A stretch of DNA of 64,000 nucleotides from assembly GCA_964521285.1 (NCBI GenBank), contig CAZFQS010000012.1, positions 15,683 through 79,682 of the forward strand, written 5' to 3'. Shown piece by piece: positions 1-64,000 of the stretch; the first letter of the stretch is position 1, and the number at the start of each line of letters is the position of its first letter. The DNA comes from an uncultured Bacteroidales bacterium (lineage in GTDB: Bacteria > Bacteroidota > Bacteroidia > Bacteroidales > UBA10428). A program made the translations under genes and the position numbers. The notes beneath the pieces were generated by a model, which was given only the letters and a program-made list of their open reading frames with translations, did no database searches and was not told where the DNA came from.

Positions 1-39
1 CTGGCATAAATTATATCCTGAACAATTAAATATTATATA

Positions 40-2493
40 ATGAGGAGAGCACTTTTTTTAACCCTAATTATTCTGTTAGATTTACAATTTTCATCTATCC
101 AGGGCATGCAGGAACTCAGACTCTGGTATAACCGTCCTGCAAATAACTGGAATGAGGCACTTCCTTTGGGAAACGGGCGTTTGGGAGCTATGGTATTTGG
201 AAATCCCGAAAAGGAGCATTTGCAATTAAATGAGGAAACTGTCTGGGCTGGCGGACCACACAACAATGTGAATTCCGAATCAAAACCATACCTTGCCGAA
301 GTGCGCGATCTTCTGTTTAAAGGAGAGTATAAAAAAGCCCAGGAGATGGCCGATAAGTATATTCAAAATCCCGTTAACGGGATGCCTTACCAGCCTACAG
401 GTGATATATATATCTCATTTCAGGGTCACGGAGGCTATTCTGATTATTATCGTGATTTGGATATAGGCAAGGCTGTGGCTACCGTATCCTATTCATTAAA
501 TGATGTACAATATAAAAGGGAAATCTTTTCTTCATTTACAGACCAGGTGATCATTGTCCGTCTTACAGCCAGCAAACCGGGAATGATCAGCTGCATTGTA
601 GCTGCCGGAAGTCCGCAAAAGCATGAGACTGAGATTAGCGATGATAGAATAGTAATTAAGGGTATTACAACAGATCATGAGGGGATAAAGGGGCAGGTTA
701 GATTTAATACTATAATAAAACCTGTAATTGAGAATGGGCATCTTGAGAAGAATGACAGTTGTCTGGTTATTAAAAATGCAAACCTGGCCACGATTTATGT
801 TTCAATTGGTACTAATTTTGTTAATTACAAAGATATTAGCGCCAATCCTGCAGAGAAGTCTGAGAGTTACCTTAAAGGGGCTTTGCAAAATGACTATAAT
901 ACTGCACTGAGAGACCATATTGCTTTCTATAAGAAATATTTTGACAGGGTATATCTTGACCTGGGTACAACAGATTCTGTTAGTAATCCAACTGATGTAA
1001 GGTTGAAACAATTTAAACACGGAAATGATCTGCAGCTTGCTGCACTGTATTTTCAATATGGGCGTTACCTGCTAATCAGCAGTTCGCAGCCTGGCGGACA
1101 GCCTGCTAATCTTCAGGGTATCTGGAACCATCTGTTAAAACCACCCTGGGAAAGTAAATACACCCTGAATATCAATTGTGAAATGAACTACTGGCCTGCG
1201 GAGGTAACTAACCTGACAGGACTTAACCAGCCATTATTCAGCATGATCAGAGATCTGTCAGTTACAGGTAAGGAAAGCGCAAGTAAGCTATATGATGCAA
1301 GGGGATGGGTAGTACACCATAATACAGATATATGGCGTGTTACAGGCATATTTGACATGGCATTTTACGGATTATGGCAATCGGGCAGTGCATGGCTCAG
1401 CCAGCATATGTGGCAGCATTACCTGTATACAGGTGACAAAGCTTTTCTTGGAGAGGTGTATCCGATAATGAAAAGTGCTGCAGAATTTTATGTTGACGAA
1501 CTTGTTGAGGAGCACCATACAGGATATTTGGTAATAGGCCCGTCCAACTCACCTGAAAATAAATACCTGGGTCTGGCATCAGCAAGTGTGGGAACAACAA
1601 TGGACAACCAACTGATATTCGATTTGTTTTCCAATGTGATAAGGTCAGCTGAAATACTTAACCTTGATAATGCCTTTGCTGATACACTCCGGAATAAACG
1701 TTCACGGCTGGCACCAATGCAGATCGGACAATACAGTCAGCTTCAGGAATGGCTTTATGACTGGGATGATACTACAGATCATCACCGCCATGTTTCACAT
1801 CTCTATGGATTGTACCCTGGTAACCAGATATCGCCAAAACGGACTCCTGAACTTTTCCAGGCTGCAAAAAACTCTCTGCACTACAGGGGTGATGAGTCTA
1901 CAGGCTGGTCCATGGGATGGAAAGTAAACCTGTGGGCACGATTACTGGATGGTAACCATGCGTATAAACTCATTGCTGATCAGTTAACGCCGGCAGTTCA
2001 GCCAGATGGTTCTGTAAAAGGAGGAACTTACCTGAATCTTCTTGATGCCCACCCGCCGTTTCAGATTGACGGTAATTTCGGCTGTACAGCTGGTGTTGCT
2101 GAAATGCTTCTCCAGAGCCACGACGGATACATTTATATACTGCCTGCATTACCCGGGCGCTGGCCACATGGTGAAGTGAAAGGATTAGTGGCCAGGGGCG
2201 GATTTGAAGTGGACATAAGCTGGGAGGACGGGAAAATAAAGACGCTTACTATTCAATCCGGACTGGGAGGTAATTGCCGTTTGAGGTTATTACAGACAAT
2301 AAAGTCTACCTGTGATGCACAACTTACTGAGGCAACCGGAGTTAATACAAATCCGTTTTATTTTGTAAATGAAATAAGTAAGCCGTTAATATCACCTGAA
2401 GCAAAAATTAAAAAACCTGAAATAAAAGAATCACAAGTATACGATCTCGCAACAGACCCCGGAAAAACTTATACTTTTGTGATTGAAAAATAA
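40..2493 (+). CDS. GH95-family alpha-L-fucosidase, signal-peptide bearing
   Basis: 817-aa ORF with a hydrophobic N-terminus. The N-terminal [27 protein letters not shown] block and overall length are typical of GH95 alpha-1,2-L-fucosidases. Confidence 0.85.
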
Positions 2494-2534
2494 GATATAA
2501 ATAACTGAATATATCATAATAACTCCGGCAACTA

Positions 2535-5500
2535 ATGATAAATACGGGGCTTATATCAAAGGGATTAATACGATTCACACTTGTTCTTTTTTATGTGTTT
2601 ATTATGGCAGATTGTTATTCCATGGAAGGTCTTCGCTATGATATATTATTGAATGATGACTGGCGAACTGCAGCAAATGATACAAACCAGTATGCATACC
2701 AGGGATTTGAACAATCAGGTTTTAATGATTCGGACTGGGAAAATGTAACTATACCCCATAACTGGGATAAGTATGATGGTTACCGGAGGATGTTACATGG
2801 AAACAGGCATGGTTATGCCTGGTACAGAAAATATTTCGCAATTAGTTCCGGTGAACATGACCGGAGGTATTTCCTCTGGTTCGAAGGTGTCGGATCATAC
2901 GCCACAGTTTGGCTTAATGGCAAAAAGGCAGGCTATCATGCTGGCGGCAGAACATCTTTCACCATTGATATTACCGATATAGTCTATACTGATAACAGAC
3001 CAAATTTATTAGCAGTACGTGCTGACCATCCGGCGTCAATAAGAGATTTACCATGGGTATGTGGCGGCTGCTCCGAGGAACGGGGTTTTTCAGAAGGCTC
3101 CCAGCCAATGGGTATTTTCAGGCCTGTTCATTTAATCATTACCAGGGAGGTTAGGATAGAACCTTTTGGAGTACATATATGGAATGATACAACCGTATCT
3201 GATAAATATGCCCTGATAAATATTGAAACTGAAGTAAAAAATTATAGTGAAAAGACAAGAACTGTTACCCTTGTAAATCGTGTTTTAAACCATGATGGCA
3301 CAATTATCGCTGAAGGCAGGTCAAAAGAAAAGATCCCTGCCGATACAAATATTATTATAAGGTATGAGCCACTTCAGATAACCAATCCGCATCTATGGTC
3401 ACCGGAGAATCCATACCTTTATTTAGTAGAGTCAGAGTTGACTGAAAAGGACAAAGTAATTGATTATATTACTACCCGTTATGGTATAAGGTGGATTAGG
3501 TGGCCCGTTGGGGGAGAAGGCATGAACGGACAGTTTTTTCTTAATGGTAAGCCGGTTTTTATAAACGGAACGGCCGAGTATGAGCATATGATGGGACAGA
3601 GTCATGCTTTTAGTGCCGAACAGATACAATCCCGGGTAATGCAGGTGAAAGCGGCAGGTTTTAACGCATTCAGAGATGCCCACCAGCCGCATAATCTAAG
3701 ATATAATAGATTTTTAGATCAATATGGAATCCTATGGTGGCCCCAGTTTGCAGCCCATATATGGTTTGATAATCCTGAATTCAGGGACAATTTTAAAATG
3801 CTGCTAAAAGACTGGGTGAAGGAGCGCCGTAACAGTCCCTCATTGATACTATGGGGACTTGAAAACGAGAGTTCCCTCCCTGCTGATTTTGCAGAGGAAT
3901 GTACTGCCATTATCCGCGGGCTTGATCCTACTGCCTCTGCACAGAGGAAAGTAACAACCTGTAATGGGGGGGAAGGCACTGACTGGAATATTATTCAAAA
4001 CTGGTCAGGTACATATGAGGGTGATCCTTATACCTATGCTGAGGATATTCAGCGTGAATTACTAAATGGAGAATACGGAGCCTGGAGAAGTATTGATATG
4101 CATACTGAGGGACCTTTTGAAGAAAACGGACCAATAAGCGAAGACAGGATGACACAGTTAATGGAGATGAAGATAAGACTGGCTGAATCGGTAAGAGAAA
4201 AATGTTGCGGACAATTTCACTGGTTGTTCAACTCTCACGAAAACCCGGGAAGAACACAGAACGGTGAAGCATTACGTGAACTGGACAGGGCGGGCCCAGT
4301 CAACTACAAAGGATTATTTACGTGCTGGGGAGAGCCCCTGGATGTTTATTATATGTACAGGGCTAATTATACTTCTGCAGATAAGGAACCAATGGTATAT
4401 ATAGTCTCACATACATGGCCCGGACGTTGGACAGCGCCCGGTAAAAAAGACGGTATAGTTGTATATTCCAATTGTGAGGAGGTTGAACTTTTCAATGATG
4501 TTAAAACACTTTCTCTTGGCAAACGAACACGCCAGGGCACTGGCACACATTTTCAATGGGATGGGGTAGAAGTACTCTATAATGTGCTTTATGCCACAGG
4601 ATATATAAATGGTAAAGTTGTGGCACATGATTGTATTGTGTTGAACCATCTTCCGGAATCACCACATTTTGCTGATTTAACAGAAGAAGCAAAACCTGTT
4701 CCGTCCTCAATCCGGGGTTATAACTATCTGTACCGAGTTAATTGCGGCGGGCCCGATTATAAAGATAAAAACGGCAACATATGGATGGGCGATTGTCATA
4801 AAACAAGTGATACAACATGGGGCAGTAGATCATGGACAGACGAGTATCAGGCTATGCCTTCTTTCTATGGTAGCCAGAGACGGACTTTTGATCCTATAGG
4901 AAACACAACTGACTGGAAGCTTTTCCAGACATTCCGTTATGGCCGTGATATGCTTAGCTATGAATTTCCTGTGCCCGATGGGGAATACCTTGTAGAACTT
5001 TATTTTATCGAACCCTGGTACGGCACAGGGGGAGGTATGGATTGTTCCGGATGGCGGCTTTTTGATGTGGCTGTAAACAACAAAATAGTATTGAAGAATC
5101 TGGATATATGGAAGGAAGCCGGGCATGACCAGGTACTTAAGAAATTAGTAAAGGTGAATGTTATGGGCGGACAGCTTGTCATTTCTTTTCCGAATATGGC
5201 AAGCGGACAGGCAGTAATATCTGCAATAGCTATAGCTTCACATGACAATCAAATAACACCGTCTCCCCGGTCAGTTTTCCTGGTTGAAAACTTTAGCATG
5301 ACCGACAGGGAAGCATCAGAAAAATGGTCTGTCCAGTCATGGATGGACATAGGCGATATACAATATACAGATGATAATGTAACCTTCAGGTCACTGCCTT
5401 CAAACCTCTATGGTGCTGAATGGATAAGAACGGGTAAGATGAACAAAGGGTCTGATGATCATATTCTTGCTACCTTCAATCTAAGTGCTGAATCGGATGT

Positions 5501-5741
5501 GTATGTAGCCCTGGATACATTAATAACCGAAAGGCCGGCATGGATGGAAAGTTATGAAGATACCGGAACCATAATTGAAAATGATCATGACGGAGGGCAT
5601 AAATTCCGGGTTTACAGTAAACGTTATCCCGGGGGAGCTACAGTGCTGCTGGGTAATAATGGCAGTTCATCATCAGAAAATGCCCAGATGTATACTGTTG
5701 CTGTTTGTCCGGTTACAAGCATTAAACAACCCGGTGATTAA
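2535..5741 (+). CDS. GH2-family glycosidase (beta-galactosidase-like) with C-terminal malectin-like carbohydrate-binding module
   Basis: 1068 aa. GH2 N-terminal sugar-binding hallmarks (NDDWR, IPHNWD, YAWYRKYF) and a TIM-barrel acid/base region (ILWGLENES). The downstream YRVNCGGPDYKDKNGNIWMGD stretch is typical of malectin/di-glucose-binding domains. Confidence 0.8.
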   Translation: MINTGLISKGLIRFTLVLFYVFIMADCYSMEGLRYDILLNDDWRTAANDTNQYAYQGFEQSGFNDSDWENVTIPHNWDKYDGYRRMLHGNRHGYAWYRKYFAISSGEHDRRYFLWFEGVGSYATVWLNGKKAGYHAGGRTSFTIDITDIVYTDNRPNLLAVRADHPASIRDLPWVCGGCSEERGFSEGSQPMGIFRPVHLIITREVRIEPFGVHIWNDTTVSDKYALINIETEVKNYSEKTRTVTLVNRVLNHDGTIIAEGRSKEKIPADTNIIIRYEPLQITNPHLWSPENPYLYLVESELTEKDKVIDYITTRYGIRWIRWPVGGEGMNGQFFLNGKPVFINGTAEYEHMMGQSHAFSAEQIQSRVMQVKAAGFNAFRDAHQPHNLRYNRFLDQYGILWWPQFAAHIWFDNPEFRDNFKMLLKDWVKERRNSPSLILWGLENESSLPADFAEECTAIIRGLDPTASAQRKVTTCNGGEGTDWNIIQNWSGTYEGDPYTYAEDIQRELLNGEYGAWRSIDMHTEGPFEENGPISEDRMTQLMEMKIRLAESVREKCCGQFHWLFNSHENPGRTQNGEALRELDRAGPVNYKGLFTCWGEPLDVYYMYRANYTSADKEPMVYIVSHTWPGRWTAPGKKDGIVVYSNCEEVELFNDVKTLSLGKRTRQGTGTHFQWDGVEVLYNVLYATGYINGKVVAHDCIVLNHLPESPHFADLTEEAKPVPSSIRGYNYLYRVNCGGPDYKDKNGNIWMGDCHKTSDTTWGSRSWTDEYQAMPSFYGSQRRTFDPIGNTTDWKLFQTFRYGRDMLSYEFPVPDGEYLVELYFIEPWYGTGGGMDCSGWRLFDVAVNNKIVLKNLDIWKEAGHDQVLKKLVKVNVMGGQLVISFPNMASGQAVISAIAIASHDNQITPSPRSVFLVENFSMTDREASEKWSVQSWMDIGDIQYTDDNVTFRSLPSNLYGAEWIRTGKMNKGSDDHILATFNLSAESDVYVALDTLITERPAWMESYEDTGTIIENDHDGGHKFRVYSKRYPGGATVLLGNNGSSSSENAQMYTVAVCPVTSIKQPGD

Positions 5742-5744
5742 AAT

Positions 5745-5780
5745 AAAAAACCCAATAATACCTGTTAAAGCATTATCGGG
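5745..5780 (-). terminator. Rho-independent terminator for the 5818..6783 gene
   Basis: The minus-strand RNA reads CCCGAUAAU-12 nt loop-AUUAUUGGG followed directly by UUUUUU. The single imperfect position is a G-U wobble only in the minus-strand transcript. Confidence 0.55.
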
Positions 5781-5817
5781 CAGTAAAGATTTTTATCCTT
5801 AATCTTAACTATCTAAA

Positions 5818-6783
5818 TCACTTTAGTAAGATCATCTTCCTTGTAATTACCATGTCATTCATCTTAAGCCTGCAAAAATACACATTACTGTTAAGATTTG
5901 AGGCATAGAAGGGGACTTTGTAAGTTCCTGTTTCTTTTGTTTCATTTACCAGGGTAGCAACCTCCATACCAAGGGAATTGTACACCGCTAACCTTATATC
6001 ACTTCTTTCAGGTACCGAATAAGTGATTGTTGTTGTTTCATTAAAGGGATTAGGGTAATTTTTAAGGAGTTCGCCTGGATTAATTTTCATTTGTTCAATT
6101 TCACTTGGCGGAGTTGCTGCTGAATCTAACAAACTTATATTGTCAATAACAATATCGTATGGCAATTCCTGTGGGGGTTGAGCTTCTGAATCAATCCATG
6201 CACCAACGTTCACAGTAAAGTACACAGTTGCTTCCTCACCAAGGGTATCAGGGAGATAAAATCTTTCACCGCTACCTCTGCAGTTATCATCCTGAAATGT
6301 TCCGTCAATATTGGCACCACAACCCAGCCAGGTATTGAAACCAAGAACACACCAGTCCCCGTCAGGATAGTCTTCGCCATCAACAGGTTCCATAGTACCA
6401 ATAAGTATCTCGCACCAGAACTGGTTAAGTTCACCAAAGGTTAGGTCACTAAATGCACCACTTATTATATATTTCGTGTCTGCTTTTAAAGTAACCGGCT
6501 GCCAGAACAGGATATTGGAAGATGCCAGACCATCAGCAAATACATTAAGAGTTCCGCCTTCACAGAAAGTACAGGAGTTATTGCTGTTAAATTCATAGCC
6601 AGCCTCTTCTTCACTGTCCAGATGTGAAACATTCCATGCTTCGGGATCTTCCATATTGCCACCCTGAAGCATCTCCACCTGCCCAGAGGCATTTTTTGAC
6701 AACGATAATACAAGAAGCAGGCATAATGCAACAGGAATAAATTGCTTCTTAATTAGTGTTGGTAAGAGTAAATCTTTTTTCAT
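5818..6783 (-). CDS. Secreted carbohydrate-binding-module-like protein with T9SS C-terminal sorting domain
   Basis: Signal peptide, a CBM4/9-like beta-sandwich region, and a C-terminal ~80 aa with the NYPNPFNETTTITYSV...VYFCRLKM pattern typical of Por/T9SS CTDs. Confidence 0.6.
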   Translation of the reverse strand: MKKDLLLPTLIKKQFIPVALCLLLVLSLSKNASGQVEMLQGGNMEDPEAWNVSHLDSEEEAGYEFNSNNSCTFCEGGTLNVFADGLASSNILFWQPVTLKADTKYIISGAFSDLTFGELNQFWCEILIGTMEPVDGEDYPDGDWCVLGFNTWLGCGANIDGTFQDDNCRGSGERFYLPDTLGEEATVYFTVNVGAWIDSEAQPPQELPYDIVIDNISLLDSAATPPSEIEQMKINPGELLKNYPNPFNETTTITYSVPERSDIRLAVYNSLGMEVATLVNETKETGTYKVPFYASNLNSNVYFCRLKMNDMVITRKMILLK

Positions 6784-7023
6784 GGTATTTATTTTTAAGT
6801 TTAGAAAATGATTATTTCAAATAACTGAAATTAACATCTGTCTTAGGCTCTTCAATGCTATTCTATTAACAAATTTAAGCTAATATTTTCTTTTAGTCAA
6901 CCGTCTGGCGTAATTAATTGATTTTTGAAAATGGTAGTTTTATTTTCTATATTTATCATGATAAGCTATTAGTTTAATAAAAAATGATCATTTATTTAAT
7001 TAAAATAAAAAAACAAGTATAAA

Positions 7024-8259
7024 ATGAACAGCAAAAAAAATCCGGAAACCAGCAGAAGGAATTTCTTGAAAAAAGGCATGGCAGGTGCAGCCGGTTTATC
7101 TGTAGTGTCTTCTCTTAATGCCCTGAATTTTAAAGAAGGAAAACAGCAAAATATGAAGGACGGGGTTGATAAGAAGATCATCTGGCGCACATTAGGAAGA
7201 ACAGGCATAAAAGTACCTGTAATAAGTATGGGAACTTCAGCAAATGAATATTTAATTAAGGCTGCCCTTAATAGGGGTATTATATACTTTGATTGTGCAA
7301 ATGGTTATGGTAACGGGCTGCATGAAGCAACTTTCGGACGGGTATTAAAAGGCAAACCACGGGATTCATTTGTGATTGTAACCAAAATATATGGTCTTCG
7401 TGATAATAGTACAGGTATGCCGAGGACAAATGTCACCACGGAAGAATTTATTGCTGATTTCAGGCAAAGGATGGAAACGAGTTTAAAAAGGCTTCAACTG
7501 GATTATGTTGATATTCTGTATTTGCACGCTGCAGATAATCCGGAAGTTATCAGGCTAAGTATGATTAAAGATCTTATGCAGGAATTAAAAAGTGAAGGTA
7601 AAACCAGGTTTCTTGGAATTTCAACTCATACAAATGATGTTATATATGCAATTGCGGAGGAAGGTGTTTATGATGTTATTCTTGCCGGATATAATTTCCG
7701 TGATCAGGAAAGCGGAGCAACTAAAAAAGCAATTCATCATGCAGCCCAGTCAGGTTGCGGTATAGTTGGCATGAAAGCTCTGGCAGGTGTATACTGGGAT
7801 GAGGAACGAAAACATCCGATAAATCCCAGGGCAGCAACTAAATGGATGTTGCAGAACGAGGACATTCATACTGCTGTCCTTTCAATGAATACATTTGAAC
7901 AGCTTGAAATGTACTGGTCACTGATGAATGACTTAACTCTCACTCCTGAAGAAGAGAGTGATCTCCGCCTGGGAGAGAATCTAAGTCTGACAGGACTTTA
8001 TTGTTCCAACTGCAGGCAATGTTTACCCCAGTGTCCGCATGGAGTAGATATTCCAAAGCTTATGAGAAGCTATATGTATGCTTATGGATACCGGAAACCC
8101 TCCAAAGCAAAAGAAACACTGCAACTGGTTGACGCTACCAAGATAAGATGTAGTGAATGTTCTTCCTGCGATATTGACTGCAGTATGGGCTTTAATATTC
8201 GAAAAAAAATAACAGATATTACCCGCATTATGGATATTCCGGATGAATTTTTAGTTTAA
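7024..8259 (+). CDS. Tat-exported aldo/keto reductase with C-terminal 2x[4Fe-4S]-type Cys clusters
   Basis: Twin-arginine leader SRRNFLKKGMAGAAG and an AKR core (LQLDYVDILYLH). C-terminal CSNCRQCLPQCP (CxxCxxCxxxCP) and CSECSSCDIDC motifs. Confidence 0.75.
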   Translation: MNSKKNPETSRRNFLKKGMAGAAGLSVVSSLNALNFKEGKQQNMKDGVDKKIIWRTLGRTGIKVPVISMGTSANEYLIKAALNRGIIYFDCANGYGNGLHEATFGRVLKGKPRDSFVIVTKIYGLRDNSTGMPRTNVTTEEFIADFRQRMETSLKRLQLDYVDILYLHAADNPEVIRLSMIKDLMQELKSEGKTRFLGISTHTNDVIYAIAEEGVYDVILAGYNFRDQESGATKKAIHHAAQSGCGIVGMKALAGVYWDEERKHPINPRAATKWMLQNEDIHTAVLSMNTFEQLEMYWSLMNDLTLTPEEESDLRLGENLSLTGLYCSNCRQCLPQCPHGVDIPKLMRSYMYAYGYRKPSKAKETLQLVDATKIRCSECSSCDIDCSMGFNIRKKITDITRIMDIPDEFLV

Positions 8260-8281
8260 TAATGAATTAATTGTTAATGAA

Positions 8282-9565
8282 ATGATAGCAAGAAAAATTC
8301 AATTACTGGTCATATTGGCTGTTTATTGTTTGCTAATACCGGTATCTTATACCAGGGCAGACTCAGATATAAAAAAATACTTTCCTGATATTGAAGGATT
8401 TTCAAGAGCCGGTGAGATAGAAACTTATCAGCCTGGTAATCTCTATGAAATTATTAATGGAGCAGCTGATATTTACCTCAATTATGAGTTCAGGGAACTC
8501 GCTGTTCTTACATATAAGAAACCGGCAGAGCAGTCAATTACGGTTAAAATATACCGCCATGAGAATCCTGATTATGGATTTGGCATATACAGCCAGGAAA
8601 GGTCTGATTATATCGGGAATTTTATAGAGATTGGTACTGAAGGTTATTATGAAACAGGCATATTGAATTTTTACAAGGACTGTTTTTATGTGAAAATGAG
8701 AGGATACAACCTTGAAAACGAAGAATCTGTTTTATCTGAGATTGCCCGGCAGATAGCTACTCTCCTGCCCGGAGAAAGTAAATATCCGGATAGTTTCAGA
8801 ATTTTTCCTGAAACAAACAGGCAGGTTAACAGGGACAAATTTATTCCAAAGGATTTCCTGGGATATCCGTTTTTTAAGATGGCTTACACAGCAGATTACT
8901 ATGCTCCGAATGAAGGCCTGTTTACATTCTTTATCCTTAAGGGTAACTCCAGGGAAGAATGCAGAGAAATGCTGCAGGCATATATGGAATTCCTTGAAAA
9001 GGATAAACAGGAAATTTCAGAAGGTCGAATGACTGTAGCAGATCCTTACTATGGCATTATTGACATGGTATGGAAAGATAATTATATTAAAGGGACTTTC
9101 GGACTGCAGGACAGTGCTTTGAGGACCAGATATCTGGAGTTTGACTATGACAAATTCAAAATGAATGTTGACAAATCCAACATAGCATTTAATAAAAAAG
9201 TATCATCTTCATCAATAGAAAACATTAGTTATAAACCGGAGAATGCAGTTGACGGACACCTGATAAGCCGGTGGTCAAGTGATTTTTCCGATCCACAATG
9301 GATATGTGTGGATCTTGGCGGTAATTTTACAATTAACAAGGTAAAACTATTCTGGGAAAAAGCATTCGCACGATCATATCAGATCCAGGTTTCAGCAGAC
9401 GGGAATAAATGGACAGCAGTATACTCAACAGAAGAAGGAGATGGCGAGGTTGATGAGATTCAATTTGAACCGGTAAAGGCAAGGTATGTACGCATGTATG
9501 GGTTGCAAAGGGCTACGGGCTGGGGCTATTCATTATACGAATTTCAGATAAGGGAGGAAAAGTGA
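8282..9565 (+). CDS. Secreted protein of unknown function with C-terminal F5/8 type C (discoidin) domain
   Basis: Signal peptide. The last ~130 aa (AVDGHLISRWSSDFSDPQWICVDLG...ARYVRMYG) match the discoidin/F5-8C pattern. The N-terminal 290 aa were not recognised. Confidence 0.6.
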   Translation: MIARKIQLLVILAVYCLLIPVSYTRADSDIKKYFPDIEGFSRAGEIETYQPGNLYEIINGAADIYLNYEFRELAVLTYKKPAEQSITVKIYRHENPDYGFGIYSQERSDYIGNFIEIGTEGYYETGILNFYKDCFYVKMRGYNLENEESVLSEIARQIATLLPGESKYPDSFRIFPETNRQVNRDKFIPKDFLGYPFFKMAYTADYYAPNEGLFTFFILKGNSREECREMLQAYMEFLEKDKQEISEGRMTVADPYYGIIDMVWKDNYIKGTFGLQDSALRTRYLEFDYDKFKMNVDKSNIAFNKKVSSSSIENISYKPENAVDGHLISRWSSDFSDPQWICVDLGGNFTINKVKLFWEKAFARSYQIQVSADGNKWTAVYSTEEGDGEVDEIQFEPVKARYVRMYGLQRATGWGYSLYEFQIREEK

Positions 9566-9595
9566 ACACTGCCCTGAGAAGGGCACTATCCCCTC

Positions 9596-11575
9596 TTACA
9601 CCTTCACTAATTTTTTTGTTATTACAATTCCGGAAGTAATGAGCCTGCAGAAATAAATGCCAATCTTTACTGGCTTACCGACTGTATTTTTACAGTCCCA
9701 TAAAACTGAGTAGTTTCCAGGCACCTGTATCTGGTCAACGAGGGTTGTTATCTTTTTCCCTGAGATATCAAATATGGTAATATTAGTGTGGCCTAGATCC
9801 GGAACAAAATAAGAAATAGTAGCACTTGTTTTAACAGGATTAGCGTAAATATTGAGTGAAACATCACTGAAAGTAACCGGACCAGCAATATTGCTTATCA
9901 CTCCTGTATCTCTTACTATTGCAGTATCCATATTTGTAATATGAATATTATCAAACCAGAAATGCATCCCTGTCATGTCATGGTGTTCAGCAACAATTTC
10001 AAACCTGTCAACAGCTGACCAGTCATAATCACCAACAGGATTGAACCATTCACCATCCCATGATCCATGTTCTGTAAATTCGTTTAACGGGATGTACAGG
10101 TGATGCCATCTTAAGTCCCACATAGCAAGATTTTCATCTATTGTATACCTCATGCGCCAGGGATGATCGACGGGCTCGCTGGTTTTAGTATCAATAAAGC
10201 GAATATCAAATTCTGCACCGGACTGTGAGCCGCGGACCATAAAATCAAAGGCATAATCATTTTCAACAAGTTCAGTAAGATCTTTGTCAGGCCGAAAATC
10301 AAATCCAATATTGTTATACTGGTCTGCGTCTCTCCAGTAAATACAATAACTGCCGTTATTCGGATTGTTTTCTGAGTAAAAATCTATTATAGCTTCTCCG
10401 GCCCAACTCGATTCATTAATCCACTGTCCTATATAATCCGTATATACAGGAAAGCCCACTGAATCAGGTTTCAATATAAATTCTTCCTGTTCAGGTACAT
10501 TTAATCCTAATGCGCGGACCAGCGCAGTATCAATATCATACTCAAACAAATCATTCCCTCCTTCTTCAAATATTCCAAAACCTCCTGTATAATCCCATAT
10601 TGTCCATGCTATATTATTATCCTCAAGGTATGTGCGTACAGTGTCGTACCAGTTTACCCTGTCCGTATGGGGGCTGTTAGGGATGTAAACTCCGAATTCC
10701 CCGCAGAAAATCGAAACATTACGGCTGTTCTTGAAGTCCACTGCTATATCAATAAGATCCTTTACATGTTCGACAGTACCGTCAGAGCTATAGTTATTCA
10801 GGGCACTTTGTATCCATGTCCCTATAAGATCATCAGGACATTCGGGGATGCTGCCGGCATCATAGGGGAAAGGCACACCGGCCAGTGATTCCATGGAAGG
10901 GTCTGTCCAGCTGGCCCCCTGGTGGGTGAACAGGAAGGGATCATAAAAATGAAATGTGTAAATAAGTTTATCGTCTGTATAGTCCGGCATATCATCCAAA
11001 TTATTATAACTGTTCCATCCGGCAGGTCCGATAATAATTGTATGTTTTGTGTCAACGTCACGGATTGCATCTATTACATTCTGCTGTATAGTATTCCATA
11101 TTTGATCTGAAATACCGTGGGGTTCATTAAGTACCTCATAATATATGTAGTTTGAACGGTCTTTATAATGTTCAGCCATTTGTGTCCATACTTTTATCAA
11201 AACCGGTTCAATATTGGGATCAGTATTCACTGATGGATCAAAAGTATGGTTGTCAATCAAAAGATGGATCTGCAGATCTTCTGCCCAGCTGACTGCCGAA
11301 TCGAGAAAATTCATAAAGATCGGATCCAGTATGTAGTCAGGTTCACCATCAGTCATATTATGCAAGTTAATCGGCAACATTATAACATCACAGCCCAGGC
11401 TTTTAATGTTTATAAAATCCTTCCTGGTGAATTCTGTGAATTGTATCTGTCGCGCGTTACCTGCCTGAAACCATCCGGTTAGGTTTACACCGCGGTTAAA
11501 TGGTGTCTGCGACACGGCAAACTGAATACAAATACTTAAAAAAATAATACTACTAAATACAAATCTTTTCATCAT
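9596..11575 (-). CDS. GH5-family endo-beta-glucanase with CBM-like module and T9SS CTD
   Basis: Signal peptide, then GVNLTGWF, the acid/base YYEVLNEPHG and the nucleophile IFCGEFG. A middle beta-sandwich module is followed by a C-terminal NIYANPVKTSATISYF...IYFCRLIT sorting domain. Confidence 0.8.
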   Translation of the reverse strand: MMKRFVFSSIIFLSICIQFAVSQTPFNRGVNLTGWFQAGNARQIQFTEFTRKDFINIKSLGCDVIMLPINLHNMTDGEPDYILDPIFMNFLDSAVSWAEDLQIHLLIDNHTFDPSVNTDPNIEPVLIKVWTQMAEHYKDRSNYIYYEVLNEPHGISDQIWNTIQQNVIDAIRDVDTKHTIIIGPAGWNSYNNLDDMPDYTDDKLIYTFHFYDPFLFTHQGASWTDPSMESLAGVPFPYDAGSIPECPDDLIGTWIQSALNNYSSDGTVEHVKDLIDIAVDFKNSRNVSIFCGEFGVYIPNSPHTDRVNWYDTVRTYLEDNNIAWTIWDYTGGFGIFEEGGNDLFEYDIDTALVRALGLNVPEQEEFILKPDSVGFPVYTDYIGQWINESSWAGEAIIDFYSENNPNNGSYCIYWRDADQYNNIGFDFRPDKDLTELVENDYAFDFMVRGSQSGAEFDIRFIDTKTSEPVDHPWRMRYTIDENLAMWDLRWHHLYIPLNEFTEHGSWDGEWFNPVGDYDWSAVDRFEIVAEHHDMTGMHFWFDNIHITNMDTAIVRDTGVISNIAGPVTFSDVSLNIYANPVKTSATISYFVPDLGHTNITIFDISGKKITTLVDQIQVPGNYSVLWDCKNTVGKPVKIGIYFCRLITSGIVITKKLVKV

Positions 11576-11729
11576 ATTATCATTTATTATTGCTACAATT
11601 GAAGATCAGGTCTCTGCATCATGGTTTACTACAAATATAATTATTATGCATGGAATAAAATATTTTGCATCATTTTATAGTATTCCCGTCTATTTATAAA
11701 AATCGTTTATTAACCAAAATTTAACAGAA

Positions 11730-11946
11730 GTGGATAAAAACAGTAATAAAATAAGAGATGCTGTAAGAGAAAGTTATGGCAAAGCAGCGGAAAAGCCTTC
11801 GTCATATGGTTGTGGATGCAGTAAAGAAGAAGATAGCGGATGTTGTTCGCCGGATATTAGTTAACGAGAGGGTTAGGGGCAACAATATTAATGATTTTAT
11901 TGTTTCTGTGACTATTGAAGCAGTTAAGCCTTCCTCCGTCAGTTAA
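11730..11946 (+). pseudogene. arsM: Remnant of an arsenite S-adenosylmethionine methyltransferase (ArsM-like): N-terminal and C-terminal ends only, core deleted
   Basis: 11730-11864 translates to VDKNSNKIRDAVRESYGKAAEKPSSYGCGCSKEEDSGCCSPDIS*, resembling the ArsM N-terminus with its Cys pair. 11878-11946 translates to GNNINDFIVSVTIEAVKPSSVS*, resembling the ArsM C-terminal strand. The ~200-aa methyltransferase core is absent. Confidence 0.45.
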
Positions 11947-11984
11947 GCATTCCTCCGGCAGGTAAACCAGCAGTAACATAGTGC

Positions 11985-14900
11985 TTATTTCTTTTTATAT
12001 TTTGATAATTCGGTTTTTAGCCTGTTAATCTCTTTTTTATATTCTTTCTCCTTTATTTTGTATTCATCTGATATTTTCTCAAATTCCTTTTCCTTCCTTT
12101 CCATTTCTTCCTGGGTGGCTGCCATCTCCTCGAGGTTTTGTCTCAGCTCCTCCTCCTGGGAGGTTAACTCTTCGGTTTTTTGTTTTACCTGCTCATACAT
12201 TTTTTTCATATTCTCATTTGCCTTAATTGTGGCTAATGTTGCTGAAACCATTTCTCCCATCTTATCTACAAATTCTATTTTGTAAGGTTCAAGTTTCTCA
12301 AGTGATACAATTTCCACAACACCCATAACCAGTTCATCAAGCTTTAAGGGTATAAGGGCTAAATGCTTACACCGGGTTTCCCCTAAACCGGACGAAAGTC
12401 TGGCATACTCTTCAGGGAGGTCATCAACCAGGATGACTTCCTTTTCTTTAAAGCATGTTCCTACCTGTCCTTCGCCAACATTAAACTTTTTTATCTCTGA
12501 TTTTTTTTTGTCATAACCGTAACTTCCTATCATTTCAAGATATTGTTCCTTTTCATTGTCAGATATAATAAACACGCCCCCCTGGTTTGCTTCAAGATAT
12601 TCCACAAGATTTGAAATCAGCACCTTTGCCAGGGTATTGAGATCATCTTTATTTTTACTTGTCAAATCACTAAACTTGGCCAATCCAGCATTATACCATT
12701 TCTGCACTCTTTCTGCTTCTTCTTTCTGCTGCAGGGCAATGCCCTGCTTTTCAATTTCTTTTTTTTGTTTTTCCAGTTCTTTTTTCCCCTCTTTTATATT
12801 CTTTTCAAGGACTGCCTTATCTTTTTTTACATGTTCTTCCCTGCGTTTAATAATATAATAAACCGCATATACTATGATAGCCGCCGATATAATGTAAAAC
12901 CACAGGGTCCTCCAGAATGGAGGAACAATTTTTATTTCCAGGGAGGCCCCTTCCTCATTCCAAATTCCGTCATTATTAGAGGCTTTAACCCTGAATACAT
13001 AATCCCCGGGATCGAGGTTTGTAAAAGAAACTTTACGTTCATTTTTTGCATCAATCCATTTATCGTTAAATCCTTCCATCATATACATATATCTGTTTTT
13101 CTGGGATTGGCGGTAATTTAAAGCAGTATACTCAAAGGAAAATATATTTTGATTATATTTTAGTTTTATATGCTTTGTAACCAGAATATTCTTTTTCAAT
13201 ATTGACTCATCGCCAATTTCAACTTCCTCATTAAATAATTTGAATCCTGTAATATAAACAGGTGGTTTGTACGGATTATCCTGTACTTTTTCGGGATCGA
13301 ACATATTAAATCCGTTTACTCCCCCGAACAGGAGTTCCCCTGTAGACAGCTTTCTGAATGCCCATCTTCCAAACTGATTGCTCTGCAGCCCGTCGCTTGC
13401 ATTGTAGTTTTTGAAAGTCAGGCTATCCGGATTAAATTTACATAATCCCTCATTGGTACTTAGCCATAAATTTCCTGCTTTATCCTCGAGTATACCCAGA
13501 ATAACGTCATTTGGCAATCCGTCATTCATTCTGTATATTTTAAAGGTGTTATTTCCCCTGTTCAACAAATTCAGACCGCCGCCATTAGTGCCTATCCACA
13601 ATCTTTTTTTTGAATCTTCGTAAAGAGAATATACCGACACATTACCAATTCCTTCTGTTTCATTTTCAGTTTCATTTACTTCCTCATAATGAACAAATAT
13701 CTTCTTATCCCGGTCATACATAAAAAGACCTGCTCCCTCGGAAGCTATCCATAAATTACCCAGGTAATCTTCAGTCATCATAACAGCGGCAGATGTAGTA
13801 TATGAATTAGGATCGTTTTCATCATTAACATATCTGGTGAAATTATCTGCTGACCTGTTATACTTGCTAATCCCATTTCCCCAGGTACAAATCCATATAT
13901 CATTACGGCTATCCTCATATATATAAAAAATATTGTTGTCACTCAGTGACGATTCATCATCAGGATCATAAACATAATGACTGAACTCACCGTTATCCGG
14001 ATTATAAACGTTAACTCCGCCTCCCCACATCCCAATCCATATTAAGCCATCACTTGCAAGGTGTAAAGCCAGAACCTTATTATTGGTAAGCCCTTTTGGT
14101 CTGGACGGATCAAACATTATATGCGAAAACTTATTTGTAAGCCTGTTAAAGTAATTAAGACCCCCGCCGTCTGTTCCTATCCATATATTTCCGTATTCAT
14201 CTTCCGCAAAACTGGTAACATTATTGTTACTGAGACTGTTTTCATCATACTTGATCTTCTTATAATGAGAAAATTTATACTTTCCCTTGTCATATATGGA
14301 TAATCCGCCAAATCTTGTACTAACCCACATACGATTATTGACATCAAAATATATATCTGCAATATCGCTACTGCTTAAGCTCCCTTCTTCATCTTCTTCC
14401 TGGTAGAATACTGTAAAATTATCATCAACCTCATTATATAAACATAATCCACCTGATGTACCTACCCAGATCTGACCTTCCGAACTTTCAGCTATGCAAT
14501 TAACAAGATTATTCGGGAGACTGTTCTTATCGGTTGGATCAGAAACATATTGTTTAAATATGCCTCTATTCACATCCATGAGATTAAGACCCCTGTCAAA
14601 GGTACCTACCCACAGCCTTCCCCTGGAATCTTTGAACAGTCGCTGTACCTTATTACTACTAATGCTATGAGGATCATCAGGATCATATGTGAAATTAGTA
14701 AATTTGTTTTCGCTTTCGTAAAATAATGATAGTCCGCTGTATGTAGCTATCCAGTAAAGACCCTGACTGTCTTCCAGTGCATACCTGGTAAAATTGCTGG
14801 GAAGAGAATTATAATATGTTGGATCATTCTCAATCAACCTCATTTTATTGTTTCTAATATCATAGACATTAATACCCTGTTCGGTTGAAATCCATAACCT

Positions 14901-15341
14901 GTTTTTTGAATCAATAAATAATTCCTGAATTCCATCAGCAACAATACTCTTGGGATTATCGGGATCATGTATTATCCTTATAAAGTTATTCTTATTCCTG
15001 TCATAAAAATTAAGACCACGCTGGGTCCCGATCCATAAATTACTGTCTTTATCTTCAGCTATTGCCCTGACAAAATTGTTGCTTATACTGGTTGAGTCCC
15101 GTGGATCATTACGGTATATCTTAATCTGATATCCATCGTATAAATTCAGGCCATCTTCAGTTCCAATCCAAATAAATCCCCTACTGTCCTGAATTGTAGC
15201 CAGGGCATTACCCTGTGACAGTCCATTCTCAACAGTTAGATGATCGAATTTTATTTTATTTATTTGTCCCTCAGTACCGGCACAAAATACAAATAAAATC
15301 ACCCAGGTCAGGTGTTTTGTAAAATTACCCGGTTTTATCAT
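11985..15341 (-). CDS. Membrane sensor: periplasmic two-component-regulator propeller repeats + Y_Y_Y domain, one TM helix, cytoplasmic GAF domain and coiled coil; no kinase/receiver/HTH
   Basis: 1118 aa with many repeats of the type xxIWIGTxxGLNxYD. Y_Y_Y region YxYMMEGFNDKWID...YVFRVKASNNDGIWNE and TM LWFYIISAAIIVYAVYYII. GAF-like segment (NVGEGQVGTCFKEKEVILVDD...) followed by EELTSQEEELRQNLEEMAATQEEM coiled coil and the stop. Confidence 0.75.
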   Translation of the reverse strand: MIKPGNFTKHLTWVILFVFCAGTEGQINKIKFDHLTVENGLSQGNALATIQDSRGFIWIGTEDGLNLYDGYQIKIYRNDPRDSTSISNNFVRAIAEDKDSNLWIGTQRGLNFYDRNKNNFIRIIHDPDNPKSIVADGIQELFIDSKNRLWISTEQGINVYDIRNNKMRLIENDPTYYNSLPSNFTRYALEDSQGLYWIATYSGLSLFYESENKFTNFTYDPDDPHSISSNKVQRLFKDSRGRLWVGTFDRGLNLMDVNRGIFKQYVSDPTDKNSLPNNLVNCIAESSEGQIWVGTSGGLCLYNEVDDNFTVFYQEEDEEGSLSSSDIADIYFDVNNRMWVSTRFGGLSIYDKGKYKFSHYKKIKYDENSLSNNNVTSFAEDEYGNIWIGTDGGGLNYFNRLTNKFSHIMFDPSRPKGLTNNKVLALHLASDGLIWIGMWGGGVNVYNPDNGEFSHYVYDPDDESSLSDNNIFYIYEDSRNDIWICTWGNGISKYNRSADNFTRYVNDENDPNSYTTSAAVMMTEDYLGNLWIASEGAGLFMYDRDKKIFVHYEEVNETENETEGIGNVSVYSLYEDSKKRLWIGTNGGGLNLLNRGNNTFKIYRMNDGLPNDVILGILEDKAGNLWLSTNEGLCKFNPDSLTFKNYNASDGLQSNQFGRWAFRKLSTGELLFGGVNGFNMFDPEKVQDNPYKPPVYITGFKLFNEEVEIGDESILKKNILVTKHIKLKYNQNIFSFEYTALNYRQSQKNRYMYMMEGFNDKWIDAKNERKVSFTNLDPGDYVFRVKASNNDGIWNEEGASLEIKIVPPFWRTLWFYIISAAIIVYAVYYIIKRREEHVKKDKAVLEKNIKEGKKELEKQKKEIEKQGIALQQKEEAERVQKWYNAGLAKFSDLTSKNKDDLNTLAKVLISNLVEYLEANQGGVFIISDNEKEQYLEMIGSYGYDKKKSEIKKFNVGEGQVGTCFKEKEVILVDDLPEEYARLSSGLGETRCKHLALIPLKLDELVMGVVEIVSLEKLEPYKIEFVDKMGEMVSATLATIKANENMKKMYEQVKQKTEELTSQEEELRQNLEEMAATQEEMERKEKEFEKISDEYKIKEKEYKKEINRLKTELSKYKKK

Positions 15342-15446
15342 GCCTGTCAGGATATTTAGGTGTTTGGTATAAAAAATGCAAAGTTTTCAGAGAAAATTAA
15401 CAAAAAAAATTGTCTTTCCAAAGTAAATTTATCAGCACTGACCTAT

Positions 15447-15481
15447 AAAAAACAAACGCTTGCATGTTAACTAACAAGCGT
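15447..15481 (-). terminator. Second (distal) rho-independent terminator after SusD 15568..17112
   Basis: Minus-strand RNA reads ACGCUUG-12 nt loop-CAAGCGU followed by UUGUUUUUU. Confidence 0.5.
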
Positions 15482-15494
15482 CTGTTTCTGATTC

Positions 15495-15524
15495 AAAAAA
15501 GAACTGGCTGCATGTGGCAGCCAG
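15495..15524 (-). terminator. Rho-independent terminator after SusD 15568..17112
   Basis: Minus-strand RNA reads CUGGCUGC-CACAU-GCAGCCAG (8-bp GC-rich stem) followed by UUCUUUUUU. Confidence 0.6.
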
Positions 15525-15567
15525 ATTCCCGTTACAATTGAATTAATATTAACCTGTGAAATTATTC

Positions 15568-17112
15568 TTAATATCCCGGGTTTTGAGTAAGATTTGGATT
15601 AGCATTTCTCTGATCCTGAGGAATAGGAAAAAGATTATAATGATCATCAGCTGCTATTGGTCTGAAATCACAAGGATCATTATATTTATCGAACCTTACC
15701 AGGTCATTTCTTCTCCATCCTTCTCCTGACAACTCCCAGGCACGTTCAGCAAGTAAAGCATCGAGTGTAAGGGTGGATATAGTGTGTAATTTATCCGGGA
15801 AATCAGGGAATGCACGCGCACGTACCTGATTTACCAGGTCGACTGCTTCCTGTGTAGCCGAACCCCCATTTTTTCTCATTAAAGCCTCGGCTTTCATAAG
15901 TAGTACATCTGCATAACGAAAGACAACAAAATCATTTTTCAGTTGCATATTTCTGGCACCGGTATAATCATATTTTACCCAGCGTGCCCCTTCATCCTCA
16001 AATGAACCCTCCAAAGAGGTAATATCGACTGTAAATATTAATGGTTCGCCTCTTTTTTCCTGGTTACAATATAAAGTATCACCTGATGAAGAAAATTGTA
16101 ATCCTGTAATCCAGGCATTTCTTCTGATATCAGTCGTATCATAGGATTTGTAAAATGAAGGCATTGCACACATTCCATTCCAGCCTCCCTCAGTCATATC
16201 ATAAGTCAGGTTACTCGTAAAGTGAAGTGTCCACAAATGAAGCTGGAACATTCCGGGCCCGCCCCAGTCAACTGCCTCAACATCATCATAAGGTACCACA
16301 AAAATATTTTCCGGAGAACCTTCATTTTCGGCTAAGAAATTTTCAAAATAATCATCGGCTAATGAGAATTTCCCGGAGTTAATAACAGAGTCACATGCTT
16401 CAATACATTCATCCCACATAGCCTGACCGGTAAATACTTCTGCATTAAGATAAAGTTTGGCCAGTAATGTAAAGGCTGCATAACGGTGAAAACGTCCATA
16501 GGTTGTCATATCAACTGAATTATTTAATACTGATGTTCCTTCACTGATCTCCTCTTCAACAAAATTAAATACTTCCTGCCTGCTGCTGTTCACCGGAGCA
16601 TATTCTTCAGGAACATCATAGCGGTCAACCAGGGGAACATTACCGAACAGGTCGAGTGCAACAAAATAGTAAAATGACCTCAATGCCTTTAATTCGTTCA
16701 TTACGGAAATCAGAGCAGGAGTTATTTCTTCAACCTGCAAATATATATAAATCGGACGGTTGCAATTTGATACGCCGGTATATATAAAATTCCAGGCTGC
16801 ATTTATATCACCTTCCTCTGTAGTCCATTCATGTTTGTGAAAACGCTGGTAAATTCCGGCATTATACCAGTGTGAACCGCGTGTGGGAATTAGCATTATA
16901 TCTGTAGTTAAAACATTCAATCCCCAGACTCCTTCGGGTTTAACAATACCTTTCAGGCTTGTATATGCAGGACCTGCTGCAGATAAAACCTGTCTTTCCG
17001 TTTTAAAATAGGTTTCACCTACAATATCGTGATAAACCTCAACATCCAGATCTGTACATGAAAATAACCCTGCCAGTATTATTGATATGAATAATAGCTT
17101 TTTCATAGTCAT
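15568..17112 (-). CDS. SusD/RagB-family outer-membrane lipoprotein
   Basis: Lipoprotein signal ...AGLFSCTDLDVE. Length and helical composition fit SusD. It starts 5 nt after the stop of the SusC-like gene. Confidence 0.9.
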   Translation of the reverse strand: MTMKKLLFISIILAGLFSCTDLDVEVYHDIVGETYFKTERQVLSAAGPAYTSLKGIVKPEGVWGLNVLTTDIMLIPTRGSHWYNAGIYQRFHKHEWTTEEGDINAAWNFIYTGVSNCNRPIYIYLQVEEITPALISVMNELKALRSFYYFVALDLFGNVPLVDRYDVPEEYAPVNSSRQEVFNFVEEEISEGTSVLNNSVDMTTYGRFHRYAAFTLLAKLYLNAEVFTGQAMWDECIEACDSVINSGKFSLADDYFENFLAENEGSPENIFVVPYDDVEAVDWGGPGMFQLHLWTLHFTSNLTYDMTEGGWNGMCAMPSFYKSYDTTDIRRNAWITGLQFSSSGDTLYCNQEKRGEPLIFTVDITSLEGSFEDEGARWVKYDYTGARNMQLKNDFVVFRYADVLLMKAEALMRKNGGSATQEAVDLVNQVRARAFPDFPDKLHTISTLTLDALLAERAWELSGEGWRRNDLVRFDKYNDPCDFRPIAADDHYNLFPIPQDQRNANPNLTQNPGY

Positions 17113-17117
17113 ATAAT

Positions 17118-20100
17118 TTAAAATTTTACATTAAAACCAACCATAAAGTTACGCGTACTGGGATAATCAAAACGATTATCATTGCCGGGCTCCAGCCCGC
17201 GTATGGAAACTTCCGGATCAACACCTGTATAACCGGTTATAACAAACAGGTTTGTACCTGTTAAATATATTCTTGCAGCCGTTATCCACCCTATGTTTTT
17301 AACTGGTAATTTATATCCGATTGTTATATTATCAACTTTAACAAAATCGGCATCCTCAACATAATAGCTGGAAAAATCAGGTTCGTCCCACACATCTTCA
17401 TCTAGTGCTGTTTTCATTACATTATCAGGCAGAAACGACGGATTGTCGTACCATATCCGCTTTGCATTAATAATTTGTTGTCCGAACATACCTCTGCACA
17501 TTATTGTTAAATCCAAGTTTCCGTATCGTAAAGTTGTAGATAAGCCCATATATAAGTCGGGAATACCGTTCCCTACAACATCCCTGTCAGCAACATTAAT
17601 ACGGCCATCAGAAGTGTCATTAACAGGATCATAATCCCTGAATATCCATCCACCTGTTGAATCCAGGCCTTCAAAAACATATCCGTGTATGTTTCCCAAT
17701 GGTTTACCAACCTCATAGCGGTGTGTCCATGCTTCAACACCGGGAGGACCTATATCTCCCAGATTTCTTCCTTCCAGTGTAAAATAATCATTGGAAAGTG
17801 AAAGTAGTTTATTTTTTCTGTAGTCAATATTAAAATCAAACCTCCAGTTAAATTTTTCTCTTACAACTGGTTCTGCATTTATACTAAATTCAATGCCTGA
17901 ATTTCTCAGTGAACCTACATTCTGCCATGTTTGATCATGTAAATTCGGTGGTTTGGGTACATCATAAAGTTCTAAAAGATCCTTTGTGTCACGTATATAA
18001 TAATCAACAGTACCTCCCAGTCGCGAATTCAGTATTAACCAGTCAAGTCCTATATTGTATTCATGTTTGGTTTCCCACTTAAGATCAGGATTAGGGTTGC
18101 TTATAGGGCCGAATCCCTGAATATAATTACCTTCATAGTAAAATCTTCCTTCATAACCGTATCTTATGAGGGGGACATAGGGATCATCCAGCCCTTCGTT
18201 GCCTGTAACACCATATCCTGCGCGTAGTTTAAGCATTTGAATATCAAACGCACTCATAAAATCTTCATTGGAAATGTCCCATGCAGCAGATACAGCGGGG
18301 AATGTACCCCATTTGTTGTTTGCTCCGAATTTTGATGAGCCTTCGCGCCTTACACTTGCTGAAATAAAATACCTCCCGCGAAAATTATATGCACCACGTG
18401 CAAAAAATGCTATCAGCCGGCTTTGTTTCTTATCAGAGTCCATAGTGGCACTTCCTTCAGTAAGATATGTTCCCAATCCTAAATAATTGTATTTTACTTC
18501 ATCAGTAACAAAATTTGTATTCGACGCTTCAAATCCTTCATAAATAAAATCCTGGTATGAATACCCACCAATGATATTAATATTGTGGTGAGACAGCTGT
18601 TTTTTCCATTCAATGACTGACTCAAATGTTGTTACTGATTTAGCATACATTTCACGTTCAGCCCGACCATATGTTCCGGCTGTTTCCTGAGGAAAAGAAT
18701 AGCTGGGCTGATAATATCCACCCAGTGAATCAATGATATGCAAACCTGTAAGAACTCCAACCTTTAATGCTTCAGTTATATTTAAATCAGCGCCCAGATT
18801 CACAAAGTATCTTGTAATTTTTTTATCATCTGAACGTTCCGTCAATATTCCAACCGGATTATCATTTTGCCAGCCAGGGACCTCAAATACACTACCATCA
18901 GGATTATAAACAGGCTGTGTTGGATTTCGTTTAATACATTGCCTGACAGCATTATAATCTACAGGATGATAGTTACTGTTAGTCATGCCTAACTGGGTGT
19001 TAAACATAAGCCTGTCATTTAAGGCTAATTGTTGCATATTTAAACTTACTTTATAATCTTTTCTTGAAGAATTAAGCAGTATACCTTCCTGACTCAAATA
19101 ATCAAATGATAAGCGATAGCTGGTATTTTCAGACCCGCCGCTTAATGAAAGATGTTGATTGTGGCTGAATGGTTCCCTTGTAATTTCATCAAACCAATCA
19201 GTATTATATCCATAGTCTTCCATACTTGCAGCTTTGTTAACTTTACTTATATTATCTGACTGGTCCCATTCTTCTTTTACTGAGCGGTACACATCTGCGC
19301 TTAGAACTTCAATTTTATTTAAAAGACGCTCCGTAAAAAATCTGCTTGAAAACTCAACCTGCATTTTACCTCTTTGACCTTTTTTCGTTGTAACCAGTAA
19401 TACGCCGTTAGTTCCACGAGTACCATAAATAGCTGCTGCTGAACCGTCCTTAAGAATATCTATAGACTCAATATCTTCCGGGGCAATAGCTTCAAGGCTT
19501 CCTCCAGGGATCCCATCCACAACTATTAGAGGCTGAAGACTGCCTTTTACACTTGAAGAACCTCTTAACAATATTTCAAAACCTGAGTTAGGATCACCGC
19601 CATTAGGTCTGACAACAGATAAGCCCGCTACTTTTCCCTGTATTAACTGAACAGGATCAGAAAATACTCCCTGGTTAAAATCATCCTCTTTCATTGAAGC
19701 TACAGAGCCGGTAAGTTCTCTCTTCTTAACAGAGCCATATCCGATTACCACAATCTCATCAAGGGCCTCAATACTTTCAACAAGAGTTAAATTAATTGTT
19801 GTCCGACCGGCAACATCGACTTCTTCGGACAGATAGCCTACGGATGAAAATATAAGTACTGCATCGGGGCCTGATACCGTAATAGTGTAGTTCCCATCCT
19901 GATCAGTTGAAGTACCACTCTGGGTAGCTTTCTCAAGAATATTAACACCAGGCAAAGGTTCACCTGTGTTTGCATCAGTTACAGTACCCTTTATTTCCAC
20001 TTCCTGCTTTACCTCAGTTAAAAGATCTGAATGTGTATAACCGGTTGCGGTTATGTATATCAGATTTATCGATAAAAGCAAGATTGATAGTTTAATGATT

Positions 20101-20189
20101 ATCAGGGCTTTTTTCAGATTATTGGACCCCCTGGCATTTTTAAAAAATAAAAGTTTTTTCATACTTAAGTTTTGTTTTAGGTTAAACAT
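17118..20189 (-). CDS. SusC/RagA-family TonB-dependent transporter (intact)
   Basis: 1023 aa. CarboxypepD_reg-like N-domain (GTVTDANTGEPLPGVNI), plug region (DEIVVIGYGSVKKRELTGS), and a barrel ending ...GFNVKF. Confidence 0.9.
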   Translation of the reverse strand: MFNLKQNLSMKKLLFFKNARGSNNLKKALIIIKLSILLLSINLIYITATGYTHSDLLTEVKQEVEIKGTVTDANTGEPLPGVNILEKATQSGTSTDQDGNYTITVSGPDAVLIFSSVGYLSEEVDVAGRTTINLTLVESIEALDEIVVIGYGSVKKRELTGSVASMKEDDFNQGVFSDPVQLIQGKVAGLSVVRPNGGDPNSGFEILLRGSSSVKGSLQPLIVVDGIPGGSLEAIAPEDIESIDILKDGSAAAIYGTRGTNGVLLVTTKKGQRGKMQVEFSSRFFTERLLNKIEVLSADVYRSVKEEWDQSDNISKVNKAASMEDYGYNTDWFDEITREPFSHNQHLSLSGGSENTSYRLSFDYLSQEGILLNSSRKDYKVSLNMQQLALNDRLMFNTQLGMTNSNYHPVDYNAVRQCIKRNPTQPVYNPDGSVFEVPGWQNDNPVGILTERSDDKKITRYFVNLGADLNITEALKVGVLTGLHIIDSLGGYYQPSYSFPQETAGTYGRAEREMYAKSVTTFESVIEWKKQLSHHNINIIGGYSYQDFIYEGFEASNTNFVTDEVKYNYLGLGTYLTEGSATMDSDKKQSRLIAFFARGAYNFRGRYFISASVRREGSSKFGANNKWGTFPAVSAAWDISNEDFMSAFDIQMLKLRAGYGVTGNEGLDDPYVPLIRYGYEGRFYYEGNYIQGFGPISNPNPDLKWETKHEYNIGLDWLILNSRLGGTVDYYIRDTKDLLELYDVPKPPNLHDQTWQNVGSLRNSGIEFSINAEPVVREKFNWRFDFNIDYRKNKLLSLSNDYFTLEGRNLGDIGPPGVEAWTHRYEVGKPLGNIHGYVFEGLDSTGGWIFRDYDPVNDTSDGRINVADRDVVGNGIPDLYMGLSTTLRYGNLDLTIMCRGMFGQQIINAKRIWYDNPSFLPDNVMKTALDEDVWDEPDFSSYYVEDADFVKVDNITIGYKLPVKNIGWITAARIYLTGTNLFVITGYTGVDPEVSIRGLEPGNDNRFDYPSTRNFMVGFNVKF

Positions 20190-20221
20190 TTAATTCTTAT
20201 GAATAATTGTCTTGTTTTCGA

Positions 20222-22747
20222 TTATTTCTGTTGCTTAATTATCTTAGTTATTTTAGTCTTATTGTTATGGCTGATAGTTAATATAAATATACCATTTTGC
20301 AGGTTTTTACCTATCAAACAGTCTCCGTTACAGCTGTCTGATTCAAACTGTAAACCATTCATATCAACAATAGTATATTTAAATGGAATATCAGCCTGAA
20401 TATACATTTCTGTTACAAAGGGATTAGGCGCGCAATATATATTATGAAGCTTATTATCAGTAATTAAACTGACAGCACAGGGTTCTTTTCCGGTGTTCCC
20501 ACCAACACAGGAATCACAGGCATCGTAGTATGCTGTTCCGTTCATGTCACCATTGCAGTCGTAGAGTTGTTCGCCATATAGTATACCGCGACCGCCTGTT
20601 GCAATGTACATACGGCCATACATGCGGGGATCACCTGTAACTATATTTATCCAGCCAAATTGCTGCTTGTCGGTATTTATGCGTATCCAGCTTTCACCCT
20701 CATCATCTGAACGGAAAAATCCGGTTACCCCGTTAACTTTGCCTGATATATAGATTGCAGGATAGTTATTGCCTGGAAAAGCCCTGCCAAATCCAATTCT
20801 GCCACCTTCCTGTACATTATTGATTTTACGGAAGTCTGTTCCGGAATTAACGGACTGATAAAGCCCGCCAGGTACAGCAAGCCAGATATGACCTTCTTTA
20901 CCATAAACGGTTCGTATAGAAGCATCACCCAGCTGCCAGTCCGGTACAGTCGGTAACCCGGTAGTTTTAACAGCAAAAGATTTTCCTCCGTCTGTACTTG
21001 CCAGAAGCTGTCCGTTAAGTGCATTATATACATAAAGCTTAAGTGGATTTACACGGTCAGATACCGGTTTCAGGTTTGAGCCTGCTCCTGCACATGCCTG
21101 CCATCTGGAGCCATTGTCTGTCGAATAATGCATCGAAGCTCCGCCGGGGCACCACACAATAGTATTACCATCAGCTGAAACAGCAATATTTCCGCCGGCA
21201 TTTGTGCCTGAGGGTGTGCTACCAAAAGCTGTCCATGTTGTGCCGCCATCTGTTGAGTAAGCACCATAGCGTCCTCCTGAATTATCATGTGTACGTGTCA
21301 TGAAGCCAGGTTTTTTTTCAGCATAGTCAATGCTCCTACTTGTCCCGTAGCGAGGTATAAACCTTCCGGCAGGAGGTGATTCATCCAGGTTGTCGTGGCG
21401 AAAACCGTCGATATCACCAATTACACTGACAAGAGAGGCTCCTGAAGTGGGACTTATTATTCCCAGGGGCACAGTCTCCTCCAGACCTGTATTCATAAAC
21501 TTCCATTTTGCAGGATTATACTGATCGGCGTCAGTAATATTTTTACATGCCCATAACCCATAACCGGTGATGAACCATGCATTGTCAGTATTAAATGGAT
21601 CGATATCAACGTCACCTATCCAGTGAGGATTGGAATAGCTGGCCCATGGAGCAGGAGAATAGTCCCATGTTGATGTTTCAAGGAGGGCTTTCCATGTCTG
21701 ACCCCCGTCAGTGCTGCGATATATTTCATCACGTGGCCACCATCGGTCAATAGTACTTACCAGCAGAGTCCCGGGATTTTGGGCATCAGCTGATATTCCT
21801 GCAAAACCGCCCTGTCCGGTTGGCGGTGTAATGTTAGTCCATTTCCCGCTATTTGTATAGTATTTCCATACCTGGCCGGAATTAACTCCGTTTGGTCCCG
21901 GTCCGTCACAAAAAGTCATATAAAGGATGCTGTCAAGTTCAAATGCTGCATGATGGGGCATAAGTGTGGCAGGTCCTCCGGAAACGGGTTCCCATGAAGT
22001 ACCTCCGTTTATAGTTTTATAGAGATTATTGCCGGTTTGCAAGATACCTACATAGATAGTCTGTGTAGCATTACCTTCAGAACCACTGCTTTTATCAAAC
22101 AATACAAAAGAAATACCTGCACCATCAGGGGTCTCGGCAACAGGAAATGCGGAAACCTTATCCCATGAAGCCCCATAATCAGTACTTTTCCATAATCCAT
22201 CCTTGCTTGAACCTAAATAGAGTATACTTCCAAGGTTGGGATCTACCTGCAGGCGTTCACCAGCAGAACGTCCGTCTTCATTTCCTCCGAGTTTGATAGT
22301 CAGGTTTGTCTGAGTCCAGTTCCCGCCCCTGTCGGCAGAAGCCAGTATTGCAGCAGTACCGGCCCACCACTGGGTATAGAGACCTGTAGCAAGATATACC
22401 CTGTCAGGGTCAGACGGGTCAGTTGCTATACTTAATACACCTGTATAATCAGATTCGTTTTTTCCTATATGGTCTGTAATGGGGAACCATGTGCTATCCG
22501 AAGTATTCCAGCGGTAAGCCCCTCCAACATCAGTGCGCGCATAAAGAAGACCTTGTTCAGCCGGACTGTAAATTATGCCGGTTACAAATCCACCGCCCCG
22601 TATTTGTACATTCTTCCATCTGTATTCTTCAGTGGTTTGTGCCAGTGTAAAGGATTGAACCGAAATTGCCAGTGTCAGGAGGTATATGAATATGTTTGAT
22701 TTCCTCATTACTTTGTACGGTTTTGATTTGCTATATCCTGGAATCAT
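20222..22747 (-). CDS. GH74-family xyloglucanase-like protein with T9SS CTD
   Basis: Nine dispersed Asp-box/BNR-like motifs (SADRGGNW, STDYGASW, INGGTSW, STDGGQTW, STDGGTTW, STDNGSRW, STDGGKSF, VNSGTDF, SDDEGESW) over ~700 aa, as in tandem-propeller GH74 enzymes. The C-terminal PNPF...ILTISHNNKT sorting domain is present. The true start may be the internal Met at 22708. Confidence 0.8.
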   Translation of the reverse strand: MIPGYSKSKPYKVMRKSNIFIYLLTLAISVQSFTLAQTTEEYRWKNVQIRGGGFVTGIIYSPAEQGLLYARTDVGGAYRWNTSDSTWFPITDHIGKNESDYTGVLSIATDPSDPDRVYLATGLYTQWWAGTAAILASADRGGNWTQTNLTIKLGGNEDGRSAGERLQVDPNLGSILYLGSSKDGLWKSTDYGASWDKVSAFPVAETPDGAGISFVLFDKSSGSEGNATQTIYVGILQTGNNLYKTINGGTSWEPVSGGPATLMPHHAAFELDSILYMTFCDGPGPNGVNSGQVWKYYTNSGKWTNITPPTGQGGFAGISADAQNPGTLLVSTIDRWWPRDEIYRSTDGGQTWKALLETSTWDYSPAPWASYSNPHWIGDVDIDPFNTDNAWFITGYGLWACKNITDADQYNPAKWKFMNTGLEETVPLGIISPTSGASLVSVIGDIDGFRHDNLDESPPAGRFIPRYGTSRSIDYAEKKPGFMTRTHDNSGGRYGAYSTDGGTTWTAFGSTPSGTNAGGNIAVSADGNTIVWCPGGASMHYSTDNGSRWQACAGAGSNLKPVSDRVNPLKLYVYNALNGQLLASTDGGKSFAVKTTGLPTVPDWQLGDASIRTVYGKEGHIWLAVPGGLYQSVNSGTDFRKINNVQEGGRIGFGRAFPGNNYPAIYISGKVNGVTGFFRSDDEGESWIRINTDKQQFGWINIVTGDPRMYGRMYIATGGRGILYGEQLYDCNGDMNGTAYYDACDSCVGGNTGKEPCAVSLITDNKLHNIYCAPNPFVTEMYIQADIPFKYTIVDMNGLQFESDSCNGDCLIGKNLQNGIFILTISHNNKTKITKIIKQQK

Positions 22748-24405
22748 TTGTCCTTGTCTTCAACAAGTAAGAACTGAACTGACCAGGGAGAAAGAACAAG
22801 TTTTATTTCATCATTTATTTCGTGAGATAAAGCCTTTATATTTTGTAAATTACTAACAGGTCCGCCTGTTAGGTTATCCGGACCTTTACCGTTAACAAAC
22901 ACTTTTTGTGAAAACTCGCCGTTATCATCTCCTCCGGTAAGTGAATAGATATAGCAGCGGCTTCCGTACTTAAAATCATGAATACTCAACCTGGCCATTT
23001 GTTCTGTTTTACCTTTGTTAACTATTACAATGCCCGCTTCACCTGAACTGAATTTGGATGCATAGACAATAACATCATCGCTGCCGGATACGGATGAGCT
23101 AACCATATGGTCGCCAAAAAATTTCTGAAAGTAGTACATATAAAAATATACAGGTCGGGGGTTCCATTGTGGCACACCAGGTTCATCTCCAAAGTTGAAC
23201 ATCCCGTGATCATCGCCGTTTGCCCATCTGTTAACAAGGTCCCAGCGGCAGGCCATTCCATATTTATTTTTTATAAGCTCACCCAGTACTAATGTTGCAT
23301 GCATACCATTGATAAATGAGCAGGATTGTTTTGAACCCACGGCAAATATATTCCACTCCGTAAGGGCAACTGGTTTTAAGGGAAGATTGTACTCAGCAGA
23401 TATCTCTTTCATATGGTCAAGCATCTTAGGTGTTTCCTTTTCAGGAGAATTTAAAATCGTGGCTGCTGTAGAATTCTCGTTGTAGGGAGTGTAGTATGAA
23501 TGAATAACATAGAAGTCAATTTCATTACCTGCCTGTTCCAGTACTCCCTTGTTCCAGCTGTTTTCTATAGGCGCGTAATATTCTTTTGGTAATTCGACTA
23601 TTACTGCTCCTATTTTGATATCTGCCCCGGTTTCTTTTGCTGCAGCTCTCATGGAGTCTGCAAAAATCCTGAAGTGTTTACCATATAACTCACCGGAGAT
23701 TATTTCCGGCTGTCCGTCTGAATTACTTTTTAAGTCTATTTCGTAACCTGACTGCCACTTCCCGAAATTCTCATTACCTATCTCCCAGAATTTCGTACGC
23801 CCTTTATCATACCTTACCCAGTCAGCTGCCAGTTTGGCTGCGGTCTGCACAGGGTCAGGACCGGCACCGTAGCGGGCATATGCATAATTAACACAAATAA
23901 TGCCGGTACTATTGGTTTGCTCCAGCATTTTATAATAATTGTCAACAGATAAAGTCTTTGGTCTTGTATCTCTACCATACCAGAAATTATCAGTGTATTT
24001 TTGTTCACCGCCAACATATACAGGATTGGGAACATCTTCCGGTAGTTTTTTGTGTTCTGCATTCCAGAAGAAAAGGTTACTGAGGTTTCCTCCGGGGTAA
24101 CGCAGTACATTAGGAGAAAGTAATTTTATATGATTAATAAGATCAGGCTGTGTAATCATTTGTGTCATATAAACATTCGCGTTATTACCATATATGTATT
24201 TTAATACTTTAGCCACAGTATCACTAAAATTAACATTGATGGAAACTGTGGGTTTTACAGTGGGCTGACCTATATCCTCATAGTCAGGTATAAAAGCTTT
24301 TTTCAGCTCAGAATCATTTATAAAGAATCCCTGTGAATCCTGTCCATAGCTGAAATCAGGAATAGCCAGTGCCAGAAGAATTGACAAGTATGATATTATT
24401 CCCAT
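22744..24405 (-). CDS. Clan GH-A glycoside hydrolase, GH51-like (possible alpha-L-arabinofuranosidase)
   Basis: Signal peptide, then KYIYGNNAN, LRYPGGNLSNLFFWN and FWEIGNENFGKW. These parallel the IYG / LRxPGG / GNE blocks of GH51 and related (beta/alpha)8 enzymes. The family assignment is not secure. Confidence 0.5.
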   Translation of the reverse strand: MGIISYLSILLALAIPDFSYGQDSQGFFINDSELKKAFIPDYEDIGQPTVKPTVSINVNFSDTVAKVLKYIYGNNANVYMTQMITQPDLINHIKLLSPNVLRYPGGNLSNLFFWNAEHKKLPEDVPNPVYVGGEQKYTDNFWYGRDTRPKTLSVDNYYKMLEQTNSTGIICVNYAYARYGAGPDPVQTAAKLAADWVRYDKGRTKFWEIGNENFGKWQSGYEIDLKSNSDGQPEIISGELYGKHFRIFADSMRAAAKETGADIKIGAVIVELPKEYYAPIENSWNKGVLEQAGNEIDFYVIHSYYTPYNENSTAATILNSPEKETPKMLDHMKEISAEYNLPLKPVALTEWNIFAVGSKQSCSFINGMHATLVLGELIKNKYGMACRWDLVNRWANGDDHGMFNFGDEPGVPQWNPRPVYFYMYYFQKFFGDHMVSSSVSGSDDVIVYASKFSSGEAGIVIVNKGKTEQMARLSIHDFKYGSRCYIYSLTGGDDNGEFSQKVFVNGKGPDNLTGGPVSNLQNIKALSHEINDEIKLVLSPWSVQFLLVEDKDK

Positions 24406-24467
24406 TTGTTTAAAATATTTATTTGTAATTTTAAAATGCGCTGGTTTTAAAAATTGTAATATAAATC

Positions 24468-25718
24468 TTATTCGCTTACCTGTATTATTCTTATGTTATC
24501 AACACCAATTGCTATGCTTTCCATTAAAATACCACCTATATCTGCAGAAGGATTTACAAAATACATACCTAAAAAATTGTAATCCTCAATTTGTGAAAAT
24601 GATGTAAGTAAATTTTCTTGATCAGTACTTAAGTAAAAATTGTTAAGCGGTATGGAAATAGTTATCCAATCGTCAGTTTCAAAATCATTTCTATTATCAA
24701 CATCACCCCATAATTGCAATGGATAAAGATAATATTCCACCCAGGCATAGTCCTGATCAGGGTCTCGCTTAACCAATCTAAATTCATACCAGCCTGAATT
24801 CCATGGACCATTAACATATATTTCAAATTTAACAGCCATATTGTTCGCGGATAATTCAGAATTAAATCGTGGGTATTTACCTGATACAATAGGCATAGCC
24901 ATTTCCTGGACCCACCATGTTCCCGGAACTAGATTGGTTGATGTACCAAGATAGGCATTTCCCATAAATTCAGGTAATCTGGAATCAGTCGAAGGATCTA
25001 TTACCACTCCACCCCAGTTTTCAAATGTATTCTTATCATCGAAATTACAAATCATACCTGTTGTATCGTTGAATCTGGCTCCTGCCGGGCTTGCAGAAAG
25101 ACCACTTTGAGATACAATTACTAAATTCCCACCTTCTGTTACTCCTTCGGGAACTGTCACATATATTAAATTAGCTGATACTATATCATACCCGGAGGCA
25201 GAAATATTACCAGGGAAAAGTATATCTTCAACAAAGTAAAAATATGATCCCATAACTGTAATAGTATCGCCAGCTTGCGAAAATTCATTGCTTATATATA
25301 TTATTTGTGGAGGAGGTGGATATATAATGAAGTCATACTCTGCTTCGCCATAATCAGTAATAATGCGTATTATATTAGGCACATCAGGATCACTGCCCAC
25401 ATTTGGTGTGTCATCAGGAATCTCAACAACAATAGTATTGTCGGTAACGAATGTTGCATTGAAATAAACTTCATAATTATTAATAAAAATTTGCTTTGTA
25501 CTGGCAAGGTTTTCCCCATGTATAACAACCCAATTTCCAAGGCCGACACCTGATAACGAAGTGTCAGCTGTTGAAGGATCAGTTAACCTTATCCTTGTAA
25601 TAACCGGGATACTGGTCTCATCTTTATCACAAGAAATTTGGAGTAACAAACTTCCTGTTGTGAATAATAGAATAAAAAAATAGATATTGTTATTTAATAT
25701 GTTTATTGATTTTTTCAT
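24468..25718 (-). CDS. Surface glycan-binding lipoprotein (SGBP-B-like) with IPT/TIG domains
   Basis: Lipobox LLQISCDKDETS with acidic residues after Cys. Two Ig-like IPT/TIG segments (PVITRIRLTDP...VVIHGENL; ...ITVMGSYF) and a C-terminal beta-sandwich. It sits immediately downstream of SusD, as SGBPs do. Confidence 0.6.
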   Translation of the reverse strand: MKKSINILNNNIYFFILLFTTGSLLLQISCDKDETSIPVITRIRLTDPSTADTSLSGVGLGNWVVIHGENLASTKQIFINNYEVYFNATFVTDNTIVVEIPDDTPNVGSDPDVPNIIRIITDYGEAEYDFIIYPPPPQIIYISNEFSQAGDTITVMGSYFYFVEDILFPGNISASGYDIVSANLIYVTVPEGVTEGGNLVIVSQSGLSASPAGARFNDTTGMICNFDDKNTFENWGGVVIDPSTDSRLPEFMGNAYLGTSTNLVPGTWWVQEMAMPIVSGKYPRFNSELSANNMAVKFEIYVNGPWNSGWYEFRLVKRDPDQDYAWVEYYLYPLQLWGDVDNRNDFETDDWITISIPLNNFYLSTDQENLLTSFSQIEDYNFLGMYFVNPSADIGGILMESIAIGVDNIRIIQVSE

Positions 25719-25837
25719 AATATAATGATATTACAAGGTTCTAATTTTCAATTTATTTTAGTATAACCTTCTAACACAGGCAATACCTTTGGAATAATAT
25801 CCGTAACGGCGGAAGGTTTACTATAAAAATAGTAATG

Positions 25838-27517
25838 TTATTCATCCTCATCATCAAGTAAAGAAAAATCAAACACTACAGGAGTCTTCTTTAAATTTGG
25901 AGCTCTGGCTGCCTCAACCTCAGGCAAAGGGAGCCACATGGTTTTATCAGTAACAGCAAAAGTCCGTTGTATAGGCTCCCCATTCCATAAGGTATCAGGA
26001 AATTCAAATTCTCTTTGACCTTGAGTATTCAAAGTAATTGAATATTGTCCTTTGTCCTGGTTGCTGATATATTTTTTTGCTGAATCAGGTTGAAAATAAT
26101 ACCATCGTACCAACTCGTACCAATAATTTCCTTCCATGGCAAGCTCGATACGTTTTTCCTGTAAAATATCACGGAAAGTAATGCTGTTTAATGTATTCAA
26201 TCCTGCACGAGTATGAACAGCATTGAAATATTGCAAGGCCTCAGCGTCACTGGTTGAAGGATCATTACCAAGTATGGCCTCAGCATAAATAAGGTAAACT
26301 TCTGCAAGCCTTAGCATATAGCTATTTATACCAGTCCCCATAATTAAACCTTTACCGTCATTATCATCGGGTGTTCCTACAACATATTTTTTAATAGCGG
26401 CAGTCCAGTCTGCTGTATAGTCATATCCACCCTCTTTAGACAGGATTTCATCATAATGGTCGCCATTGAACATGTAAGTTGCTTTTCTTCGAACAGCATC
26501 ATTTGGATTATTTATATAATATTTAATAATATCAGCAGAAGCACCCTGGCCACCTCCCCATCCATCGCCTGTGCCAGTAATTTTTGGCTCAAATGCTACA
26601 TATGACTGGAAAGTATTTTTTATGCCCCATTCATTAACAGCTTCCCATTGCAAAGCAAAGAGGCTTTCTTCATTATTATCGTTAGCAGACAGGAAAAGAT
26701 CGTAATAGTTTGGCAACAGGTTTAGTCCGCTATTATTACATACATCACCAGCATAAAGTTTTGTACTGTCCAAATCAGACTGGTTACGGGTTCCATCGCC
26801 TCCACTCGAACCTGAACGATAAAGCTGCATCTCATTTGTACTGCTTAAGCCTGAACGATAAAGATACATCTTTGCAAGCATCCCTTTAGCTGACCATTTA
26901 GATAATCGTCCTATTTCCACTGGAGTTTCAGGAAGGTTTTGAACAGAATACCTAAGGTCACGTATTACAAGTGCCCATATACTCTCAACCGTATTTGGTG
27001 CTAAAGCAGTATCCAGCATTTGGTCGATGTTGCTGTAAACAATAGGTACCGGACCCCAGTTCATCACAAGCATAGAGTATGCAACCCCCCTCATAAAACG
27101 GGCTTCTGCAATTGCATGTCTTTTTATTTCTTCTGAAACATCATCGCTTGCCCTGGTTTTTATATTTCTGATAGCCATATTACACTGGCCGATTACATTA
27201 TATAATGCCCTCCACGCCCCGTGAACCTCCCAGTCACTGGCCGTAACAGTAAATTGGTAATATTGATCCCTGTCATTGGATATTATATTACCTGCACGTC
27301 CATCACCAAGAGCATACATACATTTGTCATTATAATCACCCCAAACCAAGCTATATAAAAGTGCAGAACCCATAAGCACTTCGTTATCGTTTTGATAATA
27401 TGTTTCGTCAGTAAGACTGTCAAGCGGGGGTCTGTCAAGAAAATCCTTATTACATCCTATAAAATTAATAGTAAGGAGTACAGTTATGTATTTTATTATC
27501 ATTGATTTCATAATCAC
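25838..27517 (-). CDS. SusD/RagB-family outer-membrane lipoprotein
   Basis: Lipobox TINFIGCNKDFLD and SusD-like length. The start codon lies 22 nt after the TAA that ends the extended SusC frame. Confidence 0.9.
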   Translation of the reverse strand: MIMKSMIIKYITVLLTINFIGCNKDFLDRPPLDSLTDETYYQNDNEVLMGSALLYSLVWGDYNDKCMYALGDGRAGNIISNDRDQYYQFTVTASDWEVHGAWRALYNVIGQCNMAIRNIKTRASDDVSEEIKRHAIAEARFMRGVAYSMLVMNWGPVPIVYSNIDQMLDTALAPNTVESIWALVIRDLRYSVQNLPETPVEIGRLSKWSAKGMLAKMYLYRSGLSSTNEMQLYRSGSSGGDGTRNQSDLDSTKLYAGDVCNNSGLNLLPNYYDLFLSANDNNEESLFALQWEAVNEWGIKNTFQSYVAFEPKITGTGDGWGGGQGASADIIKYYINNPNDAVRRKATYMFNGDHYDEILSKEGGYDYTADWTAAIKKYVVGTPDDNDGKGLIMGTGINSYMLRLAEVYLIYAEAILGNDPSTSDAEALQYFNAVHTRAGLNTLNSITFRDILQEKRIELAMEGNYWYELVRWYYFQPDSAKKYISNQDKGQYSITLNTQGQREFEFPDTLWNGEPIQRTFAVTDKTMWLPLPEVEAARAPNLKKTPVVFDFSLLDDEDE

Positions 27518-27539
27518 TTAATTTTTTTATACTTATACA

Positions 27540-30500
27540 TTAAAAATCTACTAAAAAACTGAACGAATAGATCCTGGTTTGAGGATAACGACCATAATCT
27601 ATACCAGGTACTGCATTTGAAAGATTATCATCTGAAAAGGTACCAACTTCAGGATCGTAACCTCAATATTTTGTGAAAGTAAATGCATTCTGGACACTCG
27701 CAGAAACCATTATTCCATTTATAGGAATTTTTGACAAGACCTTTTCAGGAATACTATATGATAGTTGTATGTTTTTAAACCTTATAAACGAACCATCTTC
27801 GACAAACTGGTCTGAAGGCCTGTTGTTTGCATTCGGATCAGTGGATGTAACCCTTGGTATTTTTGTTTCAGGATTAAGCAAGATTGGTTCACCATTTGCA
27901 TCGGTTGAAACCCTTGCAAAATCAGCAACTGCTTTTAGGTAACCACTACCTGGACCACTACCATTTGGATTTTCATTCTTGTATCGAACATAATTGAATA
28001 TTTTATTTCCGTAAATACCATTTATAGCAATGTAAAGTACAAAATTCTTATAAGTGAAAGTATTATTAAATCCAAAAGAAAATTTAGGCCACGGACTTCC
28101 GATATTTGTTCGATCCTCATCGTCTATTATTGAATCGTTGTTCATATTAATGAACTTTATGTCACCTACCCATGTCCCTTGGTTTTCATCAATTAAACCA
28201 GTGCTACTTTGGACAGCATGGTTTCTAATTTCGAGGGTGTCCAGGAATAAACCATCTGCTTTATATCCATAGAATTGCCAGACAGGTTCGTTTATTTCAG
28301 ACCGTGATATAAAATTACCCATAAACCAGGGAGACCGATCTATTATACTGTTTTCTGTATAAAGTTTTGTTAACTTGTTCTTGTCAAGCGAGAAAGTAAA
28401 ACCACTTTCCCATTTTAGAGGATTTTCGATATTAACAGTATTCAATGTAATACCAAAACCACGGTTTTCCATTGCCCCTATATTAACCCATGGAGCCTGT
28501 ACAGAGCCAGAGCCTTCAGTTCCAAGATATGCGGGTAAAGGTATCTGCATCATAAGATTATCCGTTTCTCTTAAATAAAAATCAGCAATGAATTCAATAC
28601 GGTTTCTGAATAAGTTGACGTCCAAACCAGCATTATAAGCTTTTGTTTCTTCCCACTGGAAATCAGGATTGGAATAATTATTGGGTAAATATCCTGTGCC
28701 CCACGGCGTTGTCCCTGTCCTCATAGTTGCAAAATACGTAGCACTTCCACTGTTTTGGTTTCCGCTCACACCATATTCTAATCTGAGTTTTAAATTATCT
28801 ACCTGGCTTACATTTTGCATAAATGATTCTTTAGAAATCCTCCATGCCAGAGATATTGCGGGAAAGTAACCCCATCTTTTGTTCTCACCGAAATTAGGGG
28901 AGCCATCAGCACGCAATGTTCCATGGATTATGTACCTTTCATCAAAAATATAGTATAAACGTCCGAAGAAAGATTCCATAGCCCAATCCCCTTTACCACT
29001 GTATGCCTCTGATGTAGTTATATCACCAGAATTAAGCTCTTCAATAGTATTGGTTATAAATCCTTGTCTGGCTCCGGAGAGGCTTTCCCAAAGCTTTTCC
29101 CTGGCTTCATGACTTGCCATAACATTTATATTGTGCTTTCCTATTTGAGTATTATACTCTAACAGAGTATTTAGTGACCATTCTGTGCTGTTATCCAGAC
29201 TTCTCGTTGATCTTGCCTGTTCCTGTTCTTTTATATAACCGCTAAATTCATATCCGGGTTCGAAATCGAACTTTTTACCGAAATATATGTTTCCGTTTAA
29301 GTCAGTTCTGAGCTTCAAGCCCTTTATTAGGTTAATTTCGGCAAATATTCCGCCCATGCCAAATATTCTTCTTAGACTGTGATCGTTTATCTGTGCAAGG
29401 GCTACAGGATTCGATATCATAAACTGTGTTGTAGAAGGACCACCCCAACTGCCATCCGGATTTCTAACTGCTACGGCTGGTGACTGGCTTATAGCAACAT
29501 TAATAAGATCATTCTCCGAATTAGTAACAGTAATTACTTCATTTGTTTGGCTAGCCATAATATTTGTACCTAATTTTAACCATTTACGCGGTGTATTATC
29601 CAGGTTCAAACGGAATGAATATCGATCAAAGCCCGATCCTATAGCTATACCTTCCTGATTGAAATATCCGGCAGAAAGATAGTAACGTGTATTAACATTG
29701 CCACCTGAAAGACTAATTTGATGTTTCTGTATTGGAGCCCTCTGAAAAAGTTCCTTCTGCCAGTTCGTACCTTCACCAAAAACTGAAGGGTCAAGGTATT
29801 CAGCAGAACGCTCCCATCCTCTGGCATCTGCCAATTCATTCTGATAAGCAGCATATTCACTCAAACTCATAGTAGGAAGCAATTCAGGCATATCCTGTAT
29901 TGAATACATCCCTGAATAACTAATTTTCACTTGACCTTCTGATCCTCTCTTAGTTGTAATAACGATCACACCATTTGCAGCTCTTGAACCGTAAATAGCT
30001 GTAGCAGATGGTCCTTGCAAGATTTGCATTGATTCAATATCATCAGGATTTATTCCCGCAAGAGGATTGCTTGAAGATCCAGTTTCAGCAAGAATTTGAA
30101 CGCCATCAATAACATACATTGGTTCAGTGCTATTTGCAATTGAACTTATACCGCGAATATTTACTGAAATTGAGCCCCCCGGCTGTCCAGAGTTTGTTGA
30201 AACATAGACACCAGCTGCACGTCCTTGGAGGACCTGTTCAAGTGTTGTTGCATTGCTTTTCAGTATTTCATCCGAACTAATAGAAACCTGTGCGGAACTG
30301 AGGTCACTTCGCTTCATTTGTCCGTACCCTATAACAACTACTTCATCGAGCTTTGTTACTTCTTCTACCAGTGATATATTAAGATATGTCTGTTCATTTA
30401 CAGTGATTTCTTTATCATTATAACCCAGGAAGGAAATAACCAGGACATCTCCTGATCTAACATCAATAGAAAAATCACCGTTAACACCAGTTACAGTTCC

Positions 30501-30728
30501 GGTAGTGGTACCCTTAATAATAATATTGGCACCCGGAACAGGCTGGTTGTCCTCTGCAAAAGTAACTTTTCCGGTTATTGTCCGTTTGGCAGGTTCCTGT
30601 GAGTGACAGTAAAAGGTGCTTAAAATCCCCGCAATCAGCATAAGTGTGATAAACTTTAAAACACCCGGTACTGATCTGAAAACATGATGTTTTAATAACC
30701 AGATAGTCTTTATAAACTTATTTTCCAT
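27540..30728 (-). pseudogene. SusC/RagA-family TonB-dependent transporter interrupted by an in-frame TGA (27663-27665)
   Basis: The 1021-aa ORF ends ...NAFTFTKY at TGA. The same frame continues GYDPEVGTFSDDNLSNAVPGIDYGRYPQTRIYSFSFLVDF then TAA at 27540-27542. This restores the conserved KY-x-GYDPE motif and the terminal aromatic residue of the barrel. Confidence 0.8.
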
Positions 30729-30799
30729 AATATTTGGTTTTAAAATGTCATAATAACATTTTTCTTTAATAGTATTTTTATATCAGCTTGTGAAAGATA

Positions 30800-33637
30800 T
30801 TAATCTGACATCTTCAATTTAATAGTTTGCTTACCCCCATTGTAACTTATTAATTGATCATATGAAATACCCGCGTCATATTTCTTTGGCTGATCTTTTA
30901 TTATATATACCACTTTAATTTTCCTTTCTTCAGGCATTCCTGTATATGATCCTTTTATTTCGCCAATAGTTAAAGTCTGTGACAGGTCGTAGTATGAGAA
31001 TGGTATATTAGTGAATTTGCCTTTCTCATAGTTGTAATTTACATTTTCATCTTCATAAAGTTCAAAGTATCCGTCCCTGCCAGCATACACATACAGCGTA
31101 ATGGGATCTGCCGGTTTCTCCCCTGTATACTGAATCTCAGGTCCGATTGGAATAATTGAACCTTCTTTAACAAAAAGAGGTATCTTTTCAAGAGGGGCTT
31201 GCGCATCTATTGTCTGTCCGCCCCCCCAATATTTCCCTGAATAGAAGTCGTACCACCCTGTTGTTGAAGGCAGATAAACCTTCCTGCTTCTGGCCTTATA
31301 TTCATAGACAGGACATACCAGCAGGTACGGTCCGAACATATATTCATCTCCCGTATTTAGTACATTAGCATCATCAGCAAAGTCCATAACCAGGGCACGC
31401 ATTATCGTGTAGTCGTCAAGGTAAGCTTTACCTGCAAGTGTATATATGTAGGGCATAAGGCTATACCTGAGCTTGTCGTAATATAACATAGATTTGTATT
31501 CTGCAGAATTTTCAGGAGCTACATTAAATATCTCCCTGTATGGAAACTGACCGTGCACTCTGAACAGGGGGCAAAAGGCTCCGAACTGAAACCACCTGGT
31601 TATCAGCTCTCGCCACTCAGCCAGATCTTCGCCTGTAGCATTTTCATAGCGGCGCTCCACTGAAAATCCGCCTATATCGTGAGTCCAGTATGGAATCCCT
31701 GATATGCAAAAATTCAGTCCTGCAGGAATTTGTAATTTAAGATCGCACCATCTTGAAGCAACATCTCCGCTCCAGGTAGCTGATGCATATCTCTGCTGAC
31801 CTGCAAAAGCAGACCTGGTTAAGATAAATACCCTTTTATCAGGATTAGCCTCTCTTAAACCTTCATATACCACTTTTGAATTCATTAAGGAATAAGCATT
31901 AAAATATTGAGCACCCGGACCCAGGGAAGTTGGACTCATTAACAGTTTTCTTTCTTCGATTGAATTATTTGACTCCATATCCGGCTCGGTGGCATCCATC
32001 CACCACGCATCAATGCCGATGCTGTTAAGTTTGGTGTCAATCTGTTTCCAGAACAGTTTTCTTGCTTCCGGATTAAATGCATCATAAAAGGTTGAATTAT
32101 ATCCGATCCAGTCTTTTATACCCTTGTCCAGATTCCTTTGATAGAGGAATCCGTTTTTTTGCATTTCCTCAAAATGTTTTGTGCCTGGGTAGAACTTTGG
32201 CCAGACAGATACCATTATTCGTGCATTTAATTCATTATGCAATTCACTGACCATTCCTTCGGGATCAGGAAACCGTGTCGAGTCAAAATCATGTGAGCCC
32301 CATTTATCGGGTTCCCAGTATTGCCAGTCCAGTACAATATTGTCCAGGGGAATTTTTCTTTTTCTGAATTCCTTGACTACATTAAGCAGTTGCTCCTGTG
32401 ACACGTATCTTTCCCTGCTTTGCCACAGGCCCATGGCCCATTTCGGCATTATCGGAGCTTTGCCTGTTATTTCGCGGTAACCGCTAATTACTTCATCGGC
32501 ATTGGAACCATAGATAAAGTAGTAGTCAATTTGATTTCCTACCTCTGAAAAAAGGGAAAGTTTATTCTGTTCATCATTTTCCATAGGATCCAGGTGTTTC
32601 AGTGCAATATAAGCCATCCCCTGCGGATCCCATTCCAGCTTTATTGTATGCTTCTCACCCTTTAACATATCAATGGTAAACTTGTGATACCATGGATTCC
32701 ATCCCTGCCTCCATTTATCCATAATTAACTGATCGTCAATCCACAATTTAAAATATCCTGAAGCATATAAAACAAATTTGTGTTTTCCCCCGGTATCTGA
32801 TGAAAGTGACCCCTGCCATATCACCTTTCTTATATCCCTCATAGACAGATTCTCAGGTATATTAGAAAATGACTGAATATATTGATAGTCAATACTGTCC
32901 TCTAACCGGCTTAACAACAGGCCAGTGTCACCATAATATTCTGCAGTCAGTCCGCCCTGTTCGTTATTTTTAGATAGAAGCTCAAGGGTCGAAATGGGCT
33001 GAAATTCCCGGGGATCGCCGAACCGTGTTATAGAATAATTATCCCATAGGATCCCGTAATTTTTATTTGAATATATAAAGGGGACTACTGCAACAATATT
33101 ATGCTGTGCCAGTTCAACATCTTCTCCTTTATAGTTCATCTGGCCGTTCTGATGCTGCCCGAGTCCATAAAAAGCTTCATCAGCAGGTGATTCAAATACC
33201 TGTCTTATGCTGTAAAACTGTTTACCTTCAACTGAAACAGGGGTGAATGTTTTACCTCCGCCAGGTTCTTCACTGAGAATGACCTGTCCTGTACTATCCC
33301 TGAATACAACTGCCCCTGAAGCCAGTGATACGCTTGCATTAATACATGAAGTTTTAAGTACTACCTCGCTGTTGGTTTCATCTATGCTCCACTGAACCGG
33401 TTTTGTATTATTGCCAGCTGTAATCAGACTTTCAAATTCAGGAAAATTATTTGCAGGGCTGGCCACAACATGTATAATTTTATCGGATACTACCTGGAGC
33501 TTAACAAGTTTTGCTTTGCCAGGTGCAACTTTTTTCAAATGTACTACAATACCATCTTCAGATTTTTTATAATTTTTTCTCTGGCAGGATGAGATTAGCA
33601 GTAACAAACAAGTAAAATAAATAGTATGCTTTATCAT
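30800..33637 (-). CDS. GH31-family alpha-xylosidase with PA14-like insert
   Basis: 945 aa. GH31 blocks KIPLDNIVLDWQYW, GIDAWWMDATEP (nucleophile region), FILTRSAFAGQQRY and TWSGDV. The inserted segment GGLTAEYYGDTGLL...FKLWIDDQLIMDKW is PA14-like, as in Bacteroides xyloglucan-locus GH31. Confidence 0.9.
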   Translation of the reverse strand: MIKHTIYFTCLLLLISSCQRKNYKKSEDGIVVHLKKVAPGKAKLVKLQVVSDKIIHVVASPANNFPEFESLITAGNNTKPVQWSIDETNSEVVLKTSCINASVSLASGAVVFRDSTGQVILSEEPGGGKTFTPVSVEGKQFYSIRQVFESPADEAFYGLGQHQNGQMNYKGEDVELAQHNIVAVVPFIYSNKNYGILWDNYSITRFGDPREFQPISTLELLSKNNEQGGLTAEYYGDTGLLLSRLEDSIDYQYIQSFSNIPENLSMRDIRKVIWQGSLSSDTGGKHKFVLYASGYFKLWIDDQLIMDKWRQGWNPWYHKFTIDMLKGEKHTIKLEWDPQGMAYIALKHLDPMENDEQNKLSLFSEVGNQIDYYFIYGSNADEVISGYREITGKAPIMPKWAMGLWQSRERYVSQEQLLNVVKEFRKRKIPLDNIVLDWQYWEPDKWGSHDFDSTRFPDPEGMVSELHNELNARIMVSVWPKFYPGTKHFEEMQKNGFLYQRNLDKGIKDWIGYNSTFYDAFNPEARKLFWKQIDTKLNSIGIDAWWMDATEPDMESNNSIEERKLLMSPTSLGPGAQYFNAYSLMNSKVVYEGLREANPDKRVFILTRSAFAGQQRYASATWSGDVASRWCDLKLQIPAGLNFCISGIPYWTHDIGGFSVERRYENATGEDLAEWRELITRWFQFGAFCPLFRVHGQFPYREIFNVAPENSAEYKSMLYYDKLRYSLMPYIYTLAGKAYLDDYTIMRALVMDFADDANVLNTGDEYMFGPYLLVCPVYEYKARSRKVYLPSTTGWYDFYSGKYWGGGQTIDAQAPLEKIPLFVKEGSIIPIGPEIQYTGEKPADPITLYVYAGRDGYFELYEDENVNYNYEKGKFTNIPFSYYDLSQTLTIGEIKGSYTGMPEERKIKVVYIIKDQPKKYDAGISYDQLISYNGGKQTIKLKMSD

Positions 33638-33826
33638 TTTGTTTAGAATTTATTTATTGAAATTAATATCTTTTATTGATTTATTTTAAGTTATCAAAAA
33701 AATTATAACCAAAATATTGACAGAGGATAAGTTCTTAAATAATAAGCTATCAAAGACAGATGCATTTTTGTTAAATGTAACCATTGTATATAAGTCTGAA
33801 AAGTCCAAATGTTTTTAAATAGGGAA

Positions 33827-36800
33827 TTAAATGTTAATAAAGATGTTTTGTGCTTTTCTTTTTCCGGCATACCGGGATGGCAATATATTAAATTCGGTTT
33901 TGAAGTACTTAGCGAAGTATTTTGGATTATTGAAACCTACCTCATAAGCTATTTCCGAAACAGTTAACTGGCTTTTTTCAAGGAGACGGGCAGCTCTTTT
34001 CAACCTGATTATCCGGATAAACTCAATAGGTGTCTTTCCTGTCAGAGATGATAATTTTTTATACAAATGCACCCTGCTCATTCCCAGCTCGTTACTTAAC
34101 TCTTTAACAGAAAAATCAGGATTTGATATATTATTTTCAACTATTGCCAGTGCTTTTTGTATCAACTTTTCATCAAGAGAAGTGATGCTTATTTCTTTTG
34201 GAGTGATTTGTATGTGTTTGAGGTAGTTTTTACGCATCGATTCCCTGATTGTAATAAGGTTTTTTATACGAGACTGAAGTATTTCGAAATTAAAGGGTTT
34301 TGTGATGTAGTCATCAGCGCCGGTGTTAAATCCCTCAATCTTTTCCTTATCTCCTGCACGGGCAGTAAGAAGGATTACAGGGATATGAGATGTGCGCTGT
34401 TCACTTTTTACTTTACGGCACAGTTCTATTCCATCCATTTCAGACATTAGTATGTCACTAACAATTAGGTCAGGAATAACATTAAGGGTTTTTTCCCAGC
34501 CTTCTTTGCCACTGTCGGCCTCGATAATGTTATAATATTGTTTGAGGTTATCCTTAAGGTAGAACCTGAAATCGTGATTATCCTCTACAAGCAGGATCAA
34601 TGGTTTTTTATTGTTAATATTTATATTTTCCTGCTGTCTGGTTACTTTTTTCTGTTCAGCATTTTCATCAGCGGGCAGTTCCAGATTTGCGGACAACTGA
34701 TCTTTAATATAATCATCAGCATTTTTCACGGGTAGCAGAACGGAAAAGCTGGTGCCTTTATCAGATTCCCCTTTTAGGGAAATAGTACCTCCATGGAGTT
34801 TTACAAATTCTTTTGTTAATGCCAATCCAATTCCGCTTCCTTTGTTGACGGCAGAGCCCGGTACCAAATTCTGAAAGAACCTGTCAAATATTTTGTTATG
34901 TTTATCTTCAGGTATTCCTATACCGGTATCACTTACTATGATATTCAGTAACTTTGAATTTTTCCCGGGGTCGTTGTTGGAATTAACCAAACTTATATTG
35001 ACTGTTATACTTCCATGCTCAGGTGTAAATTTAAAAGCATTGGAAAGCAGGTTAAACATTATTTTTTCCAGTTTATCCTGATCAAAGAGCATTTCCAGTC
35101 CATTAACTTGTGACTGTATTGAAAAATTAATTTTTTTCTTTTCAGCAAGGTCAGTAAATGATTCTGCAGTATCCTTTATATAACTTATTATGTCACCTTC
35201 AACAGGATTATAAGTGAATTCCTCAACTTCCATTTTTCTGAAATCAAGCAACTGATTTACCAGGTTCAGGAGTCTTCTGACATTACGTGATATTAACAAA
35301 AACTGGCGCTTCTGTTCGGGATTTTTCGTACTTTTCATCATCTTATCAAGGGGAGAAGCAATTAAAGAAAGGGGAGTTCTTAACTCATGACTTACGTTTG
35401 TGAAAAATTTTATTTTCATCATATCGAGCTCATGCATGTGTTTAGCTTCCTGTCTTTCCTGCTGGATCCTGTGATTCATTCTTTCCCTTTCAAGAATAAG
35501 TCTCCGTGAGAATAACAGGATACCAATTATAAAAACGGCGTATATGATAAAAGCTACAGGGGTTTTCCAGAATGGCGGTAAAATTTTTATTTTTAGGCTC
35601 GCACCTTCTTCATTCCAATACCCGTCATTATTGCTTGCTTTAACTTTAAAAACATATTCTCCGGGATCAAGATTTGTGAATGTTGCTTTTCGCTGGCTTC
35701 CATCTGTTGTCAGCCAGTCTGTGTTAAAGCCTTCAAGAATATAAGCATAACTGTTTTTCCCCGGGTGGGAATAGCTTAGTGCTGCAAATTCAATAGAGAA
35801 TACATTCTCTCTGTATTTTAATACTATTTCCCTTGTAAGTGTTATAGATTGTTTGAGAACGACTCTGCCATTTGCCTTTTCATTAACACCTATGCTTTTA
35901 TTAAAAATTTGAAAATCTGTAAATACAAGTTCGGGAACAATAGTATTCTTCTTTATATCATCAGGATGAAAGATATTAAATCCGTTTGGACCCCCAAAAA
36001 TCAATTCTCCCCGGCTTGTTTTACAGGCTGCGTTTTCATTAAATTCCCTGTCCTGTAGTCCATCGGTTTCGTCATAATTTTTAAAACTGAATGTATATTC
36101 ACTATCATTTATATTCTTGCTGATTAATAAGTTTGAGAGACCATTTGGTGTACTAATCCAGAGATTACCATTATTATCTTCCAGAATTGATGAAATTGTA
36201 TTATCAGGTAATCCGTCTTCCATCCTGAATACCATGGATGTTTGATCTTTCCTGTTAAAAAGATTCAACCCTTCCCTTGTACCAACCCATATAAGTCCGC
36301 GCATATCCTCTATAATTGCAATAATATTATTATTACTTATGCTCCTGTGATTATCCAAATCATGTGTATAATGAGTAAAAATACCTGTTTGTTTGTCAAG
36401 AAAATCTATGCCATGAGCACTCCCGATCCATAAATTTCCGTCCCTGTCTTCAATAATTGATGAGATAAAGTCTGAATGTATTGAGTTAGCCTGGTCGCTC
36501 CTGTGATGTATAAACACATCATTTCTGTGATCAAATCTATCAAGACCTCCGCCCAGTGTTCCAATCCATAGATTTTTTTCGGAGTCCTCAAATATTTCCC
36601 ATACTCTGTCATCAGACAGGCTTTGGGGATCTGAGGGGTTATGCAGGTAATGTTTGAATTTTTTCCCGTCAAAGCAGTTTAATCCACCGTAGTAGGTTCC
36701 AATCCATAGATTTTGCAAATGATCTATGCATAAACTTACAATTATATCATTGCTTATGCTGTTCTTGATATCCGGATCATGCAAATACCTGGTAAACCTG

Positions 36801-38044
36801 TTATTGTCACAGTTATAAAAGAGCAGCCCACCTCCGTTTGTCCCTATCCACAGATTACCTTTGGCATCTTCGGCAAAGCAATTAACATCATCATAGCTAA
36901 GACTAAAAGGATCTGATGCCTGATTTTTGAATAGGCGAAATTTGAAAATATCTTCATTGTAGTAATTAATGCCTTTTTTAAATGTGCCAATCCACATAAT
37001 GCCCAAATCGTCCTTGAATAAGGAGGTGATACTGTTTTGACCAAGACTTTTATCATCTTCATTATTGTGAGTAAGATATTTAAATGTAAAGGTTTTCTTA
37101 TCCAAAAGATTGATACCTCCGTGATCAGTACCAATCCATATAAGTCCGTTATTATCCTGTGCAACACCTCTTACAATATTAGTATTTAAGTTAACGGCAG
37201 GTGATCCCTCCTGAAAGTGCCTAAAGGACTGCCGGGAAACATCAAAATAAAATATACCTCTTGCATAGTTAGACACGTAAATCCATAAATCTTCATCCGC
37301 ATCAACAAAAAGATCATATTCAAGATACTCACCCTTGTATCTGTGGTACAGAAAATCATTCCTGTAGATAATTCTGTGATTTTTGTAATCCATTTTTTCC
37401 AGCATGCCATTATGATGCACTATCCAGAAATTATTTTGCGGTCCTTCACAAATATCAGCAATGTAATCTGTTGCTATGGAGTTGCTGTCATTTGCATTGT
37501 GATTGATATTGGCAATGGTATTTGTTTGAATGTTATATTTGTAGAGACTGGTTTCAGAACTTATAAACCAGTAGTTGCCCTGATTATCCCTCAATATATC
37601 ACTCAGGGATTCATCCTGAATATTTAATGATCTTAAAAAAGCGGACGGGTCCCGGTTGAAAGTCTCTGTAAGCGGATCATAAATGTTAAATCCGCTTCGT
37701 GTTCCGACCCATAGTCTGCCAAGATGGTCCTCGAAGAGATCCCAGATAAAATTATCACTTATCGATGTTGTATCGCGGAGATCATGTCTGAAGATTTTAA
37801 AACTGTACCCGTCAAACCTGTTCAATCCTGACATGGTACCAAACCACATAAATCCCATATTGTCTTTAAGAATGCAGTTTATTTGATTATTTGACAGGCC
37901 GTTGTTAATATCGATACGGGAAAATTTGAAATTAGTGGGCTGGGATATGTGATCAAATACTGCAAAAAACAATAACACAAATACAAAAAGAATTTTGCGG
38001 TACACTGAAATAATTTTATGCAGCGAATCTCTAAAACTAATCAT
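33827..38044 (-). CDS. Hybrid two-component system regulator (propeller/Y_Y_Y sensor, HisKA, HATPase, receiver, AraC HTH)
   Basis: 1405 aa. Propeller repeats, Y_Y_Y (YAYILEGFNTDW...YVFKVKASNNDGYWNE) and a TM helix. H-box NVSHELRTPL, ATPase GSGIGLALTKEFVKLHGG, receiver LLVEDN...IVSDILMSEMDG, and a C-terminal AraC-type HTH. Confidence 0.92.
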   Translation of the reverse strand: MISFRDSLHKIISVYRKILFVFVLLFFAVFDHISQPTNFKFSRIDINNGLSNNQINCILKDNMGFMWFGTMSGLNRFDGYSFKIFRHDLRDTTSISDNFIWDLFEDHLGRLWVGTRSGFNIYDPLTETFNRDPSAFLRSLNIQDESLSDILRDNQGNYWFISSETSLYKYNIQTNTIANINHNANDSNSIATDYIADICEGPQNNFWIVHHNGMLEKMDYKNHRIIYRNDFLYHRYKGEYLEYDLFVDADEDLWIYVSNYARGIFYFDVSRQSFRHFQEGSPAVNLNTNIVRGVAQDNNGLIWIGTDHGGINLLDKKTFTFKYLTHNNEDDKSLGQNSITSLFKDDLGIMWIGTFKKGINYYNEDIFKFRLFKNQASDPFSLSYDDVNCFAEDAKGNLWIGTNGGGLLFYNCDNNRFTRYLHDPDIKNSISNDIIVSLCIDHLQNLWIGTYYGGLNCFDGKKFKHYLHNPSDPQSLSDDRVWEIFEDSEKNLWIGTLGGGLDRFDHRNDVFIHHRSDQANSIHSDFISSIIEDRDGNLWIGSAHGIDFLDKQTGIFTHYTHDLDNHRSISNNNIIAIIEDMRGLIWVGTREGLNLFNRKDQTSMVFRMEDGLPDNTISSILEDNNGNLWISTPNGLSNLLISKNINDSEYTFSFKNYDETDGLQDREFNENAACKTSRGELIFGGPNGFNIFHPDDIKKNTIVPELVFTDFQIFNKSIGVNEKANGRVVLKQSITLTREIVLKYRENVFSIEFAALSYSHPGKNSYAYILEGFNTDWLTTDGSQRKATFTNLDPGEYVFKVKASNNDGYWNEEGASLKIKILPPFWKTPVAFIIYAVFIIGILLFSRRLILERERMNHRIQQERQEAKHMHELDMMKIKFFTNVSHELRTPLSLIASPLDKMMKSTKNPEQKRQFLLISRNVRRLLNLVNQLLDFRKMEVEEFTYNPVEGDIISYIKDTAESFTDLAEKKKINFSIQSQVNGLEMLFDQDKLEKIMFNLLSNAFKFTPEHGSITVNISLVNSNNDPGKNSKLLNIIVSDTGIGIPEDKHNKIFDRFFQNLVPGSAVNKGSGIGLALTKEFVKLHGGTISLKGESDKGTSFSVLLPVKNADDYIKDQLSANLELPADENAEQKKVTRQQENININNKKPLILLVEDNHDFRFYLKDNLKQYYNIIEADSGKEGWEKTLNVIPDLIVSDILMSEMDGIELCRKVKSEQRTSHIPVILLTARAGDKEKIEGFNTGADDYITKPFNFEILQSRIKNLITIRESMRKNYLKHIQITPKEISITSLDEKLIQKALAIVENNISNPDFSVKELSNELGMSRVHLYKKLSSLTGKTPIEFIRIIRLKRAARLLEKSQLTVSEIAYEVGFNNPKYFAKYFKTEFNILPSRYAGKRKAQNIFINI

Positions 38045-38278
38045 TAAAAAATGATAAAAATATTTATAATAATAGTGTAAAGGTATATTATAATTAATGC
38101 AGAGTTTGTTCAGGCTAAATTATAAAAAATATATGAATGATACAGGTAACTTATCTCACTTAAGTAATATATGTTAATCATTAAGTCAGGTATTATTCCA
38201 AATTACTTTTTAAAATTTCAGGTAAAGCAATAATATATTTTTCTTTAATGTGGTTTTTAAAAATTAATATTTATATTC

Positions 38279-38305
38279 GTAACACGAAATTTAATATAGT
38301 AACAC
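38279..38305 (+). promoter_or_regulatory. Candidate NikR operator 1 (GTAACAC-N13-GTAACAC), abutting the nikR start codon
   Basis: Sequence GTAACACGAAATTTAATATAGTAACAC with an exact heptamer repeated at 20-bp phasing. It is 21/27 identical to the element at 38725-38751. Confidence 0.35.
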
Positions 38306-38306
38306 T

Positions 38307-38708
38307 ATGTCAGTAATTAGATTTGGCGTCTCACTGGAAGAGCATTTAATGGGTGCTTTAGACAAATATGTTATTGAAAATAAGTTTCCCAACAGATCAC
38401 GTGCTATAAGAAATCTGATTGAAAAGAATATTGTTGAAAAGAAGTGGAAGTGTAACAACGAGGTTGCAGGAGCAATAGTATTGCTTTATGATCACCATAA
38501 AAGGGATATCACAAATAAAACCAACAGTGTTCAGCACGATTATCATAAATTTGTATTATCAGCGCAACATGTTCATCTTGACCATGATATGTGCCTGGAA
38601 ACAATTGTTGTTAAGGGAAAAGCAAAGCAATTGACAGAGCTTGCAGATAAGTTGATTGCAATCAAGGGAGTGCAACACGGCAAACTTGTTATGACAAAAA
38701 CAAATTAA
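38307..38708 (+). CDS. nikR: Nickel-responsive transcriptional regulator NikR
   Basis: 133 aa. N-terminal ribbon-helix-helix (IRFGVSLEEHLMGALDKYV...NRSRAIRNLI) and a C-terminal metal-binding domain with HVHLDHDMCLE. Confidence 0.85.
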   Translation: MSVIRFGVSLEEHLMGALDKYVIENKFPNRSRAIRNLIEKNIVEKKWKCNNEVAGAIVLLYDHHKRDITNKTNSVQHDYHKFVLSAQHVHLDHDMCLETIVVKGKAKQLTELADKLIAIKGVQHGKLVMTKTN

Positions 38709-38724
38709 TTTTTTTTCAATAATA

Positions 38725-38751
38725 GTAGCACGAAAATTAAAAAATTAACAT
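38725..38751 (+). promoter_or_regulatory. Candidate NikR operator 2, 15 nt upstream of the TonB-dependent receptor start
   Basis: Sequence GTAGCACGAAAATTAAAAAATTAACAT, with the same 20-bp half-site phasing and the shared CACGAAA core. Confidence 0.35.
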
Positions 38752-38766
38752 TTAACTAATTAAAAA

Positions 38767-40668
38767 ATGAAAAAAATATCAGGCTTAACCGGTTTGATTA
38801 TTTTCACAGGACTTATCACATCAGCACAGATTCTCGATGATACGATATCTCTGGAAGAAGTTGTTGTAACCGGAACAAAAGTTGAGGTTTCGAGAAAAAA
38901 CATACCCTTGACAGTTTCAGTAATTAAAAGTGAAGAAATTGAGCAAAGTGATGAATCAGCTCTTTTACCTATAATTAGTGAAAGAGTGCCGGGTGTTTTT
39001 ATTACAGAACGTGGAATAACCGGATTTGGGGTGTCCACCGGGGCAGCAGGTCAAATAAACATACGTGGGTTAGGAGGTTCGCCCACGACCCAGGTTTTAA
39101 TTTTAATTGACGGCAATCCGCAATTTATGGGCATGATGGGTCATCATTTGCCTGATGCTTATGTTGCGTCGGATGTTGAAAAAGTGGAAATAATTCGTGG
39201 TCCTGCTTCAATATTATATGGGTCAAATGCTATGGGTGGTGTTATAAACATTATTACAAAAAAACAGGTTGAAGATGGCATTAAATTTAATTCAAGGATT
39301 TTATATGGATCGTACAACACTCAAAAATACATGGGCAAAGTGGGATTTAAGAAGAAGGGATTTAATGTTTTTTGCTCAGTAAATCATGACAGAACAGATG
39401 GTCACAGGGACTCATCAGATTTTAAGATAACAAACGGTTATATTAAGGCAGGTTATGATATTAGTAATATATGGAAAGTGTCAGCTGATTTGTCTCTGGC
39501 GAAATTCAAAGCTTCTGATCCTGGCCCCGAGTCAGGTATAGCAGGTGAAATGATAGATATACTAAGGGGTAAAACAGCGTTATCTGTTCAAAATAATTAC
39601 AGGAATATAAAAGGAGCTCTTCATTTATATTACAATTTTGGCGAGCATGATATAACTGATGGCTGGCATTCAAATGATGTGCTCTATGGATTAATGGTAT
39701 ACCAGGGATTTAATTTAATTCAGGGCAACACTGTTACCATCGGATATGATAAAATGATTTACGGAGGCAAGGGACATCCTATAATTGCTGTATTACGTGA
39801 TGAAGACGGAAATATAATTCGAGGACCTGAAGGCCCTCAATTCGTATTGGCTGAAAATGATAATAAATGGGTGACTATGACACATGATGCAGTATATTCA
39901 TTTATACAACAGACTTTGTTTGAAAAATTAATTATTAACGGAGGCTTAAGATATGAAATGAATTCATATTACGGGAATGAGTTTATACCGCAGGCAGGTT
40001 TTGCTTATCATTTAAGTGAACTGACAAGTTTTAAAGGATCCGTATCAAAGGGATACAGGCCACCGTCTATCAGAGAATTGTATTTTTTCCCTACTGCCAA
40101 CAATAAACTCGAACCAGAAAAAATGATTAATTATGAACTGGGATGGGAGCAGGACTGGATGAATAACAGGATACACACAGAAATAACAGGTTTTTTATGT
40201 AAAGGTGACAATCTTATAGTCAAGGTACCTGATGTAGCTCCGCCTCCGCCCCAGTATAAAAACACAGGGAAATTTCAGAATTATGGCATAGAAGTCGCAT
40301 GGAATTACAGTCCGGTTACCAGTCTTAAGTTAAGCGGCAACTATACCTTTATTAATATGAAGAAGAAATTAATAGCCACACCCGAACATAGCTTATTTTT
40401 ATCAGGTAATTATCATTGGCAAAAATTTATATTTAATCTGAAATTGCAGACCATTATTAATCTATATGGGGAAAATCAGAATGGGGCAATCGATATTATT
40501 GAGAATAACTATTTCTTATTGGGAACAAAAATTAGTTACAGGGCATTAAAATATCTTAGTATTTTCTTAAGCGGGGAAAACCTGCTTAATCAGGATTACC
40601 AGATGCTTTATGATTATCCTATGCCAGGAATTAGTTTTATGTCAGGTTTAAATATCAAACTGAATTAA
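38767..40668 (+). CDS. TonB-dependent outer-membrane receptor (small, non-SusC type), probable metal/metallophore uptake
   Basis: 633 aa. Signal peptide, plug region (LEEVVVTGTKVE..., IRGLGGSPTTQVLILIDGNP, VEIIRGPASILYGSNAMGGVINIITK) and a 22-strand-sized barrel. Confidence 0.85.
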   Translation: MKKISGLTGLIIFTGLITSAQILDDTISLEEVVVTGTKVEVSRKNIPLTVSVIKSEEIEQSDESALLPIISERVPGVFITERGITGFGVSTGAAGQINIRGLGGSPTTQVLILIDGNPQFMGMMGHHLPDAYVASDVEKVEIIRGPASILYGSNAMGGVINIITKKQVEDGIKFNSRILYGSYNTQKYMGKVGFKKKGFNVFCSVNHDRTDGHRDSSDFKITNGYIKAGYDISNIWKVSADLSLAKFKASDPGPESGIAGEMIDILRGKTALSVQNNYRNIKGALHLYYNFGEHDITDGWHSNDVLYGLMVYQGFNLIQGNTVTIGYDKMIYGGKGHPIIAVLRDEDGNIIRGPEGPQFVLAENDNKWVTMTHDAVYSFIQQTLFEKLIINGGLRYEMNSYYGNEFIPQAGFAYHLSELTSFKGSVSKGYRPPSIRELYFFPTANNKLEPEKMINYELGWEQDWMNNRIHTEITGFLCKGDNLIVKVPDVAPPPPQYKNTGKFQNYGIEVAWNYSPVTSLKLSGNYTFINMKKKLIATPEHSLFLSGNYHWQKFIFNLKLQTIINLYGENQNGAIDIIENNYFLLGTKISYRALKYLSIFLSGENLLNQDYQMLYDYPMPGISFMSGLNIKLN

Positions 40669-40714
40669 AATACTTTCCTGAAGAATATTAGATAATACCA
40701 GATATTTACAAAAA

Positions 40715-42169
40715 ATGAGAAAGACGGTCCTGCTACTAGTTATAATCTTAACAATTTCAAACTGCGAAATTGTTGCTCACTCAGGCAAGCCACAGTACTA
40801 TATTATTATAGATACCGATTGTGCCATTGATGATTTAAGGGCAGTTACTTTACTGCTGGCTTCATCAAAGGTGCAAGTTCTTGGTATTACAACATCAGAT
40901 GGAACCCTTGATCCTGCGAACGGACAGATAAAAGTTGAATCACTTTTAGGGGATTATCATCATGAGGGTATTCCTGTTGCCAGTGGGGAAAGAGTATTGG
41001 AAAATCCGCCTGAATGGAGGGATTTAAATAACAATATATTATGGGGCAAAGAAGAATTAACGGGAAATAATGGTAATAACTTAAATGCAAGGGATTTTAT
41101 AATTGAGGCTGTTAAAAGTGAAAAAGAGCCGGTAACTATGATTTGTCTTGGTAGTCTTTCAAATATTTCACATGCAATACAGAAGGATGATAGTATCAGG
41201 AAACAAATACAAAGAATAATCTGGTTTAACAAAACCCCTGATATTTTTAACGGCACAAATTATCGGTTCGACAAAAAATCTGCAGACTATGTTCTTAACT
41301 CAGGTATTAACATTGATATTGTTACAAATCCGGATAAAGATATATTTAAGATTGATAATATTCTTATGGACAGTATATCAAAGATAAATTCAATTTATGC
41401 AAATAAAGTATTTGAGGTTCATCAGCAAAAGGATTTGAAAAACTCAACACATCAAGGATATAAAAGCCTGTGGGATGATTTGGTGCCTGTTTACCTTATG
41501 TCTTCAATGACTTTTACAATTGATAGTTCTTCTGAATATGATAATGTAAGAATGGTTACTCCTGTTGATCTAAGCCAGATAAATACACAAATTATTGATA
41601 TTCTGAATGTTAATAAAAATGTTAGCAGTAAAATATTTCTGGGTTTCCCGGCTGACCCTGAACTTTTCCAGGAAGATGTTGCTGAAGTTATGAATGAAAT
41701 AATTCGCAAACATAGCCTTGAAGAATGGAAAATTGGAGTATTGGCAAACGAACTGCACGGTCATCTCGGAATTTATGCGATCATAGGAGTTAAGATGGGA
41801 TTAAGGGCAAGAGAGTTTTTTAACATAGGGATAGATGATATTAAGATTGTTACATATGCCGGAAGAAAACCTCCCTTAAGCTGTATGAATGATGGATTAC
41901 AGGCAAGTACCGGAGGAACACTGGGACACGGACTGATTTTTCTGGCAGATGACAGCAGAACGATGCCAATGGCCCTTTTTTCATATAAAGACAGAACAGT
42001 CTTAATTAAACTAAAAGATGAATATGTGAATATTGTAAGAAATGATATTATGAAATGTATTTCAGAGCACGGAGATTTAACTGAGCCATACTGGAGCTGT
42101 GTGAGGAGACTTGCTATAGAATACTGGCTGGAGTGGGACAGAAATATTATATTTGATTTGGAATATTAA
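40715..42169 (+). CDS. Exported fusion protein: inosine-uridine nucleoside-hydrolase-like domain + FmdE-like domain
   Basis: Signal/lipoprotein-like N-terminus (LTISNC). IIIDTDCAIDDLRAV matches the DTDxxxDD Asp cluster of IUNH folds and MICLGSLSNISHAI the second IUNH block. In the C-terminal ~130 aa, LHGHLGIYAIIGVKMGLRA and SCMNDGLQASTGGTLGHGLI match FmdE-family blocks (HGHxCPG; CxxDxxQxxTGCTxGK) with the Cys residues replaced. Confidence 0.55.
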   Translation: MRKTVLLLVIILTISNCEIVAHSGKPQYYIIIDTDCAIDDLRAVTLLLASSKVQVLGITTSDGTLDPANGQIKVESLLGDYHHEGIPVASGERVLENPPEWRDLNNNILWGKEELTGNNGNNLNARDFIIEAVKSEKEPVTMICLGSLSNISHAIQKDDSIRKQIQRIIWFNKTPDIFNGTNYRFDKKSADYVLNSGINIDIVTNPDKDIFKIDNILMDSISKINSIYANKVFEVHQQKDLKNSTHQGYKSLWDDLVPVYLMSSMTFTIDSSSEYDNVRMVTPVDLSQINTQIIDILNVNKNVSSKIFLGFPADPELFQEDVAEVMNEIIRKHSLEEWKIGVLANELHGHLGIYAIIGVKMGLRAREFFNIGIDDIKIVTYAGRKPPLSCMNDGLQASTGGTLGHGLIFLADDSRTMPMALFSYKDRTVLIKLKDEYVNIVRNDIMKCISEHGDLTEPYWSCVRRLAIEYWLEWDRNIIFDLEY

Positions 42170-42184
42170 TGAAAGGAGTTTTTT

Positions 42185-42898
42185 ATGAGTGACCAGATTT
42201 TAGTTTTAGCGATTAATGCAGCATCTATTGGTTTTATACATACTGTCCTGGGCCCCGATCATTATTTGCCTTTTATTGTATTGTCAAAGGCTAGAAGGTG
42301 GTCAGGTTTCAAGACAGCAATAATAACATTTCTTTGCGGATTAGGGCACGTTGGCAGTTCTATCTTGGTTGGCGCTGTTGGTATTGTATTTGTCCTTGGC
42401 CTTTCAAAAGTTGAGGGAATAGAAGTTATTCGTGGAGATATTGCTGCCTGGGCCTTTATTGTTTTTGGATTTCTCTATATGATATGGGGCTTGATACGGG
42501 CAATAAGGAATAAACCACATAAACATTCTCATTTACATAGTGGGGGAGTTGTTCATGAACATGTGCACACACATTCGGAAGATCATGATCATGTTCATAA
42601 GGGTGAAAAAGCCGTAAGCTTAACTCCCTGGGTGTTATTCATTATTTTTGTGCTGGGCCCCTGTGAGCCATTGATACCTTTGGTAATGTATCCGGCTGCA
42701 AATCATAATATGTTGGGAGCTATTACAGTATCCCTGATATTTGCAGTTACTACAATAGTGACAATGCTTGTTATAGTGTTACTGCTTACTTACGGATTAA
42801 AAGCATTACCTTTTGGAAGGCTGGAAAGATATACCCATGCCATAGCAGGAGCTACTATATTTTTAAGTGGCTGTGCCATTGTTTTGCTTGGATTGTAG
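42185..42898 (+). CDS. NicO/RcnA-superfamily nickel/cobalt permease with central His-rich loop
   Basis: 237 aa, ~6 TM. GFIHTVLGPDHYLP in TM1 (compare the HxxxPGH/HxxxxDH motifs of Ni/Co transporters). Cytoplasmic loop HKHSHLHSGGVVHEHVHTHSEDHDHVH, with VLGPCEPLIPL in the following TM. Confidence 0.6.
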   Translation: MSDQILVLAINAASIGFIHTVLGPDHYLPFIVLSKARRWSGFKTAIITFLCGLGHVGSSILVGAVGIVFVLGLSKVEGIEVIRGDIAAWAFIVFGFLYMIWGLIRAIRNKPHKHSHLHSGGVVHEHVHTHSEDHDHVHKGEKAVSLTPWVLFIIFVLGPCEPLIPLVMYPAANHNMLGAITVSLIFAVTTIVTMLVIVLLLTYGLKALPFGRLERYTHAIAGATIFLSGCAIVLLGL

Positions 42899-42907
42899 AA
42901 GCAGCTA

Positions 42908-43444
42908 TCAGATTCTTTCATAAATACAGAAAGTATAATCAAAAGTATTCATGTTGTCCCTTTTGTTTTGTATTTCAGATACTAATTTCCAGTCAGATTT
43001 ATCCAGTTCGGGATAGAACACATCTCCTTCAATTATTGCATGAATCCGTGTAAGATAAATTCTGTGGGTAATAGTAATTGACTGTTCATAAATGGTGCCT
43101 CCCCCGACAATAAAAACTTCTTTCTCTTTTTTCCCCCGGGGGATATCCAGGGCCTCTTTCAGGGAATGAACAATAATTCCGTCCTCTATTTTAAATTTCC
43201 TGTTCCTTGTAATTACTATGTTTATTCTTTCCTTAAGGGCTTTTCCTTCAGATTCATAGTTCTTTCTTCCCATTATTACGTAGTGCCCCTTTGTTATCCT
43301 GTTAAAATAGGCCATGTCGGCGGGCATTCGCCAGGGCAGTTTATTATTTTTCCCGATTACATTATTTTCTGATACGGCAACAATATGTGAAATTATCATG
43401 TTAAGCTGGGGTTTGATTTGTGTAATTTGTTTATATTCTGCCAA
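42908..43444 (-). CDS. folA: Dihydrofolate reductase
   Basis: VAVSENNVIGKNNKLPWRMPADMAYFNRITKGHYVIMGRKNYES and FIVGGGTIYE blocks. The true start is probably the internal Met (MIISHIVAV). Confidence 0.9.
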   Translation of the reverse strand: MAEYKQITQIKPQLNMIISHIVAVSENNVIGKNNKLPWRMPADMAYFNRITKGHYVIMGRKNYESEGKALKERINIVITRNRKFKIEDGIIVHSLKEALDIPRGKKEKEVFIVGGGTIYEQSITITHRIYLTRIHAIIEGDVFYPELDKSDWKLVSEIQNKRDNMNTFDYTFCIYERI

Positions 43445-43568
43445 TCTTGTTTAAAAAGTTAATTTAAAAAAATATTTATTTTAATGGTACATGATGAGGA
43501 GTATTTGTCTAATTTTATTATAATCTTTGGAGTTAATCTGAAAAATATGAAATTCATCAGGTGTTGCA

Positions 43569-45938
43569 ATGACTCGTAAAATAACCGTTTTTTTTATAAT
43601 AAATATTTTTGTCATAAGCTTCTATGCCCAGGAATACAGACTTAGTGGATATATATATGATTCTATTACAAGTAATGTTTTAACAGGAGCTTCAATATAC
43701 ATTAAGGGGACTTCACCTGGTACAGTCAGTAATAATAATGGTTATTATTCAATTTTACTAAAGGATGGGGAAAATACAATTATTGTATCTTATCTGGGAT
43801 ATAAGTCAGTTGAAAAGACAATAAAAACAGCCACCAATATTAGCATGGACTTTTATCTTAAGCCCGGGGTTATAAGTACGGGTGAGGTAGTGGTTTCAAC
43901 AAAGGATCCAAGAACTAATATAGAAAGTGCTGAAACAGGAATTATTCAGCTGTCAGGAAAAGAGATTGAGCGACTACCTGCTCTTATGGGAGAAGCAGAT
44001 CCTCTAAGAGCTTTACAGTTAAATCCGGGCGTTCAGTCTGCAAGTGAAGGGGTTAGCGGCTATTATGTCAGAGGAGGGGGAACGGATCAAAACCTTATAT
44101 TGCTGGATAATGCTACGGTCTATAATCCTTCTCATGTCCTGGGCTTTTTTTCTGTATTTAATACGGATGCGATCAGAAGTGTAAAATTGATAAAATCAGG
44201 TATACCGGCAAACTATGGGAGCCGGCTGTCTTCAGTTATTGAAATTACAGGCAAAGAAGGGGATTTTAAGAATTACTCAACCAAAGGGAGTATCGGGTTG
44301 ATTTCCTCAAAAATATCATCACAGGGTCCTGTTTTTAAGAACAATAGCTCATTTCTTGTTTCATACCGGAGATCCTATATTGATGAGGTTCTCAAACCAT
44401 TAATCAGACCCCTGGTCAAAGGCTCTTCCTCATTTTATAATTATAGCCGGTATTATTTCTATGATGCCAGTGCCAAGCTAACCTGCAAGATCAATCGAAA
44501 TAATAAACTTTCTTTAACTTATTATAAAGGAAGAGATGATTATGAGCTTGAACGTAATCAGCTAAACTATAAGAATAACCTTAACTGGGGTAATATGGTC
44601 GCATCACTAAACTGGAACCATATTTTCAATGAAAACTGGTATTGCCGGAACAGCATAAGTCTATCAAAATATCAGTTCAGTTTTTCGGCACAACAAAGAG
44701 AAATTAAAATCGGGTTATTTTCAGGCATAGAGGATATAAATTATAAAATAGACTTTAACAGGATTAATATCAATGGAAATGTAATAAGATTTGGAGTTGA
44801 TTATCAATATCATAATTTTATTCCTAATAATATTGATGCAGTTACAAGTGATTTAAACCTGAAATTTGGTGCAAACCAGAACCTTTATTCTCATGAATCA
44901 GCTGTATATATTGCAAATGAAACATCTTTAACAAACAGGCTGAAAATAAATTCTGGATTGAGACTGACAGGCTTTTTACATGTCGGGCCATATGAAGAAT
45001 ATATAAGAGACTACAATAATGAAATTACAGACACTTTTACATATAAATCAGGAGAATTAATAAAACCCTATTTTAATCTGGAGCCAAGAGTATCCTTAAG
45101 ATATTTGCTTAGTGATAATTCTTCTGTCAAGGCTTCTTTTACTACCAGCTATCAATATATTCATCTGGCAACGGCGTCGTCAGTAACATTGCCAACTGAT
45201 ATCTGGTTACCCAGTACAAAAAGAATTAAACCTCAGAAAGGTATGCAGATCTCTGCAGGATATTTTATAAATATGTTTGAAAACTTAGTTACAGGCTCTG
45301 TTGACATATATTATAAGGATTTTAGGAACCAGATTGAACTTTTATACGGCATAGTCAACGATTATAGTGATAACATATTTGAGGAAAGCATAACATTTGG
45401 CAACGGACAATCTTACGGAATAGAATTACTCTTACGAAAACAAAAGGGTAAGGCTACCGGATGGTTAGGTTATACCCTGGGAAAAACCACAAGACAATTT
45501 AATGAAATAAATGAAGGAGATATATATCCTGCCAAATATGACAGAAGGCATGATATAAACCTGGTATTATCCTATGAACTTAATGGTAAATGGACTTTCG
45601 CATCAACATTTATATATGCCACAGGTAATGCCATGACATTACCTGTAGGAAAATATATCATTGAAGGACAAGTTATAAATGAATATGGCAGGACAAATTC
45701 CTTCCGGATGCCTGCATATCACAGACTTGATTTGTCAGTTACCTATCTGGCTAAAAAGACAGACAAATTTGAATCCAGCTGGAATTTCTCTGTTTTCAAT
45801 GTTTACAGCAGGTCAAATCCCTTTTATATTTATTTTGAGATCAGGGAAGACATTTCTAACTACTATCTTGAAATAAATGCAAAACAGATTTCCCTATTTC
45901 CGGTAATGCCTTCATTGACATGGAGTTTCAGATTCTAA
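43569..45938 (+). CDS. TonB-dependent receptor with CarboxypepD_reg-like N-domain
   Basis: 789 aa. LSGYIYDSITSNVLTGASIYIKGTS, a plug (LRALQLNPGVQSASEG...YVRGGGTDQNLILLDNATVYN), and a barrel ending ...LTWSFRF. Confidence 0.8.
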   Translation: MTRKITVFFIINIFVISFYAQEYRLSGYIYDSITSNVLTGASIYIKGTSPGTVSNNNGYYSILLKDGENTIIVSYLGYKSVEKTIKTATNISMDFYLKPGVISTGEVVVSTKDPRTNIESAETGIIQLSGKEIERLPALMGEADPLRALQLNPGVQSASEGVSGYYVRGGGTDQNLILLDNATVYNPSHVLGFFSVFNTDAIRSVKLIKSGIPANYGSRLSSVIEITGKEGDFKNYSTKGSIGLISSKISSQGPVFKNNSSFLVSYRRSYIDEVLKPLIRPLVKGSSSFYNYSRYYFYDASAKLTCKINRNNKLSLTYYKGRDDYELERNQLNYKNNLNWGNMVASLNWNHIFNENWYCRNSISLSKYQFSFSAQQREIKIGLFSGIEDINYKIDFNRININGNVIRFGVDYQYHNFIPNNIDAVTSDLNLKFGANQNLYSHESAVYIANETSLTNRLKINSGLRLTGFLHVGPYEEYIRDYNNEITDTFTYKSGELIKPYFNLEPRVSLRYLLSDNSSVKASFTTSYQYIHLATASSVTLPTDIWLPSTKRIKPQKGMQISAGYFINMFENLVTGSVDIYYKDFRNQIELLYGIVNDYSDNIFEESITFGNGQSYGIELLLRKQKGKATGWLGYTLGKTTRQFNEINEGDIYPAKYDRRHDINLVLSYELNGKWTFASTFIYATGNAMTLPVGKYIIEGQVINEYGRTNSFRMPAYHRLDLSVTYLAKKTDKFESSWNFSVFNVYSRSNPFYIYFEIREDISNYYLEINAKQISLFPVMPSLTWSFRF

Positions 45939-45944
45939 ATTTAT

Positions 45945-46847
45945 GTGGTTATGAGTGTAAGTATTAATATTAACAGTTTAATTTATAGATTATTAAGAGT
46001 TACTTTTTTCCTGATAGTTGCAAGTACTGCCCAGTTTTGTGAAAAGGAATTAAGCATTGAATTGCCTCAACCTGAGAGTAAAATAGTTGTTGAGGGATGG
46101 ATTGAAGACGGAGGATATCCCAATGTAATATTAACACGCAGCGCTCCTTACTTTTCATCCATAGATTCAGGTTCACTGAGAGATTATGTTGTCACAAAAG
46201 CAAAAGTGACAATAGTTACGGGTGATCAGTACGAAGTTCTTACCCTTAAACCCAATGATGCATATTTTCCGCCTTATGTATATTTTGGCAGTGAGCTCCG
46301 GGGTGAAGTACAGGGAACATATCATCTCAAGGTAGAATTTGAGGACAGTGATAATAATGTATATGCTTCAACGTCCATTCCTGAATTAACTGAACCTGAT
46401 AGTGTGTGGTTTCAGCTTGAACCCGGATCCGATAGCCTTGGTCGTATCTGGATCAAATTATCTGATAATCCGGGTGAAAACAATTATTACCGGTTATTAA
46501 CCAGAAGAAAAGGAAAAGATAAACGCTATGTTGCCAGTTTTAAATCAGCTTTCAGTGATAAATTGTTTAATGGTGAGACTATTGTCCAGGGTTTTAACAG
46601 GGGACTTTCAGATTTGCTGGATTTTACCCGGGATAATTTGTTCAGGCTGGGGGACACTATAAGTGTGAAATTTTGTTCTTTAGATAAAGAGCATTATGAA
46701 TTCTGGAATACTTATCAAAATGAAATTTTATTATCAGCCAATCCTTTTTCGGCCAGTAATGCAAGGGTAAGAAGCAATATACAGAATGGCCTTGGTATCT
46801 GGGGTGGATATGCTGCCAGCTACCATACGGTTATAGCAAAAAAGTAA
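45945..46847 (+). CDS. DUF4249-like protein, the usual partner of this TBDR type
   Basis: Starts 7 nt after the TBDR stop. The C-terminal NIQNGLGIWGGYAAS resembles the conserved DUF4249 ending. The start is GTG 45945 or ATG 45951. Confidence 0.55.
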   Translation: MVMSVSININSLIYRLLRVTFFLIVASTAQFCEKELSIELPQPESKIVVEGWIEDGGYPNVILTRSAPYFSSIDSGSLRDYVVTKAKVTIVTGDQYEVLTLKPNDAYFPPYVYFGSELRGEVQGTYHLKVEFEDSDNNVYASTSIPELTEPDSVWFQLEPGSDSLGRIWIKLSDNPGENNYYRLLTRRKGKDKRYVASFKSAFSDKLFNGETIVQGFNRGLSDLLDFTRDNLFRLGDTISVKFCSLDKEHYEFWNTYQNEILLSANPFSASNARVRSNIQNGLGIWGGYAASYHTVIAKK

Positions 46848-46877
46848 AATACTGGTCTAAAGGTTATATAAAAGAAA

Positions 46878-46915
46878 AATGTCATTCTGCATAAAGCAAA
46901 GAATGACATTTTTTT
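46878..46915. terminator. Bidirectional rho-independent terminator between convergent genes
   Basis: AATGTCATTCT-11 nt loop-AGAATGACATT (perfect 11-bp stem) followed by TTTTT. It is preceded by an A-run, so both transcripts end in a U-tract. Confidence 0.65.
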
Positions 46916-46951
46916 ACCTTTCCGTGAGGCAGCGGATATTATTTTCTGTCT

Positions 46952-48331
46952 CTAATAATCAATAGGTTCAATATCTGCATCGTATTCTTCATTTAATTCA
47001 GTAGTGAAATCATTTAATGCATCTACGAAATCGCTAAAACCCTCTTCAAAATATGTTTCCGCATCAACTTTTGAACCATCGGCAAATATAAACCTGACAT
47101 CAATATAATAATCATCTTCATCTTCATCATATACCTTATAAAATTCGAGATCAGCGATCTTTTCATTAGTGTCCTTGTAAACTACTACTAATGTAGCATG
47201 AGTGTTTATTGCCGCTATACGCTGATCTAATTCCTCTTCAGTGATCTCATCATCTTCTTCTGTTTCTTTTATAATATCAGCCAGTTGTTTTATGTTAACC
47301 ATTCCTACCATTTTTAAATTCATTGCAATTAAATAAGCATTTGCGGAATGGATAATCTCTTCAGCTTCAACTTCTTCCCACTCATCAATCCAGTCAATTT
47401 CATCTGTTTCATACCATCCAAATTCCTGATCCCAGTTCCATATGTAAATTGTATCGTAATGAGTAACTGTATTATTTTCAATATTCTCATCACTCCAGTC
47501 TCCATTTCCTGTGGCATGTACTTCTATCAGAATGTCATTGTTATGTTTGAACGAAGAAGTTATTGAGGCATTTGTATATGGGTTATGGGTCATAGTAAGA
47601 ACAAAAGAGAATTCATCAACAGAGAGTGTTGCATTTATACTTGTTGGTAAACCACTGGTAGCATATGCAGCACTAAAATTAAAGGAGGAGACAGTGTTCC
47701 CGTTATACTTTAAGTCTATTTGCAGACTGGATGGTAGTTCAGGTTCAATATCCTCTGCAGGCCATACTTCCATTGGATCAGGTATATCATAGAAATTAAC
47801 ATTACTAACGGTAATTGTTGCGGTATTTGTCAAGTCTCCTTCTAAACCGGGAAATTCAAATATTAACACACCTGCTGATCCTGAACTGTCAAACTGACCA
47901 TTATTAAAGTTCCATGTGTACCTGGCAGCTATATTTTCCCATTCCTCAGATAATGATATGGGGTCTTCAGCAGTTGATTTTATTTCTCTGAGAACGTCAT
48001 TTGGAGTGGCATCTCCGGTTTTTATAGATGCTACCATTTCTAATGGTTCAAGTAATTTACTCGCTTCCGGTTCTTCATCAAACGCGCTATCCATCAAATT
48101 AATAAATTCTATTATTATTTCAATGGCCTGTACATCTTCCAACTGAGTGATTTCATCCATCATATCCACGCCGGTCTGCTCCAGGTTATCCTTATTCTCT
48201 TCGGTTGTGTTATTACTAAATGGAGCACTAAATGCAGGGTCTGTCTGGTCGCCACCTGTTTTTTTATCTTTTTCACATGCGACAAAAGATATAATTAAAA
48301 ATATTCCCAGAATTATCAGATTTCTTTTCAT
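46952..48331 (-). CDS. Highly acidic lipoprotein of unknown function
   Basis: Lipobox ISFVACEKDKK. 459 aa, very D/E-rich, with no recognisable catalytic motif. Confidence 0.5.
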   Translation of the reverse strand: MKRNLIILGIFLIISFVACEKDKKTGGDQTDPAFSAPFSNNTTEENKDNLEQTGVDMMDEITQLEDVQAIEIIIEFINLMDSAFDEEPEASKLLEPLEMVASIKTGDATPNDVLREIKSTAEDPISLSEEWENIAARYTWNFNNGQFDSSGSAGVLIFEFPGLEGDLTNTATITVSNVNFYDIPDPMEVWPAEDIEPELPSSLQIDLKYNGNTVSSFNFSAAYATSGLPTSINATLSVDEFSFVLTMTHNPYTNASITSSFKHNNDILIEVHATGNGDWSDENIENNTVTHYDTIYIWNWDQEFGWYETDEIDWIDEWEEVEAEEIIHSANAYLIAMNLKMVGMVNIKQLADIIKETEEDDEITEEELDQRIAAINTHATLVVVYKDTNEKIADLEFYKVYDEDEDDYYIDVRFIFADGSKVDAETYFEEGFSDFVDALNDFTTELNEEYDADIEPIDY

Positions 48332-48588
48332 AATTATGGATTTTAGATTTATTAAAATTTTGCTATTTATTAATAATTTTTTAGTACTAATTTTTTTATA
48401 CGATGAATTATATTATTAGTTATTATGATCCGCGATTATTATTAAAATCAATACTGGATATTTATTAAACAGTCGTGTTAAGGTATACTAAATATAATAT
48501 TTCAGAAAATTATTTCCAATTATTTATATAAACTTTTGAACAGAACTTTATAGTGCTAATTAGTATTTATTTTAAAAGAGAATGGTTT

Positions 48589-50703
48589 TTACTGGTGTCT
48601 TATTCCAACCAGGGTAATATCATCCAGCTGTTCATAGTCTCCTATCCAGTCTATTATATATTTTTGAAAGTATTGTTTTTGTTTATCCATCGAAAGGTGA
48701 TGATTGGATATAAGCATATTTTGAAAGTTTTTAAATTTTAAAGGTCTGAACGTTTCTCCCCCAAACTGGTCATAATATCCATCAGAAAACAAATATATAT
48801 GATCACCTTTTTTCAGTTTAATGGTCTCGTTAGTAAAACCACATTTATTTTCAAATATAGTGCCTCCGATTAAGTATCTGGTCCCTTTATAAACTGTTTC
48901 ATTTCCGTTGGAAATGATACATATAGGCATGAATGAACCTGAAAAGGTTAATATGTCATCTTTAATTGAGCATAATGCTATATCCATACCGTCCATGATA
49001 CAACTATTCTCAGCTTCCTTAACCAGCAAAGGTTTTAGAGAAGCATCGAGCTTGTATAATATTTCAGCAGGTTCTGTTCTTCCTTCTTCGACTATTATTT
49101 TATTTAATAAGGTATTCCCAATTACTGACATTAAAGCTGCTGAAACACCATGGCCTGTGCAGTCAATAAGTGCAAAAATTTTAGTGTCATCAATGCTTTT
49201 ATACCATATAAAATCACCCCCGATAATATCTTTTGGCATAAATAAGATAAAGGAATTCTGGAAAAGTCTTTTAAAATCACTGTGAGATGGTAGAAGTGCT
49301 GTCTGGATGATTTTTGCATAATTCAGGTTATCAGTAATTATATCACTTTTCTGGGTTATTAAAAAATTCTGATCAACCAGCAATTGTGTAGTCTTCTTTA
49401 AGTTTTTCATGGATCTTACGAGTATCACTACAAGGACTGAAATAGCGATTATTATTATTACAGAAATAAATAAAATAATCCTGTTTCTTCTTAGTTCAGA
49501 TAATTTAATTTCTGTATTATGTTTTAGTATTATATTCTCTTTTTTCTGTGATTCATAATTTGTACTGATTTCCGTAATTTGTTTGTTGCTTTCCAGTTTA
49601 TAAATACTATCTGCCAGGATATTGTACTTGTTATTATATTCATATGCATTTCTGAAATCCTGTTTAAAAGCATATGCTTTAGCTATAGAAAAATAGTCCG
49701 CTTTTAAAAGTTCGGGATTATTTATTTTTTCCGCAATCTCAATACTTTTCCGGTAATTACTGATTGCCAGATCCAAATCATTATTTTTAACATGCATATT
49801 AGCAATATCATATAACAAGACAGACAATCCGGCATAATTTTCCAGCTTATCAAATATTATTTTACCTAATCTGTAGTAATATAAAGCTTTACGGGTGTCA
49901 TTTATTTCTGAAAAAATATTACCAATATTAATATATGACTCAGCTATATCCTTTTCAGCATTAATTTCCCTTCTATAATTAAGGGCCATTCTATGATAAT
50001 AAAGTGAACTGTCAAAATAGCTTTTATCTTCGCTAATACCTTTATTAAGATATATAAGGCCAATATTATTTAAGATTGAAGAAATAAATTGTTTGTCTGC
50101 AATATTTTCCTTTAGATTCAATGACCGGGAATAATATTTGAGTGCATTATTATATTCTCCCTTATGATGATATGCTGTGCCCAGATTATTTAGTGACTTA
50201 GCAATTTCTGGAGAGTCATGATATTTTTCACTCAGTTCCAGTGCAAGAAATCCATATTTTATTGATTCTTCATACTGACATAATATATTATATACCGGAA
50301 TAATATCATTATAAGCAGATATTAACTGCCTTTCATCAGGTATTTTCTTTATAACATCTGTAGCTTCATTAAAGTAATATAGTGCCGAGTCATATAAATT
50401 CTTCATATAATAAAACTTACCCAGGGTATGTAAACAATTTACGATGCTTTGTTTATTCTTTATTTTCCTGGATATTAATAATGCCTTTTTACTCAGATAT
50501 ATTGAAGAATTGATATCGTTGAAGGAAATCTCACGGGCGAGACTGTTATATGATTTTACAAGATTACTATCATTTTCTGAAACAGTATTAATGTTATACA
50601 GGTTCTTTTTCAGGTTATTTTCAGAATTGGAAATAGCGGGATGAATTATACTGCTTATTATTAAATAGCAAAAATAAAAATATTTCCCGGCAGCCACTTT
50701 CAT
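48589..50703 (-). CDS. TPR-repeat sensor with TM helix and C-terminal PP2C/SpoIIE-type serine phosphatase domain
   Basis: Multiple TPR-like repeats (NNLGTAYHHKGEYNNALKYY...), TM ILFISVIIIIAISVLVVILV, and a phosphatase block GGDFIWY...IDCTGHGVSAALMS...LFSDGYYDQFG. Confidence 0.8.
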   Translation of the reverse strand: MKVAAGKYFYFCYLIISSIIHPAISNSENNLKKNLYNINTVSENDSNLVKSYNSLAREISFNDINSSIYLSKKALLISRKIKNKQSIVNCLHTLGKFYYMKNLYDSALYYFNEATDVIKKIPDERQLISAYNDIIPVYNILCQYEESIKYGFLALELSEKYHDSPEIAKSLNNLGTAYHHKGEYNNALKYYSRSLNLKENIADKQFISSILNNIGLIYLNKGISEDKSYFDSSLYYHRMALNYRREINAEKDIAESYINIGNIFSEINDTRKALYYYRLGKIIFDKLENYAGLSVLLYDIANMHVKNNDLDLAISNYRKSIEIAEKINNPELLKADYFSIAKAYAFKQDFRNAYEYNNKYNILADSIYKLESNKQITEISTNYESQKKENIILKHNTEIKLSELRRNRIILFISVIIIIAISVLVVILVRSMKNLKKTTQLLVDQNFLITQKSDIITDNLNYAKIIQTALLPSHSDFKRLFQNSFILFMPKDIIGGDFIWYKSIDDTKIFALIDCTGHGVSAALMSVIGNTLLNKIIVEEGRTEPAEILYKLDASLKPLLVKEAENSCIMDGMDIALCSIKDDILTFSGSFMPICIISNGNETVYKGTRYLIGGTIFENKCGFTNETIKLKKGDHIYLFSDGYYDQFGGETFRPLKFKNFQNMLISNHHLSMDKQKQYFQKYIIDWIGDYEQLDDITLVGIRHQ

Positions 50704-51032
50704 TAATAAAATATTAGAGTTAATTTGATATTATCTATTATATCGTCAATACCTTCAAAATCTCTGATATTTTTTTTATTGAATTTCAGAAAGTAGAATT
50801 CAACCATTTATTCGTTGCTAATAACTTTAATAATATTGTTAAAAATTTAAGCTAACTATAATATTTTTAAACTATTACCTATAAGTTTAATTATCTAAAT
50901 TCTCACATTTTGATAACCTGTCAGTGTCTATTTGTTGTAAATGTAATCATTTGTGGGAATAGGAAAAACATTTATTATTACATTTTTATTCACTTTTGTA
51001 TTTTATTTACTTCATATTATTTAATATTTAAT

Positions 51033-51461
51033 ATGAATAAGATATTAATCCTTTGCACAGGCAACTCGAGTCGTAGCCAGATAGCGGAGGGCTACTTCAG
51101 AAAATATCTGGGAGACAGGGCCGAAATATACAGTGCCGGTGTGGAAGTACATGGAGTAAATCCTTTTGCAATAGCGGTGATGAAAGAAGATGGAATTGAT
51201 ATCTCACATCATACTTCCAATAATGTTAATGAGTATTTGGAAATTAGTTTTGATTATGTGATAACGGTATGCGATAATGCACGGGAAAGATGTCCCTATT
51301 TCCCGTCCAGTGCCAAAAAATTCCATCAAAACTTTCCCGATCCTGCAAAAGCGACAGGTTCAGAACAAGAGATACAGATACAGTTCAGAAAAGTGAGGGA
51401 TATGATTAGAGATTATGTTATTAATTTTATTAAGGAAGAGTTTGTACAGGAGAAATGTTAG
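51033..51461 (+). CDS. arsC: Arsenate reductase, LMW-PTPase/thioredoxin-coupled type
   Basis: MNKILILCTGNSSRSQIAEG (CX5R P-loop) and the downstream CDNARERCPYFP Cys pair. I take ATG 51033 as the start rather than the TTG at 50910 in the ORF track. Confidence 0.8.
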   Translation: MNKILILCTGNSSRSQIAEGYFRKYLGDRAEIYSAGVEVHGVNPFAIAVMKEDGIDISHHTSNNVNEYLEISFDYVITVCDNARERCPYFPSSAKKFHQNFPDPAKATGSEQEIQIQFRKVRDMIRDYVINFIKEEFVQEKC

Positions 51462-51500
51462 ATTGCTCTATTGTTCTATTGCTATATTGTTTTATTGCTC
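51462..51500. repeat. 16-bp tandem repeat (about 2.4 copies), left arm of an inverted repeat bracketing hypAB
   Basis: ATTGCTCTATTGTTCT / ATTGCTATATTGTTTT / ATTGCTC. It begins 1 nt after the arsC stop and runs into the last codons of hypB. Confidence 0.6.
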
Positions 51501-52306
51501 ATCTTTTTCAGCCAGTTATACCATTTGTCAATTCCCTGTCCTGTTTTAGCAGAAAGCTCAATAAATTGCAGGTGGTGATTTACCCTTAATGCATATTCTC
51601 TGGTTTTGTCAATATCAAATTCAACATAAGGGAGTAAATCTATTTTATTAATAACGCACAGATTCGAACTTTGGAACATGTAAGGATATTTTAAAGGCTT
51701 ATCTTCGCCTTCAGTAACGCTTATTATTACAACTCTGAAATTTTCACCCAGGTCAAATAAAGCAGGGCATACCAGATTCCCCACATTCTCGATCATCAGA
51801 ATTGAATTATCGTTAATTTTCAATTCTTTTACAGCACTATTTATCATTTCTGCATCAAGATGGCATCCGAAGCCTGTATTTATCTGAACTACAGGCACTC
51901 CTGTTGCTTTAATCCGGCTCGCATCGTTCATGCTCTGTTGATCACCTTCTATGACTGAGAAAGCAATGTTTTTTGAAAGATCCTTAATAGTTTTTTCAAG
52001 TATGGTTGTTTTACCTGATCCGGGAGAACTAACAAGGTTAAGAGCTAAAATATTCTTAGCCTGAAAGTACCCGCGGTTTCTTTCAGCTAAAAGATTGTTC
52101 TTATACAATACATCCTGTTCAATTTCAATTTTTCTGTTATGATCATGAGAATGATTATGAGCATGAGTATGATCATGTTCATCCATGTGCTTATGTTCAT
52201 GGCTGTCATGCCCATGAGCATTGGAATCATTCCGGTTGCCAATATCTTCCGGCTTTATTATCGTATATTCTGAATTCGAATCGTTACAACCACATGTATC
52301 ACACAT
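51482..52306 (-). CDS. hypB: Hydrogenase/urease nickel-incorporation GTPase HypB
   Basis: N-terminal MCDTCGC high-affinity site, His-rich tract HGHDSHEHKHMDEHDHTHAHNHSHDH, P-loop SSPGSGKTT and ENVGNLVCPA. Confidence 0.9.
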   Translation of the reverse strand: MCDTCGCNDSNSEYTIIKPEDIGNRNDSNAHGHDSHEHKHMDEHDHTHAHNHSHDHNRKIEIEQDVLYKNNLLAERNRGYFQAKNILALNLVSSPGSGKTTILEKTIKDLSKNIAFSVIEGDQQSMNDASRIKATGVPVVQINTGFGCHLDAEMINSAVKELKINDNSILMIENVGNLVCPALFDLGENFRVVIISVTEGEDKPLKYPYMFQSSNLCVINKIDLLPYVEFDIDKTREYALRVNHHLQFIELSAKTGQGIDKWYNWLKKMSNKTI

Positions 52307-52384
52307 TTTTTAAATATTAATGGTTAATTATTAAGAGTACGAAATTACTAAAAAGTAACATAGTTAACAAAAATGCGGATTAGA

Positions 52385-52726
52385 TTAATCGACATTAATT
52401 GATTTGACCCGCAATTCCCTTCCGTTTATAATTTCAAAATCAAATGAACTGCACACAGGACATTTTGCAATAAGATCTGAAGGTTTAAATTCAGTATTGC
52501 AGTTATTACATTTCGCCCTGGCCTTGATTCTGTTAATAATAATTTTTGCATTTTCAAGGAGGGTGTTTTTTACGGCAGATTCCAGCGCAAATTCCAGGGC
52601 TTCAATTACTACTCCTGAAAGGATACCAACCTCTATCTCTACTTCGTTAATTTTTGTTGCACTTGCATCTGTTGCTGTTTTTGAAGCAATATCAACAATA
52701 TTTAAAGCAATTGAAAATTCGTGCAT
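52385..52726 (-). CDS. hypA: Nickel insertion metallochaperone HypA
   Basis: 113 aa. MHEFSIA N-terminus (MHE nickel site) and a zinc ribbon CNNC...CPVC. Confidence 0.9.
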   Translation of the reverse strand: MHEFSIALNIVDIASKTATDASATKINEVEIEVGILSGVVIEALEFALESAVKNTLLENAKIIINRIKARAKCNNCNTEFKPSDLIAKCPVCSSFDFEIINGRELRVKSINVD

Positions 52727-52761
52727 CTAATAAGCCGGGTATTAGGTTTTAGCTGTTAGGA

Positions 52762-52858
52762 ATCCACCTGCGCTTAGACCTGCCTGCCCGGTTGAATATT
52801 GTTAGGACGACACCGTTGTATCCAGCCTAAGGCAAGAGTAGTCCGGGCTTCAGTGGAT
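52762..52858 (-). promoter_or_regulatory. GC-rich structured 5' leader of hypA (candidate cis-regulatory RNA/riboswitch, class unknown)
   Basis: Nested helices ATCCAC(52762-67)/GTGGAT(52853-58) and GCCCGG(52786-91)/CCGGGC(52843-48). Internal hairpins at 52807-52819 and 52825-52833. A 7-bp crossing pairing 52779-85/52830-36 is complete (with one G-U) only in the minus-strand transcript. The flanks are AT-rich. Confidence 0.4.
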
Positions 52859-52864
52859 AAATAC

Positions 52865-52878
52865 AACAATAGAGCAAT
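52865..52878. repeat. Right arm of the inverted repeat bracketing hypAB
   Basis: AACAATAGAGCAAT is the exact reverse complement of 51462-51475. With flanks the match is 18/20 (A-n-ATTGCTCTATTGTT-n-TAT). Confidence 0.55.
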
Positions 52879-52930
52879 ATAGTAATTTTTTGTAAGACTA
52901 TTAAAGAATTTAACAATTCATAATTTATCA

Positions 52931-52963
52931 CAAAAAATAAAGTACAGCTTTTAGCTATACTTT
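52931..52963 (-). terminator. Probable rho-independent terminator after the 53031..54929 gene
   Basis: Minus-strand RNA reads AAAGUA-U-AGC-UAAAA-GCU-G-UACUUU followed by AUUUUUUG. The stem is AT-rich, so it is of moderate strength only. Confidence 0.4.
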
Positions 52964-53030
52964 ACCTAGCAAATATCATCAGTATATTTAAAACCTTCCT
53001 AAAAATTCATTAATATGATATCAAAAAGTA

Positions 53031-54929
53031 TTATTGTTTAACAATTCTTTCAACAATAGTCTTTTCGCCTGAAATTATTCTGAGATAATATATCCCTTTT
53101 CCTATTTTGGAGATATCCAGAATTAACCTGTTTCCATAATTTATTTCTGAATATAAAATTTGGCCGGATATATCAACAATTTCAATTCTTATTTTATCGG
53201 TAAAATTTTTCGATAAAATAATCATCAGTTCATTATTTGTCGGATTTGGGTATATTTTGGCTGTAAATTCATCCTTATTATTTTTGAATTGACTATCTTC
53301 TGCTAGCTTATTGCCATCATAGGAGTAAGTTCTATTTGATGTGGATTTCTGTGAATCAGGAGCAATTGGATCACAAACCGGAGCAGATGCTGTTGTATTA
53401 TATACCGGTCCGGGACCATCAACTATTGCTTTGAACCTGGTTGGATATTCTACTTTAAATCCCGGTTTAAGTATAATTTTTGCATTTGCCTGGTATGTAA
53501 CATCACATGATGGATGAATTGTATTGTTTGCTGTAATTGTATTGGCAGTAATAACAGCAGGCTCAGATATGGTTCCACTTGACCCGATAGGATAATCAGT
53601 ATCAATAAACTTTGCTGGAAAATATACCAGCCAGTACAAATTATTCAATAACATATAGTCAATTCCACTTAAATCTCCCGTAATCCTTAGCTCTCCCGGT
53701 TCTCCCGGGTCGCTTATTAACCTGTTTTCAAATCCCCATTGTGGTGGATATGTAACAATTCCATCTTCTTTATAATAAAAAGGGCCACATTCAGGACAGG
53801 AATTTAGTAAATTATCATATGCAGGTTTAAAATCTCCCAAATCCACGTCTTCATGTAAAATTTGCCAAACTAACGGGAAATGTTCATGATGCGGATTACT
53901 CGGATCAAATCGGGTATTTATATATTGCCAGTAATATCCTATAACTGTGAAAAGTGCTTTAAAAGAATAATTTCCCTCTTCACTTGCATTATTAGCTATA
54001 ATTTCCATTTCAAATTTGTCATCTTCAGATGAAGCATAATGATGATTTTGTCCTGTAATCCAATGAGCGGCTTCGGCAAATCCCCATTGTCTTCCAACAT
54101 GAGAAGGAGGCTGCTCCCAAACCTGCCACGCATGTGAGAGGTTATGATTAACCGGATTTCTCAGAATCCAGGCATCAAACCAGTGTTGATGGGTGTTTTC
54201 ATCAGCAGGGATTATAGCCCAGAAGTGAGTTTCTCCAAAATTATCACAAACGTAAGTTATTTTATTCTGAGATGAGAAGCTCCAATACCAATCAAAACTA
54301 TGCATATGATTAACCATGTCGCCTGCTAATTTCTTAACCCTGTTTTTTATATCGATATCATCAACTAATTTTACCACAAGAGCAAAATTTAGTAAATAAT
54401 GCCATACATTATCCTGGCTGTTATTTAGAGCTGGATCAAAGTGTGTAAATGTTGCATCTATAATTCTACCTTCAAAATTTTTATTTAAACCTTTAATAAC
54501 AGCCGTATCATCAAAAGTTGAATGAACATCGTCACGAATGAAGTACCCATTCATGCAAGGCTCACCATCCCAATAGGTTTCTGCTGTATAATCAAGTCTT
54601 TCAACTGCTTTAATCGCATAGTCCAATTTTTGTAGTGTGTTTTGATAGTCAAGTCCGTTGTCTTTTAATAGCCTGTATTCAGTAGCAAGCATTCCGATAT
54701 AATACTGCATTCCACTATTACCATCATTCCAGTTCATTATACCATTTTTATGTACCGTAATAGCCGGAATGTTTGTTCCGGGTTCATCATTTGGACTTAT
54801 AGCAATGAAATGGTCCTCCAGACGTTGTCTTAAATACCAATATTTCTCTAAGTTGTCCTCAACAGTCTGAGCTAAAGAAGATAATGGTATAATTAATGTT
54901 ATTATGAAGATTATTATTGTGTTTTTCAT
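53031..54929 (-). CDS. Secreted protein of unknown function with T9SS CTD
   Basis: Signal peptide and a 530-aa unrecognised, His/Trp-rich body. The C-terminal KIYPNPTNNELMIILS...IYYLRIISGEKT sorting domain is present. Confidence 0.5.
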   Translation of the reverse strand: MKNTIIIFIITLIIPLSSLAQTVEDNLEKYWYLRQRLEDHFIAISPNDEPGTNIPAITVHKNGIMNWNDGNSGMQYYIGMLATEYRLLKDNGLDYQNTLQKLDYAIKAVERLDYTAETYWDGEPCMNGYFIRDDVHSTFDDTAVIKGLNKNFEGRIIDATFTHFDPALNNSQDNVWHYLLNFALVVKLVDDIDIKNRVKKLAGDMVNHMHSFDWYWSFSSQNKITYVCDNFGETHFWAIIPADENTHQHWFDAWILRNPVNHNLSHAWQVWEQPPSHVGRQWGFAEAAHWITGQNHHYASSEDDKFEMEIIANNASEEGNYSFKALFTVIGYYWQYINTRFDPSNPHHEHFPLVWQILHEDVDLGDFKPAYDNLLNSCPECGPFYYKEDGIVTYPPQWGFENRLISDPGEPGELRITGDLSGIDYMLLNNLYWLVYFPAKFIDTDYPIGSSGTISEPAVITANTITANNTIHPSCDVTYQANAKIILKPGFKVEYPTRFKAIVDGPGPVYNTTASAPVCDPIAPDSQKSTSNRTYSYDGNKLAEDSQFKNNKDEFTAKIYPNPTNNELMIILSKNFTDKIRIEIVDISGQILYSEINYGNRLILDISKIGKGIYYLRIISGEKTIVERIVKQ

Positions 54930-55017
54930 AATATCTAAATTTCAGAGAATATTTAAAAAATCATTAATGATAGTTTTGAATTTTATAATATTCTTTACTC
55001 ATATGATTTAACTGATA

Positions 55018-55962
55018 TTACTTTGCATTTTGCACCTTAATACTTTCTATTTCTTTTTTCAGTTCAAGAACATAGAGTGTTAATTCCTCAATCTTCTTCA
55101 GTAACAATCCGTCCATCTCACCCACTTTGTATCCGTTTTCCTTAAATTCCCTGGCTGTGGGTACTTCGGGAAGGTGCTCATTATTTTGAATATATTTTTC
55201 AACTTCTTCCAATGATCTTAAATTGTAATCCTCCTGGAATACATAGTCAGATTCAGGCACATTTTCAACAACTTCTATCTCTTCGGCACGTATTTTACCT
55301 TTTACATCTAATTTACAATTAGGTTCGGTGGTACCAATTCCAACGTTGCCATTTACAATTAATCCATCAGTAGGAGCACTTTTAGAATCGGAATAACCAA
55401 TAGCCACATTACCATTTACCTGGAGTTTGCTTGTGGTTAGTCTTGCCCCCGGATCATATGTGGTGTTGAATCCTATCGCAACATTTCCGTCACCCTGAAG
55501 TATTAAAGGACTAATCCAGCTTTTATTGGCTCTGAAATGTAAGTTCTCCATAAAATTAATATAACCATGAACACCATTATGTGTAAGTGACAATCTTGGT
55601 TCGTCTTGATTAATTATATTTCCAAGTGCTATATATTTATTAAAGGGGACTTGTATGCTTCCAGTAAAGCTTGCTTTTCCATTTGTATCAAGAGTTAATT
55701 TTGTTACCCCAGCCACTCTTAAATATAAGTTTTCATCATAACTGCCAATATAACCACTATTAACTCTTATTTCTTTATTAAAATAAAATTTACTTTGATC
55801 AGTGTAAAAATGTGAAAAATCAGCACTATTAATCGGACCTATTCTAGTATAACCATATTGTGTAATAATTTTTAAAGGAACATTGATTTCATTATCTTGT
55901 GAAAAAATACTAATGGATAAAATAGTACAAAAAATAATGGTTATTAATTTCAGGTGTTTCAT
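55018..55962 (-). CDS. Tail-fiber-like repeat protein with conserved Bacteroidota C-terminal helical domain
   Basis: Signal peptide and GNVAIG / GNVGIGTTEP repeats. C-terminal SDYVFQEDYNLRSLEEVEKYIQNNEHLPEVPTA...GEMDGLLLKKIEELTLYVLELKKE. Confidence 0.45.
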   Translation of the reverse strand: MKHLKLITIIFCTILSISIFSQDNEINVPLKIITQYGYTRIGPINSADFSHFYTDQSKFYFNKEIRVNSGYIGSYDENLYLRVAGVTKLTLDTNGKASFTGSIQVPFNKYIALGNIINQDEPRLSLTHNGVHGYINFMENLHFRANKSWISPLILQGDGNVAIGFNTTYDPGARLTTSKLQVNGNVAIGYSDSKSAPTDGLIVNGNVGIGTTEPNCKLDVKGKIRAEEIEVVENVPESDYVFQEDYNLRSLEEVEKYIQNNEHLPEVPTAREFKENGYKVGEMDGLLLKKIEELTLYVLELKKEIESIKVQNAK

Positions 55963-56100
55963 TTTAATAATATTTTAATTTAGCCTACTCTATTTTAGCT
56001 TTTAGGTTTCGGCTTTTGATTTATGATTTTAGATTAATAATATAATATAATTATTTACTTATAACTATAAACTTATTCCCAAAAATTTAAAAATTCAAAA

Positions 56101-58080
56101 TCACTCTTTAAAACTGGTCCAGTAGTAAGTGAATGAATTATCCTCAACTCCTTCGGGATTTTTCCAGTTACTAAAAAAATTAAACCACGAAGTATTTTTT
56201 AAAAGTATTTCTTGTTCCTGTGTTGTCCCAACAAACCTGATTGCTTTTTTTTCATCAGTCTCAATGCAAAATGGCATTTTAAATCCCTCTTCTACCTCTG
56301 TCCATTTATAGGTAAAAATCAGATCATCCGAGTTTTTATGAAAGGAATATTCCAGTACTGGTAATCGTGTATCGTAAAGGTATTTATTAAAAAAGGCACC
56401 ATAGTTTTCTTTTGTGTTTCTGTTTACACATTCTATAAAATCGCCGGTGTCAACGATTTTGTAACAATTTTGGATATAAAAGTCTTTTAAGATCTTGAAA
56501 AACAGTGAATCATCGTTAATAGTACATCGCAAAGAATGCAACATTATTGCTCCTTTATTATAGATATCGTTGCTGGCAAAACTGTATTCATTCACACCTC
56601 TGTTTTGCACTATGGGCCAGAAATTAAAAATGTAAAATGATTTGTTTCTGGTTTCATACAGATATTCTTCTTTCCCAAAGACATTTTCAATAAATAATAA
56701 CTCTGCATAGGTAGCAAAACCTTCATGAATCCATGCATCAGCCATGTCTCCTGCAGATACAGAATTACCCCACCATTCATGAGCTGCTTCATGTACAATA
56801 ATATAATCATACTTTTTATTTCTGTACCCGTTATTACTTTTATTGTTATAAGAATTTCCATATGCAATTGCTGACTGGTGTTCCATGCCTGCATAGGGAG
56901 ATTCAACCAAACCAAAGCCATCTCTCATAAAAGGATATTTCCCGAAAACATCACAATAAAATTTTATAATTTCAGGGGTCTGCTTAAAGTGCTGCCTTGC
57001 TTTTTCAAGGTTGTATGGCAGAACATGATACTTCATTTGTAATGTATCATTTTCCAGTATCAGGGTATCATTAAACTGGATGAATTTTCCCATATAAAAA
57101 GTAACATTATAGTTGTTTATCGGATAACTTACAAACCATACGAACCGGTTATATGATTTACCTGCTTTTTCTATTCCTTTTAAAACCCCATTTGATATTG
57201 CTTCATAATTTTCAGGGACTTCTATATTTATTGTCATTGAATCCGGTTCATCTGAAAGATGATCCTTGTTTGGCCACCACGAACTGGCTCCAAGATGTTC
57301 ACATGCCACAGCTATCCACCTGTTATATTTTTTATCCCTCTTCCAGACAAAACCCCCCTTCCATGGAGGATCTTTTGCTATACCTGGTTTTCCGTAATAT
57401 TCGATATATATCATGTGTTTTTCCCCTGATGTCAGTATATAAGGAAATTTTATAAAAACAGCATTAAATTCTCTCTTAAAATATAAATCCTGATCATTCC
57501 ACTTTATTTTATCAATTGTATAATTGTCAAATAAATCAATTTGAATCCATTGACTTGATTCCAGCATTGTAAAATAAATATTATTGCTACCGGTTATTTG
57601 TTTACCTTTAGGGATAATTCTAACCGTAAGATCATAATAATACACATCAAAACAATTCCTTTCCGGCCGCAAAGCTCCTCTCAAAGTGTCAGCCCGTGAG
57701 TATACCGGCCTGTAACCATTTTCCCTTAATAACTCTTCATTTTTATAGTAATGCTTTTTTAGAAACTTTAATTTATAGGAAGGGTCACAATAGTATTTAA
57801 TGAATTTAGTATTTCTGCTATATCCCATGGACTTTGCCTTAAGAAAGTCTAGGCAGGCATTATCGATATCTCCGAGTTTAATTCTTGCCATACCCCTGTT
57901 ATAAATCGCAGCTGAATTATCAGGTTTTACTTTAAGATACTCATTCATCTTGTTAATAGTACCATGATAGTTTTCTTTCCTGAAATTATTCAATCCTTCA
58001 TTCCATATTGAGTCAGGGTCATTGGCTCCGAGTGCATAGTTAAGCATCGTAAATACAACAACTAATATTATTTTCATCAT
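56101..58080 (-). CDS. M1-family zinc metallopeptidase (aminopeptidase N-like) with N-terminal TPR segment
   Basis: HEAAHEWWGN-x-IHEGFATY (HEXXH-x18-E) and the upstream AGMEHQ exopeptidase-type motif. Confidence 0.85.
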   Translation of the reverse strand: MMKIILVVVFTMLNYALGANDPDSIWNEGLNNFRKENYHGTINKMNEYLKVKPDNSAAIYNRGMARIKLGDIDNACLDFLKAKSMGYSRNTKFIKYYCDPSYKLKFLKKHYYKNEELLRENGYRPVYSRADTLRGALRPERNCFDVYYYDLTVRIIPKGKQITGSNNIYFTMLESSQWIQIDLFDNYTIDKIKWNDQDLYFKREFNAVFIKFPYILTSGEKHMIYIEYYGKPGIAKDPPWKGGFVWKRDKKYNRWIAVACEHLGASSWWPNKDHLSDEPDSMTINIEVPENYEAISNGVLKGIEKAGKSYNRFVWFVSYPINNYNVTFYMGKFIQFNDTLILENDTLQMKYHVLPYNLEKARQHFKQTPEIIKFYCDVFGKYPFMRDGFGLVESPYAGMEHQSAIAYGNSYNNKSNNGYRNKKYDYIIVHEAAHEWWGNSVSAGDMADAWIHEGFATYAELLFIENVFGKEEYLYETRNKSFYIFNFWPIVQNRGVNEYSFASNDIYNKGAIMLHSLRCTINDDSLFFKILKDFYIQNCYKIVDTGDFIECVNRNTKENYGAFFNKYLYDTRLPVLEYSFHKNSDDLIFTYKWTEVEEGFKMPFCIETDEKKAIRFVGTTQEQEILLKNTSWFNFFSNWKNPEGVEDNSFTYYWTSFKE

Positions 58081-58101
58081 TGATATTGATTGTTTTTTCT
58101 G

Positions 58102-59196
58102 CTATGACTCATTTTTGAAATACTCACCTAATATCAATTTTGCTGCGACAAATGAACTTAGCTTGTCATCAAGGACTTTCTTTTCATATTCGTCAAGAAG
58201 ATTTTTCATATTATAACTACTGTAGAATTTATCCTTGATATTTTGATTTATTGTTTCATATAACCAATAACGAGCTTGTTCTCTTCTTTGTTTTTCAAAG
58301 AAATTATTGTTAGTTGTAAATTGTCTATATTCCATGATCGTATCCCAGATTTTATCCAACCCTTCATTCTTTACTGAAGAGCATGTCATAACTTTTGGTG
58401 TCCATTCTGATTCCATGGGAGGATAAAGGTGTAATGCGTTTTCATAATCCTTTTTTGCTCTTTCAACATTTTTAATATTATTTCCATCTGCTTTTGTAAT
58501 TACAATTAAATGAGCCATTTCCATTATACCCCTTTTAATACCTTGCAACTCATCACCAGCCCCTGCTAACATTAATAAAAGAAAAAAATCAACCATAGAA
58601 TGCACGGCAGTCTCTGACTGGCCTACGCCAACGGTTTCAACAAATATTGTATCATATCCGGCTGCTTCACAGAGAATTATAGTCTCCCTGGTTTTTCTGG
58701 CAACACCTCCAAGTGTACCTGCAGATGGTGAAGGTCGAATGAACACATTTGGATCACCTGAGAGAAGTTCCATACGCGTTTTATCTCCCAGAATACTTCC
58801 TTTTGTGCGTTCACTACTCGGATCTATGGCCAGTATAGCCAGTTTGTGGTTACTTCCGGCCAGCTTTAAACCCAAAGCTTCAATAAATGTACTTTTTCCT
58901 GCACCAGGGACACCGGTAATGCCGATTCTCATCGATTTACCTGAACGAGGCATACATTTCTCAATAATCTCCTGTGCTATCTTATAATGATCTGGTAATT
59001 TGCTTTCTATAAGGGTTATGGCCTGACTTAAGATGGCACGGTTTCCATCCAGTATTCCTCTGACGAATTCATCAACAGTAAATATCTTCTTCTTTTTTTG
59101 TTTTAGTATTTTGACTGCATTTTTGTTTATTGAAGGAGGCTGTGGTATCTCATCATTGATGGTCAGGGTGTTTTTATGCTTTTCTTTTTTTTTCAT
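58102..59196 (-). CDS. meaB: MeaB/ArgK-type G3E GTPase (methylmalonyl-CoA mutase chaperone family)
   Basis: P-loop GVPGAGKST, LAILAIDPSS, ETVGVGQSE and ITKADG. Confidence 0.85.
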   Translation of the reverse strand: MKKKEKHKNTLTINDEIPQPPSINKNAVKILKQKKKKIFTVDEFVRGILDGNRAILSQAITLIESKLPDHYKIAQEIIEKCMPRSGKSMRIGITGVPGAGKSTFIEALGLKLAGSNHKLAILAIDPSSERTKGSILGDKTRMELLSGDPNVFIRPSPSAGTLGGVARKTRETIILCEAAGYDTIFVETVGVGQSETAVHSMVDFFLLLMLAGAGDELQGIKRGIMEMAHLIVITKADGNNIKNVERAKKDYENALHLYPPMESEWTPKVMTCSSVKNEGLDKIWDTIMEYRQFTTNNNFFEKQRREQARYWLYETINQNIKDKFYSSYNMKNLLDEYEKKVLDDKLSSFVAAKLILGEYFKNES

Positions 59197-59206
59197 GCAA
59201 GATTTT

Positions 59207-60325
59207 CTAGATTTCTACAATTCCCTCAAGCCATAAAGTAATCCTTGGATTCTCAGGATCATTTGTTACTACTGTTATCATTTTCTTCTGATTGCCTTTC
59301 CTTCCGGTTGAATTAAATACTACCCTTATTTGAGTAATATCATCGGGCTTAATTACTGTTTTTTTGGGTGTGACAGCTGTACAACCACAGGTAGCCCATA
59401 TTCTTCTTATAATAAGATCGTGTTGCCCGACATTTTTCAGCACAAAATTGTGTTCAATTCTTTTACCCTGTTTGATGGTGCCGAAATTATATGTCCTTGA
59501 TTCAAAATATGTTTTTGGAGCAAGTTCTTTTTCCTCAGGAGAGAGTTCAGAAAAATCTTCTATGATAGTAGCAGTGACAGTTATCATATTTTTTCCCGGA
59601 CTTTCACCGTTAACTGTAAGATATAACCTTTCAATTGCTCTGTCCCATTCATTTTTTAATGCTGAGTTATAAATGATTTCTATTGTCCCCTCTTCAGCTG
59701 GTCGTAATATTTCAGGCTTAAAAACAAAAGTCAGAAATTCAGGTGTATTCTTAAAACCCAGTTTTACAGGATTATTAATCGAAGCATTAGCTACTTTAAT
59801 CAGTTTAGTCTGAGTTTTTCCTTTTAAAATTTCATTGAATGCAACATGTGTATTCTTTAAACGGACATCTCCAATTTCATATTTATATTCCCTCATGATC
59901 CTTGAAATTGTTCCTTCAATTGAACCATCTCCCTCGCCTGTTTTGACAGTCCCTGTAATTTTTAATACTATTGGTTGTCTTTCAGCATTGCTTCTAATTG
60001 TAATCGATTTTGTAAATGGCCCGGGTCGGCCCTTTGGATTAAAACTTACTTTAATTGAACCAGTCTGGCCCGGAATTACAGGTTCTTTAGTCCATTCAGG
60101 GGTAGTACAACCACAACTTGCCTTAACTTCATTTATAATAAAAGGCATATTACCGGTATTTATGAAAGTAAATTCGTGAAATACATCACCATCATCTATA
60201 TATATTATACCAAAATCATGGGTCTCTTCGTCAAATCTGACTGTAGACTTGTTTATCTGTGCTGAAATCCGCGAAACCAAAAATAATAAAACCAGGATAG
60301 ATGAAAGCAATTTTAAATTTTTCAT
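59207..60325 (-). CDS. DUF1573 domain protein (two copies)
   Basis: Signal peptide and two Ig-like modules, each with the C-G-C-T motif (ASCGCTTPEW, ATCGCTAVTP). Confidence 0.7.
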   Translation of the reverse strand: MKNLKLLSSILVLLFLVSRISAQINKSTVRFDEETHDFGIIYIDDGDVFHEFTFINTGNMPFIINEVKASCGCTTPEWTKEPVIPGQTGSIKVSFNPKGRPGPFTKSITIRSNAERQPIVLKITGTVKTGEGDGSIEGTISRIMREYKYEIGDVRLKNTHVAFNEILKGKTQTKLIKVANASINNPVKLGFKNTPEFLTFVFKPEILRPAEEGTIEIIYNSALKNEWDRAIERLYLTVNGESPGKNMITVTATIIEDFSELSPEEKELAPKTYFESRTYNFGTIKQGKRIEHNFVLKNVGQHDLIIRRIWATCGCTAVTPKKTVIKPDDITQIRVVFNSTGRKGNQKKMITVVTNDPENPRITLWLEGIVEI

Positions 60326-60458
60326 TTTATTTATATTAATAAAATAAAATATTATTAAAAGAGTTAAAAAACTGAGAAAAGCAAAATTAGAAAAAAATAA
60401 AATAATAAATTAATTTTATAAAGTCTTTCAATGATAAGTTATCAATATAGGTAGAATA

Positions 60459-63400
60459 ATGATTAAACCTAATAGACTCATACTGTTTTGTGCTCTGTTA
60501 TTTATTTTTTCAAACGTATTTAACCAGTTTTATAACGGGCATAAAATGAAATTTGGGAAAAACCGTGTACAGTATAGTGATTTTTACTGGGAATTCTATC
60601 GATATAAGAAATTCGATGCCTATTTTAACCAGTTCGGCAGAGAACTCGCACAATATACAGCAGACTTCGCTTTAGAAGAAATACCCCGATTGGAAAAATT
60701 CTTTAATTATAATCTGGATAAACGAATCATCTTTATCATTTTCAATAAACTTTCAGATTTTCGACAAAGTAACATAGGATTAATAACAGGCCAGGATGAA
60801 TATAATATTGGAGGGGTAACTACAATCAGCAGAAATAAGGTATTTCTTTATTATGAGGGTAGTTACAAAAAATTCGAGGAACAAATTACTGCCGCAATTG
60901 CTAAAGTCCTGATTAATGAAATATTATATGGTTTCGAATTGAAAGATAATGTTACTAATTCGACATTAATAAATTTACCCGAATGGTATTTTGAAGGATT
61001 GATTTCTTTTGTGTCAAGAGGCTGGGATTTTGAGATAGAGAATAAAGTCAAGGATGGAATATTAAGTAAAAGATATAAAAAGTTTAATCGCCTGATAGGA
61101 GAAGATGCTGTGTATGCAGGACATTCTTTCTGGAAATTTATTGCAGATACCTATGGGGAATCAGTAATACCAAGTATTATCTATCTTACAAGAATAAACA
61201 AAAATTCCAATTCCTGTTTTCTCTATGCATTGGGCTTTTCATTAAAGGAATTATCATATGAATGGATGGCACATTATGTAGATCTTTATAAAAATGATGA
61301 AGATCAAAGAAATATACCTAAAACAGGAAAGATCTTAAAACGTCCGCGACGAAAGCGTATTTATCAGGAAATAAAATTAAATCCTAACGGAAAATATATA
61401 GCATATGTAACAAATGAAATGGGGCGGTATAAGATATGGATTTACAATACTGAAACCAATAAAAATAAAAAGATCTTAAGAAGAGAACATAAACTAGAGC
61501 AAATAACGGATTACTCCTATCCGGTATTAACATGGCATCCGTCGGGAAGAATATTAACATTTATCACTGAGGAAGAGGGAGGAATCAGACTATATTATTA
61601 TACACTGGCAACAAAAACATTAGAGGTTAGAAATTTATACTATTTTGAAAAAATACTTGATTTTTCATTTTCCGATGATGGGTCGCTATTTGTCTTTTCA
61701 GGAGTAAAAAACGGGAAATCAGATATTTTTGTTCATACTATTGCTTCAGGTACATACCAGCAGATAACAGACGATATTGCTGATGATTTTAGTCCAAGAT
61801 TTATAAATAATTCTGAACAAATAATTTTTTCCTCCAACAGATACTCAGATACTCTGGGTAGTGAAATAAACAACAGTAAAAAACGCCTGTATAATGATTT
61901 ATTTATTTTTGATTATAAAAATATGGACAATAAGCTGATACGTTTATCTGATAAAGAATATGTTAATAAGATTCAGCCTTATGAGTTCAGCAAGAACAAA
62001 TTTCTCGTACTAAATGATGAAAGCGGAATAATTAACAGATACGTAACACAGTTTGACAGCACAATTAGTTATATTGACACAACGATACATTACCGTTACT
62101 ATTCCGAATCTTATCCGGTTTCCAATTATTCGAGAAACATAATTGAACATGATTATAATTCAAAAGCAGGACAGCTGGGAGAGATAATTTTTAATGATGG
62201 ACGGTATAATATGTATAATAATTCAGTTACTGAAAAAATAATTGCTGAAGATGAACCGGAAGTAACACAATTCAGAAAAAAATTATCCAGAAAACTGGCT
62301 GAGAAAGACAGTGCTGAAAATATTTATAAGAAAGGGATTAGCATTCAGTCGATGAAAGATAATACTATTATTACAAGTGAGCAGGATACATTTGTATTTG
62401 ATGAATATGAAATAGATATTAATAATTATATTTTTGAAAAAGAAAAGATTAATTATTATAATTCGAAACTTAAAGATAAAAATCTAACACTTTCACTGGA
62501 TACAGGAAAGCAAAAGAGTCCCAAGATTCGTATATATCAGCCGGCCTTCTATCAGAATTATATGGTTAACCAGATTGATTTTAGTTTTTTAAATGAATCT
62601 TACCAGGCATTTACCGGTGGGGCAGTATATTTTAATCCGGGAATGAACATACTTTTTAAGATTGGCACAAATGATTTATTTGATAATTATAAAATTACAG
62701 GAGGATTAAGGCTTTCACCTGATTTTAACAGTAATGAATATCTTATTAGTGTTGAGAACCTGAAAAAACGTCTGGACAAACAATTGGTTTTTCACCGGCA
62801 GACATTTAAGAATGAGGGCGAAGAGGAGGGATATGCCTTTACAGTTAAGACACATACCCACGAACTATCTCTTATTTTCAGGTATCCTTTTGATCAGGTG
62901 AAATCATGGGTAAGAACAATTACTTTCAGAAATGACAGAACAGTATTTCTTGCTACTGATGTTAATTACCTTAACAGGGAAAATATCTACAAAACATGGG
63001 TGGGATTGAAGGTTGAATATATATTTGACAATACAAGATCTCTAGGAATTAATCTACCCAGCGGTACCAGATATAAACTGTTTGGAGAACTATATCAGCA
63101 GGTAAATGACAGGTTTGATGAACTAGTTGTTCTTGGTGTTGATTTCAGGCATTATGTAAAAATACACAGAAATCTTATATGGGCTAATAGATTTGCAGCA
63201 AGTACATCACAAGGTTCCAGCAGATTGATTTATTATCTTGGAGGAGTTGATAACTGGACAAATTTAACTCCTTTTAAAGTACCCACATTTATTCCTTTAA
63301 ATGAAATACCAATTAATACTGAAGCCAATTATGTATACCAGACTGTGGCTACCAATTTAAGAGGGTTTTCTCAGAACATCAGAAATGGCAATAATTTTGC

Positions 63401-63761
63401 ATTAATCAATACAGAAATACGCTGGCCAATATTTAAATATATTGCTAATTATCCCATTAGTAATAGTTTTTTGGAAAATTTTCAGATTGTAGGTTTTTTT
63501 GATATTGGTACAGCATGGTCAGGCCTGACTCCCTGGTCAAAAGAAAATGCATATGATAAGCAGTTAATACCCACTGACGGAAATGGATATCCTATTACAA
63601 TCATAATAGATACTGACAGGGAGCCGTTAGTTGCAGGTTATGGATTTGGTATTCGTTCTCAATTATTAGGATATTTTATAAGGCTTGACTGGGCCTGGGG
63701 TATCGAGGATAATAAAATACTGGACAGAATTTTCTATTTCTCACTTAGTTTGGATTTTTGA
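60459..63761 (+). CDS. Large outer-membrane protein: PD40/TolB-like beta-propeller region plus C-terminal Omp85/surface-antigen-type barrel
   Basis: 1100 aa. PD40-like repeats (NGKYIAYVTNEMGRYKIWIYN; DGSLFVFSGVKNGKSDIFVH; FSPRFINNSEQIIFSSNR). C-terminal GFFDIGTAW...GYGFGIRSQLLGYFIRLDWAWG...SLSLDF. Confidence 0.55.
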   Translation: MIKPNRLILFCALLFIFSNVFNQFYNGHKMKFGKNRVQYSDFYWEFYRYKKFDAYFNQFGRELAQYTADFALEEIPRLEKFFNYNLDKRIIFIIFNKLSDFRQSNIGLITGQDEYNIGGVTTISRNKVFLYYEGSYKKFEEQITAAIAKVLINEILYGFELKDNVTNSTLINLPEWYFEGLISFVSRGWDFEIENKVKDGILSKRYKKFNRLIGEDAVYAGHSFWKFIADTYGESVIPSIIYLTRINKNSNSCFLYALGFSLKELSYEWMAHYVDLYKNDEDQRNIPKTGKILKRPRRKRIYQEIKLNPNGKYIAYVTNEMGRYKIWIYNTETNKNKKILRREHKLEQITDYSYPVLTWHPSGRILTFITEEEGGIRLYYYTLATKTLEVRNLYYFEKILDFSFSDDGSLFVFSGVKNGKSDIFVHTIASGTYQQITDDIADDFSPRFINNSEQIIFSSNRYSDTLGSEINNSKKRLYNDLFIFDYKNMDNKLIRLSDKEYVNKIQPYEFSKNKFLVLNDESGIINRYVTQFDSTISYIDTTIHYRYYSESYPVSNYSRNIIEHDYNSKAGQLGEIIFNDGRYNMYNNSVTEKIIAEDEPEVTQFRKKLSRKLAEKDSAENIYKKGISIQSMKDNTIITSEQDTFVFDEYEIDINNYIFEKEKINYYNSKLKDKNLTLSLDTGKQKSPKIRIYQPAFYQNYMVNQIDFSFLNESYQAFTGGAVYFNPGMNILFKIGTNDLFDNYKITGGLRLSPDFNSNEYLISVENLKKRLDKQLVFHRQTFKNEGEEEGYAFTVKTHTHELSLIFRYPFDQVKSWVRTITFRNDRTVFLATDVNYLNRENIYKTWVGLKVEYIFDNTRSLGINLPSGTRYKLFGELYQQVNDRFDELVVLGVDFRHYVKIHRNLIWANRFAASTSQGSSRLIYYLGGVDNWTNLTPFKVPTFIPLNEIPINTEANYVYQTVATNLRGFSQNIRNGNNFALINTEIRWPIFKYIANYPISNSFLENFQIVGFFDIGTAWSGLTPWSKENAYDKQLIPTDGNGYPITIIIDTDREPLVAGYGFGIRSQLLGYFIRLDWAWGIEDNKILDRIFYFSLSLDF

Positions 63762-63849
63762 TTAATAATCTGAATTTTAACAGAAAATATGTTTTTAGAA
63801 TAAATTTATAGTATAAATTTGTTTTTTTTATTAATTAAAATTAATTGAA

Positions 63850-64000
63850 ATGGCTTATACAATAAATGATGAATGCACTGCCTGTGGAATATGCTTACCA
63901 GAGTGCCCCAATAGTGCTATAAGTGAGGGCGATCCTTATGTGATTGATCCCAATAAATGTAATGAATGTGAGGGATTTCATGATGTGCCGCAATGTGTTG
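63850..64000 (+). CDS. 2x[4Fe-4S] ferredoxin (partial, runs off the window)
   Basis: [24 protein letters not shown] (CxxCxxCxxxCP), then [13 protein letters not shown]. Confidence 0.75.

Follow-up and report, generated by a model that had tools for sequence, protein, structure and literature searches.

A predicted NikR-repressed, TonB-dependent nickel import operon in Bacteroidales encoding a nucleoside-hydrolase/FmdE fusion protein

The operators of NikR were predicted in delta-proteobacteria to consist of GTGTTAC/GTAACAC half-sites with N13 spacing (PMC545781), and Helicobacter pylori NikR can act as an activator as well as a repressor (PMC3177205). In Bacteroidota, nickel import is essentially uncharted; a census published in 2009 recognized a nickel transporter in 1 of 30 Bacteroidetes genomes and counted 6 that use nickel (PMC2667541). 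Yet urease is present in gut Alistipes and Odoribacter, and hydrogenase-maturation genes are found in many Bacteroidales. FmdE proteins are known from crystal structures, in one of which the metal site held a mixture of Zn and Ni; the site is surrounded by a large cleft, 20-30 Å across, and the conserved Cys bears an unidentified ligand. FmdE homologues adjoin metal-transporter genes (PMC2954224).

We analyzed a stretch of 64,000 nucleotides from an uncultured Bacteroidales bacterium (here called the window) that contains four co-directional genes on the + strand. These are nikR (38307..38708), encoding a predicted nickel-responsive ribbon-helix-helix repressor of 133 aa; the gene of a TonB-dependent receptor (TBDR) of 633 aa (38767..40668); the gene of an exported 484-aa fusion of an IU-nucleoside-hydrolase domain to an FmdE domain, called Fus (40715..42169); and the gene of a six-transmembrane (6-TM) inner membrane permease of family PF13386 with 237 aa (42185..42898). 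The spacers between them are 58, 46 and 15 nt long, and the open reading frames lie exactly where the initial annotation had placed them. Because a divergent hybrid two-component gene lies upstream and a convergent DHFR gene lies downstream, the four genes form a discrete unit. The nickel-insertion chaperone genes hypB (51482-52306; CobW/HypB/UreG domain, 77.5 bits) and hypA (52385-52726; HypA, 113 bits) are located on the - strand 8.6 kb downstream of this block, close to the 9 kb first estimated; their products are likely users of the imported nickel, outside the operon. Searches of the four proteins and their neighbors with Pfam and NCBIfam revealed no NikABCDE, Nik/CbiMNQO, NiCoT or HupE/UreJ domains. 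From the gene content, the operator-like sites, the conservation and the genomic associations described below, we infer what is transported, what Fus does and in which direction the permease works, and we consider a nickel import operon that is repressed by NikR and depends on TonB the likely identity of the locus.

Judging by its sequence, the first gene encodes a bona fide NikR. The protein matches NikR_C (PF08753) with 106.5 bits (cut-off 22) and the NCBIfam equivalog NF003381 with 157 bits (cut-off 105), and its alignment with Pyrococcus horikoshii NikR (2BJ1, 120 bits) extends from end to end, with the nickel-site residues QH..HVH.D..C in register. The N-terminal ribbon-helix-helix domain (PF01402) scored 19.5 bits, just below the cut-off of 20.5, and residues 1-50 are included when the whole protein is aligned with solved NikR proteins. 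Two NikR operators were predicted on the + strand. O1 (38279..38305, GTAACAC-N13-GTAACAC) ends 1 nt before the nikR ATG and is the sole zero-mismatch site within the 64 kb; its placement at the nikR start predicts autoregulation. O2 (38725..38751, GTAGCAC-N13-TTAACAT) lies 16-42 nt upstream of the TBDR ATG. A degenerate pattern covering both sites gave 2 matches in the window versus 0.02 expected.

We then compared these sites among related loci (numbered with the prefix L); counts given below as out of 72 refer to the non-redundant Fus loci. O1 forms a phylogenetic footprint, being kept in L001-L004 and L081 amid diverged flanking DNA. The counterpart of O2 in the same spacer of L001-L003 reads GTAACAC-N13-TTAACAC, the version in L004 is more degenerate, and L092 harbors a comparable site (GTAACAC-N13-ATAACAC). 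Operator-like sites are found at matching positions in L001-L004 and L092, and L081 keeps the nikR-upstream site only. Two boxes are also present in L006, where nikR and the receptor gene are inverted, and a perfect GTGTTAC-N13-GTAACAC lies between nikR and the receptor gene in two Aminicenantes loci (L082, L090). The density of NikR boxes in the operon promoters was 26-fold above that in the remainder of 1 Mb of loci, and boxes also precede receptor-Fus pairs without an adjacent nikR (L035, L037, L059). Most Alistipes receptor-Fus pairs showed no recognizable NikR box at up to 2 mismatches, and no NikR-box-like site was found upstream of hypB/hypA in the window. The half-sites of the Bacteroidales candidate operators are in direct orientation, unlike the inverted repeat of other NikR proteins.

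The TBDR has a signal peptide, a Plug domain (PF07715, 74 bits) and a 22-strand-type barrel (PF00593, TonB_dep_Rec_b-barrel, 129 bits), and by eye a TonB-box-like SLEEVVVTG is visible near its N terminus. It scored below every NCBIfam subfamily cut-off (TonB-siderophore, 133 versus 223; TonB-hemin, 128 versus 317; TonB-B12, 128 versus 600), and its nearest solved structures are BtuB and Cir, the match being confined to the plug. A receptor gene lies directly upstream of Fus in 44 of the 72 loci, in most of them an orthologue of the window TBDR. Fus is paired with three unrelated receptor lineages, namely the 633-aa type, a CarboxypepD_reg type (L019/L084) and a third type in B12 operons (L066/L067/L076) that barely resembles the window TBDR (22 bits for L067; no match at E ≤ 1e-5 for L066).

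The Fus family comprises about 375 clusters at 50% identity, which appear in databases as "nucleoside hydrolase" or "pyrimidine-specific ribonucleoside hydrolase." We found no paper describing this fusion, nor is Fus among the described Btu proteins. The statement of the initial annotation that the third gene product is unlike any component of known nickel importers agrees with the literature, in which we found no paper with such a component. Fus harbors an N-terminal signal sequence followed by IU_nuc_hydro (PF01156, 82 bits) and FmdE (PF02663, 51.4 bits; cut-off 22.9) domains; in at least 150 clusters at 50% identity, the two domains always occur fused. Its AF2 model (mean pLDDT 85) matched nucleoside hydrolases in Foldseek with an E value of 1e-14 and a TM score of about 0.7 on the target. 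According to the family alignment, the Asp cluster DxDxxxDD is intact (D33, D35, D39 and D40 are invariant), as are N182 and D254. In the IU-nucleoside hydrolase of Crithidia fasciculata, His241 is the catalytic, leaving-group residue and Glu166 binds the ribose 5'-OH. An invariant tryptophan (W253) and an invariant glycine (G180) occupy these His and Glu positions in Fus, and because the general acid and the 5'-OH-binding residue are both replaced, hydrolase activity is doubtful. Fus also scored far below the NCBIfam nucleoside-hydrolase equivalog cut-offs (RihA, 52.9 versus 433 bits; RihC, 50.3 versus 382 bits). In the FmdE-like domain, H348, H350, C390 and H405 are invariant, the first three aligning to the ligands His16, His18 and Cys61 of 2GVI, an FmdE protein of known structure. 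D393, Q396 and T402, which make up the D/Q/T motif, are likewise invariant and aligned to 2GVI. In place of the Cys of FHGHxC, Fus has an invariant Gly, so that three of the four FmdE metal ligands are kept; our guess is that H405 stands in for the missing one. Fus has no zinc-finger C-terminal domain.

The permease matches PF13386 (DsbD_2) with 29.3 bits (cut-off 24.9), as do 19 of 20 members of its family; we take this Pfam family to be the one that InterPro labels "UreH-like." A UreH-type nickel permease would fit this label and the location of homologues beside hypAB and hypEAB. None of the 20 matched NicO/RcnA (PF03824) at E ≤ 1. NikR, the TBDR, the exported IU_nuc_hydro/FmdE fusion and a His-rich permease were correctly named at the outset, whereas the assignment of the last to NicO/RcnA had to be given up for PF13386. 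Some sources name homologues of the permease "nickel/cobalt exporter," "NicO" or "RcnA." Its motifs are NicO-like (H-x5-DH in TM1, GPCEP in TM4), and a His-rich loop connects TM3 and TM4. By the positive-inside rule this loop is predicted to be cytoplasmic and would therefore be compatible with import or export. The permease gene directly follows Fus in 12 of the 72 loci, and a homologue adjoins hypA-hypB in L093. Based on this gene context, we propose that it is a Ni2+ importer.

At least 8 divergent loci of Bacteroidales have all four genes in this order (L001-L004, L034, L056, L081, L092), and their Fus is 72% down to about 41% identical to the window protein; L006 and L079 are variants, and L005 is cut at a contig end. 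The order nikR-receptor-Fus is present in another phylum, the Aminicenantes. The arrangement is therefore not confined to this genome; its absence elsewhere was what the initial annotation had named as speaking against its proposal. A link to nickel exists in 24 of the 72 loci. In L033, receptor-Fus immediately precedes ureABCEFGD and a urea transporter gene; urease genes lie near receptor-Fus in L044, L048, L050 and L051; and L062 has the order hypE-hypA-hypB-permease-...-receptor-Fus. NikR and the permease accompany only about a fifth of the Fus loci, and in about 20 of the 72 Fus stands alone in uninformative contexts. The TBDR-Fus pair forms the conserved core, with NikR and the permease as frequent extras, and the fixed, self-contained four-gene pathway first envisaged is not borne out. 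The proposal of nickel acquisition itself agreed with every comparative test that was run (gene order, operator-like sites, urease and hyp neighbors, FmdE-type site with three of its four ligands), the fixed gene set and the NicO/RcnA identity being the parts that fell. All organisms carrying Fus are anaerobes; they come from guts, digesters and sediments, which are habitats with methanogens.

Another set of Fus genes is linked to cobalamin. In eight loci (L065-L068, L072, L074, L076, L077), a cobalamin riboswitch and a DUF4465 gene precede Fus, with a TBDR gene between DUF4465 and Fus in three of them (L066, L067, L076); L055 is a ninth member of the subclade, with a flank too short to tell. 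DUF4465 proteins are B12-binding. These B12-linked proteins constitute a single derived subclade within the Alistipes clade, and nickel and B12 links never share a locus among the 72. The window contains no riboswitch according to Rfam at gathering thresholds and to nhmmer with the riboswitch profile, and BtuG, DUF4465 and BtuFCD genes are absent from it; such Btu-type features (RF00174, BtuG/DUF4465/BtuFCD) occurred only in the Alistipes subclade loci. The NikR-linked and B12-riboswitch-linked clades do not differ in any candidate ligand or catalytic residue. Strict nickel specificity of Fus is therefore improbable, and its chemistry may be something other than the binding of nickel ions as such.

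The following model would account for a nickel import operon. When nickel is sufficient, Ni-NikR bound to O1 and O2 would keep the operon off, as the operator sequences suggest. When nickel is scarce, the TBDR would carry it across the outer membrane as a free ion or a small complex. Fus would take it over in the periplasm, most likely at the His-x-His/Cys/His site of the FmdE-like domain, and a second metal or a carrier molecule might be bound by the nucleoside-hydrolase-like domain, in which the Asp cluster is retained. The His-rich 6-TM PF13386 permease would pass Ni2+ into the cytoplasm, where HypA/HypB would use it for the [NiFe]-hydrogenase in this genome; in Alistipes and Odoribacter, UreE/UreF/UreG/UreD would use it for urease.

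It is possible, though not likely, that nickel is instead imported as an organic complex (a nickelophore, coenzyme F430 or a nickel corrinoid/porphyrinoid) and that Fus is an enzyme or dechelatase freeing it in the periplasm, its paralogues in B12 operons acting likewise on cobamides. The pairing with three receptor lineages suggests action on the cargo and not on one particular receptor, and the identical residues of the nickel- and B12-linked proteins, as well as the invariant DxDxxxDD, N182 and D254 in a nucleoside-hydrolase fold, are what a ligand-binding or catalytic pocket would show. The cleft of FmdE proteins, with its ligand on the Cys (PMC2954224), fits this too, as does the restriction of the carriers to anaerobes of methanogen habitats. 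A small secondary permease rather than an ABC importer following Fus suits the hand-off of a free ion, yet the same would be predicted after release from a complex. Coenzyme F430 has no ribosyl group to occupy a nucleoside-hydrolase-like pocket, we know of no uptake system for nickel macrocycles, and the Trp and Gly replacements speak against hydrolysis. In its broadest form, which we regard as rather unlikely, Fus would represent a new class of periplasmic metal-cofactor handlers behind TBDRs, using the same active site for nickel where NikR is the regulator and for cobamides where a B12 riboswitch is; given this common site, nickel would then be imported within an organic chelate or macrocycle, such as the F430 of methanogens, which Fus would bind or strip.

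We give little credence to nickel/cobalt detoxification, with the PF13386 protein as an RcnA-like exporter and the operon activated by Ni-NikR. His-rich loops, here predicted to be cytoplasmic between TM3 and TM4, are also typical of exporters such as RcnA and CDF proteins, several sources give close permease homologues exporter names, and H. pylori NikR can both activate and repress (PMC3177205). However, co-transcription of a TBDR with an exporter would be incoherent because TonB-dependent receptors only import, the permease sits in hypE-hypA-hypB operons or beside hypAB, that is, among nickel-consuming maturation genes, it lacks the NicO/RcnA (PF03824) match, and operators placed at the start codon of nikR and no more than 45 nt from that of the receptor gene suit repression. 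Uptake of cobalt or cobamides as in the Alistipes relatives, with NikR as a mere neighbor, seems less probable still. It could invoke the eight riboswitch-DUF4465 loci, three with an intervening TBDR, the plug-only match to BtuB as best solved structure, and the switching of the NikMNQO/CbiMNQO and NiCoT families between Ni and Co (PMC2667541), but both promoters of the riboswitch-free window have NikR-box-like sites, the B12-linked proteins are a single derived subclade whose receptors barely resemble the window TBDR, and the two kinds of link never coincide. Finally, we find it scarcely credible that Fus scavenges nucleosides as an ordinary secreted nucleoside hydrolase and is placed here by coincidence: the database names, the fold and the retained Ca-binding Asp cluster would fit, but the equivalog scores, the loss of the catalytic His and ribose-binding Glu, the obligate FmdE fusion, the 44 of 72 receptor linkages and the NikR linkage across phyla would not.

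As a likely NikR-repressed import operon, the locus represents a concrete candidate route for nickel from the outer membrane to the cytoplasm, and it gives a first functional context to the widespread, unstudied Fus family, mis-annotated as nucleoside hydrolases. Being found under both NikR and cobalamin-riboswitch control, Fus could therefore also take part in cobamide uptake by gut Rikenellaceae as an unrecognized periplasmic component, in which case the Ni/Co duality of NikMNQO/CbiMNQO and NiCoT would extend to outer membrane systems. If the macrocycle reading were true, this would be the first nickel-tetrapyrrole uptake route and a missing periplasmic step in Bacteroidota cobamide uptake.

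Among known systems, the Bacteroides BtuB-BtuG-BtuH/J operons similarly combine a small TBDR with dedicated accessory proteins, and one Alistipes Fus subclade lies inside riboswitch/DUF4465 operons just as the Bacteroides Btu operons are under cobalamin riboswitches; the window differs from them in the Btu-type features named above, and Fus corresponds to no described Btu protein. With the FmdE proteins 2GLZ, 2GVI and 3D00 (PMC2954224), Fus shares the α+β core and the HGH and C-x2-D-x2-Q-x5-T motifs. Unlike them, its FmdE domain is exported, fused behind a nucleoside-hydrolase-like domain and without the C-terminal zinc finger, has Gly for the third ligand (the Cys of FHGHxC) and carries the invariant His405 where 2GVI has Lys. 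Like UreH, NicO-RcnA and HupE-UreJ, the permease has six TM segments, about 230 aa, H-x5-DH in TM1, PC(E)P in TM4 and a His-rich loop, and is encoded beside nickel-enzyme maturation genes; its family, however, is PF13386 (19/20) and not NicO (0/20).

As in Escherichia coli nikR-nikABCDE and delta-proteobacterial nikMNQO/nikKMLQO (PMC545781), nikR lies beside its predicted target transporter, and the predicted operators share the GTGTTAC/GTAACAC half-sites and N13 spacing of those predicted for delta-proteobacteria, perfectly so in the Aminicenantes relatives. In contrast to those systems, ABC or ECF components are lacking here, transport begins at the outer membrane, and the Bacteroidales half-sites are direct (GTAACAC-N13-GTAACAC). 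The H. pylori NikR regulon (FrpB4/FecA3, ExbB-ExbD-TonB, NixA, NiuBDE) consists of scattered genes, whereas here they form one operon; its periplasmic component is the solute-binding protein NiuB and not an IU-nucleoside-hydrolase/FmdE fusion, and the inner membrane permease here is PF13386 instead of NiCoT or ABC. Nevertheless, in H. pylori as predicted for this locus, NikR represses a TBDR, and nickel enters by a separate inner membrane importer and reaches urease and hydrogenase via HypA/HypB, so that both would follow the same route logic.

The four genes were taken from a six-frame ORF list, and their domains were assigned with Pfam and NCBIfam. All lie on the forward strand: nikR (38307-38708; 133 aa; NikR_C 106 bits; NF003381 equivalog 157 bits, cut-off 105), a TonB-dependent receptor gene (38767-40668; 633 aa; Plug plus TonB-dependent barrel, with no NCBIfam receptor subfamily at or above its cut-off), the gene for the exported fusion protein Fus (40715-42169; 484 aa; IU_nuc_hydro 82 bits at residues 30-204, FmdE 51 bits at residues 347-480) and a permease gene (42185-42898; 237 aa; PF13386 DsbD_2 29.3 bits against 24.9). 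The spacers measure 58, 46 and 15 nt, in line with the initial annotation of four co-directional genes. Since a divergent hybrid two-component gene (33827-38044, reverse strand; 1405 aa) lies upstream of nikR and a convergent DHFR gene (42908-43444, reverse strand) follows the permease gene, the four genes constitute a discrete unit. The hypAB genes said to lie downstream were also found, as HypA and HypB genes 8.6 kb away on the opposite strand. A scan for sigma-70 promoters and terminators gave matches no better than shuffled sequence; the sigma-70 model is not applicable to Bacteroidota promoters.

As listed, the DHFR ORF starts with TTG and encodes 178 aa with a Pfam match from residue 18, while its orthologue in L081 (L numbers denote the compared loci from other genomes) has 163 aa; translation probably starts about 15 codons further downstream. 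Just beyond it lie a second receptor gene (CarboxypepD_reg, Plug and barrel) and its DUF4249 partner (43569-46847), a synteny retained in L081 (12797-16097). Elsewhere, a CarboxypepD_reg-type receptor rather than the 633-aa type directly precedes Fus (L019, 5574-7907; L084, 7583-9916).

Being the most distinctive of the four components, Fus was chosen as search anchor. A word-indexed search returned more than 1300 family members, and an exhaustive profile search gave 375 clusters at 50% identity (E <= 1e-30). The family is uniformly two-domain, and its sole annotation is "nucleoside hydrolase." We then analyzed gene contexts in the best 80 of 254 relatives from a scan of GTDB species representatives, plus loci from exact-protein look-ups; many of these are MAG contigs. 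The gene order, whose absence from other genomes would have refuted the initial annotation, is conserved outside the source genome: the full nikR-receptor-Fus-permease order recurs in eight loci (L001-L004, L034, L056, L081 and L092), and variants were found in L005 (interrupted by the contig end), L006 (nikR and receptor inverted) and L079 (receptor missing). In these loci, the Fus proteins share between 72% and about 41% identity with that of the window. Aminicenantes harbor nikR-receptor-Fus minus the permease. Among the 72 non-redundant loci having sufficient upstream sequence, a TonB-dependent receptor lies directly upstream of Fus in 44, nikR is present in 14, a NikR box in 18 and a permease directly downstream in 12. 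All four features are missing in 20 of the 72; for about one Fus gene in four, the context offers no clue. Stand-alone genes in uninformative contexts occur in Aminicenantes and others (L086, L088, L095, L096, L007, L014). Thus, the proposed four-gene set does recur as an ordered unit, but its invariant core is only the receptor-Fus pair. Shadow ORFs, which ORF calling yields in high-GC Alistipes, were discounted. Between nikR and Fus, one Aminicenantes lineage has a gene that shares 4 nt with the start of Fus and encodes only a 230-aa Plug-domain protein devoid of a barrel (L090, 7312-8004; L091, 2683-3375); as the arrangement is the same in two independent metagenomes, it is probably no assembly artefact.

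Over its full length, the window NikR aligns to P. horikoshii NikR, whose structure is solved; the His/His/Cys of the nickel site and an upstream His are in register. Two operators were predicted: O1 (GTAACAC-N13-GTAACAC, 38279-38305), directly before the nikR ATG, and O2 (GTAGCAC-N13-TTAACAT, 38725-38751), 16-42 nt before the receptor ATG. A degenerate pattern spanning both has exactly 2 matches in the 64 kb against 0.02 expected from shuffles, and no further site with up to 2 mismatches was found elsewhere in the window. Their half-sites are those of the NikR consensus from delta-proteobacteria, GTGTTAC-[N13/14]-GTAACAC (PMC545781). In the predicted Bacteroidales operators, both half-sites have the same orientation (GTAACAC-N13-GTAACAC), which is unusual; the consensus study recorded a reversed half-site orientation in one species (PMC545781). 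The left half-site sits inside a small palindrome of its own, TTCGT-N3-ACGAA.

The block TTATATTCGTnnCACGAA...AGTAACACnATG is retained in L001-L004 and L081, while the DNA further upstream has diverged, and the nikR-receptor spacer holds GTAACAC-N13-TTAACAC in L001-L003 and a more degenerate form in L004. The predicted NikR sites are phylogenetic footprints. The two-operator layout of the window is also found in L092, and two boxes occur in the rearranged locus L006. Two Aminicenantes lineages (L082/L083 and L090/L091) carry a perfect inverted GTGTTAC-N13-GTAACAC in the nikR-receptor spacer; in L082, this canonical repeat, the counterpart of O1 and O2, lies at 1314-1340. In related loci totalling about 1 Mb, the density of sites with up to 2 mismatches is 26-fold higher within 300 nt upstream of the first operon gene than in the remaining sequence, and this enrichment includes loci without an adjacent nikR (L035, L037, L059). 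A box between receptor and Fus in L019 and L084 was discounted because of its 2 mismatches and its overlap with the start of Fus. We rejected control of the window operon by a riboswitch: neither Rfam at gathering thresholds nor an nhmmer profile gave a match there. From the predicted sites, we conclude that NikR would regulate its own gene and control the receptor operon.

Links to nickel enzymes were found in several genomes. In an Alistipes MAG (L033), the receptor-Fus pair precedes ureA-ureB-ureC-ureE-ureF-ureG-ureD and a urea transporter gene; urease genes also lie inside the locus in Odoribacter laneus YIT 12061 (L044), L048, L050 and L051, and the urea-transporter gene with which such operons end was seen in L040, L043 and L052, the last from Alistipes sp. 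i18-0019-D1. In L062, a single strand (647-9449) carries hypE-hypA-hypB, a PF13386 permease gene, a Rex-like gene, two unannotated ORFs, the receptor gene and Fus. A permease homologue adjoins hypA-hypB in L093, and in L001-L003 and L006, the distance between the cluster and HypB-like genes is 3-5 kb. Taken with NikR, the urease and hyp links make three separate kinds of nickel association, and on this comparative evidence, the basis of the whole analysis, the locus probably serves nickel uptake.

Several further features of these loci were noted. The Rex-like regulator of L062 has Put_DNA-bind_N and CoA_binding domains, which hints at redox plus nickel control of its hydrogenase-maturation genes. 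In L033, the ORF x159 between Fus and ureA was dismissed as an extra component: it has no Pfam match, is absent from other loci and by eye resembles a shadow ORF: a small convergent gene lies opposite it, and a hairpin follows Fus. The ORF x363 after ureD, considered as a candidate NiCoT, is the urea transporter. An Rfam match to the H. pylori family 5_ureB_sRNA (69.6 bits; L033, 11263-11555, reverse strand) lies antisense to the start of Alistipes ureC (α-subunit), the counterpart of H. pylori ureB; the match is probably due to the conserved urease coding sequence and not to a real sRNA.

The permease had initially been called NicO/RcnA-like. We rejected this assignment, since PF03824 is matched by 0 of 20 homologues and PF13386 by 19 of the 20. 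The protein has six hydrophobic segments, an invariant H19-x5-D25-H26, an invariant GPCE and a loop holding eleven invariant histidines. We found no solved structure for it, and a look for annotated homologues on plasmids gave only two weak matches, to hypothetical proteins. As to its direction of transport, source annotations of homologues disagree ("nickel/cobalt exporter," "NicO," "TauE/SafE"), and the positive-inside rule places the His-rich loop in the cytoplasm, which is compatible with import and export alike. An exporter would render the operon self-defeating. We favor an importer because the permease gene is co-oriented with Fus and 15 nt behind it in an operon headed by a receptor that can only import, because this operon is the predicted target of a repressor sensing nickel sufficiency and because the permease gene is elsewhere embedded in hyp maturation operons.

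In alignments across phyla, the N terminus of Fus has a hydrophobic signal, after which A|HSGK is nearly invariant (window residues 21-25). Cleavage at this site would leave a mature protein starting with His, a potential metal ligand. Alternatively, a Cys in the signal c-region could make Fus a lipoprotein in the window and its closest relatives; on both readings, it is exported. An AlphaFold2 model from a 20-sequence alignment (mean pLDDT 85) superposes its N-terminal domain on nucleoside hydrolases (Foldseek E 1e-14), and profiles match 31 PDB sequences. This domain retains the DxDxxxDD cluster (D33, D35, D39, D40), N182 and D254, whose equivalents in true nucleoside hydrolases hold a Ca2+ ion and the ribose diol. 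We do not class Fus as a nucleoside hydrolase, since the alignments place an invariant Trp at the leaving-group His and an invariant Gly at the 5'-OH-binding Glu, and the scores of all nucleoside-hydrolase equivalog models reach about a tenth of the respective cut-offs.

The C-terminal domain was aligned to 2GVI, an FmdE protein of solved structure: the counterparts of 2GVI His16, His18 and Cys61 are H348, H350 and C390, and D393, Q396 and T402 form the second conserved FmdE motif. The third ligand, 2GVI Cys20, is an invariant Gly in Fus, and an invariant His405 takes the place of a nearby Lys. In FmdE crystal structures, the site lies at the floor of a large cleft and contains either Zn or Zn mixed with Ni; according to the structure authors, genes of most FmdE homologues adjoin those of metal-ion transporters (PMC2954224). 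The most economical reading is that Fus would bind a metal or metal complex in the periplasm. Its pairing with three unrelated receptor lineages suggests that it acts on the cargo and is not the structural partner of one receptor. What Fus does specifically is less certain than the assignment of the locus to nickel uptake.

What the cargo might be is bound up with a group of Alistipes Fus genes that lack a nickel context. A cobalamin riboswitch (90-107 bits; Rfam and nhmmer profile) heads Fus operons in L065-L068, L072, L074, L076 and L077, in the order riboswitch, DUF4465, sometimes a PKD_3 protein or different TonB-dependent receptor, and Fus; L066 comes from Alistipes muris DSM 112343. In L074, these are the riboswitch (6603-6825), DUF4465 (6958-7833) and Fus (8001-9383). 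The DUF4465 domain, of BtuJ/BtuH type, has been demonstrated to bind B12 (PMC13398666). In a crude neighbor-joining tree, the riboswitch-linked Fus proteins form one subclade nested in the Alistipes clade, and this subclade also includes L055, whose flank is too short to show a riboswitch; all deeper branches have receptor, NikR or urease contexts or stand alone. None of the 72 non-redundant loci combines nickel and B12 links, and all candidate ligand residues are identical between the NikR-linked and riboswitch-linked groups. This nickel/B12 split of Fus has a known parallel in NikMNQO/CbiMNQO and NiCoT, which are divided between NikR and B12 riboswitches (PMC2667541). It is chiefly because of the B12-linked subclade that we retain, as a sizeable possibility, import of a nickel-organic complex that would be processed by Fus.

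Other Alistipes cobalamin riboswitches (L023, 12193-12425, L025, 11615-11844 and L043, 11949-12144, reverse strand; L075, 9413-9621, forward strand) lie 0-6 kb from Fus, on the opposite strand or downstream, each heading a separate operon; nickel-type receptor-Fus pairs in Alistipes tend to neighbor B12 uptake loci. The window itself has a gene for a MeaB-type GTPase (58102-59196, reverse strand), 15 kb from the cluster. MeaB is the chaperone of B12-dependent methylmalonyl-CoA mutase, so the organism uses cobamides as well.

NikR-controlled, TonB-dependent nickel uptake is known from H. pylori (FrpB4/FecA3, with NixA and NiuBDE), transporters adjoining nikR are common, and small His-rich nickel permeases are known. 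The initial annotation had stated that known nickel importers have no component like Fus, and full-text literature searches agreed with it: FmdE combined with TonB-dependent, or nucleoside hydrolase with NikR and TonB, returned nothing, and recent reviews of the Bacteroides Btu system mention no Fus-like protein. Compared with these systems, what is new is a compact operon spanning both membranes, a PF13386 permease in a predicted nickel-uptake role in Bacteroidota and, above all, an exported nucleoside-hydrolase/FmdE protein that belongs to no described nickel or cobamide system.
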